NCBI RefSeq assembly: GCF_963921235.1
Contig: NC_086097.1
Coordinates: 11,470,001-11,534,000, forward strand
DNA: 64,000 nt
Origin: Mobula hypostoma
Taxonomy: Eukaryota
Direction: 5' to 3'
Translations under genes and position numbers: made by a program
Shown here: positions 1 through 64,000 of the stretch, one piece after another
Numbering within the stretch: the first letter of the stretch is position 1
How the letters are laid out: every line of letters starts with the position of its first letter
Notes under the pieces: model-generated
Seen by the model: the letters and a program-made list of their open reading frames with translations, nothing else
Databases searched by the model: none
What the model was told of the DNA's origin: nothing

Positions 1-625
1 TGGTATCTCACTTTCTCGGCTTCACTGATTTATAGGAATTACTTATGCCTTTAAGATTCTGATTAGAATTATTAATAGATTTAATAGTGGGTAGGAGAAC
101 TGAAGTGGTTATCCAAACAATTATAGCTGAGTGTTCTCCTGCATTTTAATATTACCTTTGACACTTTATATGCTGTAACTACTTTTCGTTGGGGGAGAAA
201 AAGACAGTTGCTAATTTGATTTAATTAAGCTTCTCTTGGGCATCACTGATAACATCTGGATTGATTTGTAACGTGTTGAAATAGCATTTAGACAATAATT
301 TTGATTAACAGCGCTGCCCCATAGCTTTGGCCTGTTTGATTAGTCGTGTCTGCAAAAATTTGTAATAGAACATTGAACAGTGGAATTGTATGCAAAATAT
401 TTTACAATTTGCTTGTCTAATTAAATATGAAGCTTTAGAATGCTGGTCAGTAAGGGTTACTGGTTAAAATAATGCATCAAATGGAAACTTAACTGATCTG
501 TTATCAATGAACATAGTTTGCTTTTTCTGTTATTGTGAACAAATTTCTTGCTAGAATTCTGAGCTGTAGAAGTTCCTGCTGCTTCTTGCCATATTGAACA
601 AGTTTGGGTATAACACGAGAAGCTT

Positions 626-723
626 GAGTCTTGATGCAGAGTCTCAGCGCGAAATGTCGACTGTTCACTCTTTTCCATTGATGCTGCCTGGCCTGCTGAC
701 CTCCTCCAGCATTTTGTGTGTGT
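626..723 (+). mobile_element. Penelope-derived terminal module (degenerate hammerhead plus tail)
   Basis: gagtc-ttgatgc-agagtctcagcgc-gaaat-gtc-gactg followed by gatgctgcctggcctgctga...ccagcattttgtgtg, shared with many other copies in the window. Confidence 0.75.
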
Positions 724-1390
724 AAACTTGGCTATAGATAGACATCTAATATGAGATTGATAATACTGTCCTTCCTCCTTTGGATCATAAATTAGGATTT
801 ATTCTGATATGAAGAGATAATTTGCGACAAAATAAATTGAATTTACCCAGTCAGACTCCATTCTTTTTGGTAAATTCCAGGTTCACAACCTAAAAGTATA
901 CCTGAAGTAAAACCTTAATTAGATTGGCTGGCAGATGGAAGCAGCAATCACAGTGGATGTTATTTTAGTTGTAGCAGAGTACAGATTGTTACTGTTTTGT
1001 ATAATTTACTGCCCAAAGCAGTACTTTTAATCTACCTTTAAATGTTTGTTGGATTTGTGATTGTTTTATTTATTGCATATGTATTGTAGACTACATCTTT
1101 CATTAAGATTTGATGTAAGGCACAATGCATTTACTCTACAAAGTTAGGTTGCTTTCTTCTGAATGCCATCAGAGCCTTTTGAGAAGGAGTTGCACATGAC
1201 TTCAGCACCTCCCTAGAATTTTCTGTTGAGTTTATACAGTAAATAATACCTTGAAATATGCCACCTTTATGATCTTCACATATTTGTAATATTGTATTAT
1301 GGTCTAAGCAAATTTGAATTTTTTTCCTTGCAGAAAAAATTGCTTGGTGTCTCAATTAAAAAAACCATCTATGTTTTTTTTCTTCTCTAG

Positions 1391-1460
1391 GAACCCAGTG
1401 ACAATGGACCATTGTTTTCAGAGCTCAAGTTCTATATGAGAGCAGCAAAACCAGAGCTAA
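1391..1460 (+). CDS. VRK1: VRK1 coding exon, 70 nt (EPSDNGPLFSELKFYMRAAKPEL), helix alphaC region
   Basis: Polypyrimidine tract and ctctag acceptor; gtgagt donor; translation matches VRK1. Confidence 0.95.
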
Positions 1461-1544
1461 GTGAGTTAATTTTGTGGCACATGAGAAATCAAAACTAGAA
1501 CATAGCGCATTACTGGAATATTTTTAAGCAAACTTTGACACAGA

Positions 1545-1800
1545 TTTATTTAAGGAATAGTTGGTCAGTGAAGTAGTTCTTGAGGATTGGATTAAATGAT
1601 AAAAAAGGTGGCAAAACATGCGGGTTTGGAGGAGGTCCAGAGCAACTGAAAGCACAGCCATGTTTTTGGAGTAACTAAACTGGAGGGTGCTTGAAGCTGG
1701 AATTTGAGCATCTCAGTGGCAGTGTTCTCAGTGATGGAGAAGGGCAAGGACGGGGAATGATTTGAAAAGAAGAGTAAGAATTTAAAAATTATGATGCTCT
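1545..1800 (-). mobile_element. Ancient L2-like LINE fragment
   Basis: Degenerate motifs (tccagagcaactgaaagcacagcca...gatttgaaaagaagagtaagaatttaaaa) resembling the antisense 3' part of L2 ORF2; similar to 56480-57075. Confidence 0.45.
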
Positions 1801-2459
1801 TTATGAAGAAGAACTATAAATATCTGTGATTGAAAGAAAATAGTTAAAATGATCGAAGCCAACTGCAATAACATTTCTCCTTTCTTTGATACTGTTGCCT
1901 CTTGAATTCCCCAAGCAACCATTCATAGCCTCCTTCTTTTTCTTCTCACTGTTACCCCTTGAATGCTGTCATAGCAAAGAAACTGGCCCTTTGACATAAG
2001 GTGTTTGTTGACCTATCTATAGTAATTCTACTTGTTTGCATTCCCTCTATTCCTTGTTCATTCAAGTACTTGACTAGATGCTTCTTAAATGTTGATTCTA
2101 TTTCTGCTTCTACCACTCCTCTAACCACTCAATCAACTGTACTGTATGTGAAAAATTTACTCCTTTAAACTTCCTCACTCTCATCTTAAACCCATGTCCT
2201 CTTGTTCTAGACAACCCTACCAAGAGAGAGGTTGCAGCTATCCAATCTATCTGTGCATCACTGTTTTATAAACCACTGTCATGTCACCTTCCAGTCTCCT
2301 CTTCAGAGGAAGCACCCAGCTTCCCAATCCTTTAACTCAAGCCCCCAATCTATGTAACTTCCTAGTGAATCTTTTCTGTACTCTGTCTTGCTTAATCACA
2401 AATTTCCTGTAGTGTGGTTAACAATGCAGGCCCCAATATTCCAAGTACGGTATTGTATC

Positions 2460-2720
2460 AGGGCAGCATGGTAGCATAGTGGTTAGCACAATGTTTTACA
2501 GCACAGGCAACCTGGGTTCAATTCCTGCCACTGACTGTAAGGAATTTGTACGTTCTCAGGGTGTTCTGGTTTCTCCTCATGGTCCAAAGACATGCAGGTT
2601 GGTAGGTTATTTGGTTCTGGTAAATTGTCCTCTGATTAGGATAGGATTAAATCGGGGATTGCTGGACTGCATGCCTAGAAGGGCCTATTCCGTGCTGTAC
2701 CTCAATAAGTAAATAAAAAA
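2460..2720 (+). mobile_element. tRNA-derived SINE (HE1/V-SINE-like)
   Basis: A box tagcatagtgg, B box ggttcaattcc, central tgtaaggaatttgtacgttctc block, LINE-like tail gaagggcctattccgtgctgta and A-rich end. Confidence 0.8.
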
Positions 2721-3189
2721 TATCCAACTGTCCCACCCCTTGTAGTCATTGCCTCAGCTAACGAAGGCAAAAGTACCATTTGCCACTGTCACTACCCTAT
2801 CTGTGTTGCTACTTTCAGGATATTGTGCTAGTCTCTTAACTTTAATAGTCCCCAAGGCCCTGCTACTCACTGTTTATGCCTAGTTTGATTTACCTTCCGA
2901 AAATGCATCACATCACACTTGAACAAATTAAATTCGATCTGGTGTTCTATTGCCCACTTTACCACTTGCTCTAGATCCTGTAGTAACCTTAGACAACCAA
3001 CTTTTACTGCCCACAAGAGCATCAATTTCGCAGTTTTCTGTAATGTAACAACATTCTCATCCAGATTGTTAATATATGTGGGAAAACACCAGGGGGTCAG
3101 TACCAGTTCCTTTGGCGCACTGGTCACTGACATCCAAGCTGGAGAAAAACCACCCTTTGCCTCCTAATACAAAGCCACTTTTGCATCCT

Positions 3190-3838
3190 ATTGTGAACTT
3201 CAGGAAGGGAAGTTGAGGGAATATACACCAGTCCTCATCAGCAGTGAGGTTGTGCAGTTGTAAGTTCCTGGGTGTCAGCATCGCTGAAGAACTATCCCGG
3301 TTCCAACATACTGATGCGGCTACAAAGAAGGCACAACAGTGGCTATATTCCAGTAGGAGTTTGAGGAGATTATGTATGTCTTCAAAGACTCGAGCAAATT
3401 TCTACAGATTTACCATGGATGCTGGTAGCATCACCCATCTGGTATGGAGGGACTGCTGCACATGATTGGGAAAAAGCTGCAGAAGGTTGCCAGCTCAGCC
3501 AGCTTCATCATGGGCACCAGCCTCCCCCCAGCAAAAAAGACATCTTCAAAAAACAATGCCTCAAAAAGGCAGCATCAATCAATAAGGACTCCCACCTCCC
3601 AGGACATGCTTTCTTCTCATTGCTACTATCAAGGAGGAGGTGAAGAAGCCTGAAGGCATATACCTAGCTTTTTAGGAACAGCTTCTTCTACTCCACCATT
3701 AGATTTCTCTACTACTTAATTTAAATTTTTATTATATATCTTACTGTAATTTATAGTTTTTTTATGTATTGCATTCTACTGCTGCCACAAAATAACACAT
3801 TTCACGACACATGCCAGTGATGTTAAACCTGATTCTAC
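3190..3838 (+). mobile_element. Rex1/Babar-like LINE 3' fragment
   Basis: KFLGVSIAEELS...KKAQQWLY..RSLRRL and IKDSHLPGHAFFSLL-like translations; tail aaacctgattct. Confidence 0.75.
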
Positions 3839-4234
3839 TCCTTCGGAAACCATCAATTCCAACTTTCCAGATTAGCCTACAATATGGTACCTGGTCAAAA
3901 GGCCTTGCTGAGGTCCATATTGATGATGTCTACTCTCCTGCTCTCATCAATCCTCAGTCACTTGTGAGATGATTTCACATGCACAGAGCCATGCTGTCTA
4001 TCCCTAGATGATGTTTATCCTTTCTAATGCAAATGTCTGGTCTTTCAGAACCCCTTCCAATAACTTTTCTTCCATTAATGAAAGGGTTACCAGCCTGTAG
4101 TTTCTTGACTTCTTCCTGCTGCTCATTTTAAATGTTAACTATCCTCCATTCTTCTGGAACCTCGCTCATAGCTAATAAAATTACAAAAATCAGTCAGAGA
4201 CCCCACAATCTCCTCCCTGCTTCCCATAAATGTG

Positions 4235-4360
4235 CGTCTGTCTCAGCCAGAAACAGCGACTATTGAAGGGTCTGTTCCTGAAATGTCAACTACTTATTCT
4301 TTTCCATAGATGCTGCCTGGACAGCTGAGTTCCTCCAGCATTTTGTTTGTGTTACTTTGA
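4235..4360 (+). mobile_element. Penelope-derived terminal module, partly duplicated
   Basis: tctcagccagaaac...ttgaagggtctgttcctgaaatgtcaact...catagatgctgcctgg...ttcctccagcattttg. Confidence 0.7.
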
Positions 4361-4429
4361 ACATGCTCGGATGCCCCTGGTTTGGCCCTGGGGATTTATC
4401 CACTTTAGTGCACTTCAAGACCAACAAAT

Positions 4430-4640
4430 CATAAACCCGAGAGATTCAACAGATGCTGGAACTCCAGAGCAACACACGCAAAATGCTGGAGGAACTCAAC
4501 AGGTCAGGCAGCATCTGTGGAAATGCTTAAACAGTTGACATTTCGGAGCCCCAACTTCAAGAGTCTTGTGAAGGGTCTCAGCCTGAAACATTGACTGTTT
4601 TTTCATTTCCATAGTTGCTGCCTAATTTGCTCAGTTCCTG
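4430..4640. mobile_element. Fold-back pair of Penelope terminal modules (head to head)
   Basis: Left arm (ggaactcaacaggtcaggcagcatctgtggaaa...cagttgacatttcgg) is the approximate reverse complement of the right arm (ctgaaacattgactg...ttccatagttgctgcctaatttgctcagttcc). Confidence 0.8.
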
Positions 4641-5145
4641 TTTACTTCACTTGTTCCAAGATATTACTTTTTCTTCCTCTGAACTCATAAACTTCAAAAT
4701 CCTTCTTTACAGTAAATACAGATGAGAAGCATCATACAGAAGTGATACTTTCTATGTATTTAACAACCTGAGATCTACTTACCACAGGTTCTCAGCTCCT
4801 TCACTTCCTCTAAATTGTCAGTTTGCTTTCCTTTCGTTTAGTAATGTAAGAACAGAATTTTTTTCTAAGTAAATTTTGAAAAAAACAGAAGACATCAACT
4901 TTGATTCCTCCCACAAATATTATTTCAATACTATGGTGTTTTTGGCAGTTGCAGGATATCGAACCAGATGCTTGATCCCAGGATAAACATACTTCTACTT
5001 GCATATCATTGCTCAGCCCCTTTTTCTGTCAGTGCCTAAATGCTGCTGAAAACCTTATCCACAACCAGCATTTTCCAGTACTCTATGGACATATTCTGAC
5101 ATTCTCTCCTTAAACTTGTGCTCATCCAAATCTCTGCTGCCTAAG

Positions 5146-5690
5146 TCATAGAACATTGAACAGTAGAGCACAAGAATAGCCCCTTTGGCCCACAGTATTA
5201 TGCTGAACCAATTAAATTAGTAATCAAATGGTCAACTAAACTGACCTCTTTTACCTATACAATGTCCATATCCTTCCATTTTCGTCACATGCATGTGCCT
5301 ATCTAACCATCTGTTAAAAGTCTGTAATGATTCTGCCAACCCAGGCAGCGCATTGCAAGCACCCACCAATCTCTACCTTTTAAAATAAAAACTTGCCCCC
5401 TTACATTTCCTTTGAAATTACTGTTTCTCACCTTAAATGCATGCCCCTGATATGAGACATTTCAACCCTTGGAAAATGATGTTGATTATCTCCTCTACTA
5501 TGCCTCTCATAATCCTATATACTTCTATCAGATCTCCCATCAACCTCCACCGCTCCAGAGGGGAAAAAACAAGTTGGTCCGCATTTCATTGCGGCATATG
5601 CTCTTTAATCCAGGCAACATCCTGGTAGATCTCATCAGCACCCTCTGCAAAGCCTTGATGTCTTTCCTATAATGGGGCAACTAGAAATGT
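5146..5690 (-). mobile_element. CR1-clade LINE 3' fragment
   Basis: Antisense tail catagaacattgaacagtagagcac; antisense of the RMLPGL-type region (atccaggcaacatcctggt). Confidence 0.75.
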
Positions 5691-6409
5691 GTAAGTCAGA
5701 AATCAAACTGAATAGATCTGAATCAATTGACTCATTAAGGATATTGTTAAGATGGTGTTTGTTAGGAAAGTCACCCTGTTTTTAACTTTATCTGGTAAAC
5801 CTAGCCACATTATCACACGTAGTTTTATACTTAACAACAGATTCTGAGTCAGTCACGTATGATTGTCATTATACTTGGTGATTGGAATTATTTGTGTGAT
5901 TCTAAAAGTTCAGCTTGTATAACTGCTTGATGCCCAAAAATAATTATTTGAAACTTGCAGTATTAGTCCTTTAGGAGGCAGCATAGAATATGGTTAGATA
6001 GTTAATTCTGTAGTAGCTAAGATTTTTTGACATGTATGTAAGTTCCTGGGTTTTAACATGCCCTGAAGTGATCATTCCATAGTCCCTGGATACTTTGTGC
6101 TTGACTGTTAATTTTTATTTCCTGATTGCCAGGGCAAGGGAGGGATTTAGTGTGAAATCCTCCTTTTGCTCTCATTTGTATGCATTTTCATGCAGATCAG
6201 TTTGAAAGTGATAGTAAAAGGAAATTGCAGACATTAAAGTGGTGGCCATCAAAAATAAGAGAAACAAAGTGTATCTTTAGACTGCGAAAGAAACAGAACT
6301 TGCCATTCACAGTAGTTTTCACGTTAAATGTTTTTAGATGTGTCTGGCATGGCATAACATGTAAACCTAACCATTAAAATGAGTGCCAAATAATAAAATG
6401 TACATATAT

Positions 6410-7469
6410 GAGTGGTTTCTGGTTAATTTGTTTATCGGTTAATCATGGCAGCTGCTTATTGGGCCAACTCTTATCAAAAACGATGTGAGAAAGTAGCTGG
6501 AGTACTTTTTGTTTATTTGCAATACTATGGTGCTTGATAGGGGCAGCAGATTGTTGCTGAACAGTTTCTAACTAGCATCAATCACGTGCACTTGCATGGC
6601 TGTTAGATACTATAGCATGCTCAGAGTGAACAGTTTTAAGATAGCGCCAGATGCATGAGTTTTGTGTTCAAAAAGCAGTGATTTTTGTCGCTGATAGTTG
6701 GTGAGAAATAAGCAGTAAGATCATTCAGAACTGTTCTGCTCACTGCAGTTTCAAGCATTCAGGCTTAGAGATGTTAGAAACGGCCTGGAGGGAAAAGTTT
6801 GGAACTACGAAGAACTTGGAAGTTTTCAACAATCATCGGGAATGCTACCTTTGGTCCCCACTGGACGCTCAGTTCCCAGCTAAGGCTCCAAGTAGCTGTT
6901 TGCATGTGACAGTGGCCACACCCCGGTACAGTGTTTCAACAGGGGAACTAACCCAGGGAAGCCAGTGGGCCCTCGTACCCCAGTCAGCTAGCAATATGCT
7001 TATCATACCATGCGAAGTCAGTTCCGGCAGTCTGGGCAATCTACAGTGAGGTCCAGTGGCCAGGAGGGTAGTTGTGTAATGCTATGTGGCGAGCCAAGGG
7101 CATGCTAAGGCCCAGAAGAAGTCATGGTCATCCACTTGAACCAAAAAAGACCTTAGTTCTGATGTCTACTCGTACCAGTGGACATAGACTTCCGAGGTTG
7201 AGAAAATGGAACTGCCCCAGTACAATGGCTTTTCCACTTTTAAAAACTCTCCTGTACAGATTTCCTGTCATTGTCATATACAATGGGCAACCATCAGTCG
7301 TATTGGTAGTGTTCTAATTTGTTCTGTATTTAATTTATATACATAATTTGTTATTCTGTTGTCTTTTTTATATCTTTTCTATTTCCATGAAACTTCAGCT
7401 CATTGGTGCAGCCACTTAGTTGGGCCAAAATGCGTTCCCAATGTGTCCCGATAACCCCGAAATCCACTG
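6410..7469. mobile_element. Tigger/pogo-like MITE interrupted by an unrelated ~480 bp insert
   Basis: Degenerate terminal inverted repeats gagtggtttctggttaat / gataaccccgaaatccactg and subterminal gcagc..ctta.tt.gggccaa repeats at both ends; no transposase. Confidence 0.6.
6835..7302. mobile_element. Unclassified GC-richer interspersed element nested in the MITE
   Basis: Abrupt composition change inside the MITE; no convincing ORF. Confidence 0.45.
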
Positions 7470-7849
7470 TGTTAGATTAATTAGCTAACTGGGAAAAATG
7501 TATTTTCAAAATGTGGGACTTTTAAGGGGCAGTTGCTGTCACTGATGAAATAGAATTTTGTCTATCTTGTACATAAATAGGAAATAACAAACTTAGAGCT
7601 TCAAATCTGTGAGGGGGGGAATTATACAGTTATCATTGTACTGTTACATTTATAAACTCTAAATTAGGTGGTAAATGGACAGTGTCACACTTGTCACCTC
7701 AAAATATCTGAACTTGCAAAGAGATGGCACCAATCTTCTGCTTTTCCATCTAACTGATTGCTCTGAATGTTCAAAGATTTGCAGATATGATTGTTTCTCA
7801 TGAAAAGTGGAAATTTAAAAAATTAATTTGGGATATAAATAAAACAACT

Positions 7850-8735
7850 CTTGAATCCAGATCAGGTAGCATCTGTGAGAACAGAATTAATGGTTTTAGT
7901 TATGTTCTTTCATCTTGAACCAGAAGTTAGAAATCAAACTTGCAGAAAGGAGGGAGAGATAGTGTGAATGTTGGGATATTATTTCCCAACTTCTGCTTGT
8001 ATCCTCTGCCATATGACCCAGAGAAAGAGTGAGGTTCCCTTTGTTTCAGCCACTTCACGAGCCTCCACGTTCAATGAAAAATGTATTACTTCCTCTATCT
8101 TCCAAGTAATCCCAGCACCAAACACACTTTCCCCTCTGTTTCAGCATTTGTATGGGCCACTCCCTTTGTGATTCTGTTTCTGCCAGAACCCACTTCCTTA
8201 AACACCCCCCCCCCCACTTTTGGTTGCATTACTTTCCACACTCCCTCCAATAACCATCAGCTTTTGGCCTTAACACCATTCCAACAAAGCCCAATAAATG
8301 CATGAGTAAGAGCATCGCATTTTTCATCTAAGTATATTATGCCTTCATAATCAAGCAGTTTCAGATTGCTGATGTTTCCTGATTTGCTGAATCTTTCCAG
8401 CATTCTGTTACTTCAGCTTTCCAGCAGCTGCAGTGTTTCAGATCTCATGGTTCAGCATGGTATATTCTTCTCTCCTCCTATCTCATTCCAATTGCTCTGT
8501 TTCCCTCCACCAGATAGATCTACTGCAGCTAACAATTTTTCGCTCCCCTCTCTAAACTGTCAACACAACCTGATGTATCATTTAACCTCTCATGGTCCAC
8601 TATCACTAATGTTCTTTTCATCCTTCCCCCTTCTCATTGACTAAACTTGTTTCATGATTAACTGTTACCAGTTCTGAAGAAAGGAATCAACTTGAAAATG
8701 TATTTCTCTATCCATGGGTGTTGCCTGACCTGGGC
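7850..8735. mobile_element. Old Penelope-like fragments with degenerate terminal modules
   Basis: Reverse module near 7850-7925; tail cctgatttgctgaatctttccagcattctg near 8378-8410; ccagtt-ctgaaga-aagg...gaaa...gttgcctgacctg at 8669-8732. Confidence 0.5.
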
Positions 8736-8786
8736 ATCTTTTACTTATAGCTAAATTATTCTGCTTTATCCCCTTATTTCCTACAG

Positions 8787-8874
8787 TTCAAAGCTGGGTT
8801 TCTTCCCGGAAGTTGAATTATCTCGGTGTGCCCAAGTATTGGGGGTCAGGACTCTATGATAGAAATGGCAAAAG
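8787..8874 (+). CDS. VRK1: VRK1 coding exon, 88 nt (IQSWVSSRKLNYLGVPKYWGSGLYDRNGK)
   Basis: ctacag acceptor, gtatga donor; phase 1 in, phase 2 out; LGVPKYWGSG motif. Confidence 0.95.
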
Positions 8875-9277
8875 GTATGAAAAGAATCTGTGCATCATCT
8901 TCAAAACATTATTTAACTGTCTCAAGGTTATTGATAGGTGAAGGAGCATTATTAATTGACCTCGATGAGGAGGACTGGTTATGCAGTGACATTATATTTT
9001 CTCAAGTAATAATTCTATATTTTAGGCCTGAGGTGAAAATTTTATTCAGCTACAAGTAAAGTAAAATACATTTGGTGTATTATTGATGACTCATATGAGG
9101 GAGAGTTATAACTGGAGTTTCTGATTTTCATTTTGAAAATCAAAACATCATTTTGTAGATTCTGGGAATATAAAACAAAAGTAGAAAATGTTGGAAATAC
9201 TCAACAGGTGAAGTTGTATAGTTGTATCTGTAGAAAGAGAAACCAAATCAGTTTTTCAAATTGAAAGCCCTTTGTCA

Positions 9278-9865
9278 AAGTTTCATTTATTATCAAAGTA
9301 TACAACTCTGAAATTCTGAAGACTTGAAAAAAAGCCTACAGTCCAAGTCCGCATCCAACACACAGAAAACCTGGGCAACATTCTCCCTCTTCATAGCAGA
9401 GTGATCTCACCAAAGATTTAAAAAAGACAGTCTCCCCTCTCTGGCAGTAGAGCGATCTCATCGGCGATAAAAAGACGGTCTCTCCTCTCCGGCAGCACAG
9501 CAATATCCCAAAGATTAAAAAAAAACAAGCAGCTGGTGTTACGATCTCCCTTGTTGCTTAAGTCGGTGAGCAATGAAAGCTTTAATCGGCAGAATAGAGT
9601 CAGACGTTGGCTCGTGCCCGCGGTCGTCTCGCCATGAGGTTTTCGCAAGCTGCCCCTGTCTCCTGGAATCCCCTCGGAGACTGCGGAGTGCTGAATACCC
9701 ATATGATCTTCAAACTGCAAATCGTAGACTCCAACAGTTCCAGAAACACATTCAAGATGAAAAACACATGTAAAAGACATAAAAGGAGTGAAATATATGG
9801 TTCCATGGTCTATCCAGAAGACGTTGATCGAAGGAGCGTAGTACGCAGGGGCCATCTTGACCAAA
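9278..9865 (-). mobile_element. Non-autonomous LINE-derived element; related fragment at 59768-60075
   Basis: Shares catttattatcaaagtatacaac(t/c)ctgaaattct and agtcc(g/a)(c/t)atccaa..cagaaaacct with 59768-60030; minus-strand 5' end gtcaagatggcc; short internal ctc(t)ggcag..gagcgatc repeats. Confidence 0.6.
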
Positions 9866-10354
9866 GAACTGTAAAGTTCAAAGTAAGTTTATATGTCACC
9901 ATATTCAAGATTCATTTTTTTCTGGGCATTCACGGTAAGTACAAGAAGTGCAATAGAATCAACGAAACACCACGCCTAACAGAATGGACAACAACCAATG
10001 GGTAGAAGATGACAAACTCTGCAAATACAAAACAAGAAAAAAAGGAGACTGGAGAGCTTGTAAGGCTGCAGGGATAGTGGGAAGAAGATTGGCTGTGATG
10101 TAAATCTGGGGATAAGTTTTTCACATGGTTTTCCAGTCAGTAGGTGAATGGAGGCAGTTGGAGGGTAAGAACATATGCAAAAACTGCTGCAGAGCAGAAG
10201 GACATGCCCATCAGGCTAAATGTGTCATTTTTTCCCACAGAGGGAAAAAAAAACCCTGAGTGAATATTACAGTAGGGCAACTGATGCAGATTGAGAAACC
10301 AAGTTACCTGAAATTGTAGATTTTTGGACTCAAGTCATGAATTCTACAATGTGC

Positions 10355-10688
10355 CCAGAGGCATGCCTCAAGAAGACAGCATCCATCATTAAAGACCCCT
10401 CAATACCCAGGACATATCCTTCTCATTACTACCATCTGAGAGGAGGAAGTTCAGGAGCCAAAAGACCCCCACTCAATGCTTTAGGAGTAGCCCCTCCCGC
10501 CCCTCCCAAGCATTAGATTTCCGAACAGTTCATGAAATGAACTCATGAACAGTACCTTGCTACTCCCCTTTTGCACTGTATTTATTCTTGTCATTAACAG
10601 TAATTTTTATGTTTTGCGCTGAACTGCTGCACAAAACAACAAATTTCATGGCATATGTCAGGGATAATAAACCTGATTCCAATTCTGT
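10355..10688 (+). mobile_element. Rex1/Babar-like LINE 3' end
   Basis: cagcatccatcattaaagacccc...ttctcattactaccatc...aataaacctgattccaattct, homologous to 3560-3838. Confidence 0.7.
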
Positions 10689-12868
10689 GTTGGAGTGGCA
10701 TAAGGAGTTAAAGTAGCAGGCAACGAGATGCTTCAGGTCGCTCTTGCGATATGAAAGCAGGTGCTCCACAAAACATTCAGCCCACATAATATATGGTCAC
10801 CCTGGTTTTATCCTATCAGATGCGTTCTCTTCCTTTACTGTCCTGCAGCTTTACAATCTTCTTTGGTTTCTTTCTCAGTTCTGATGAAGGACTGAAATGT
10901 TGGGTATGCTTCTCTTCCCACCGTGCAGCCTGACCTGTTGAGTGTTTGTAACATTTTCTGTTTTTGTACCAGCTTTTGTTATTCTTAACATAGGAATATT
11001 AGTACTTAATGCTGCTATTGTTTTTAAATTGTGAGTATTTTTACAATCTTTCTCCTAACGATCAAATCAATCAATTTATATGCAGAGTACTTTGATAAAT
11101 CAAAATTTTATTTTGGCTTAAGTACTGTAATTTTGAACTGAGATTTAAAAACTCCAGTTATTGTACATTCTTGAAAGCTGTCATTGAATCGAAGATCATT
11201 AAAACATTAGTTTTTCAGTGTTGTACACTATCTTCAGTATAAGATGGCTGTCTTTCTGAATTGGGTATCGATGTAAAGCCTCTCCAACAAGCTAGGCAAG
11301 GTCTGTCTTCAGGGGCAATGTTACATATTCAGTCTAAATTTTCTTGCTGCCTTTAAGTGATTTTGTTGTGCAATTTCTATTCAATGCTGAATAGATCTGT
11401 CATGTATACAATAATTTATATATTTTTGTATCAACTTAAACTTTAAGAGTCATCCAAAAACACAACAGAATTAGCATGTAGGGGAAAAATTCAAGATGTG
11501 AATCTTTTGTAAGATACTAAATTGACTGCAAGGCACCAAACTTGAGGAAAAATGTTGAAGTCTAAGTATAAAAGAGGTTTCTTACAATGGTCCTAAGCAT
11601 GAGAGTGGACTGGTAAAGCTGTAGCTATTCTTGGAAATTGACATGGAATCTCATGGAGGCATTTGAAATTTTGGAGATTTTTGATTAGAGAAACTTATCT
11701 CATTTGCAGATGGGCAAGAACCTGAGCAATTGCCAAAAGAACCATAGGTGATATAAGGAGTACTTCCATGCAGCAAGTGTTAAGGTTTAGAATTTACGGT
11801 CAGGAGAAGTGATGGAGACAGAATCAATCCTGGTGTTTGGAAGGGAACTGGATAAGTAATTGAAAGGATTTGCAACACTGTAGAGATGGTGGGAGAATGG
11901 AACTAACTGGATAGAGCAGTGCATCTGCAAGGTATGCCTCCCCCCAAGCTGTAGTTTTTCTGTGACACCAAACCATTGAAAATGCAAGTTGCTTATAGTT
12001 ATCCTGAGCCACAGAAGCCTGATGGAGATTGTCCGGCAGCTGACAAAGAACTTCTAATTTGGGCTAACTTATTTTTAGCAGCAGCAACCTTGGTGGAGAT
12101 CTCAAGGTAGGAGAAGAAATCAGGTTTGAGAGGGAACTAACAGCTTTTGGTTCAACAAAGGAATGGTTGGGGGGGGGTTGACTTTTTTTTATAAGTGACA
12201 ATTTTTTAAAATTGTTCTTTTAACCATTGGTAGGGCTGTTCCCTGCAGAGCAATTGTCAGTCTAATGGCTGTCTGTGGTTGTTGACCAAATACAACTAGA
12301 TGCTGTCACCTGGCACTGAATGCTTTTGGGGAGACCAGTTTTTCTAATTTGGCAGATAGCTATCTACCAGCCTTTGCCTAATGCTGGATTAGATGTAGAT
12401 CAAGTCAAATTCAAGTTCAAGTTTATCTTTGCCTTCATACTTATCATGTGTTATGTGTACTACTGTACTTTTCACCCTGGTTCGGAGAAACGTCTTGTTT
12501 CTTTTTATTATATGGTTATACATATATAAAAAGGCAATAACCTTTGACTTCAAGTTTATTGCCATTGGGCAATACGCACACACAGACTCTCACAATTGGT
12601 AACTTAACATTGTACCACCAAGTTCTAGCTATTTCTGTGGAAAATCCACATTTCATTCTGTTGTGTATAATGCCCTTCAGACAAATGTACATGTATGATA
12701 AATTGTGTAGCAGATAGCATAATAGTAAGAATTAGTTATAATCTAATAAAAAATTAATTAGATTAAATGCCACTCACCCAGCGCATCCTTCCATGCTTTA
12801 CTGGGACATCATTCCCAAAAAAAGCAGAAGGTGCATTATGTGTTTACTTGGTTTTCTGTATTCTTCAG

Positions 12869-12977
12869 TTATAGATTTATGGTTATGGATCGATTTGGAT
12901 CTGACCTTCAGAAAATATTTGAACAAAATCATAAGATTTTCCCTAAGAAATTTGTGTTCCAGTTAGGTCTACGATTG
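12869..12977 (+). CDS. VRK1: VRK1 coding exon, 109 nt (SYRFMVMDRFGSDLQKIFEQNHKIFPKKFVFQLGLRL)
   Basis: cttcag acceptor, gtaagt donor; hinge motif YRFMVMDRFGSDLQK. Confidence 0.95.
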
Positions 12978-14479
12978 GTAAGTCGATTTCCTTTATCTGG
13001 AAGGTAACATTTTCATTATTTTAAAGATCTTTACAAAGCACCTTGATATATTTTGTGAGCAATGCTTTTAAGTCGCTTCATACATGCTGGAGAAGGATAT
13101 GAATTTCTCAGCCGATTTCTCCCAGTGTGTCTCAGAATTGCACAACTGACCCGGAAGGGGATTTAAGAAAAATCTGTCTTTGGAAGTTGATGTTTCTTGG
13201 AACGTATATATAGGTAAGGTCAAAACTTCAAGCAATTTGCAATTAGATTTGTTTCTCTAGTTCCTAGAAGCACAGTCTTGTTCTTGCGATTTAGTCCTGT
13301 TTCATGCTCAAATTCTGCTGATTTCAACCTATGCAGCAAAGTAAACTATTATGATAACCATTTCAGTTTTGAATATAACACATACTCTTTAGAAATGTCT
13401 CTGCAGCATGTACATTATTGATAAATGCTGATTATGGTTCATTGGTCTTTTATGCATACATCATAATTTATAATTGTTAGTCTTACGTTTTTGGGTAAGT
13501 ATTAATATAAAGTTTTATATGTTTGCATTTATCTGTTGGCTTAACATGGACATTTCTTGAAGAGTAACTTAATGCAGTTTGGATTTTTAAATATTTTTAA
13601 ACTGTATCTTTGTTAGGACAACTCTGACATTGTATACTGAGCATTCAAATCATTCTGTCTCCATAAACACTTAGTTGCATGCTATGGAGCCTCTTGGCCA
13701 CGTATGAATCATTGCAATACAGAACATCAACATTCTAAATTAAAATCTAATTTGCTGTAATTAAATTTGCATAAAAGCATTCCCTGCAAGCTAAGTTGCA
13801 GACTATAGTTTAAAATTAATTTTGCCTAATTAAAGACATCTTGTATATTAATATGTGCAATGGCAAAAATAAACTTTCACTGGAGCTTCATGAGCTGGCT
13901 GGCCAGGGTTCAAGCACCACCTGTGGTTCCAGGGCTTTAACTTGGATACCCCGGGCTTGGTGAATTGACTTGGATGAATTGTTATTCGGATTATTAATGG
14001 ATTTGTAACAATCTAAATTATTATAAACTTGAATAGCGTAATTAGCCGTTCATGTCATTGTTCAGTCTGGGATTGTTTCAGATGCTCTCTGAGCAACCCC
14101 CTGGGGCTTGCAGATTGAGTGCGGATGAAGACGATGATGGGTGATAAAATTGCTTCTCAGTCTTTTAAGAAAGTTGTTATAATTGAAAGGATTTTAAAAT
14201 TTCAGTTTCATGTTACATAATCTTGATTTACTTAATGTTTTCTTTCAACCTGATGAAGACATGCTATAGCTTTGTGCTGTCTATTTTTAAATTAGATTTC
14301 CCGTGCGCAATTCTGCAAACCGAATTTTTTGATAAAAACGGATAAAGATCTTGACTTGGCTTGGAGTTCTAAATTTTATGCTTCACATTGCTTGATAATT
14401 CAAAACCTAAAAATTGCTCAACTAAAATGATTCGCACTGATGTGCTTTCGTTGTTTACTGACACTTTAACCAAAGTACT

Positions 14480-17400
14480 CACTTAACAAGGTGTCATTTA
14501 CTGTATCTGGTGCTCCTGATGCAGCATGACATTGGGGACCACTTTGTAGAGCATCTCTGATCCATCGCAAAAAGTAGAATTTCCTGGTGACCAACCGTTT
14601 TAGTTCCTGACCCTATACCCGAACCAACACGTCGATCCATGGCCATCTTGCTGCCACAAGGAGGCCACTCTCAGAGCGGAGGAGCAACACCTCATATTCT
14701 GTCTTGGTAGACTCCAACCTGACAGCATGAACATCAATTTCTCCTTCTGTTAATCTTTTTATTCCTCCCCATCCCATCTTCTATTCCCCACTCTTGTCTC
14801 TCACCTCTTCTCCTGATGCCCCTCCTTCTTCCCTTTCTCCCACGGTCAACTCTCCTCTCCTATCAGGTTCCTTCTTCTCCAGCTCTTCTATCACCTATCA
14901 CCTCCCAGCCACTTACTTCATCCACCCTCCTACACCTCCCTGGCTTCACCCATTATCTTCTAGCTTGTCCTCCTCCTCTCCCCACATTTTGTATCTGGCT
15001 TTCCCCCTCCCTTTCCAGTCCTGATGAAGGATCTTGGCCCAAAAGTAAAAGTGGCAGGCCGACAAATCCAGGGCAAGCATTAAAAAGGGCCACTTTTCAA
15101 CATAATTGTATAAGGGCTAAGAGAGTTGTAAAAGAGCGCCTGAAGGCTTTGTGTGTCAATGCAAGGAGCATTCGTAACAAGGTGGATGAATTGAAAGTGC
15201 AGATTGTTATTAATGATTATGATATAGTTGGGATCACAGAGACACGGCTCCAGGGTGACCAAGGATGGGAGCTCAACGTTCAGGGATATTCAATATTCAG
15301 GAGGGATAGACATGAAAGAAAAGGAGGTGGGGTGGCGTTGCTGGTTAAGGAAGAGATTAACGCAATAGAAAGGAAGGACATGAGCCGGGAAGATGTGGAA
15401 TCGATATGGGTAGAGCTGCGTAACACCAAGGGGCAGAAGACGCTGGTGGGAGTTGTGTACAGGCCACCTAACTGTAGTAGTGAGGTCGGAGATGGTATTA
15501 AACAGGAAATTAGAAATGTGTGCAATAAAGGAACAGCAGTTATAATGGGTGACTTCAATCTACATGTAGACTGGGTGAACCAAATTGGTAAAGGTGCTGA
15601 GGAAGAGGATTTCTTGGAATGTATGCGGGATGGTTTTTTGAACCAACATGTCGAGGAACCAACTAGAGAGCAGGCTATTCTGGACTGGGTTTTGAGCAAT
15701 GAGGAAGGGTTAATTAGCGATCTTGTCGTGAAAGGCCCCTTGGGTAAGAGTGACCATAATATGGTGGAATTCTTCATTAAGATGGAGAGTGACATAGTTA
15801 ATTCAGAAACAAAGGTTCTGAACTTAAAGAGGGGTAACTTTGAAGGTATGAGACGTGAATTAGCTAAGATAGACTGGCAAATGACACTTAAAGGATTGAC
15901 GGTGGATATGCAATGGCAAGCATTTAAAGGTTGCATGGATGAACTACAACAATTGTTCATCCCAGTTTGGCAAAAGAATAAATCAGGGAAGGTAGTGCAC
16001 CCGTGGCTGACAAGGGAAATTAGGGATAGTATCAATTCCAAAGAAGAAGCATACAAATTAGCCAGAAAAAGTGGCTCACCTGAGGACTGGGAGAAATTCA
16101 GAGTTCAGCAGAGGAGGACAAAGGGCTTAATTAGGAAGGGGAAAAAAGATTATGAGAGAAAACTGGCAGGGAACATAAAAACGGACTGTAAAAGCTTTTA
16201 TAGATATGTAAAAAGGAAAAGACTGGTAAAGACAAATGTAGGTCCCCCGCAGACAGAAACAGGTGAATTGATTATGGGGAGCAAGGACATGGCAGACCAA
16301 TTGAATAATTACTTTGGTTCTGGCTTCACTAAGGAGGACATAAATAATCTTCCCGAAATAGTAGGGGACAGAGGGTCCAGTGAGATGGAGGAACTGAGCG
16401 AAATACATGTTAGTAGGGAAGTGGTGTTAGGTAAATTGAAGGGATTGAAGGCAGATAAATCCCCAGGGCCAGATGGTCTGCATCCTAGAGTGCTTAAAGA
16501 AGTAGCCCAAGAAATAGTGGATGCATTAGTGATAATTTTTCAAAACTCGTTAGATTCTGGACTAGTTCCTGAGGATTGGAGGGTGGCTAATGTAACCCCA
16601 CTTTTTAAAAAAGGAGGGAGAGAGAAACCGGGGAATTATAGACCGGTTAGCCTAACGTCAGTGGTGGGGAAACTGCTGGAGTCAGTTATCACGGATGTGA
16701 TAACACACATTTGGAAAGCAGTGAAATGATCGGACAAAGTCAGCATGGATTTGTGAAAGGAAAATCATGTCTGACGAATCTCATAGAATTTTTTGAGGAT
16801 GTAACTAGTAGAGTGGATAGGGGAGAACCAGTGGATGTGGTATATTTGGATTTTCAAAAGGCTTTTGACAAGGTCCCACACAGGAGATTAGTGTGCAAAC
16901 TTAAAGCACACGGTATTGGGGGTAAGGTATTGATGTGGATAGAGAATTGGTTAGCAGACAGGAAGCAAAGAGTGGGAATAAACGGGACCTTTTCAGAATG
17001 GCAGGCAGTGACTAGTGGGGTACCGCAAGGCTCAGTGCTGGGACCCCAGTTGTTTACAATATATATTAATGACTTGGCTGAGGGAATTAAATGCAGCATC
17101 TCCAAGTTTGCGGATGACACGAAGCTGGGTGGCAGTGTTAGCTGTGAGGAGGATGCTAAGAGGATGCAGAGTGACTTGGATAGTTTGGGTGAGTGGGCAA
17201 ATTCATGGCAGATGCAATTTAATGTGGATAAATGTGAAGTTATCCACTTTGGTGGCAAAAATAGGAAAACAGATTATTATCTGAATGGTGGCCGATTAGG
17301 AAAAGGGGAGGTGCAACGAGACCTGGGTGTCATTATACATCAGTCATTGAAAGTGGGCATGCAGGTACAGCAGGCGGTGAAAAAGGCGAATGGTATGCTG

Positions 17401-18120
17401 GCATTTATAGCGAGAGGATTCGAGTACAGGAGCAGGGAGGTACTACTGCAGTTGTACAAGGCCTTGGTGAAACCACACCTGGAGTATTGTGTGCAGTTTT
17501 GGTCCCCTAATCTGAGGAAAAACATCTTTGCCATAGAGGGAGTACAAAGAAGGTTCACCAGATTGATTCCTGGGATGGCAGGACTTTCATATGAAGAAAG
17601 ACTGGATGAACTGGGCTTGTACTCGTTGGAATTTAGAAGATTGAGGGGGGATCTGATTGAAACGTATAAAATCCTAAAGGGATTGGACAGGCTAGATGCA
17701 GGAAGATTGTTCCCGATGTTGGGGAAGTCCAGAACGAGGGGTCACAGTTTGAGGATAAAGGGGAAGCCTTTTTGGATCGAGATTAGGAAAAACTTCTTCA
17801 CACAGAGAGTGGTGAATCTGTGGAATTCTCTGCCACAGGAAACAGTTGAGGCCAGTTCATTGGCTATATTTAAGAGGGAGTTAGATATGGCCCTTGTGGC
17901 TACGGGGATCAGGGGGTATGGAGGGAAGGCTGGGGCAGGTTTCTGAGTTGGATGATCAGCCATGATCATAATAAATGGCGGTGCAGGCTCGAAGGGCCGA
18001 ATGGCCTACTCCTGCACCTATTTTCTATGTTTCTATGTTAAAACATTGACTGTTTATTAATTTCTATCGAAGCTGCCTGACCTGCTGAGTTCCTCCAGCA
18101 TTTGTGTGTGTTGCTCTGGA
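14480..18120 (+). mobile_element. Penelope-like element 3' portion (GIY-YIG remnant, pyrimidine-rich spacer, hammerhead module), split by a CR1 at 15045-18039
   Basis: 14490-14750 encodes degenerate GVIYCIWCS...LGDHFVEHL...EATLRAEEQHLIFCLGRLQPDSMNINFS; the module cagtc-ctgatga-aggatcttggccc-aaaa continues as cattgactg...ttcctccagcattt after the LINE. Confidence 0.8.
15045..18039 (+). mobile_element. Young 5'-truncated CR1-clade LINE; near-complete ORF2 (APE endonuclease plus reverse transcriptase) with one frameshift
   Basis: NARS, GITET, VYRPP, GDFN, SDH (APE); KSPGPDG, NYRPVSLTS, QHGF, YLDFQKAFDKV, GVPQGSVLGP, KFADD (RT); stop at 17946; (TTTCTATG)n tail; flanked by aaaa on both sides. Confidence 0.97.
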
Positions 18121-18273
18121 TTTATCAAGGTGTGTTTCCATGATATATCAGTCATTGCTGAAATAGGATGGGGATAATTCAGTTCAAATCTGGAAGGGAC
18201 TTTTCTTGATTCTTGAACAGTGACGAATTGATTTTAGGGTAAGCTGGCAACAAGAGAAGATGTAGCAAATCAT

Positions 18274-18485
18274 TAACGTGAGATTCTGCAGATGCTGGAA
18301 ATCCAAAACAACACACACAAAATGCTGGAGGAACTCAGTAAGTTGGGCAGCATTTATGGAAAAGGGCAAGCAGTTAATATTTCGGACCAAGACCCTTCAT
18401 AAGGACTGACAAATGGTCTCAGCATGAAACATTGACTGTTCATTTCATAGATGCTGCCTGACGTGCTAATTACTCCAGCATTTTG
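18274..18485. mobile_element. Fold-back pair of Penelope terminal modules
   Basis: caaaatgctggaggaactcag...gcagcatttatggaaa (18318-18363) versus tttcatagatgctgcc...ctccagcattttg (18443-18485); centre near 18405. Confidence 0.8.
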
Positions 18486-18523
18486 GGCTAGGAAAGACAA
18501 CATCAGCTGGGAGGTTGACCAAT

Positions 18524-18873
18524 CAACACACGCAAAATGCTGGTGGAAGTTGCCTGCCCATCGCCTCTCTATGGTGCTCCTACCGGCTTCTTCTTTCTTC
18601 CATGGCCTTCTGTCTCTTTCACCAATCAACTTCCCAGCTCTTTATTTCATCCCTCCCCCTCCAGGTTTCACCTGTCACCCGGTATTTCTCTCTCCCCTCC
18701 CACCACCTTATAAATTATTCCTCAGCTTTCTTTCTCCAGTCCTGCTGAAGGGTTTTGGCTTGAAACGTCGACTGTACTTTTTTCCTTAGATGCTGCCTGA
18801 CCTGCTGAGTTCCTCCTGCATTTTGCGTGTGTTGCTCGGGTTCCCAGCATCTGCAGATTTTCTCTTGTTTGTG
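18524..18873 (+). mobile_element. Penelope-derived element: short inverted stub, pyrimidine-rich spacer and hammerhead module
   Basis: Begins caacacacgcaaaatgctgg (inverted tail); module cagtc-ctgctga-agggttttggctt-gaaac-gtc-gactg at 18737-18774; full tail to gcatctgcagattttctcttgtttg. Confidence 0.8.
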
Positions 18874-19569
18874 GCTAACTTGACCAGTTAGTGACCCTTG
18901 GATGGCAACGGTTAAATTGTTCTGCAGTATCTAAATAATGTGGCAACATTTGTTCAACTCAAAAGAGCAGCCTTTGTATAAGATGAAGGACACCAACTGA
19001 GGAAACTGCATATTTTCAGACAAAAACAGGAATGATGGTAAAAATGAAGAGTTAATGCAATGCTAATTATCTGTAGTAACTCATTTTGAAAACAAAGTAT
19101 CGATGGGTCTTGGAGCATTTTTCAGTGAAAATTTATTTTATAACATTGGAATCTGACCTTGCTAAGTGCTTGTGCATTGACTGAGTCAGAATTTAACATG
19201 TTCCATCTGGCATGCTTGGCTTAAACTTCAAAAATAACAATTTAAAACAAAAAAAGGCTATCAAAATCCATTTATAACTTCGTCACCTAAAAATGGAGAG
19301 AGCTTCGAAGTTTTGGAGGAACTGCACAGAATTCAAAATAAACTTGGAGTAGATGCTTTTGAAGAGGACAGAAGATATCGAGCAGAAATAAATTCATATT
19401 TGAAGGGTCTGGGAGAAGAGAAATATACTTGAAGCAGTAATGATGGCCGGATTATTAAATATTTCTTAAAGTATTGCTGCAAGTGTAATGGAAACTGATG
19501 GCAATCACATTTTAATAAAAAATAAGAGCTTGGCAAGAAAGACGTACTTCAGAGTCTCAGTCTCAAAAT

Positions 19570-19770
19570 TGGTTGACACAGTTTGCATAATGCTTTACAA
19601 TGGCAGTGACCCAGTTCAATTCATACCACTGTCTATAAGGAGTTTGTATGTTCTCCCTGTGACCAAGTAAGTTTCCTCCCATTTTCCAAAGGCAGTACAG
19701 GTTACTAAGTTAATTGGACACATGGGTGTAATAGGGCGGCGCAGGCTCGTTGGGCCAGAAGGGCCTGGTA
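19570..19770 (+). mobile_element. Degenerate HE1/V-SINE-like element
   Basis: gttcaattc B-box remnant, taaggagtttgtatgttctccctgtgacc block, gggccagaagggcctg tail. Confidence 0.65.
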
Positions 19771-21060
19771 GTTAGAGCTTTATTGTCATTGCTGAGGACA
19801 GCGAGATTCAGTACTACTCCATTTAGTCTGAGTTATTTAGAATGACATTCAAGTTACAAGTGAATTAAAAACAAATAGCTCTAAATTTAAAAGAAACAAT
19901 GGCTGGTCCATTCAGGTCTTGCATGTAAAAAGAAATACAATCATTAGATATAAGATAGCATCAAGAATTCGGCCCACGTATTGCACTTAGAGATTGTCCA
20001 CTTTGTTTATGGACTATGGGGAGGAATGTAAGGAGGAGGGGGTGTGGCTTTGTTTAGTTGCACAACAGCCCTGGGGGAGAAGCTGTTTTCAGTTTGGATG
20101 TCCGTGCATGGACGTTTCTGTATCTTCTGGATGAAAGGAGATTAAACAGAAGATTACTTGGGTGGGATGAGTCCATCACAATGTTGAGAGCTGCTATAGA
20201 CATTGTGAGATGTAGATGGTTTCCATATCTGGTTGTTGTGTCCCAGTGATGTTCTGTGCAGTCCTTATCTCTCATTGAAGTGTGTTTTGGTCGATCTTGT
20301 TGCAGCTAGTGTACCATATTGTCATGCAGTATGTCAGTATGCTCTCAGTTACACATTGATAAAAGTTTACCAGCAGCATTTGGGGCAGATTTGCTCTCTT
20401 GAAACTCCTAAGATAGTACAGGTGCTGCTGTGCTATCCCTGTTGTCAAGGTGGTATTGGTGGTCCTGGAACGCACCTCTGAGATGTTCACTCCCAAGAAC
20501 TTAAAGCTGGAGGTGCTTTCCATTTGAGTAGTGGAGATCGTTTTTCTGAAGGCCTCGATTTCCTGAAATCGATAAAAATTTCTTTGTTTTTTATGTTGAG
20601 TAAAAGATTGTAGTTATTGCACTATTCAGACAATTTCTGTGCCTTCTGTCTACATACAACATAAGGATTGATAATTTTTCACTGGGATAACGAACACAGA
20701 GGTAGTGAATTCTCTGTGCAGGAAGGCTACAGAAGATCATTTGTTCTTTATATCTCAGATAGAGATGAACAGATTTTTAGATATGAAGGCAATCCAGGGA
20801 AGTTGATACAGGAAAGTGTGACTGAGCTAAAAGATTACCGAGGGCTATGGACTATTCAGAAATCTGATGGCAGAGGGCAAGTAATAGTCTTGGAAATGTT
20901 GAAAGTATGCTGTACATTCTTTATGTGGATTTGATGACGTTGGAAGGTTCTGGTGTTTGCAGACATCAGTTTCGGAGCAAGAGTGTAAAAGCTGGGCATT
21001 AGGGTAATGTGAGAAAGGCAATACCAGGTCCATCATCAGAGTATGGTACCTGCCAATGTG
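19771..21060 (-). mobile_element. Rex1/Babar-like LINE fragment
   Basis: ORF 20272..20523 SFKFLGVNIS...AQQHLYYLRSFKRANLPQMLLVNFYQCVTESILTYCMTIWY; ORF 20054..20275 DSSHPSNLLFNLLSSRRYR. Confidence 0.75.
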
Positions 21061-22449
21061 CAATTCTTTTTTACCATTTATCTCTAATCTGTAATCTAAT
21101 CTTGGTATGCATATATCACATTTCTTAAACTTCCTTTTAAAAAAAAACTGTTGTTTTTTGATCAAATGTTTATTAAATATGGTGTTTGATGATTTCAATG
21201 TACAGTATAAATTTAAATGTTTCCACATTGGTAATGCCTCTTGAACCCATACTTGTATTTGTCATCATTACCACCATGAACCAGTCTGTTCAGAGTATGT
21301 AGGCCAATGAAAAGGATACTCGTCCCACTGGCAAAACATTATCACAAACTGTGCATGCATTTTTCATGAAAATTGGATCCTTGTTGAAATAGGAAGAAGT
21401 GTATATTCAGCAGAACAGTAGGGTTAAACAAAGAGGCACCCTAATTTCATATGCACCTGAAAGGTAACTTGGATAAAGACTATGGATCAGGATTATTGCA
21501 GACATAACCTTTTGCTGATGAAATTAATCCTTGAGCACGATTCTATAAAAGTAAATACACTTCATAGCTTGGCAGAAATAAAGTTGAAGGATATGAGCAA
21601 TGTGTTGAAGATGGCCATCTGTGTCCAATGGCATGGCAAATCATGTGGAAAGTAATATTGTACAAAATGAAATGGCTGTTTGAGTGAAATCCAACAGAAA
21701 ACTAGTTGTGAAATCCAATTGCCTGATGTTCCAAAGTCTAATTTTTCGAAGGGTGAGGATAAATCATCTTGTGTAGAACTTGGGGAAAACTGTTTCCTTA
21801 GTCTTTCAGTTTTGAGGATGTGTTTTTCCCAAGGTAACAATGTTGGGCTGCTTGAAGAATTTAGGAATCCAAGTAACACATCTTTTCAGAGTATTTAAAC
21901 ACAGAAGAATATTGTCTCTAGACGGGGTATATTCAGAGCGTTTAATATAAATTGACAAAATATTACTGTACTGGATTGTGAACTTCAGGAAATTAAGATA
22001 AAAATTAATTTCTGGTGTGTGCTCCGTTTTATATTATTTTCAATGTATAAGCAAGTGGTGATGCTTTTGAACTGGGTATAGTTTATGAAGCCACATTAGA
22101 ATAAACCTAAATGTTTGGCTTCATTTGCAGCTTTTTGAGTTGATGTCCAGCTTCTGTGTATCCAAAAGAAAGTGCAGATTTCCAAAACATATCCTTTTTG
22201 TATAATTAAGAAGAAAAGTTTTTTTTAAACTTGCCCTGGAGTTCATTACAAAGCTGATTATAACACTGAACCTAATTCACAAGTCAAGACTTTTACGTAA
22301 AAGATTGAATTAGACATGCAATTTAACTTGAATATACATGTATGTTGATGAATGAAATTTCATGAAATTCATCGCATTAAAACACAATTTGCAAAATTAT
22401 CTGAATCCAAATGACCCTTCAGATTAGCTTAATTTACAATTATACTCCA

Positions 22450-22775
22450 ACTACCACAAGCGGAATTTCTGGTGGCCAGTCATTTTTATTTCTATCCCCA
22501 TTCCCATTCTGACATGTCAGTCTGTAGCCTTCCCTTTTGCCACGATGAGGCCACGCTCAGGGTGGAGGAGCAACACCTTATATTCTATCTAACTATCTTC
22601 CAACCTGATGGCATGAACATTTTCCCCTCTCCCCATTTTTTTATTCTGGTGTCTTCCCCCATCCTTTCCAGTCCTGAAGAAGGGACTCAGCCTGAAGCAT
22701 TAACTGTTTATTCATTTCCATCAATGCTGCCTGACCTGCTAAGCTCCCCTAGCATTTTATATATGTGTGTGTGTT
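22450..22775 (+). mobile_element. Penelope-like fragment (GIY-YIG C-terminus plus hammerhead module) just upstream of a VRK1 acceptor
   Basis: ORF 22472..22777 ASHF..PHSHSDMSV...CHDEATLRVEEQHLIF...QPDGMNI; cagtc-ctgaaga-aggg at 22669-22684. Confidence 0.8.
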
Positions 22776-22801
22776 AACTTGGAATTGTTTTCTTTTGATA
22801 G

Positions 22802-22894
22802 ATTGACATCCTAGAATACATCCATGACCATGAGTACGTGCATGGAGACATCAAAGCTTCCAATCTCCTCCTCAGTTACAAGAATCCAAATGAG
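22802..22894 (+). CDS. VRK1: VRK1 coding exon, 93 nt, catalytic loop ([31 protein letters not shown])
   Basis: ttgatag acceptor, gttttg donor; HGDIKASN catalytic loop. Confidence 0.95.
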
Positions 22895-22982
22895 GTTTTG
22901 TTTTTACTTTTGGATGTTATTTAATGCTATCATAAGTTACTTGCATATAGTCAAGAATAATAGAAAAGCTTACTGCATTGAG

Positions 22983-23955
22983 GTCGGTGACCAGTGGTGT
23001 GCCTCGGGGATCTGTACAGGTACCCGTGATTTTTATAAGTGACCTGAATGAGGAAGTGGAGGGATTGGTTAGTAAATTTGATGATGACACAAGGGTTAGG
23101 GATAGTGTGGAGGGCTGTCAGAGGTTACAACGGGACATTGATAGGATGCAAAACTAGGCTGAGGAATGGCAGATGGAGTTCCGGATAAGTGTTAGGTTGT
23201 TCATTTTGGTAGGTCAGATATGATGGCAGAATATAGTATTAATGGTAAGACTCTTGGCATATGGAGGATCAGAGGGATCTTGGAGTCCAAGCCCATAGGA
23301 CACTCAAAGCTGCTGTGCAGGTTGACTGTATGGTTAAGAAGGCATACAGTGCATTGGCCTGCATCAACCGTGGGATTGAATTTAAGAGCCAAGAGGTAAT
23401 GTTACAGCCATATAAGACCCTGGTCAGACCCCACTTGGAGTACTGTGCTCAGTTCTGGTCACCTCACTACGAGAAGGATGTGGAACCTATAGAAAGGGTG
23501 CAGAGGAGATTTACAAGGATGTTGCCTGGATTGAGGAGCATGCCTTATGGGAATAGGCTGAGTGAACTCTGCCTTTTCTCCTTGGAGTGGTAGAGAATTA
23601 GAGGTGTATGAGATGATGAGAGGCATTGATCATGCGGGTAGTCAGAGGCTTTTTCCCAGGCTGAAATGGCTGACATGAGAGGGCAAAGTTTTAAGGTGCT
23701 TGTAGGTAGGTACAGAGGAGATGTCAAGGGTAAGTTTTTTATGCAGAGAGTGGTGAGTGCATGGAATGGGCTGCCGGCAATGGTGGTGGAGGCAGGTACG
23801 ATAGGGTATTTTAAGAGACTCCTGGATAGGTATATGGAGCTTAGAAAAATCGAGGGCAATGGGTAACCCTAGGTAAATTCTAAAATCAGTACGTGGTTGG
23901 CACAGCATTGTGGGCTGAAGGGCCTGAATTGTGCTGTAGGTTTTCTATGTTTCTA
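22983..23955 (+). mobile_element. CR1-clade LINE 3' fragment
   Basis: QRDLGV...YKTLVRPHLEYCAQFWSPHY...VQRRFTRMLPGL; tail ttttctatgtttcta; same family as 58183-58657. Confidence 0.9.
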
Positions 23956-24009
23956 ATTCCAAACGTAGGTGCAGTTATAGGTCAGTGAATATAAAAATAC
24001 AAAGAAATG

Positions 24010-24771
24010 TTCAATGGAATATAGTGTATTGAAGTGTATGGTCGTGCACTTTGGTTGAAGAAATAAAGGAATTAACTATTTTCTAAATGGGGAGAAAATT
24101 CAAAAGTCAGAGCTGCAAAGGGACTTGGGTTCGATTCCATAAAGGTTAACTTGCAGGTTGAGTCGGTGGTAAGGAAGGCAATCGTGATGTTTGCATTCAT
24201 TTTGAGAGGACTAGAATGTAAAATGTTGAGGCTTTGAAGCATTGTTCAGACTGCACTTGGAGTATTATGAGCAGTTTTGGGCCCCTTACTTTAAGAAAGG
24301 ATGTGCTGGCGTTGGAGGGCTTCCAGAGAAATTTCACAAAAATGATCCCAGGAATGAAAGGATTAACATAAGAGGAGGGTTTGATTGCTCTGGGCCTGTA
24401 CTCACTGAAGTTTAGAAGAATGAGGGGGAAATCTCATTGAAACATATCAAATGTTGAATGGCTTGGATAGAGTGGGTATAGAGATGTTTCCTATTGTAGG
24501 GGAGTCTGGGGGCACGGTATCAGAGTTGAAGGATATCCCTTTAGAAAAGAATTAAGGAGGAATTTCTTTAGCCAGAGGGTGGTGAATCTGTGGAATTCAT
24601 TGTCACGAATGGTTACGGAGGCCAAGTCATTGGGTATATTTAACACGGAGGCTGATGCTTTCTTGATTAGTAAGCGTGTCAAAGGCAAGAGATTGGGATA
24701 ATCATGGAATGGTGGAGCAGACTCCATGGGCCTAATGGCCTAATTCTGCTCCTTTGTCTTATGGTCTTATG
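24010..24771 (+). mobile_element. CR1-clade LINE 3' fragment (second family)
   Basis: cacttggagtatt..gagcagttttgggcccctt, ttctttagccagagggtggtgaatctgtggaattc; tail gtcttatggtcttatg. Confidence 0.85.
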
Positions 24772-24868
24772 AAATGTTTAAACTAATTTTGCAGTGGGTT
24801 GGATAGGAAGACTTTGAAAAGGCGGGTGGTCGGGGAAGTATTAATTTTTGGAAGAGTAAACTAATTAT

Positions 24869-25216
24869 GGGTGGCAGGGTGAAGATGCATTCTACCAAAG
24901 GAGGTGTAAGGCATCCCTCCTTCCCTCTGTTAGCTTGCAGGTTACCTTTGTGCAAGGTTTGGCACCTGCTTAGCTTCCCGATCAGGGTCACATTCAGCCA
25001 TGGGAGTGGATGGTGCATATCATAAGTCCTGCTTATGTGACCAGTGACACTAGGCAGACAATCTCTGAAAAGTATTGATAATGGCTGAGGTCACCTGTCC
25101 TGTAAAGGCAGTGCCAGAAGATGGCAATGGCAAACCAGTTGTGTAGAAAAATTTGCCAAGAGCAATCGTGGTGACGGAATGACCACATCATACAACATGG
25201 CACATAACAAATGAAC
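24869..25216 (+). mobile_element. ~350 bp non-tRNA SINE-like element with an RTE/BovA-like motif (copy 1 of 3)
   Basis: Head gggtggcagggtg.agat; gaagatggcaatggcaaacca...tttgccaagagcaatcgtgg resembles the RTE/Bov-A ggcaatggcaacccactcc motif; homologous to 40757-41137 and 47192-47511. Confidence 0.7.
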
Positions 25217-26175
25217 AAAATTAACTGCACAATAACATTTTTAGTCCAGACCAGACAGAGTGCAAGACAATGTGGGAGAGGTTTACAGTGCATTAAACAA
25301 CGTATATCAGCTGTATGTGCAATTAATCATGTGGGGTTAGTGTTGTGGCAATAATACTTATGAGATTGGGGTAAAGAAAAGGGACAAGGGGATGAATAAA
25401 TATTCCAGGAAAAAGGATGTTCAGAAAACATAGGGAAAGAAAGAAAAGGAGGAGGGGAGGCAAATTACTAAGGTGAATTTTGCACTGTATGGCCTGAAAC
25501 AGTCAATGAGTGAAAGTGAATCAAGAAATAAAAAGACACTTTACTCAGACTGTTTTCTCAACCAGAGGATATTGAATAACTTTGTAGGGAATCTTAAGAT
25601 GAGCATAGTCCAATACTTTGTGACATCTACCCAGATATAGTCTGTGACAGCAACATTGTAAGAACTACAGGTTGGAAGAAGTTTTCTGAAGTATATTTAC
25701 AACCTCAGACAGTATATTTTGGGCCGAGTGAAGGTGACATTGCTGAATTTGGTTGCTGAAGTGAGCCAGCAAAGTGGAATAAGCTTTAATAGTGTGGCAT
25801 CCAGCAAAAACACATCACATCATCATCTGCTTTTGAAAAGCAATGAAGAAGGAAAGATATCACCCCGAGATAAAAATATCAATTGGTTAAGGGCCAATCT
25901 CAATGGTATAAGATTAGACTTGTAGTTTGGCAGGCAACATTGTAGTTGAATATTGCTATAGGTGTTTCAGCTACTTATAATAACACAGAACATTTCAGCC
26001 ATCTGGTCTTTGCTGGTCCACTGTAGAGCAATCTTACCATCTCATTCTTCTAATTTGCCTATAACCTTGCAGCTTATTTACTCCAAGGTGCCTGTCATTT
26101 TCCCTTTGGATTCTGTTCTGCTTTAACTACAACAAGCGGTGATTCACTGAGGCATTTGAACCACAGGCCTGCTTT

Positions 26176-26363
26176 TGGAATATGGGGAGGCATCTGCTGC
26201 AGACCCGTAAAGTCATAGAATGTGGAATATGGGGAAGCATCTGCTGCAGACCTGTAAAGTCATAGAAAGTGGAATATGGGGAGGCATCTGCTGCAGACCC
26301 ATAAAGTCATAGAAAGTGGAATATGGGGAGGCATCTGCTGGAGACCCATAAAGTCATAGAAAG
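26176..26363. repeat. Minisatellite, 4 x 47 bp
   Basis: Unit tggaatatggggaggcatctgctgcagacccataaagtcatagaaag starting at 26176, 26223, 26270 and 26317; head to tail with no spacers. Confidence 0.95.
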
Positions 26364-26430
26364 ATGTATGCAGAAAGGACGTACAAGCCAAAGTCATTGG
26401 AGCTGTGAGACGTCAGCACTTGCAGTTGCA

Positions 26431-27530
26431 TCATATAACCATATAACAATTACAGCACGGAAACAGGCCATCTCAGCCCTTCTAGTCCATGCCGAGCTCT
26501 TACCCTATCCTTGTCCCACTGACCTGCACTCAGCCCATAACCCTCCATTCCTTTCCTGTCCATATATCAATCCAATTTAACTTTAAACGACAACATAGAA
26601 CCTGCCTCAAACACTTCTGCTGGAAGCTCGTTCCACACAGCTACCACTCTCTGAGTGAAGAAGTTCCACCTCATGTTACCCCTAAACTTTTGTCCTCTAA
26701 TTCTCAACCCATGTCCACTTGTTTGAATCTTCCCCACTCTGAATGGAAAAAGTCTAACCACGTCAACTCTATCAATCCCCCTCATAATTTTAAACATCTC
26801 TATCAAGTCCCCCCTTAACCTTCTACGCTCCAAAGAATGAAGACCTAACTTGTTCAACCTTTCTCTGTAACTTAGGAGATGAAACCCAGGCAACATTTTA
26901 GTAAACCTCCTCTGTACTCTCTCAATTTTATTGACATCTTTCCTATAATTCAGTGACCAGAACTGTACACAGTACTCCAGATTTGGCCTTAGCAATGCCT
27001 TATACAAATTCAACATTACATCCCAACTCCTATGCTCAATGCTCTGATTAATAAAGGCCAGCAAACCAAAAGCTTTCCTCACCACCCTATCCACATGAGA
27101 TTCCATCTTCAGGGAACTAGGCACCATTATTCCTAGATCCCTCTGTTCTAAAGCATTCTTGAATGCCCTACGATTTTCCATGTATGTCCTATTCTGATTA
27201 GTTCTACCAAAATGTATCACCTCACATTTTACAGCATCAAACTCCATCTGCCATGTTTCAGCCCACTCTTCTAACTGCCCTATATCTCTCTGCAAGTTTT
27301 AAAAACCTACCTCATCATCCACAACACCACCTATCTTAGTATCATCTGCATACTTACTCATCCAATTTACCACCCCATCATCCAGATCATTAATATATAT
27401 TACAAACAACATTGGACCCAGTACAGATCCCTGAGGCACAATGCTACACACCGTCCTCCAATCTGAGACACAGTTATCCACCACTACTCTCTGGCGTCTC
27501 CCATCTAGCCGCCGCTGAATCCATTTTACT
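26431..27530 (-). mobile_element. Fairly young CR1-clade LINE 3' fragment
   Basis: ORFs 27299..27538 (PQGSVLGP...SKYADDTK) and 26567..27295 (LRPNLEYCVQFWS); antisense tail catataaccatataac. Confidence 0.92.
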
Positions 27531-27599
27531 ACTTCCATATTAATTGCATCACATTGTTATTCTGCAGTTCTACTTCCCTGTGAGGGAGAAGTGAAAGCC

Positions 27600-30040
27600 A
27601 GAGCTTCCCTAATGAATAGACAGTCAATAACCCACAAAAAGAATTGAAAAGAAAAAATGAAGTTAAGAGGCAAACTAAAACTAGGAATGGAGAATAAGAA
27701 GTATCAGAAATGGCTGGCATTAAAGGTAATCCAAAAATGCTTTATGGGCTTGTAAGCAGTTAAATGATTGAGAAGGAAGACAGTACAGTTTGGTCACCTT
27801 GTTAAAAGAAAAGACATCATTAAAACATGAAAACATTTCAGAGATTTATGAGGATGCAACCAGAGCCTGAGGTGAGTAAGGTAGGACTTTATTCCTTGAA
27901 ACCTAGGAAATTGAGTGGCCACCTTATAGGCGGTGCTACACTAGTGCTCCGCTTAGCGTGATGCTATTACAGCTAGGGGCATCAGAGATCAGAGTTCAAT
28001 TCTGATGTCGTCTGTAAGGAGTTTGTATGTTCTTCTCTGTGAACATATGTTTCCTCCTGGTGTTCTAGTTCCTCCCACATTCCAAAGATGTACTATTTCG
28101 TAGGTTATTTGAGCATGTAAAATGTCCTATGATTAGGCTACTGTTAAATACATTGGTTGCTGGGCAGTGTGTCTCATTAGGCAAAGGGCTTGTTCCACGG
28201 TGTATCTCTAAATAAAACAAAATCATGAGGGGTATTGATGGGGTGAACATGTATAGTCTTTATTCTTAGAGAGGGAGAATTAAAAACTAGAGGGCATAGA
28301 TTTAAAAGGTTAAATGAAGCAGAAGTCAGAGACCCCTGAGAAACAACTTCACATAGAGGGTGCTGCAAGTATGAAACACGTTGACAGAAAAAAATGGTTG
28401 AGGCAGGAACAATGACAGCATTTAAAGACATTTGGATGAGCTGACTCGATGGCCAAATGTCCTAATTATGCTTCTGTATCTTATGTTCACATGGATAGAA
28501 GGGATTTAGATGGTTCTGGGACTAGCTTGGTAGGCATTATAGTTGGCATGGATGGGTTGGAGCAAAGGATCTGTTTTCATTATTGTATTAGTCTGACTAT
28601 GGAGAAGAAGCTACACTTGGAGACAAACCACATAGCTGAGGTATTGAATGCATACTTTTACCAAGGAAATAAATGCTGTGAGAGCCTCAGTGTAAGTTTT
28701 AGATTCTTGATGACTAAAATCTGATCGAACAGAGATTTGGAAGACTCACTGCACTGAAACTGGACACGTCAACTGCTTCAGCTGTGATGCATCTTAAATT
28801 GCTGAGGAAAGCAAGGGAGGAATTTGAAGATGCCATGACCAAAGTCTTCCAAATCATTTTGTAGTAGTATTAATAACAACTTATTCATAGAGCATTTTTA
28901 TATAATATAGTTTAAAGTGCTCTACAGTGGGATAATGTGCAAACATGAAATAAAGGACAAAAAGATGTTAGAAGTAAGGTTAAATAGGTTTTGAACTTTT
29001 ATTTAAAAGTGTCAACAGACTCTGCATCTCTTATAATTTTAGATATTTAGTTCCATAGCTCAGGAAGGTGGCTCAAAAAAGTTGATCTGCGAATGATCTG
29101 TTGAAGGAGATTATTTAAATTTAAGAGAATAGTCTTGTAGGGGTGATGCCTGAAGATTAGCATATTTTATACCATTGTTCAAAAGAAAAACTGGAGTTAA
29201 TACCAGTTACTAAACATGTGACACTCGATAGGGAAAAATATTTAAACAATCAATTAAAATTCTTGGACTGAAACGTCAACTATTTACTCTTTTCCATAGA
29301 TGCTGCTTGGCCTGCTGAGTTCCTCCAGCATTTTGAATCTGTTGATCAAAATTAGCAGTCATTTGGGGTAAAATCTGAGGAGCAAAATCACTGCATGATT
29401 TGTTAATGCCAAATTATCAATTAAAATAGTTTTTAATGAAGTAACATAAAAGGAAGTTTAATTGGTGGTATATATTGGTTTCTAAGAAGCACATGGTATG
29501 GTGCTACATGATAGACGTGTCATCAAAGTTGAAGGCCTGTAACAGCATACATAGATAGAAAATTGACTAACAGAAAACAACAGGTTAGTAATGACAAGTT
29601 GTAATTTGGTCTAGAGGGTGGTGTACAGTGTTAGACTGTTATGAATTTCCAGTTCCTGCTGACACAAAACTTTTTCACATGGTTAAAATTTAGGAGGATA
29701 ACCTGGACCTGAAGAGAAATTGTTAGGGTGGTGTAATGGGCAGAAAGGTGGAAGATGAGACAATACTGAAAAATTTGAGATGCTATATTTATTAGGAAAT
29801 TTAAAAGTGGTGATATAAATTAAGATGCATTTCTACAAGGAGGACAGAAGCAATGTGATCTGGTGGTCTGTGCATTGTTCATTGAGACGGGTGGCAATGT
29901 TGAAATGTGAGGTTTTGTATGCACTGTGGCTGGTTGTGTTGGAGGCAAATCCAATTTGTATCTTTCAAAAGGGAGGTGGGCACTAAACTGATAGTTGAAA
30001 ATATTTACAGCATGGGCTGAGGTGCTGAAGTTGCAGTTAG
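27600..30040 (+). mobile_element. Mosaic of highly decayed CR1 fragments with small L2-like and Penelope-module inserts
   Basis: Scattered CR1 motifs (cagtttggtcacctt, aactagagggcatagatttaa, atgggcagaaaggtggaagatg); Penelope module at 29260-29345. Confidence 0.55.
27928..28222 (+). mobile_element. HE1/V-SINE-like element inserted into an old CR1 fragment
   Basis: gagttcaattct B box, tctgtaaggagtttgtatgttc block, tail tgtatctctaaataaaac; CR1 sequence resumes at atcatgaggggtattgat. Confidence 0.75.
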
Positions 30041-30241
30041 ATTTCTTACTCACCAAGCTAAATCACTTTTTCTTTATCCACATCATGAAAGCTGAGCTAA
30101 CTCAATTTTTTGACCATTGCACAATGGAGCAGTGAGATAAATGAAAACAGGCTGTGAATAATGAACTTGCCATCAATATCTGTATTTATCATTGGCTTAT
30201 TTTTGTCATGCCCTGGTCTGATTTAACATTAATTTTCCTAG

Positions 30242-30374
30242 GTGTATTTGGTTGATTATGGCCTAGCATATAGATACTGTCCAGATGGAGTACATAAAGA
30301 ATACAAGGAAGATCCAAAGCGTTGCCATGATGGTACTCTTGAGTTTACAAGTATGGATGCACACAAAGGTGCAG
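30242..30374 (+). CDS. VRK1: VRK1 coding exon, 133 nt, DYG/activation segment ([44 protein letters not shown])
   Basis: ttcctag acceptor, gtaagt donor; VRK-type DYG motif. Confidence 0.96.
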
Positions 30375-30834
30375 GTAAGTGTGCAAAGTAAAAGTAACCT
30401 ATCTTAGGTAGATAATTAATTTTTGTGATTTTTTTTTCATATTAATCATTTAATATGCTGAGTTTTGTCATCTTGCACTATTTTTTGTAATTAAATATGG
30501 GCATAGTTGTGTATTATCTTCCCCATCCAAATATATGCACAACTACTATTTGTAGTCATTATGGTGGCTTAGTTTCCTAAAAGAAAAGGTCAATTTTAAC
30601 TGTCTGGATTTTCACATGGCTTTTAGATTCTGTGACATCACCACCTTGAATTCTTTGCAATAATTTGAGTACAAGCTCAAAGGGTGAGTATTGATTATAG
30701 GATTATGGAAAGTTACATTGAGTAATCGATATAAATCAATCAAGCAAAGATGCCATCCAGGCAGATGATAGGTAATAGCACTTACTTTCTTCTAGATACA
30801 GGTACGTGACCACTGTCAAAATAAATTGGCTATT

Positions 30835-33780
30835 GGTGAAAAATGAAATCAAATCCTTAGAGGTGACATAGAAGATGTAGAATCCTTATGGGTAGAGTTA
30901 AGAATGGCAAGGGTGAAAAGTGGAGGGTAAAAAGACCCTCCTCCAAATAGTAGCAAGGGATGTAGAATACAAATTACAATGGGAGTTATAAAAGGCATGT
31001 AAAAAGGACAATGTTACAATAGTAATAGGGGACTTCAATATGCAGGTAGATTTGGAAAATCAGGTTGGTGATGGATCCCAAGAGAGGGAATTTGTAGAAT
31101 TCCTTAGAGCAGCTTGTATTTGAGCCCAGTAGGGGGAAGGCAATTCTGGACTAGGTATTGTGTAATGTACCAAATTTGATTCCGGAGCTTAAGGTAAAGG
31201 AACACTTAGGAAACAGTGATCATAATATAATAGAATTCACTAGCCACTTTGAGAGGGATAAGATACAGTTAGATGAATCAGCATTATGGTGGAGTAAAGG
31301 AGCATGAGAGAAGAGCTGGCATCGTTGATTGGAAGGGGACACTAGTAGGGATGATGGCAGAAAAATGATGGCTGGAGTTTCTAAGGACAATTTGGAAGGC
31401 GCAGGATAGATATATCCCAAAGATGAAGTAGTATTCTATAGGGACAATGATGTGGCCGTGTCAGACCAGACAAGGGAAGTCAAAGACAGCATAAAAGAAA
31501 GAGGGCATACAATATTGCCAAAATTAGTGGGAAGTTAGATAATTGGGAAGCTTTTTAAAAACCAGCAGAAGGCAATTAAAAACCTAGGAGAGAAAAGATG
31601 AAATATGAAGGGAAGTTAGCTAATAATGTAATAGAGTTTTAAAAATATGTAAAGAGTAAAAGAGAGGCAAGAGTGGATATCAGACTGCTGGAAAATGACG
31701 CTGGAGAGGTAGTAATGGGGGGCAAGGAAATGGCAGAGGAACTTAAGTATTTTCAGAATCCAAATCGGATTCAATATTGCTGACATATGTTGTGAAGTTT
31801 GTTAACTTTACAGCAGCAATGCAATGAAATCTGTAATATATTGAGAAAAAAAGATATATTAAAATAAGTAGTGCAAAAGAAACAAAAGTAGTGAGGTAGT
31901 GTTCATGGGTTCAATGTCTATTTAGAAATTGGATGGCAGAGGGGGAAGAAGCTGTTCCTGAATTGTAGAGTGTGCCTTCAGGCTTCTGTACCTCCTTCCC
32001 TACCATAATAGTGTGAAGAGGGCATGTCCTGGGTGGTGAGGTTCATTAATGATGGACACCGCCTTCCTAAGGCACAGCTCCTTGAAGATAACTTGGATAC
32101 TACAGAGACTAGTACCCATGATGGAGCTGACAATCTTATGCTGTAGCACCCCCCCCCCCATACCTATCAGTGACGCAGCCAGTCAGAATGATCTCCACAG
32201 TACATTTGTAGAAGTTTTTGAGTGCTTTAGTGACAAACCAAATATCCTCAAACTCCTAATGAAATAAAGCCGTCGTCTTGCTGCCTTTATAGCTGCATCA
32301 GTATGTTGCATCCAAGTTGGGTCCTCAGAGATACTGACACCCAGGGACTTCAGATTGCTCACTCTTTCTGTTTATGATCCCTTTGAGGATTGGTTCCCTC
32401 GTCTTACCCTTCCTGGAGTAAGCTTTGTGTCAGTTTTCACTATGGAAGACATGAAGTGTATGCCAGGAATTGGAGCAGAAATGAGTGTTGTTGCTATTAC
32501 CAAGGAGAAGGTGCTTGCAACGCTGAAAGGTTTGAAGGCAGATAAATCACCTATACCAGATGGTCTACATCCCGGGCTTCTGAAAAAGGTTGCTGAAAAT
32601 TGTGGAGGCATTAGGAATGATTTTTCAAAAATTACTAGATTCTGGACTTGTTCCAGAGGGCAGGAAAATCGCGAATGTCACTCCACTTTTGAAGAAGGGA
32701 GAGAGGCAGAAGAAAAGAAATGTAGACTAGTTACTCTGACTTAAGTAGTTGGGAGAATGTTGAAGTCCATTATTAGGGATGAGGTTTTGCAGTACTTTAA
32801 GACATATGATAAAAGAGGCATAAGTCAGCATGGTCTCCTGATAAATCTGTTGGAGTTCTTTGAGGAAATAACAGGCAAGATAAACAAAAGAGTCAGTGGA
32901 TGTTGTTTACTTGGATTTTCAGACGGCTTTTAACAAGGCACATGAGGATGCTTAATAAGGGCCCATGGTTTTACAGGAAAGATACTAATCTGAATAGAAG
33001 ATTGGCTGTTCTGCAGGAGTCGGTGTTGGGACTACTTCATTTCATGTTATTTCTAAATAATTTAGATTACGGAATTGATAACTTTGTGGCCATGTTTTTG
33101 CACAATACGAGGATAGTTGGAGGGGCAAGTAGTGTTGAGGAAACAGGGAAGTTGTAGAAGGACTTAGACAGATTAGGAGAATGGACAAAGAAATGGCAGA
33201 TGGAAGATTGCGTAGGGAAGTGTATGGTCATGCACTTTGGTAGAAGTGCATGACCAGACAGGTGTAGACTATTTTCTAAACAGGAAGAAAATTCAAAAAT
33301 CAAGAGGTGCAAAGGGACTTGGGAGTCCTTGTGCAGGATTCCCTAAAGGTTAACTTGCAGGCTGAGTCAGTGGTAAGGAAGGCATATGCAATGTTGGAAT
33401 TCATTTTGAGAGGATTAGAATATAAGAGCAAAGATGTAAAGCTGAAGCTTTATAAGGCATTGGTCAATCCGCACTTGGAGTATTGTGACCAGTTTTGGGC
33501 CCCTTATCTGACAAGGTATGTTGCCATTGGAGAGGGTCCAAAGGAGGTTCATGAGAGGGTTAACATATGAGGAGTGCTTTATAAGAATGGGGGGAGGGAG
33601 ATCTTCTTGAAACCTATTGCATATCGAAAGGTCTGGATAGAGTTGATGTGGGGAGGACAAAAAAGGCTTAGAAGGAAATGGACCAAACACAGAAAAATTG
33701 TACCAGCTCAGATGAACGTCTTGGTTGATGTGAATGTGTTGGGCTGAAGGACCATTTTCAATGTTTTGTGACTCTGTGGT
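30835..33780 (+). mobile_element. Decayed CR1-clade LINE spanning endonuclease to RT, split by a Rex1-like insert
   Basis: ggggacttcaat (GDFN), LKGLKADKSPIPDGLHP, QRDLGVLVQD...PHLEYCDQFWAPY. Confidence 0.85.
31753..32417 (-). mobile_element. Rex1/Babar-like LINE 3' fragment
   Basis: Antisense tail cagaatc; gaagagggcatgtcctgggtggtgaggttcattaatgatggacaccgcc is the antisense of the SIIKDPHHPGHALF-type region. Confidence 0.75.
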
Positions 33781-36024
33781 CTGCCTTGCTCAGCAGAAGG
33801 TTGTTGCTGTTATTTCCAATTCATGGGAAGCTAGGTGATTTGTTCTTAGCTGCACATTTGTGGAAGATTAATGTTCTATTTTTCTTCCACTCTGCTTCCA
33901 ACTACAATATAATCAAAGATTGATTATTTGTTTTTCTTGCTCATGCATGATTTGACATATCACCAGTACATTTTAATATATTCTGATATGCATAAATTGT
34001 TTTAACACAAACTATTCCAGAAAATTAGGTAATGTACAATATCTTTACATTATAATAATTAGTAAATTCTAGAATTGTCTTTGCATGCCATTAGCCAATC
34101 TTCTGGATTTTTCTTTGGATTTCCACACATCTCCGGGAAAGATAACCTTGCCAATTAGAGGGCAGAGTGCCTCTTAAAATCAGATGTCTTTCAGTTCCAT
34201 TCAAATTATTTTTGTTAAGCCTCGCAAAATTCTGAGAGCAGTGTATCTCAGATGACAACCATTTTTTCGAGTGGTTAATTTGATTTACTAAGAGTGGTTG
34301 AACATCCACTAAAGTTTAGAAGAGCAAGAGGGTACTTGAAATATTTAAGATCCTGAGGGGTCTTGACAGGGTGAAAATGGAGAGATTGTTTCCTCTTGTG
34401 GGCAAGGAACCTAGGAGTTCTTTTAAAAGCAAGGAGTGGTTCATGTTTTCCTCTGGAGATTGAGCCTTTGGACTTGTGCTTTCATCAGCCTCTGAGGAAG
34501 AAAGTCTGAGAATGTTAAGGCAAAAATGGGTAGGTACTGGATATGCAACTGATGAAATGTTCCTGGAGGTAGATAGAACATAGAGTTGAAGATATAATCA
34601 GCTGTAGCAGGATCTTAAATGAAAAAACAAACATACCTTCTGTTAGTTCCAATTCATGGGAAGCTAGATGACTACTTGTTGCTTTGACGCTTGTTCTTTG
34701 CTGCACATTCTGAGAAAGATTGATGTGATGTCCTGTTGTGTGGCCTACACTTCCCGCTTTGTGTTTGCATATGACCTGTTCTCTCATTCTTCATGTCCTC
34801 CCATGTAGTTGTTTTCTAAATGAAGTTCATATATTAAGACCACTCTTCACATCAGTCACTCAAACTCCTCTGTGTTGGAGAAGCTTCTTATTGAACTTGG
34901 AGCAAACAGAGTGTCTAGCCTCTTTCCCAGATGAGGGAGGATATCGTGGTTAGGATTCACGCTAGAGAAGGCAAGATGAGAAGCTAGGCAGAGTTAGCAA
35001 ACAATTACACATTTTTCTAGTATGCCAAATCACTTTCTGGTTTTGATAGCAATCACCTTTCACTACTATGCTTCCACTCTCCCTCCTTTTCTCGATCCAC
35101 ATAATAAAAATATCATAGTCAGGGTGGCAGTTTACCCCAAAGGAAAAGAACACAGTGCCTTGCCCAAGCTCCAGCTCAATTCTGCAACTCCAGTGGCATT
35201 GAATGTGAGATAAGATGTGTACAGGCGGAATCAAAGGGCAAGAGTAGACTGGAGATGGTGAAGGAGGCACATTCTGATTCCAGAAGCATGGCATATAAAA
35301 AGCAAAGTCTTCCCTCACAAGTATCTGTAGAGTGTTGGAAAATCTAACCAGGTGAGAAAGAAAGACAAGCTTCAACTTGGAGACTGAATGATAAAAGGCA
35401 TCAGCTGTTTAAAACATAGAAAACTGGGGCAGGAGGACTGCTGAAGAGGTTTAAGAAATGTATGTAGGTGAATGAAATTGAGATTATACAGTTCCTCAGA
35501 ACCATGCTTTGAATTCGCTGATCATCCTCATAACAGGCTCTCCAATAGTTCAAGCATCCAAGTCTCATTGCCTCAACTTTTGCAGCACTCTGAGTAGAGA
35601 GTTCCTGATCTGGAATTATAAACTGATAGATTCATAGGGAGCAGTAGAGTCTGGAAATGGGGCCACTGTGATAAACAGGATATGGGAAGCAGGCTGCGAG
35701 GGAAGGAGGTGAGACTACATCAAGACAAGGTGGGATGTGAAGGAAGGGTTGGAGGAAATGTGTTGCATTATGGTTAGGAAACTATGCTTTGCTTTGTCAA
35801 GCTGGTGATTGGAGTGCAGCAGCCACCCTTATATGATTTCATGTACTTCTTGGAACTGGTGAGTAAGCAAGTAGTTAATGTTGAGAGACTGCTGAAGAGG
35901 ATTGAGAAATTGTGCAGATAACTGAAATTGAGATTTTAAAGAGCTTGTCTATTTCTGGAAGTTTTCTAGGTGCTATGATCAATAGGTATGGTGCTGAAGA
36001 ACCATGAATTGTTACCATAAAATA

Positions 36025-36321
36025 ATTATTATTTATTCACTTATTTTACACTGCAGAACAGGCCTTTCTGGTTTAGCAAGCCATAAGCCCTGCAACCCAC
36101 TTACTTTACCTTAAGCTAATCACTGAACAATGTACAATGAGCAATTAACCTACTAACTGGTACATCTTTGAAATGTGAGAGGAAACCAGAGCATTTAGAA
36201 GAAACCCATGCGATCATGGGGAGGATGTACAAACTCCTTACAGATGGTGTCAGAATTGCACTCTGAACTCCACCCCCACAGTATTCGCGTTGTGCCAGCT
36301 GCTATGCTGCCATGGTGCCCC
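36025..36321 (-). mobile_element. HE1/V-SINE-like element
   Basis: Antisense core gaggaaaccagagc...gaaacccatgc...gtacaaactccttacaga; antisense head ctatgctgccatggtgccc. Confidence 0.75.
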
Positions 36322-36439
36322 ATGGAACTCAGACATATTTTTTAATCAGCAGTACCACCCCTGTAGTGATACTGAAAAAGAAAAGGCCAGGTTTCTATGT
36401 TTTGTTCATTATAAGAAGAGCAATACCTGAGCTTTGATA

Positions 36440-36705
36440 ACCGTAAGACATAGGAGCAGAGTTAGGCTATTTGGCCCATTGAGTCTGTTTCACCATTCAG
36501 TTTGTCCAGACCCAATCCCAGGCCTTCTCCGTAACTTTTGATGCCGTGTCCAATCACGAACCTATCAATCTCTGCCTCAAATACACCCAGCGACCTGGCT
36601 TCCACAACTGCCTGCGATAACAAATTCCACAAATTCACCACCCTTTGGTTAAATAAATTTCTCTGTATCTCTGCCCCTTTATCCTGAGGCTGTGCCCTGT
36701 TGTTT
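36440..36705 (-). mobile_element. CR1-clade LINE 3' end
   Basis: accgtaagacataggagcagagttaggc...aaattccacaaattcaccaccct. Confidence 0.75.
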
Positions 36706-39700
36706 CAATGATAATGCCATTCCTTGGCTATATGAATTGGTGACATTCATTGTCTAGCGCAGACACAGGACAATTGATTAGAGGGCAGTGTGCCAGAAGG
36801 TTACTTGTTCCTGTTACCCATTTGCACTTAGCAGTAGAAAATTGGCTAAACAGGATAAAAGGGGAAGAAACTTAATTGGAATATACTGTATTTATAAAGT
36901 TTGCAAGTTTTGATGCATTTATTTTCTCTTCAATCCATGAATTGGGTTAGTAATCTTTTTCACCTCTCTTCAACATATGCATAATTTAAATATTTGTGCA
37001 ACCTTCAGTTATGAATCTTAGTGCCATTCTTAAAAGACTGGATTTGTTAAAGCAGCCATAAGCTGGTTTCTTCAAAATTGATTCAGCTTTTAAAGCTAAA
37101 ATCAAGGCATTGTGTTTGAAAACACTAAAAGACGCATTCCATGATAACCTTGAAAACATTTGTCATTCTGTTGAGGTGTATATCTAATTTATCTGACACT
37201 TTGATAAATTATTTACTCCTGTTGCAAAGCCATACAAGAAAGTAGGGCAGTCCTTTATTGTAGTTGACAAACTCTGTAAAAGATTTCATTTTTATCCAGT
37301 GTCCCCTCTTGCTGAATTATTTTTCAATTTATTGGCATTTTTCTTTAAGTGTGTAAGTGACTCTTTCTGCTTTTGGAGCCATGTCTAGCTGTGAACATGA
37401 TGAAAAGTGTTAAGAAAGAGTCCTAACTGCAACATCCTGTTAATTCCAAAAATGGATGCAATCTGTTCTCTAGTTTTGACTTGTTCTAGTCTGGACAGGA
37501 CTGCTTTTTTGGCTGCTTCTCTTGGACAAAATGCAGATTTAATATCCACATTTCTCATTATATACCAGCTGCAGATTTATTGAAGTTGGGGGGCTATTAC
37601 ATTAGATGGGTTTATTTTAAATTTTGTCCTTCATATCTGACCTGTTCATATTTACCAATCTGCATTCAAATTTGACAAAACAATGTATATTCTAATCAAT
37701 TTAAATTCAAATTTTTTTTAAAACTTTGTAGAACTAAGCATATTATCAATACCATGTAACAAAAGCAACATTAAACGTTGCTGTATTGTCTGATGTCTTT
37801 TTTAACAGAGTTGTGTATATTCTACAAATGAATAGGAAATATTAAAATTGATTGCTTGGACCAGGTGTGCATTTATCTAGAGTTGACTAGTAGAATAATT
37901 TGTAACGTGCAGTGTGAATTGCACACTGAGAGTAAATGTCACTTTAATGAATATAGTCAGCTGCTAGAACGACCTTGCACCAGAGGCTGAGTGACCCTTA
38001 ACTAACTTGTAATTTATCTCAAGATAATCTCATTCACATGACATTCTGCTTATTAATAATTGGCCCATTGCTGCAGCTTGCTAGCAGTCTTTAACATTAT
38101 CATGCAAGGTTTGATTCCAGTCATTAGTGAGCAAGTTAACTAAACACTTTATCACATTAAACTATAACCTTTAGTTTATACTGAAAAGGAACAAATTACC
38201 CATGTCTTTATATGGACTGGAAAATTACTCTTTGGCCATTTTAATCATGTGGAGATGTGTGTGCTTTGGTTAATGCAGCATTAGATTCATGCAACTTGTG
38301 TGTCTTGTAAAATAATATTTCAAGTAGACTCCAACATAGTGTAGCTAAGTACTATTCTTACATAAATTCATCTATTCAAACTGTAGCTAGTTTTCCTATT
38401 CATTTAGAAGTTTCACCGCATTCTTCCAGAGTTAAAACTTATCTTTTCAGTGATGTACTGATTAATTTAAAGGACAATTTCATATTTTCAAATTGACCCA
38501 GTGGCCTTTTGGGTATTGAGGTTGATTAGGAAGTGCTATGGATTATTATAATAGAATTTAAATCACTTTTAGAAGAAAAATGATCAGAGTAAAATTGATT
38601 TCAGTCATTTAGATTATTTCTAAAATGGGCTTCAGTAAGGACCTAAGCAGTGATACAACTTTAAACAACCCCATTCCTTTAATTTGAACTTTCCATTTGA
38701 CTAGTTTCTGGGTAACTAAGTGAACTCCAGAAGCAGTTAACCTCTTCCCAGCTGGTTAGTTCTGATTAAGAATTTTTACCCATGATAGTTACAAATACTA
38801 ATTTTAGTGTGACCTCCAGTCATCAGCTACAAACTTAACTATCACTATTGTTTCTTTTCTGGCACTGCTTTCTGTAATGGTATGTTCATCTGTTTATAAC
38901 TATATTTTGTGGGTGTACAGAAACCACTGTAATCTATGCTGTTAGATGAAGCATGAGGAGGACGAAATCTAGATCTAGGAAACAGTATCAAAATAAGCAG
39001 TTGCCCCTTTAAGAATAAGATGGGAAGAATTTCTTTTTTTGGGGGGGGGTTTGCCCAAGAAACTGTTGAGGTTGAATCTTTGAATGTGTCAGATGCGACT
39101 GGGGAAATAAAGATGGAATCAGACAGTCATCTTCACTGGCAGAACAGGGGCTGATTAGGAATAGGAGCTGATTCCTCCAATTTGTGCTCTAAATTGTGCA
39201 TTTTGCCAGCTGTCTAGCCACATGTCCATTTTAAATAAAAACTAAGTTCGACCTTGTGTGTCAGAGTTCAAAGAAACTGCAAATACTGGAAATCTCAAGT
39301 TAAGAAAAATGCTAGAAACATTTGGCAAACAAGACTAGTTGTGAAATGAAAAAAGAAGTTAACACTTTATGTGAAAACCATCGGGCTTAAGACCATTCCA
39401 TTTTATAAGACGCTGAATTCTTCACTTTCAAGACAATATAAAGTATCATCAAGCAAAGAAAATAACATACTGTAGATAGTATGACCATTAGTTAGGGGAA
39501 AGAATATAGACTTTAAAGATCATTCAAGAGGTGGAGTTCTAACAGGTGATTAATTTAGGGCCAAGCCAACTTCATGTATTTGTGCAATAATCCATTACTC
39601 AGGTAGGAGGAGTTTTATTTCAGATTGTGCATACTTCTCACCAAATTACTTTTTTGTAGGTCTAAGTTCCAGGACTGCAGTTGTAAAAAAATTTTTTGCT

Positions 39701-40542
39701 GAATTCTGAGTAGACTTTTGAGCTATGTGGGCCAGACCAGATTATAAATTAAATGCACCTGCTGCCTTTTTACATCTGTAATAAAATAATTTAATGCCCA
39801 TAAAGGCAGTCCTGGATTTTATAAGAATTTCTATTATGGTTGGACGACAGATTAAAATTTACCCTACTTATTTAATAACAGCTCTTGGTAGATATGCAAA
39901 AACCCAATTCTCCACTGACATAATGTTTTAATCATATTTATATTTTTTAATTTGCATTATTGGGCCCTGATGGTATGAAGGAAAAGTCAAAAGCATTTTG
40001 ATTATGAGTTCTTTATGTTTTGCAGAAAGGGCTGTTTTTTGTAAATTAATTTTTAATAGCCATGTTGGTTTTTAATCAGTGAAATTCCCATCTGGATTAT
40101 ATGGTACAATAATATTTTTCCCATATTTTTGTTTCTACTTTGCGATTACAAATTGTTACTGTAGTGTGCATCCAACATCTTTCTGCTTCAATATGTATTC
40201 CTTAAAGAAACACAAGAGCTACCTTTCCATTTCCTTTTGGTGAAATACCTGACCTCCAATTAACACCTAATAATGGCACAATTTAAATTAATGATGTACC
40301 ATAACTGATGTACTGATTTATGGAATTCAGTTACTGTTCTGCATCATGTTGAGTCAGTCGTTCTACATATTCCTTGGAAGTTTGTGTAACTTAAATACTT
40401 TAATTGATTTACTTAGTATTTGAAGAAATTCCTCTGTTACTGTATTTAATAAAATTTAGCAATTTTGAGTTTTCCTTTGTTGTATCTGTTTTACCTTATT
40501 ACTTCAGATATATGCTGTATTTAACACTATCCTTCCCTCCAG

Positions 40543-40663
40543 CTGCTTCTAGACGCGGTGACCTGGAAATCCTGGGATATTGCATGTTGCAGTGGCTTAG
40601 TGGACAGTTGCCTTGGGAAGACAATCTAAAGGATGCAAACTACGTCAGAGATGAAAAACTGAA
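40543..40663 (+). CDS. VRK1: VRK1 coding exon, 121 nt ([40 protein letters not shown])
   Basis: ctccag acceptor, gtaaga donor; SRRGDLE and LPW motifs; visible within ORF 40404..40667. Confidence 0.96.
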
Positions 40664-40756
40664 GTAAGAATATGGATACATACTATTTTAAAGTAAATTA
40701 CTAGCTACATATGCACCTCTCATTTTAGATGCTGCTGGATCATCTGCCTATTTGTA

Positions 40757-41137
40757 ATAATGTGCCATGTCGTATGACGTGGCTGCTCATGGTCCCATGA
40801 CCATGATTGCTGTTGGCAAATCTTGGACAGAAGTGGTTTGCTATTGCCTTCTTCTAGACAGTATCTTTGCAAGACGGGTGACCCCAGCCATTATCAATAC
40901 TATTCAGAGATCGTCTGCCTGGTGTCAGTGGTCACATAACCAGGACTTATATGCAGCAGCTGCTCATATGACCAATCACCACCTACTCCTGTGGCTTCAT
41001 GTGACCCTGATCCCGAGGGTAGGGGGGGTGTTAGCTAAGCAGATGCTACACCTTGCCCAAGGGTGACCTGCAAGTTAGCGGAAGGAAGGAGCCCCTTGCA
41101 TCTCCTTTGGGAAAGACGCATCTCCACCCTGCCACCC
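40757..41137 (-). mobile_element. RTE-related SINE-like element (copy 2)
   Basis: Reverse-complement homologue of 24869-25216; ends tctccaccctgccaccc. Confidence 0.75.
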
Positions 41138-42357
41138 AACCCTGCTGTCTATTAACCAGCTTGAATTAAGCTATTTGATCCATTGTTATAAAGGTCTGTT
41201 TGCCTATGTCCTATTTTGCATAACACCAGGCTATTAGAAGGCAAATTTAATGTTTTGTTAATTTCAATTGATTTCACTTCTAACAAACTGCTATACTCTT
41301 TTCTGAATGAGCATTAGACAAAATCATTTATTCAAGTTTCTAAAATTACAGAATTAAAACTTCCTGATATGGGAATAAAAGTACTGCCCCTGAACCATAT
41401 CAAATAAACGTAATGTTCTTGTGTAAATGTTTGACCAAAAAATAGCATGGCATAGTTTTGGATGTCTGGTTAAGGCAGTTCATAAATTCAGAAGACCATA
41501 AGACATATTGTCCTATGAACTACCTTAACAAGGCATTCAAAACGATGGTCCACACATTAATGAGAATAGAAAGACCAGTCACATAGATGTGGCTAAAGGG
41601 ATGAAGCAGAAGGGAAGGTTTTTGATTTTCTTGGTCACTTGGACTGTTTTTGAGGGAAGATGTAATCTGTGTGAGTGCAGCTAAGCCAGAACAGGTCCTT
41701 TCTTGAGCCTTTGGGAAGGGCTTAAATTAATCTTATCAGGAGAGTGGACCATGGTAGACATGCTGAAGGAGGTGATGACCAGACAAATATAAAGTGAAGG
41801 TCAGCTGTCCAAACAGATGGGTTGAATGCAAAACTGATTACATTTGTTTTGATGCATGACATTTGACAAGTAAAGTTGATGAAATGAGAGTGGTGATTAA
41901 CATAAAGGAACCTGATATTGTTGCTATCCACATGGTTGAAAGATGAGCAGGACTGGTAACACAGTATTCCAAAGAGCAGACCTTTCAGTCACGATGGTGG
42001 AGAAATGTAAATGAGTAGATGGCAGGGAGTCCATGACTTCAGTAAGGGGAGATTTTCAAATGATGCCATATGGATAGAGCACTAAAACTGAAGGGGGGTT
42101 ATCATTTTGATGGTGAGGGTTTACTTAAGAACTCCAAATAGTTATTGGGTTGGGAACATAGAATATGGAACATAGATGAGCTGAGGGATCTTGGACTCCA
42201 AGTTAATGTCTCCTTTAAAGTAGTTCACTGGTACATAGGACAGTAATGAAGGCACGTGCCATGCTTTCCTTTATTAGTCGAGAATTGAGTTGGGAGGTCA
42301 TGTTGTAACTTTATAAAACTAGGTCATATCTGGAGTATTGCATTCTGTTCTGATTTC

Positions 42358-43526
42358 TTCAAAGGTTCAATTTAATGTCAGAGAAATGTATACAATATAC
42401 ATCCTCTCTGACGGTGGTGTCTGAAAAGAGGATGCTGTCCAAGTTGCATGCCATCTTGGACAATGTCTCCCATCCACTACATAATGTACTGGTTGGGCAC
42501 AGGAGTACATTCAGCCAGAGACTCATTCCACCAAGATGCAACAGAGAGCGTCATAGGAAGTCATTCCTGCCTGTGGCCATCAAACTTTACAACTCCTCCC
42601 CTGGAGGGTTGGACACCCTGAGCCAATAGGCTGGTCCTGGACTTATTTCCTGGCATAATTAACATATTACTATTTAACTATTTGTGGTCTTATTACTATT
42701 TAATTATTTATGGTGCAACTGTAACGAAAACCAATTTCCCCCGAGATCAATGAAGTATGACTATGACTATACTATGACTATCCTGAAATGCTTTTTCTTT
42801 GCAAGCATCTACAAAACAGAGAGGTGCCCCAAAGAATGAACGACAGTTAAACGTAAGAACCCTAAAGTATCCCCCCAGTTCCCCTCCCTCTTGCACGTAG
42901 CAGCAGTGAGCAACAATCCCCCCTCCTCCCCACCAGCAAAAATAAAGCAAGCATCAGCACCATCACCGAGCACTCAAGCGTGAGGAAAGCAGTAGCAAAG
43001 ACACAGACTTGCAGTTACCCCCAAAGACCCGACATTTGACATACCGCAGATTCTCTCTCTCTCCCTAATAAGGGAGAAAGAGGTATCTCCATTCTCCCAG
43101 CGAGCGGGGAGACATAGCAAACAACTTGCTGGTTTACAAAGTTAAAAGTCAGTTAATCACTTTTTTTGAGCTCTGTGCCTGAGGATCGCAAAGATCCCGG
43201 GTCTTCGAGCCCACAGCAGTAGATTTTCCGACTCTCCCAACAATACACAGGTCTCCTACCATGACACTGACCTTCGATCCACCCGTCTCCAGAGTTTAGG
43301 CTTCCGAATTCGAGCCAGACTCTCAGACCGAACCCTTGGTGTGCCCAACAACGGCCGGTCCTGAAACCCCAAGAATGGGTCCCGTTCCCGCAAAGAACCA
43401 GAATCAACGTGTAACTCCAGGTCAGGGTCTTCAAAAGAACACTGAAAGGGAAAAGTAAAGGTGTTAAAGATGGAAATAGAGCTGTTTCCAAAGATGCACG
43501 CAAAGGAGTGGCCGTTTAGCGCCATT
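42358..43526 (-). mobile_element. Non-autonomous LINE-derived element (~800 bp without its nested insert)
   Basis: Antisense tail tcaaaggttcaatttaatgtc; minus-strand 5' end aatggcgctaaacggcc; CpG-rich body. Confidence 0.6.
42406..42779 (+). mobile_element. Young Rex1-like LINE 3' end
   Basis: VVSEKRMLSKLHAILDNVSHPLHNVL...RLIPPRCNRERHRKSFLPVAIKLYN; (ATGACT)n tail; flanked by atcct on both sides. Confidence 0.8.
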
Positions 43527-43856
43527 CATTATAAGAAAGATGCCCGAGGCTTTGGGGAGGGTGCAGAAGAGATTAATCAGGATGCTGCCTGCACTAGAGG
43601 GCATGTGCTGTCAGGAGAGGGTGCACAAATTTGGGCATTGTGTAGGCGGAAGGAATTGGTTGGGCATTTGACTACCAATTGAATTTGTTGGGCACCACAT
43701 TGTAGACCGAAAAGCCGGTACCTTTGTTGTACTGTTTTAATGTGCTAATATTTTTTTTTGCACCCAAAAGTTGGTTGTTATTCGGAATACTTTGCCTGAG
43801 GATGTGGTGGAGCGAGAATTTAGGTGAACATTTGAACAGCCATTTTATAGAAGGAA

Positions 43857-44080
43857 CCAGAATCAGGTTTAACATCACTGGCATGTGTCATGAAATGTGT
43901 TGTTTTGCGGCAGCAGTACATTGCAATACACAATAAAAAGAATTATAAATTAGAATAGGCAATGTATTTTTTTAATGAGCCATGCAAAAAGGAGCAAAAA
44001 AAATCTTGAGGTGGTGTACATGGGCTCATTGTCCATTCAAGAATCCAATAGTGGAGAGGAAGAGATTGTTCCTAAAATGT
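43857..44080 (-). mobile_element. Rex1/Babar-like 3' end
   Basis: cagaatcaggtttaacatcactggcatgtgtcatgaaatgtgttgttttgcggcagcagtaca, the antisense of the tail at 3770-3838. Confidence 0.7.
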
Positions 44081-44587
44081 ACATGTTAAATATTTCTAAA
44101 GGGTATGGACCTGTTCTGTTAAATGTAAAAAGGCAATTTTGTGCTGCTTGACTGAAGATGGGGAAATTCTGTACATTATTCTCTGGATTAGAAAGTGAGG
44201 AGAATATTTGGAATGTGAAAATTTATGTTCAGTTATTGAATAAGAGGAGCCTTAGACATTAGAAATGATTGAGGCTGAGAATATGTATTAAGAAACATGG
44301 AATTACTCGTTGAAATAAGGATACAAGTCTCTGGTCATGGGATATGAAAGTGTGCTTGACCTTGGTTTGATAAAGCAAAGGTACAGGAGAATGTAGAAGG
44401 AAGACATTTTATTACTAAGCCATTGTTTAAGGAGAGTCAGGATCAGTGACTCAATGTTTCTGGTTGCAGGGTTAACAGACAAGCAAGATAAGAGGTGCAT
44501 CTGTGTAAAGTGTTGATGTTAGAAGGATCATCAAGTGAGCCTATATGATTTAAGCAACATGAAAGGGAAATCTCACTGTTAATGGAT

Positions 44588-46492
44588 GGAGTTATAGAAA
44601 AGTACAACACAGAACAGGTTCCTTGGTCCATCTAGTCCATGCCGAAACCATTTAAACTGCCTAATCGCATTGACCTGCACCAGGAGCATAGCCGTCCGTA
44701 CCACTACCGTCCATGTACCTATCCAAACTTCTCTTAAGTGTTGAAATCGAGCTTGCTTGCATGCACCACTTGGTCTGGGAGCTTGTTCCACACTCTCATG
44801 ACCCTCTGAAGAAGTTTCGCCTCATGTTTCCCTTAAAATTTTCACCTTTCACCCCTAACCCATGACTTCTGGTTGTGGTCCCATGTAACCTCAGTGGAAA
44901 AAGCCTGTTTGCATTAACCCAAACTATACCTCTCATTATTTTGTATACCTCTTATTAAATCTCCCCTCAATTTTGTACGTTCCAAGGAATAAAGTCCTAA
45001 CCTGTTCAATCTTTCCTTTTAACTCACATCCTCCAGATGCAGCAACATCCTTGTAGGTTTTCTCTGTACTCTTTCAACCTTATTTACTGTAGATATTTCC
45101 TGTAGGTTGGTGACCGAAGCTTGACATAATACTCCAAATTAAGCCTCACCAATGTCGTATACAGCTTCAACATAACATTCCATCTCCTGTACTCAACACT
45201 TCGACTTATGAAGGGCAATGTGCCAAAAGCTTTCTTTATGACCCTATTTACCTGTGATGCGACTTTCAATAAATTATAGACCTGTATTCCCAGATCGCTT
45301 TGTTCTACCGCACTTCAGTGCCCTACTATTCACTCTGTAAGGCCTACTCTAGTTGGTCCTACTCAAGTGCAGCACCTTGCAATTGTCTGCATTAAGATCC
45401 GTATGCTGTTTTTCAGACTATTTTTCCAGCTGGTCCAGATCCAGCTGCAATCCACAAAAGCCTTCCTCACTGTTCACTATACCCACAATCTTGGTGACAT
45501 CCCCAAATTTGCTGATCCAGTTATTCACATTATCATCCAAATTGTTGAGCATAAAACATAGAACAGTACAGCACACTACAGGCCCTTTGGCCCACAATGT
45601 TGTGCTGACCCTCAAACCATGCCTCCCATATAACCCCCCACCTTAAATTCCTCCATATACCTGTCTAGTAGTCTCTTAAATTTCACTAGTGTATCTGCCT
45701 CCACCACTGACTCAGGCAGTGCATTCCACGCACCAACCACTCTCTGAGTAAAAAACCTTCCTCTAATATCCCCCTTGAACTTCCCACCCTTTACCTTAAA
45801 GCCATGTCGTCTTGTATTGAGCAGTGGTGCCCTGGGGAAGAGGCGCTGGCTATCCATTCTATCTATTCCTCTTAGTATCTTGTATACCCCTATCATGTCT
45901 CCTCTCATCCTCCTCCTCTCCAAAGAGTAAAGCCCGAGCTCCCTTAATCTCTGATCATAATGCATACTCTTTAAACCAGGCAGCATCCTGGTAAATCTCC
46001 TCTGTACCCTTTCCAATGCTTCCACATCCTTCCTATAGTGAGGAGACCAGAACTGGACACAGTACTCCAAGTGTGGCCTAACCAGAGTTTTATAGAGCTG
46101 CATCATTACCTCGCGACTCTTAAACTCTATCCCTCGACTTATGAAAGCTAACACCCCATAAGCTTTCTTAACTACCCGATCTACCTGTGAGGCAACTTTC
46201 AGGGATCTGTGGACATGTACCCCCAGATCCCTCTGCTCCTCCACACTACCAAGTATCCTGCCATTTACTTTGTACTCTGCCTTGGAGTTTGTCCTTCCAA
46301 AGTGTACCACCTCACACTTGTTACAGATAACAAATAACAATGGACCTAGCACCAATCCCTGCAGCACTCCACTAGTCGTAGACCTCCAGTCAGAGAGGCA
46401 ACCATTTGCTCCCACAATGCCAATTTACCACCTCCTATTGAATGCGGAGCAACTGAACATTCTTTACCAACCTCCCAGGCAGGACCTTGGAT
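44588..46492 (-). mobile_element. CR1 fragment containing a younger CR1 (45551-46320) in the same orientation
   Basis: Outer: LDDNVNNWISKFGDVTKI and SGVLQGLVLGPLLFVI. Inner: stop-free KCEVVHFG...YKTLVRPHLEYCVQFWSPHYRKD...YMGGMV with its own tail (antisense cataaaacatagaacagtacagc). Confidence 0.88.
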
Positions 46493-46953
46493 AAGAAAGT
46501 CAAAGCCAAAGTTGAGTTTAGAGTTGTGTCCAGTTCACATTTTTAGCCTTTCAGAAGGGTTTAAGTATGCACAATTAAAAGAAGAGGTCAAAACCTGCAA
46601 TAGGGAGGGGTGCAATATGCAGTCATGGATGGAGGACTGGTTGGAAGATAAAAAAAACTGCTGAGTGTTTTCAGGAGTTTTTTGTTTGTTATTTCAGATC
46701 TCCAGCATTGCAGTTTTAATTTTCATTGCCAAGTCCCTCCTAAAACCAAAGACACACGTTGCAAATTTGTTCATTGGGCTATGAATAACAAGACGTATGG
46801 AAACTCTCCCACAGTTAAATAAAGGAATCATGCTTTCTGAAGTTGAAATCTTTCATGTATTTCAGTTCTTGATTTGGTACTTTGTTCTTTGTAGAATAGT
46901 CTATAATAGGACAGCAAAATTAAATCATTCTGAATCTATTTTTCCTATTGCAG

Positions 46954-47012
46954 ATACAGAGAAAATCTTCCAAGCTTGATGGAGAAATGTTTTTCTTGCA
47001 AAAATAAACCAG
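46954..47012 (+). CDS. VRK1: VRK1 coding exon, 59 nt (KYRENLPSLMEKCFSCKNKP)
   Basis: ttgcag acceptor, gtgggg donor; resembles VRK1 YRENIASLMDKCFPEKNKP; phases fit neighbours. Confidence 0.92.
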
Positions 47013-47191
47013 GTGGGGAACTCATCATGTAAATTCCCATGTAAGATTTCCTAGTTGTTTATTGCATTGAGGTAGAAGGATGGGGAAAATATGTAAAGAG
47101 ATGGTGACTAGCACAGTTTAATTAATAATTAGAAAAGTTAATTTTATCTTCAAGTCTATCCCAGATCTTATTACAATTTCAGCCAGGTACT

Positions 47192-47511
47192 ATCATCATC
47201 ATCTTTATGTGTCTTGTATGACATGGGTGATAATGGTCCATCCGTGACCATAAATGTTCCTGGGAAATTTGTCTGCAGAAGTGGTTTGGCATTGCCTTCT
47301 GGACAGTATCTTTACAAGATGGGTGACCCCAGCCATTATCAATACTCTTCAGAAATTGTCTGCCTGGCATTACTAGGAATTGTGATATTCAGCAGCTGCT
47401 TATACAAACAGCCACCACCTGTGACCCTGATCGGAGGGGTGGGCTTGCAAAGGGAAAACGCCGTACTGCCTTGCACCTCCTTTGGTAGAGGCGCATCTCC
47501 ACCCTGCCACC
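47192..47511 (-). mobile_element. RTE-related SINE-like element (copy 3)
   Basis: gaagtggtttggcattgccttct...gggtgaccccagccattatcaatact...gcatctccaccctgccacc, homologous to copies 1 and 2. Confidence 0.75.
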
Positions 47512-48167
47512 TATCAGCTTTGAGGGTTGGATTAAAACGGTTATAAGATCACTGGTGTACATTATGGTCATTTTGTTCAGTATATATTGTTTTTTATCAC
47601 CCTATATAATTGGTTTGCAACACTAAAGGAAAACGACACCAGCAGTGATTTTCGCATACAACAATATCTTTGACACTTGTATAATAATTGGGACAGGGTA
47701 CAAAAAAATAAGATAATCTGATAGCTTGATCTAGCTTAAATTATCACTTTTTAGTATTGAACTGGATGTTATATTTATCTGCAAAGCTCTAAAGATGATT
47801 TTTAAGGCCATTTTTCAGAAATAGCTGCCATATTGTAGGAGGCCACTTAGCACTGCATCCACTCAGTCACTGGGATTTTGGAACTTGTCATATGAGAGGG
47901 GCCTGTAGAAGAAAAAAATTATTTTTGAATATTTATTAATACTGACAGCTCGTTGCAGTTCTTTCTATTTAACTATGGACCAAAGTGGCTGGTGGAGGTC
48001 AAGTTTGAGAAAGAAAGCTGGTCTCAATTTTTTTGAGGGGGCTGGAATTCTCAGTCTAATTTGACCTATAACCACTGTCCCAAGAAGACTAAAAAAAATA
48101 GAAATTGCTGGAAGATATGAAAGAAACAAATTTAACATTTCAAACCAATGATTTTTCTTTCCTACAG

Positions 48168-48346
48168 TTGAATTATCGAAGTATTTTGAAGATGTAATAT
48201 CACTTGGTTACAAAGACAGACCACACTACCAGAAACTAAGAGATATCCTTAAGCAAGGACTTAAATCCATTGGCTGTGTAGATGATGGTAATTTGGTGTT
48301 AGCAGCGTCTTCCAATGGTGATGCCCCAACAACATCCAAGGCACAG
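48168..48346 (+). CDS. VRK1: VRK1 coding exon, 179 nt (VELSKYFEDVISLGYKDRPHYQKLRDILKQGLKSIGCVDDGNLVLAASSNGDAPTTSKAQ)
   Basis: ctacag acceptor, gtacaa donor; LRDILxQGLKxIGxxDDG end-of-kinase motif. Confidence 0.9.
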
Positions 48347-49567
48347 GTACAAGTTACATCTGTTCCAGGCCTCCTTTATGACCATCCTTTTCTTCTGTCT
48401 CTGGCAAATAAAAATATGTAAAGAGAAGTAACTTAGGAAAACCAGAATTATTTTTTTTTTGCAATGCGGATTGTGGGATGCATCAATAGCTTTTAAAATG
48501 GACACTAGGGAATGGGAAAATAGGAAATGACAGTCTCCAGCAATGGCATGGTCCAAATTATAGAGCGACATACAAGACTGATGTAGAAGAATCATAGCTT
48601 TTATTCCCATTGTATTGAAGAGAAAACTTTATTAGCATTCATGACCCAATAATGAAAAGATGAGTATGAGTGCTAGTACTTTCTGTGCTTATAATTTACT
48701 ATTTGTAAATATTTTTTTCATTAGTTTTTCTTATTATTTTAGAATCTATTCTAGGTTAGGCCAAAAATTTGCTTGAAGTTTCTGCTGCATTTTGAAACAC
48801 TAAGGTATTAGCGTTCTTGATATTTTTGCTTATTTATTTCTTTTTGTATGTGCACTGTTTGTTGTCTTTTTCGTATTTGTTGTTTGTCAGTTTATGTTGT
48901 GTGTGGTTTTTCTTTGATTTTATTGTGTTTCTTTGTATCTACTGTGAATGCCTGCAAGAAAATGAATCTCAGTGATATATATGCACTTTGATAAGAAACT
49001 TACTTTGAACTAAGATAATATTTGGCTTCAAGCTAGTTCTGTTAAAACTAATTGAAGGGAATGCAGAAGTGTGACTGCTGATTAATTTTTGTTGGTGCAC
49101 ATCTATATTGATAATTCTCCAAATGGAATTTATAAAGATAAAGAGATTAGCTTTCCAGAATAAATAAACTTCATCAAAGAACTAAATAAAACTCATCCAA
49201 GGACTCATTTTTAAAGTCTTTGTTTTCATATTGGGAATGAATTAGATTGCTTATTTTTTTTTAAAGTGGTGTTTTCCTTTTGAGTACTATAAACAAATTT
49301 GTACGCCGAAAGAAAAAAAACCTTCAGAGAGCAGTGTATTTGTTACCAGCTTTGTTAATACTTAAGAGATATTGTGTCATTCGTTTAACCAGGTCACTTT
49401 CTTTAAAACCACACCCAAGGTGTAATGATGCCAAATGGTTTATTGCCAATAGCAGTAGGTGATGTATTTTGTTAGATTGCTTGTTTACAGGCAAAAAATT
49501 ATATACAATGCAATATATAGATCTTGAAAAATTTGAATATGAAAAGTGTGTGTGTGCATATGTATAT

Positions 49568-50660
49568 GTGAATTTAATTTGGCTTTTATGACGCTGATCA
49601 ACAGGAAAAAAACTCATGTCAAAGTGAAAACAGATCTCTAAAAAGTGACCCAAATTAGTTACAAATATAAAGCAAAATAATTGATTGCGTTAGTATTCAC
49701 CCACTTCATGTCAGGATTTAGTAGATGCACCTTTTTGAACCTTTGTCAGCAATTACAACCTTGAGTCTGTGTGGTTAGGTCTCTATTAGCTTTGCACAAC
49801 TGGACACTAATTTTTCCCCATTCTTCTTTACAAAACTGCTCAAGCTCTGTCAGATTCCATGGGGATCGAGTGAACAGGTCTTTTCAAGTCCAGCCACAAA
49901 TACTCAATTAAGCTATGATGGATGAAGCACCCAGGCAACTGTTGTATCTGCAGTCTCTCTTATCTCATCCACTGAAGCGTGTAACTCCTCCAGAGTTGTC
50001 ATAGGTCTCTTGGTGGCCTCCCTCACTAGTCCCATCTTGTACAGTCACTCAGATTTTTGAGGACGGCCTGCTGTAGGCCGATTTACAGCTGTGCCATATT
50101 CTTTCCATTTCTTGATTGACTTACTGTACTCCAGCGAATATTCAGTGACTCGGAAATGTTCTTGTATCCATCTCCTGACGTATGCTTTCCAATGCCCTTT
50201 TTGTGGCGTTGCTTGGAGTGTTTTTTCAATAGCCTTTTTGTGGAGTTGCTTGGAATGTTCTTTTGTCTTTATGGTGTAGTTTTTGCCAGGATACTGACTC
50301 ACCAGCAGTTGATCCTTCCAGATACAAGTGCATTTTTACTACAATCAATTGAGACACCTTGACTGAATACATGTCTCCAAAAACAGATCTCCATTTAATT
50401 AAATGACTTCTGAAACCAATTGGCTGTACCAACATTGATTTGGTGTGTCATGTTAAAGAGTGGCAAATAATTATGCAATCAATTATTTTGTGTTTTAAAT
50501 TTAGATCACTTTGTACAGATGTTTTCACTTTGACACCAAAGAGTCTTTTTCTGCTGATCAGTACAAAAAAAAAGCCGAATTACATCCACTGTGGTTCAAT
50601 GTTGTAAAACAATAAAACATGAAAATTTCCAAGGGGGGTGGATACTTCTTATGGATACTA
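49568..50660 (-). mobile_element. Internally deleted Tc1-family DNA transposon with long IR/DR-type terminal repeats
   Basis: Inverted repeats 49570-49705 / 50460-50660 (tgtcaaagtgaaaaca...aaaataattgattgc versus gcaatcaattatttt...tgttttcactttgaca); ORF 50045..50302 KTKEHSKQL...IKKWKEYGTAVNRPTAGRPQK is a Tc1 paired-like domain. Confidence 0.85.
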
Positions 50661-51011
50661 TTTCCCCATAGAACTGCAAGTTATTTTCTCTCAATTTTCT
50701 GTTGTTTCTTTTGACAAGCCTGAATTGACTGTATCCACCATTTATCATTGGTGAGTTCCAGATCATTTAAAAACTTGCTGCGACTTCTGTAAGGAAACAT
50801 CTTCGTATATTGTCTAAATCTTCATTTTACAAAGTCAAATTATTCAAGATTGTTTAATGTCATTTCCAATACACACGTGTAAGCAGAATAAAATAATTGT
50901 TACTCCAGATCTAATGCAGCATTAAAATAAATCAATAAGATAAAGAACACAATACTAAACAAAAATGCGATAAATAGAAATACATAAGATACCTTATATA
51001 CATTGATTGTA

Positions 51012-51916
51012 CAGTGCCTTGAAAGGGTATTCAGCACCCACAACTATTTTCAGATTTTACTGTTTCATTTTCTAAATTTAAAATATATTGAAGAATTTTT
51101 TTGAGCTGATGTACAAAACATTGTGCATCATGTCAAATCAAAAGAATAATTCCTGAACCTGTCAACAATTTACTAAAAATAAAACAAAATTGAGGCTGAA
51201 GAAGTGTTTATTGCACTAGCTTTCCTCAGGTGCAATTTACTGTATGACCTTACCAACCCATCAATTTGTTGATGTAGAAAATTGACAGATCACCTGTTTT
51301 CAATTAATTCATAAGAATGCCTTCCACCTCTCCGTAAGGTCCAAGAGTATGGTAGATTTTCAACAGACCAAACCAAAATGAAAATAAAAGAGCATTCAAG
51401 ACAAGTCAGGCAAATGATAGTAGAGAAGCTCACATCTGGGGAAGGGTACAAGACCATGTCAAAGACACTGAATATACCTTTAGAGCTTGGTGCAGTCCAT
51501 CGTGAAAAGTATGAAACCACAGCCACACTGTGGTTTAGGCTGCCATTCTAATCTTAGTCGTCAGAGAAGAACGGCACTTATAAAAGCTGACGCCAACAGT
51601 CATTCTGAATGAGCTGTACAAAGTCATTGTCTGCAACTGGAGATGAAGTTAGTGGCTCCACAATCTCTAAGGTCTTGCACAAAAAGAATATTTAACAAGA
51701 AGCCCTGCTTTAAAAAATAAAGCACATCTTTGCCCATAAAGATACTATGAAATGTGGAAAAAGATCTTGTGGTCGGATGAGCCTAAAGTAGAATTTTTCT
51801 GCCTCAACAACGTGTGGCATAAATCTAATACTGAGGATCAGTCAGGTTAAACTATCTCTACTGTAAAGTATGGTGGAAGTGACTTCATGTTATAGTGATG
51901 CTCTTCAGCAGAAGGG
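51012..51916 (+). mobile_element. 3'-truncated Tc1-family transposon, pseudogenised transposase
   Basis: TA|cagtgccttgaaagggtattca start; ATG at 51378 MKIKEHSRQVRQMIVEKLTSGEGYKTMSKTLNIP; later WKKILWSDEPKVEFF and TVKYGGSDFML**CSSAEG. Confidence 0.88.
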
Positions 51917-52094
51917 TGGGTTAGTGGGTGAACTCTCCTAAATTGGAAAATGTCAACGTAAGTCAACTATGCTTTGAACCAGCAAACTTTCTAATGAGTA
52001 TTAAAAATAACTAGCCCAATTTTGTCTGCCTATTGAATGAATATAAAAGATTACATAACATTACCTGATAGAGCACCAATGGAAACATTTGAGG

Positions 52095-52330
52095 ATTTGA
52101 GGGAAACTTCTTCACTCATAGGGTCATGAGAGTGTGGAACGAGCTGCCAGCGCAAGTGGTGGATGTGATTTCTATTTCAAAATTTAAGAAAAGTTTGGAT
52201 AGGTACAGGGATGAAAGGGAAATGGTGGCAGGGATGCTGGTGCAGGCCGATGGGAGTAGGCAGTTTAAATGGTTCAGCACAGGCTAGATGGGACAAAGGG
52301 CCTGTTTCCATGCTGTACTTCTCTATGACC
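52095..52330 (+). mobile_element. CR1-clade LINE 3' end
   Basis: aacttcttcactcatagggt...tggaacgagctgcca...aagggcctgtttccatgctgtacttctctatgac. Confidence 0.8.
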
Positions 52331-53171
52331 TTTATCCAGTTGTTAACCCTTTGCAGGAAACGTTTTGAAATAGAATTCTCTATCTGATCTCTGTATGTTT
52401 CCTTCTTGAAGATGGGTAAAGACTTATGGGCTAGCAAGTAAATCAAGGATAAGGATTGCTTATCTTTTCAGAATCTTTCTCGTGAAATAGCAATTTGCTT
52501 ATTGAGTAACTACTGGTTGCAGTGCAGGTTGCCGAAGTGGTGTTTTCTTTCACAGTATTATAATCTTGCTGATGTGCAGAGCTGGAAATTTGCTGCTTAA
52601 TTTTGAATGTATTTATGTTTCAATGTGAAGGAGATACTTTAATATCCTGGAAGTGATTGTGCAACTAATCTACAAATTGAAGCATAGCACATTATGTAAG
52701 TTTTAATTTTTTCGTCACATTACTGTGAGAGCGAATGTTGGAAACATTCATGATTGTTTCCAAATGGGTTAAGCAAAGACTCAAAGAAAATGGTTTGCTG
52801 GGCAAAGATGTGCTCTCCATTTAGAATGAAACCACTGAAATAATTTGATAAAGATGTTCTGAGGACAGGGATTACAAAAGCTGTCATTTAAGCGTATGAT
52901 ATGCTGCTTGTGTCAGTATGAATGAAGCAGCTGGCCATTACATATGGAGCACTGCCCAGACCAGTTCTGTCAGCATATGTGTCAAGAGTACAGGTGTTCT
53001 TTTGATGCACCCATTGGGCAGGAACTTGCATTTAGTTTTTATAGGGTCATGGTTCCTAAACCAACCAAATTACATCATCAATTTGGTACTGGCACCATCT
53101 CTACTTATGAATAGTATAGGGATTGCAGTAAGGCCATGCAGGAATTTAAGCCTAGAAACTAGTTAGATATT

Positions 53172-53608
53172 CTTACTAACTGCCCATTATGCCGTTGGCA
53201 TTTAGAGCAGCAATGAAGGTCTTCCATCTCTAGTGTTCAGGGCTTCCTTCGTTATGTCAGTGGCTTCCTCTTGATTTTCACGTCTGTCCGTCATGCAAGT
53301 CCCAGATGTAGTTTCAAGAATAGTGTCACACTCTGATGTAAAAGGATTCTTCTTTGCTGATTCCGTAACAGTTTTGTTTTACCAGTCAGGGTTGTTGGCC
53401 ATAAGCTGAACCTCTGAACGTGGAGGCCCAGTGGACTCCGCAAAAGGGAGGGGAGGGGGCGTGGCCCAAACGGGAGAGGAGCTGGCCACGGTGGAGATCA
53501 TCAACCCTACGCTGTTTGCCCTCCCATTGCCAGGCTGGTATAGATCTCTGGGTCATTGAGGCATGCAAACCTCCAAACCATGATGAGGTTTTGGTCCTCT
53601 TGGAGGAG
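53172..53608 (-). mobile_element. RTE-clade (Expander-like) non-autonomous element
   Basis: Antisense 3' end cttactaactgcccattatgccgttggcatttag; antisense 5'-UTR-like cagggttgttggcc...ggagg and gggtcattgaggcatgcaaacctccaaaccatga. Confidence 0.55.
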
Positions 53609-56479
53609 TTAGATTTTCAGGCAATGAAGAATTAGGAGACAACGTAGATATGAATAAGGTGCTGGATGAGACTATTTGAAGCAGGATAGTATAGGGCAAA
53701 GCAGGAGAAATGGCAGGCTAACCAAAAGGTCATTGAAATAATCAATTTGACAAGTTTGGATAAAGTTTTTTTTTCAGTTGGCGGACAGACAATGCTGTTG
53801 ATGTTGAAAAATTATAAAGATGGGATTATATGCTGTCTTTTAACACTAGTGACATCTTGAATTCAAATTATCTTCTGTGTTCCAACAATACACAATAGTG
53901 GAAATGGTGCTTTGAAGTATCGGCCTGGACTGCAAAAACAATGCAGTGGAGAGAGAACCCGCAGTGGCGTGAGAACTACCTGTTAAAACAAACTGACAGT
54001 ATTTTTTTGGAATGTATATCAAACTGCTGATTGCCAGGGCAAGAAGTACCAACTATGCAGTTAGTAAGCTGTCAAATACAACATTTTTTGCTCAAGAAAA
54101 GTAAATGATGGAAGACAAAGGCCTAGATACTGTATACTGATTTTTTTAAACTGGCTGGAAGTTAGCAGCTGTTTTAATGCTAGCTAGTTATGGAGTTATC
54201 CTTTCCATTGCAATATTCATTTTCTGGAATTTGAAAATTACAGCTTGATGTTTGAAACACGAAACATGTGGCAAATAGTGCAATGACACGGCACTTCCGT
54301 TTCATGTCAAACAGCAACCAAACAGCGAGATTGCCGCCTTTGACAGGGCTTCTCGAACATCACTGAACATGTACTGCAGGAAGTATAATCGTGCAATGCA
54401 GAGAAGATACTAACACTGAGGAGCATGCCATGAGGTTCTCAGTGAAAGATGTGGAAATCCTGGTGGAAGCAATTAAAGGAAAGGTTTGCTTTGTGCAATG
54501 CAGAATCATTCAAGCTCCAATGCTTGACTGTTGAGTCTTACATAAGTGGTTTGGGATTTTGAGACAAAGTGCAAAATAATTTTATCAGTTTGGTGCCTCT
54601 CAGCCAGTGCAAAAAAAAAGATCAACTGAAGTTTCTCTTCCCATAAGCTTTCTGACGAATTCTGCTGAAAAGTACATTGAGTGAGGTGGAGTTGGTAACT
54701 TTGACATTTCATCTGCTTGTAACTAATCTGTCAGCACTCTCTATCGTGGATCAAACTGATAGATGACCATGTGGGTGAGGTGCAAAGAGCTGATGACACT
54801 TTGCAACAGCAGCACTGGTTTAAGGAGAATGAAGAGAGCATGATAACTGAAGAACACTATTAAGTGAAAATGAGAATTTCCAAAGTGGTGTGAAATATGA
54901 TTAAAGGTTTGCCTCTTGAGGTTATAGTTTTGAATTCAGGACTGGATTAGGACTGTAATTGTTCTAAAGTAGAATACAGCGTTCGATTAAATAGTGCTTT
55001 GAAATTTTTATAACTCTTTACTGACGTACTATCTCCTGATTTTGACATATGGTAATGTCAGCGCTTGAATGCTACTAATCAGAGCTGCAGACAGGCAGGG
55101 GAGGGTGTACCTCATACACTTAATCAGTGTAGTTTACATATGGAAGTTGCCGCTCAGGATCTGCCCTGTGCCAGCTGAGGGTTACGTGCCCACTGCAGTT
55201 ATTGTGTGTAATTATCAAACCAATCTGTTCAACGCAGCAGGGTTTAGATGGTAATGATGAGGCAGAGATGAAGGGAAAAGATGCACTGTACTCATTGGTA
55301 GCTGAGAATTGTAGCTGTTGATTTATTACTGTGTATCCAAAAGAAAACTCTTAGCAACCTGCTGTTACATTTTCAATGTAAAACAAGCCATTGCAGCGAT
55401 GAGCCATTGTGGCCTGTTGATTACATCTAGCAGCTATTGGCCAAGGTGGTTGTGTACAAAGCTGCACCTTAAGCCCTTGGAAGGGGAGGGGGAAGGGGAA
55501 AGGGGGAAGGAAATGCCAAATTTCACTAATGGCCATACAAACCTATTTTTCCCTCGAGCACTTGGGAAGTATGTTACCTCAGAAATGAAATGTGGTATTA
55601 AGCAGCATGTGAAAAAATAAATGCAGTGATTAGAGTGTAAGCCAATTGTTGCTAACCATTTAAAAATTTGTTCAGAGTTATTATAAAATGATAAAATACT
55701 ATACACCATGCCCTGGAGAGTATCCAAGGTTTTGAAAGAGAATTAAGGAATCTCAAAAATTGGTTCAAACGAGGAGAATTAGCAGTACTCTTTTCTTGGG
55801 CCAAACAATACCAACAGTGTTCTCTGCATTGATTTCTTGACTAAGCTTGCCATTTGGCTATGGGAAAACAATTAGCTAAACAAAGATCTGCCATAGCATT
55901 TGACTAACTGCAGTTTAAATCGCAATTTTATCCCCTCTATTGTCTGCTTATCTAGGCTGCAGTCCAAAGCTGTTCCAGCAAATAGAAGGCTCTTTAAAAA
56001 TAGTGGACTTGTTCTTGTGTCTGTTTCTATTGTACAATTATTCTGATGCCTGAGACTATTTTACTTGTGGAGAGATTTCAAATGTGCATATATTAGTGCC
56101 TGACATCCGTATGTTTATTATTTTGTAATAAGAATTTGTCTGTAAATTAAACTCTGTAGTCTGGGCTGTGTCTACAAGCATTGACATTGCTTTAAATGTG
56201 TCTTTTGCATATTATGGTTCCTATGGCATTTATCTTTTAAAATGAGCAGTAATTATTTTCTTATAGGCAGTTACTAAATATTTGCTGATTACTTGAACTG
56301 CATTGTTGAACATTCTGGCTTGAAGTAAATTATAAAAGTGGTGTAAATTTAGATATTATATAAATTATATTTTGTATCTTCGAGACACATCCATTATGTT
56401 AGTTTTGCAACAGTGGTGATTAAATCACAATTTTATGACATACTCGAGGGTGGATTATTCCAAATGTAGTACCATTAAA

Positions 56480-57075
56480 TGCAGGAACTAACATAAAGTG
56501 TTTCACGGAGGTGCATTCCACTGAGAAGCGGGGAGGGCAACAGCAGTGGCTTGGTTGACTTGATATTTTAAGGGAAGAGAATCCCAAAGGCTAATTCCAG
56601 TGCCTGAAGGTGTAGTTATCCCCGTACCCAGAGTTTGAAGTAGGCAAATCTACATCCAGAATATCACATGCACTTCTAGTCACTCAGTTATAGAAAAGAT
56701 GTCAAGGCTTTGCAGAAGGTTTACCAGGGTGCTGCCTGGATTAGAGGGCATGTTCTATAATGAGAGTCTGACCAGACTTTGGGTTGTTTTCTCAGGAGTG
56801 ACAGAGGCTGAGGGGAAGATTCTGACAGTAGTTTATAAGATTATGAATCTGAGGAAAATGGAGGAACATGGACTTTGTGTAGGCGTAACAGATTAGTGTA
56901 GTTGAGTTTGCCATTTGATTACTAATTTATTTGGTTCAGCACAACATTGTGGGCTAAATAGCCTGTTCCTGTGCTGATCTGGTCTGTGTTCTAGGCAGAC
57001 AATGTAAAGCTGGAGAGATTACTGAGGAGGACAGGATCATTAAATGATTTGAGTAGGAAAAGAATTTAATTTTTG
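56480..57075. mobile_element. Ancient L2-like fragment (-) interrupted by a CR1 3' fragment (+, ~56655-56993)
   Basis: RRFTRVLPGLEGM CR1 translation with a CR1-type tail; flanks resemble 1545-1800. Confidence 0.55.
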
Positions 57076-57723
57076 AAATTTTTCACATTTTCTATTCTAG
57101 TTGTGCGTGTCAGCTTTTAGGAATGAAGACTTCAGTCTCTGGTCATATGATCTTTTTTGTGCTTTTAACTGCACACATTTTGCCTACACTTTAAAGCACT
57201 TTTGGAAAGAAGGAAGTCTGAAAAGATTTCCAGAGAGGTTAGGAAGAGATATTTGAAAAGGCATGCTACTTTTGATAGGTATAAAATTGTCAGGTGGACT
57301 AGGTGGAAAACTAATCACCTCATATTTAAATTTCCAAGCATCTTTGTATATGCTGAAAAGAATAAGAGTTATAGATAATGAAGATCTCTTCAGCATAATT
57401 TTATCTTAAACAGAGCAGTTAACTAATTATTCAGGAGTTACATATTGTCCATAATCTGTAGCCTTAAATATGACTTGAGATCAAATTTACTTCCCACGCC
57501 TTATGCTTTTCCTTGCCACTTTCTGGATCTCAGTTAATGGTATAGGACATCTGTCTCTGAAAACACGAGTTGGTATGCTGAAACCAACTATCAGCTGTAA
57601 ACACTTCAGCATTAAGTTGTGCATTAGTAACTTAGTTTCAGAAAATTTAGGTTTGGGATATTAAGATGAATTGTCTGATTTTATGCTGCTGTAATGCTTA
57701 GAATTCGAAAGAACCATTCCAAA

Positions 57724-59628
57724 AGACCACATGACATAGCAGAATTAGTCCATTCAGCCCATTGAGTTTGCTCTGACATTTCATCATGGCTATCCCGGAT
57801 CCCATTCAACCCCATATGCCTGCCCTCTCACCATATCCCTTGATGCCCCAACTAATCAGAAATCTATCAGCTTCCGATTTACCCACAGACTTGGCCTCCA
57901 CTGCAGTCTGTGACAAAGCAATCCACAGATTCACCACTCTTTGGCTAAGAAAATTACTCTTTTCTTCTGTTCTAAAAGGTTGCCCCTCAATTTTGAGACT
58001 GTGCCCTCTAGTGCCTACCAGAAGAAACGTTCTGTCCACAAGAACCTTATCTCGTCCTTTCAACATTCAGTTGGTTTCAATGAGAACCCCATGCAATCTT
58101 CTAAATTCCAGTGAGTACAGGCCCAAAGCTGCCAAGCACTCCTCATATGTTAACCCCTTCATTCTCAGAATTATCCTCGTGAAGGGTGCAGAAGAGATTT
58201 ACAAGGATGTTACCTGGATTGGGGAGCATATCTTACGAGAATAGGTTGAGTGAACTCGGTCTTTTTTCCTTGGAGCGGCAGAAGATGAGAGGTGACCTGA
58301 TAGAGGTATATAAGATGATGAAAGGCATTGATCATGTGGATAGTCAGAGGCTTTTTCCCAGGGCTAAAATGACTAGCATGAGAGGGCACAGTTTTAAGGT
58401 GCTTGGAAGTAGGTACAGAGGAGATGTCAGGGTTAAGTTTTTTTTACTCAGAGAGTGGTGACTGCATGGAATGGGCTGCCGGCGACAGTGGTGGAAGTGG
58501 ATATGATAGGGTCTTTTAAGAGATTCCTGACAGGTTCATGGAGCTCAGAAAATTAGAGGGCTATGGGTAACCCTTGGTAATTTCTAAGGTAAGGACATGT
58601 TCGGCACAGCTTTGTGGGCTGAAGGGCCTGTATTGTGCTGTAGGTTTTCTATGTTTCTTTGGACCTCCTCTGGACTCTCTCCAATGACAATACACAGTTT
58701 CTAAGGAGTCTAAAGTTGTTCACAATACTCCAAGTGCAGCCTTACCAGTGTCTTGTAAAGCTTCAGCATTATCTCCTTGTTTTTATATTCTTTCCCCTTG
58801 AAATAAATGCCATCATTGCATTTGCTTTCTTTACCAGAGACTCAACCTTTGAATTAACCTTCCTGGAGTCATGCACAAAAATTTCTAAGTCCCTTTGCAC
58901 CTCTGATGTTTGAATTATCTCCCCATTTAGAAAATAGTCTGGACTATTGTTCCTTTTACCAAGATGCAATATCATACATTTCCCAACACTGTATTCCATC
59001 TGCCACTTTTTTTGCCCATTCTTCCAATTTGTCTAAGTCCTGCCTAGCCCTCCACCTATCTTCGTGTCACCCGCAAACCTTGCCACAAAGCTATCAATTC
59101 CGCTATCTAAATCGTTGACAAACAATGTGAAAAGTAGTAGTCCCAATACTGACCCTCAAGGGATACCACAAGTCACTGACAGCCAACTAGAAAAGGCCCC
59201 CTTTATTGCCCTCTATGCATCCCAATTCTTTCCTGTAACACCACAGGATTTTATCTTCTTAAGCAGCCTCATGTGAGGCACCTTCTGAAAATCTAAGCAA
59301 ATGACATCCACTGCCTCTTCTTAGTCCACCTGGTTTGTTACTTCCTCAAAGAATTCTAATAGATTTGTCAAGCAGGATTTCCCTTCACAGAAACCATGCT
59401 GACTTTGAATTATTTTATCATTAGTCTCCAAGTACTCTGAAATCTCGTCCTTAATAATAGACTCCAACACTTTCCCAACCACTGAGGTTAGACTAACTGG
59501 CCTATAATTTCCTCTTTTGTCTTCCTCCTCCTCAAAGAGTGGAGTGACATTTGCAATTTTCCAGTCCTCCGGGACTATGCCAGAATCAAGTAATTCTTGA
59601 AAGATCATGACCAATCCATCCATTATCT
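57724..59628 (-). mobile_element. CR1 RT fragment with an oppositely oriented CR1 3' end inserted at 58183-58657
   Basis: Outer: PEDWKIANVTPLF...NYRPVSLTSVVGKVLES...QHGF. Inner (+): QKRFTRMLPGLGSISYENRLSELGLFSLE with ttttctatgtttct tail. Confidence 0.9.
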
Positions 59629-59767
59629 TTCACTATGGTATGTTCATGTGATTATGAAAGTTCATTTGAGTAGGGATGAAGTTCAGTGACCGAGTTAGTA
59701 CTGATATTCCTTGAATGAACTATAGTTCAACAATTACAGATGAATCTCATAGTGAACTTCCTGTTTA

Positions 59768-60075
59768 AAAGTTCATTTATTATCAAAGTATACAACCCTG
59801 AAATTCTTCTCCAGATAGCCACAAAACCAAATAGCTGAAACAAAACCAAATAAAACCAAAGAAAATAACTGCAGCACCATCATCAACCCCCAAATTCTTT
59901 CTCCTTGCACAAAAAAAAACAAGATTGGGCAAAAAACACAGAATATTTTAAAAAAAAAACTATAAGACTAGAAAAAAAAAGTCTATAGTCTGAAGTCCAT
60001 ATCCAAATGCAGAAAACCTAGGTGACATTGTGCAAGCACAGAGGTAAGCCTTTCCCTCTCCACCAGCGATCATAA
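59768..60075 (-). mobile_element. 3' fragment of the family seen at 9278-9865
   Basis: Shared start aagttcatttattatcaaagtatacaac and internal motifs. Confidence 0.6.
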
Positions 60076-60099
60076 GGCACTCTCCCCTTTCCGATTACT

Positions 60100-61920
60100 G
60101 TAAATACAAGAAACAATAGAATCAGTGAAGGACCACACCCAACAGGGGGACAACGATCACGGTGCAAATACAAAATGAAAGATAAAAATTAAATATTGAG
60201 AACATGAGGTGAAGAGTCTTTGAAAGTGAGTCCATTTCAGTGGGAGCAATTCAGTGATGGAGTGAGTGAAGTTGCCCTCTCTGGTTCAAGAGCCTGGTGG
60301 TTGAGGGGTAATAACTGTTCCTGAACCTGGTGGTGTGGGTCCTGAGGCTTTTGTACTTCCTTCCTGATTTCAGCAGCGAGAAAAGAGCATGGCCTGGATG
60401 GTGGGGATCCTTGATGATGGATGCTGCTTTCTTGTGACAGCGCTCTGTGTAAATGTGCTCAGTAGTGGAGAGGGCTTGTCATGTGATGGTCTGGGCTGTA
60501 CTCACTACTTTTTAAGTACAAGGGCATTGGTGTCTGCAAATCAGGCTGTGATGTAACCAGTAATACTGTCCACCACACATCTATAGAAGTTTTAGATGCC
60601 ATGCTGAATTTTTGCAAACTTCTCAGAAAGTAAAGACGCTGCTATGCTTTCTTCATGATGCGCTTACTTGCTGGACCTAGGACAGGTCCTCTGAAATAAT
60701 AACACCTTGCAATTTAAAATTGCTGACCCTTTCCACCTCTGGAGGGCTGGCTCATGGACCTTTAGTTTCCTCTCCTGCTGCCTGGTCTTGCTGACGTTGA
60801 GTGGGAGGTGGTTGTTGTTGCTGTGGTACCACTCAGCCAGATTTTCAATTTCCCTCCTATATGCTGATTTGTCACCAACCTTGATTTGGTCAACAATAGT
60901 GGTGCTGTTGGTAAACTTAAATATGACATTGGAGTTGTGCTTAGCCTCACAGTCATACTGTAAGTATAAAGCGAGTAGAACAGGGTGATAAGCATACAAC
61001 CTTATGCCGAGCGAGATTGTGGAGGAGATGTTGTTGCCAATCTGAACTGACTAGGATCTGCAAGTGACGAAATAGTTTCCAGTTGCACAAGGAGGTATTG
61101 AGACCCAGGACTTAAAGCTTATTGATTAGTTTTGTGGATATGATAGTATTGCCTGCCGAGCTATAATCAATGAAAAACATCCTGATACATGTATCTTCGC
61201 TGTCTAGATGTTCCATGATTGAGTGAAGAGCCAATGAAATGGCATTCACTGTTTACCTGTTGTGACAGTAAGCAAACTGGAGTAGATCCAAGTTGCTTCT
61301 GAAACAGGATTTGATGTATTTCATCACCAACCTCTCAAAGCACTTTATCACATTATTCTTGGGCACTGGTATAATTGAATCTGCTTGAAGCAGGTCGGTA
61401 GCTCAAACTGCCGAAACAAGAGGCTGAGGGTATCGGTGAACACTCCAACCAATTGATCAGCACAGGTCTTTAGTACTCGGCCAGATACCCATCTGGGCTG
61501 GATGCTTTCCATGGGTTCATCCTTCTGAAGGATGCTCTGATGACAGCTCAGACAGCTCTGATGAAATCACAGGGCCATCGGGAGGCTGTGGGAGTGTACG
61601 AAGGTGGCTGCATGTTTTGATAGTCAAAGTGAGCATAAAAGGCAATGAGCTCATCTGGGAGTGAGGCTTTGTTGTTACCTATGTTGTTTGGTTTCACTTT
61701 GTAGGGGTGATAGCATTCAAATCCTGCCACAGCTGTCAGTGGTTCAAGTCTGGTCCTGAATTGCTACTTTGTGTGTGAGATGACTTTCTGGAGATCGTAC
61801 CTGGACCCCTTGTATCCTACTTGGTCGCCAGACCTGATTGGCACTGATCTGGTCCTCAGCAGATTGCAGATCTCATGGTTCATCCAGGCCTTCTGGTTAG
61901 GAAAGACTGAATGATTTTGA
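60100..61920 (-). mobile_element. Rex1/Babar-like LINE, decayed RT region and 3' end
   Basis: ORF 60664..60999 DCEAKHNSNVIFKFTNSTTIVDQI...SAYRREIENLAEW (degenerate KFADDTT); ORF 61548..61730 ASLPDELIAFYAHFD. Confidence 0.8.
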
Positions 61921-62043
61921 ATGTGAATGTGCCTATAAAATTAAACATTTATCCCATTATGGCTGCAATATCCTAAATCTATTTATTTTATTTGTATGAC
62001 TATTTATGTCAGGATATCCCAAAGCATTTTTTTACAGCCAATT

Positions 62044-62547
62044 AAGAAGGTAGAGGGAGGGAGAGGAATACAAGCTGACAGGTGATAGGTGAAACAAGGT
62101 GAGGGGAGTGTGTGGGAAGGGGAATGAAGTAAGAAGCTGAGAAGGAAAAGGTGAAAGAGGTAAAGAGCTAAAGAAGAAGGAACCTAGTAGGCGAGGAGAG
62201 TGATTCATGAAGAAAGGAAAGGAAGAAGGCAACCAAAGAGGGGTGATGGGCAGGTGAGGAGAAGAGAAGGGATGAGAGGGTAACCAGAATGGGGAATGGA
62301 AAAAGAGAGGAAGGAGGGTGTGGAAAGTTACTAGAAGTTAGAGAAATTGATGTTCTTCTCTCCCCCCCCCCCACCGACCTTAATATTTTGGTGTCTGCCC
62401 CCTTTCCAGTTCTGATGAAGGAACTTGACCCAAAACATCAACTCTTTATTCCCCTCCATTGATTCTGTCTGACTTGCTGAGTTCCTCCAGCCATACTGTA
62501 TGTGCTGCTGAAGATTTCCAGCATCTGCAAAATCCCTTGTGTTTATA
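62044..62547. mobile_element. Penelope-derived element: inverted purine-rich spacer joined to a forward hammerhead module
   Basis: 62044-62355 is the antisense of the pyrimidine spacer at 14750-15000; cagtt-ctgatga-aggaacttgaccc-aaaac-atc-aact at 62407-62443 plus the usual tail. Confidence 0.75.
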
Positions 62548-63364
62548 ATGAGAGCATGGTCTTTCTTGGAATTATTCAGCTGCTCAGAATGATTCAGGCT
62601 TTGGCTGATGCTCTTTCATTAGACCAGTTTATTAGTGCATTAGCAACTCAAAGCTCTAAACCAGTGGGGATAGTTTCACTCAACGTTGCTTGCTCCATCA
62701 CTGTTCCCACAAACTTGGACTCAGTTTCAAAGAGTCTTTATCTAATGTTCATGATATTTATTACTATTGTTTCCTTTTTATTAGCACAGTTTGTTGTGTT
62801 TTACACATTGGTTGTTTATCCATCCTGTTGGATGTGGTCTTTCCTTGATTTTACTATGTCTCTTGGATTTTCTGAGTGTACCTGCGAGAAAACGAATCTC
62901 AGAGTTGCATATGGTGACTTTGCTAATAAATTTACTTTGAATTTTGATTAACCTTCATGTGGTTTCTGAGGGAATGTCATTGGTTTAGACTGCAGGGGAC
63001 TCTTGGGAATTGTGCTTTGAGACCTTGCAGAAAATCTGCCTCAACTAAATTCCTCATCCAAAACTGAGCATCGTTATAGCCAGAGGCACTAATATTTCTA
63101 ATTATTCATGCACTCTTAAGTGCTTTTTCTGAAAACCACTCTTTGTATTTAGATTAAGTTTCATATGGGATGTTTGCACCCATGTCACTTTGTTTTGGGA
63201 CCTAATGACAGTTTTTAGTCAAAAGCTCTATTTAGGTAATTCTCAACTTGATAAAATGCTTGCTGAATGTAGGCTTTTGCTTTTCCTTCTAATGTTTAGC
63301 ACTTGTAAATGTATATACAAGCAGAGAGCATGTCTCTCACTTGTATGAAGGGTACAGTCTCTTA

Positions 63365-63560
63365 AGAATCGGAATCAGATTTAATATCACCAGCATATGG
63401 TGTGAAATTTGTTAACTTTCCGGCAGCTGTCTGCCTGCGGTCTCTTGCAACAAGACCCGATGTGAGCACGAGATACAATGCAATACACGACAATAAATAA
63501 ACTGTGAATTACAGTAAGTATATATGTACATTAAATAGTTAAATAAGTAGTGACAAAATC
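63365..63560 (-). mobile_element. Rex1/Babar-like 3' end carrying a small foreign insert
   Basis: gaatcggaatcagatttaatatcaccagcatat...cggcagc[insert]tacaatgcaataca, homologous to 43857-43935 and 31753-31830. Confidence 0.7.
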
Positions 63561-63599
63561 AAATGCTGGAGAGGAAAAGGAAGAGAAAGAAGTGTGAAG

Positions 63600-64000
63600 T
63601 GGACAATCCATTTCCATCGCCTTCAAGGAAACCCTTCCAACAGATGCATACCACACCCTTCACTTTTCAGTATTTCAAAAGGGGCCATTTTCTTTGACTC
63701 ATTGGTTTGTTCTGTCATCTCCACCGACTTCCACTTCCATCTTCCCTTGGAACTGCATTTCCTTCCCACCATCTCAAGACATTAATGATCCCACAGGGTA
63801 ACAAAGTGCAGGTTGGAATAGATAATTAAAGTGCAGTCTATTCTCACCTTTAAGTTACTGGCCACTTGAAATCTGCATACAGCCTCCACTCTGACCTGTC
63901 TGTCTGCCGTCTCTTGCACTGCTCTAACAAGACCCGATCTGAGCTTGAGGAACAGCACCTAATCTTCTGTCTGTCTGTAGTGCAGGTATTCAAACTCAGT
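63600..64000 (+). mobile_element. Old Penelope-like fragment (GIY-YIG C-terminus), running off the window
   Basis: HSDLSVCRLLHCSNKTRSELEEQHLIFCL at ~63887-63975, homologous to 22500-22590. Confidence 0.7.

What the first reader, a model, noticed from the sequence alone, without database searches (positions are those of the whole stretch)
18737..18774. Abundant Penelope-derived repeat reconstructs to a minimal type-I hammerhead ribozyme
Seen: nine copies (+ at 626, 4263, 4562, 15016, 18737, 22669, 29262, 62407; - at 18371-18408) align to the consensus CAGTC-CTGATGA-A-GGGTCTCGGCCC-GAAAC-GTC-GACTG, with many differences being CpG-decay transitions. That gives stem I (CAGUC/GACUG), core CUGAUGA, one extra A, stem II (GGGU/GCCC), GAAA, a palindromic ACGU in place of stem III, and a GUC cleavage triplet. 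At 14480-15044 and 22450-22775 the module follows GIY-YIG remnants. Established: Penelope-like elements carry minimal hammerheads in their pseudo-LTRs, and palindromic stem III forms can work as dimers. Inference: this genome has a very high-copy ribozyme-bearing retroelement family. No copy here has a perfect core; this best-paired copy has CUGCUGA.
Basis: partly seen in the sequence, partly recalled or inferred. Interest (0 to 1): 0.7.

Follow-up and report, generated by a model that had tools for sequence, protein, structure and literature searches.

The report
Ray Penelope stub, altered hammerhead core
This is a decayed end piece of a very abundant jumping gene in a ray genome that carries an already described kind of tiny self-cutting RNA motif; the flagged copy likely belongs to a lineage that spread with a core change known to slow such ribozymes, which would mean that cutting is not needed for the element to spread.

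Summary
The repeat is real. It is the 3' pseudo-LTR of a Penelope-like element (PLE; GIY-YIG, Neptune-type linker) scattered through VRK1 introns of a ray. Contigs from seven related runs independently read the minimal type I hammerhead layout of Cervera and De la Pena 2014. No window copy is intact, none folds better than shuffles, and no covariation was found. Three of the nine listed copies are partial (4263 and 29262 lack the 5' half; 15016 is split by a LINE). 13 of 19 pieces run across the predicted cut site, so their templates were likely uncut. It is the majority letter (70-85% of depth, recruitment-biased) in four runs, alongside this copy's upstream context and a C7-G8 CpG signature. 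A6C is known from phage Bcep176 to slow Mg-dependent cleavage. Cleavage was not tested. This scan noted the family before (76 notes, at least 22 genomes) and the A6C lineage twice in this genome. Verdict: new member of a known kind, with one testable variant.

The parts
18737..18774 (+). Minimal type I hammerhead motif of the flagged copy: stem I 18737-41/18770-74, first core box 18742-48 with C at position 6 (18745), extra A 18749, stem II 18750-53/18758-61, GAAA 18762-65, palindromic 15.1-16.1, predicted cut between 18769 and 18770
18577..18870 (+). Whole flagged pLTR stub: pyrimidine-rich upstream part, motif, downstream hairpin region and tail
18522..18548 (-). Short inverted 3'-end piece in front of the flagged copy (PLE-type inverted 5' part)
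14472..15044 (+). Longest copy, first half: GIY-YIG remnant (14490-14738), about 260 nt of pLTR, motif positions 1-29 from 15016
15045..18037 (+). LINE with an APE-type endonuclease frame, inserted into the GAAA box of that copy (AAAA on both sides)
18041..18123 (+). Second half of the split copy (motif position 27 onward)
22455..22786 (+). Copy with open GIY-YIG C-terminus (22457-22627), internal pLTR deletion and motif at 22669-22706 (A at free position 7)
18276..18485 (.). Head-to-head pair: minus copy 18276-18408 from motif position 1 through the tail; plus copy from about 18406-18415
4433..4639 (.). Head-to-head pair folding back at the 5' edge of the motif (minus copy 4433-4568, plus copy 4562-4639)
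627..731 (+). Stub starting at motif position 2
4240..4361 (+). Partial tandem: weak 3'-half motif piece 4240-4261, then a stub from motif position 10
8665..8732 (+). Older stub (A at position 7, deletion in the 3' half)
10665..10961 (.). Older copy: weak inverted GIY-YIG piece 10665-10772(-) (E 0.049) next to a plus-strand motif at 10875
29261..29347 (+). Stub starting in loop II
62038..62544 (+). Inverted pLTR piece (about 62038-62352, minus) joined to a plus copy with motif at 62407-62444 and tail
63854..63985 (+). GIY-YIG C-terminal remnant running towards the window end
1391..48367 (+). Host gene VRK1: eight exons found; the copies between them are intronic

Best explanation
The motif is a decayed copy of the minimal type I hammerhead carried in the end repeat of a very high-copy Penelope-like retrotransposon of rays; it likely cuts only in the source element's RNA, as a pair or with the element's protein, while the genomic stubs were likely copied from uncut RNA, and the flagged copy likely descends from a source lineage that already carried C at core position 6. 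Steps: (1) shown: motif layout, and its position on the ORF strand about 260 nt after the GIY-YIG end. (2) Shown: 5'-truncated stubs, inverted 5' pieces, two classes of 3' end. (3) Inferred from Anolis PAc: reverse transcription starts inside the RNA some 75-105 nt past the cut site and runs back through the uncut motif. (4) Inferred: copies then decay by CpG loss and do not cut the VRK1 pre-mRNA. (5) Inferred: a C6 lineage kept spreading although A6C slows Mg-dependent cleavage in other hammerheads.
For: The consensus computed from window copies fits a strict min-HHR descriptor (5-bp stem I, extra nt, 4-bp stem II), with 0 hits in 20 Mb of random sequence, and folds with stems I and II at P>=0.9. 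Clipped-end consensus from contigs of 7 runs and 6 organism labels reads the same motif. The 57-aa frame at 22457 matches a Mobula RT-thumb/GIY-YIG protein (62%, E 9e-12). That protein's 81 longer relatives are mostly RT plus thumb single ORFs, and 46 of the top 56 carry the CX2-5CxxC linker. 13 of 19 pieces span the cut site. 3' ends fall at motif positions 106-110 (4 pieces) and 126-137 (7; template capped at 137). C6 lineage: at 18745 A is only 15-31% of depth in 4 of 4 runs; C at position 7 is 21-36% and exceeds A6 depth in each run; G8>A is 4-7% (CpG signature); no substitution row for the other subfamily's upstream letters is among the 40 rows shown. In the two other core-bearing contexts the frequent variation is at free position 7 (T 40-54% against the copy's A). 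Papers: PMC4209133 (min-HHRs, inactive as monomers, weak as dimers); PMC11167929 (protein-assisted cleavage, not needed for insertion in vitro, internal RT start); PMC7151607 and PMC3088659 (A6C is slow in Mg).
Against: No cleavage test. No covariation in 11 window copies: score 0.176, 399 of 500 shuffles as high. The consensus fold energy is unremarkable (87 of 1000 shuffles as low). The nearest-neighbour model does not favour the two-site dimer: -19.9 against -25.4 kcal/mol for two monomers and -35.5 for another duplex. One weak piece (7858-7894, minus, score 41) starts at position 35, next to the cut. The C6 share is inflated because contigs are recruited by likeness to this copy; recurrent chance A>C changes in so large a family could add to it; 14 rows of that table are hidden. 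The planned control did not work: one search lists no place within about 30 nt of the stretch ends, so A6 (22677) was not counted there. Only 1 of 8 window copies readable at position 6 has C. No full-length source element was seen.
Confidence: 0.8

Rival explanations
1. The C6 core of copy 18737 is ordinary post-insertion decay; the family has one canonical core and the C excess in reads comes from seed bias plus recurrent mutation.
For: Recruitment is by likeness to the reference copy. 7 of 8 readable window copies have A6. If summed depth over-counts 31-fold, C6 depth equals only about 860 single-locus equivalents, within reach of chance in a family of some 10^5-10^6 copies.
Against: C7 depth exceeds A6 depth in 4 of 4 runs, and G8>A at 4-7% points to an ancestral C7-G8 CpG. 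The deep C6 contigs share this copy's upstream context rather than the commoner one.
Confidence: 0.12
2. The motif is only a structural or protein-binding landmark (or a fossil) in this family and never cleaves, even in source elements.
For: Copies span the cut site. A C6 lineage likely spread. In Anolis, mutant ribozymes did not affect insertion and no reads began or ended at the cut site (PMC11167929). 8 of 9 Xenopus dimers did not cleave (bioRxiv 10.64898/2026.07.22.740005).
Against: Every catalytic box is kept in the family consensus and frequent variation sits at free position 7. Related PLE motifs do cleave weakly or with protein (PMC4209133, PMC11167929).
Confidence: 0.2
3. The short copies are a non-autonomous retrozyme family that spreads through self-cleaved circular RNA monomers.
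For: Non-LTR retrozymes derive from PLE pLTRs and were found in one chondrichthyan genome (bioRxiv 10.64898/2026.07.22.740005). Copies span the cut site, as copies of a circle would.
Against: No tandem array holds the motif (0 of 5 arrays). Copies have variable 5' ends, and several reach into GIY-YIG coding sequence. The motif is minimal, not the canonical type that retrozymes carry (PMC7229834, passages).
Confidence: 0.07
4. The hammerhead-like reading is a chance product of consensus building.
For: No single window copy fits; no Rfam match; no covariation.
Against: 0 descriptor hits in 20 Mb of random sequence. Independent contigs give the same letters. The motif sits where PLE hammerheads are known to sit (PMC4209133).
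Confidence: 0.01

Closest known systems
Minimal hammerheads (min-HHR) in pLTRs of metazoan PLEs, incl. Xena, Poseidon and Neptune of fishes (Cervera and De la Pena 2014, PMC4209133; parts 1-2 of 4 read)
   Same: Type I, 5-bp stem I, extra nucleotide after A9, G10.1-C11.1, no loop III with palindromic 15.2/16.2, location in the pLTR, mostly single dispersed copies.
   Different: Host is a ray (no shark or ray term in the 2 supplementary files searched; file 1 not searchable). Stem II is 4 bp (7-8 bp in Schistosoma). Family size is likely far above the 4,000-9,000 intact motifs reported for coelacanth and Xenopus, though that counts intact motifs and this counts decayed copies. A likely C6 lineage; the core variant named in the parts read is U3-A8.
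Anolis Poseidon element PAc (Frangieh et al. 2024, PMC11167929; parts 1-2 of 4 read)
   Same: Hammerhead in the pLTR, element end some 75-105 nt past the cut site, optional tail, templates apparently uncut.
   Different: Here the endonuclease has a Neptune/Nematis-type linker, and no start codon lies at stem II of the consensus; no biochemistry here.
Neptune-clade EN+ PLEs (Craig et al. 2021, PMC8557442; passages read)
   Same: C-terminal GIY-YIG, CX2-5CxxC linker and CCHH-type residues in the closest protein, 5' truncation, inverted 5' pieces, tail.
   Different: Clade not tested by a tree against reference elements; Nematis shares the linker.
A6C hammerhead of phage Bcep176 (PMC3088659 passages; PMC7151607 part 1 of 4)
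   Same: C at core position 6.
   Different: That is a phage ribozyme with a full stem III; here it is a minimal motif in an animal retroelement, and activity is untested.
Non-LTR retrozymes (PMC7229834 passages; bioRxiv 10.64898/2026.07.22.740005 parts 1-3 of 5)
   Same: PLE-related type I hammerhead in dispersed short repeats.
   Different: No tandem units here, minimal rather than canonical motif, coding remnants attached.

Membership tests
min-HHR of metazoan PLEs | Core boxes CUGANGA and GAAA, U16.1-H17 cleavage triplet, in the family consensus | tested here: met
   (table 7)
min-HHR of metazoan PLEs | Short stem I, stem II with G10.1-C11.1 and an extra nucleotide after A9; palindromic 15.2/16.2 without loop III | tested here: met
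min-HHR of metazoan PLEs | Located in the pLTR on the ORF strand | tested here: met
min-HHR of metazoan PLEs | Compensatory changes in stems within the family | tested here: inconclusive
   None above shuffles in 11 decayed copies; a pairing-compatible U>C change at 10.4 at 5-6% of depth. Decayed copies are not expected to covary.
min-HHR of metazoan PLEs | Intact core in the flagged copy itself | tested here: not met
   C6 and two C>T changes in stem II; stem II P about 0.2
min-HHR of metazoan PLEs | Self-cleavage as dimer or with protein | not testable with these tools
   Needs in vitro assay
EN+ Penelope-like elements | Single ORF with RT and C-terminal GIY-YIG | tested here: met
   For the closest protein and its relatives; only endonuclease remnants lie in the window
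EN+ Penelope-like elements | 5' truncation, inverted 5' pieces, optional 3' tail | tested here: met
EN+ Penelope-like elements | Tandem pLTR-ORF-pLTR source element | not testable with these tools
   No genome held; no full element in the window
Neptune clade | CX2-5CxxC linker before the endonuclease and CxxC between GIY and YIG | tested here: met
   P0002; 46 of 56 and 49 of 56 relatives. The linker is not preserved in the window's own copies.
Neptune clade | RT phylogeny with reference Neptune elements | not tested
   No named reference sequences were fetched
Non-LTR retrozymes | Tandem unit-length repeats each with a complete hammerhead | tested here: not met
   none of 5 arrays holds the motif (this window only)

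The most novel reading that the evidence does not exclude
A source lineage of this ray retrotransposon multiplied to thousands of copies with an A6C hammerhead core while keeping both stems, GAAA and the cleavage triplet. Ray genomes would then hold a natural in vivo experiment showing that efficient self-cleavage is dispensable for Penelope transposition, or that the cut is gated by the element's protein or by Mn2+, as in the only natural A6C ribozyme found in the papers searched.
Probability: 0.55. Interest if true: 0.5.

Novelty: new member of a known kind. Interest (0 to 1): 0.3.

Why it matters
What PLE hammerheads do is still open (PMC8557442; PMC11167929 found them dispensable in vitro). 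A family this large, with source lineages that differ at one catalytic-core letter, lets the question be tested by comparing lineage size, age and insertion structure, and by a simple cleavage assay. The motif itself, in a further vertebrate PLE, is expected. Literature checks: 'hammerhead ribozyme' plus 'elasmobranch' gave 0 papers; hammerhead, ribozyme, Penelope, shark gave 1 review, seen as a listing only; hammerhead, A6C, catalytic core gave 3 papers, none on PLEs by title or abstract start. Lunse et al. 2017 on PLE hammerhead variants is not held and may already cover such variants; supplement file 1 of PMC4209133 and the supplements of the 2026 preprint were not seen and may list chondrichthyan motifs.

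Tried and rejected
No genome is held, so no assembly-wide count. Rfam: 5 chance-level matches, no hammerhead. Exact-pattern scans found nothing in metagenome contigs, viral contigs or prokaryote genomes, so no intact outside copies could be aligned. Covariation test negative. Dimer folding did not favour the active dimer. Target-site duplications: best 13-mer matches of 8-10 letters in 9 insertions, within the random range (88 of 2000 random pairs reach 10 or more), so none is claimed. Expression: no RNA holder listed as such; runs X9 and X18 are guessed RNA contigs and say nothing on transcription, strand or RNA ends. Summed contig depth is not a copy number; it gives only bounds of about 4.5e4 to 1.4e6. 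The A6 control fell in the unreported edge zone. The excess of TG over CA at C11.1-G12 (7 against 2) is not significant (p 0.18). The protein-representative job was still queued and gave no result.

Full report
Setting. The window is vertebrate DNA from a cartilaginous fish, most likely a ray. Eight exons of VRK1 lie on the plus strand between 1391 and 48367; five match the Mobula hypostoma protein at 92-100%. No whole genome is held.

The observation. A single-sequence nhmmer search finds 13 further copies, 10 with E<=2.4e-7, and a profile finds nothing in reversed or shuffled controls. Six of the nine listed copies cover the motif. 4263 and 29262 start at about positions 10 and 17. 15016 is the first half of a copy split in its GAAA box by a ~3-kb LINE; the second half is at 18041. 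CpG decay is clear: three CpG sites show CG, TG and CA states, and 15 of 43 differences (14 of 37 without LINE letters) fall on them. A consensus computed from the window fits a strict minimal-hammerhead descriptor that had 0 hits in 20 Mb of random sequence; no window copy fits it. The consensus folds into stems I and II with pair probabilities of 0.9 or more, although its energy is not unusual (87 of 1000 shuffles as low). Six real copies fold no better than shuffles (z -0.63 to +0.80). Rfam has no match, and there is no covariation among 11 copies.

Independent evidence from related genomes. Twenty runs hold part of 21500-24000. On 18690-18880, 70,886-78,206 contigs per large run were laid. 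Their clipped ends, which are not aligned to my reference, give stem II, GAAA, the palindrome, the cleavage triplet and the 3' strand of stem I. On 22648-22742 the clipped ends give the canonical first core box onward. The family is very large: 14 copies in 64 kb is about 220 per Mb, and summed depth bounds it only loosely, between about 4.5e4 and 1.4e6 (the tool warns that depth is no copy number).

It is a Penelope-like element. The open 57-residue frame at 22457 matches Mobula LOC134353856 (62%), which holds YIDD, a CX4CxxC linker, CxxC between GIY and YIG, and two histidines. Its 81 longer relatives are mostly single RT-thumb ORFs of 750-1100 residues; 46 of the top 56 have the linker. By the description in PMC8557442 (passages) this is the Neptune/Nematis type; I built no tree. 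The motif lies on the ORF strand about 260 nt after the stop in the longest copy. Copies are 5'-truncated, some have inverted 5' pieces or fold back at the front of the motif, and 3' ends fall in two groups, positions 106-110 and 126-137. These are the known PLE insertion marks. The motif equals the min-HHR of PMC4209133 (parts 1-2 read), reported there in fish Xena, Poseidon and Neptune elements, inactive as a monomer and weak as a dimer.

How it likely works. In the Anolis element PAc, reverse transcription starts inside the RNA 111-118 nt into an ORF whose start lies 26 nt before the cut. Cleavage there needs the protein and is not needed for insertion (PMC11167929, parts 1-2). The geometry here is similar, with ends 73-104 nt past the cut. 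13 of 19 pieces run across the cut site; three start at positions 1-2; one weak piece starts at 35. I infer that uncut RNA is the usual template and that the stubs are dead on arrival. Ten motif-bearing insertions lie sense in the VRK1 region up to 29.4 kb, which fits harmless copies. Whether source elements cleave is untested; folding energies do not favour the active dimer, but that model ignores core contacts.

The flagged copy. In one search, A is read at 18745 in only 17, 18, 15 and 31% of depth in four runs. C at position 7 is read in 21-36%, more than A6 in every run, and G8>A in 4-7%, as expected if C7-G8 was a CpG. Depth without A at position 6 is about 178,000 in X1, against a median of 6.6 for long single contigs. 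The deep contigs carry this copy's upstream context. So a source lineage with C6, likely with C7 too, is the best reading, and the window copy has T7 by CpG decay. I rate this about 85%. Against it: recruitment favours letters of the reference copy; 14 rows are hidden; worst-case over-counting brings the count to about 860 loci; 7 of 8 readable window copies have A6; and my control at 22677 fell in the unreported edge zone. Position 7, the free core position, has three common states (T, A, C), which fits selection on the core in source elements but is also subject to seed bias. A6C is a natural variant of phage Bcep176, with k(obs) below 0.1 per min (PMC3088659, passages) and a strong preference for Mn2+ over Mg2+ (PMC7151607, part 1).

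Earlier notes. I reached the C6 idea before looking (note). The scan holds 76 notes on this family in at least 22 genomes and two on the A6C lineage in this genome. They are unchecked and are not counted as evidence.

Verdict. Real, correctly interpreted, and a new member of a known kind. Interest 0.3, carried by the size of the family and the testable C6 lineage.

Noticed in passing
window 14986-15018, 18707-18739, 22639-22671, 62377-62409: In copies that reach upstream, a pyrimidine tract (74-84%) ends in CAG, the first three letters of stem I, like a 3' splice site. In Drosophila virilis Penelope the intron ends at the 5' end of helix I (PMC4209133). Splicing could remodel stem I or explain copies that start at the motif's front.
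   Followed up: partly
window 627-62544: All 9 strongly scoring single-motif insertions have the motif on the plus strand, which is the VRK1 sense strand (post hoc p 0.004); with weak pieces added it is 11 of 14 (p 0.057). One window only.
   Followed up: partly
window 15045-18037: A ~3-kb LINE with an open APE-type endonuclease frame (Pfam PF03372) sits inside the GAAA box of a PLE copy, with AAAA on both sides, so it is younger than that copy.
   Followed up: partly
window 4433-4639 and 18276-18485: Two head-to-head fold-back pairs of about 210 nt that turn at the 5' edge of the motif.
   Followed up: partly
window 26176-26363: Four tandem copies of a 47-nt unit, 95% alike.
   Followed up: no
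window 1391-48367: Eight VRK1 coding exons on the plus strand; the gene starts before the window and its last exons were not located.
   Followed up: yes
window 18775-18860: The sequence downstream of the motif forms a long predicted hairpin and holds the deepest contig coverage of the stretch (18795-18815); a candidate for the protein-binding and RT-start region.
   Followed up: partly
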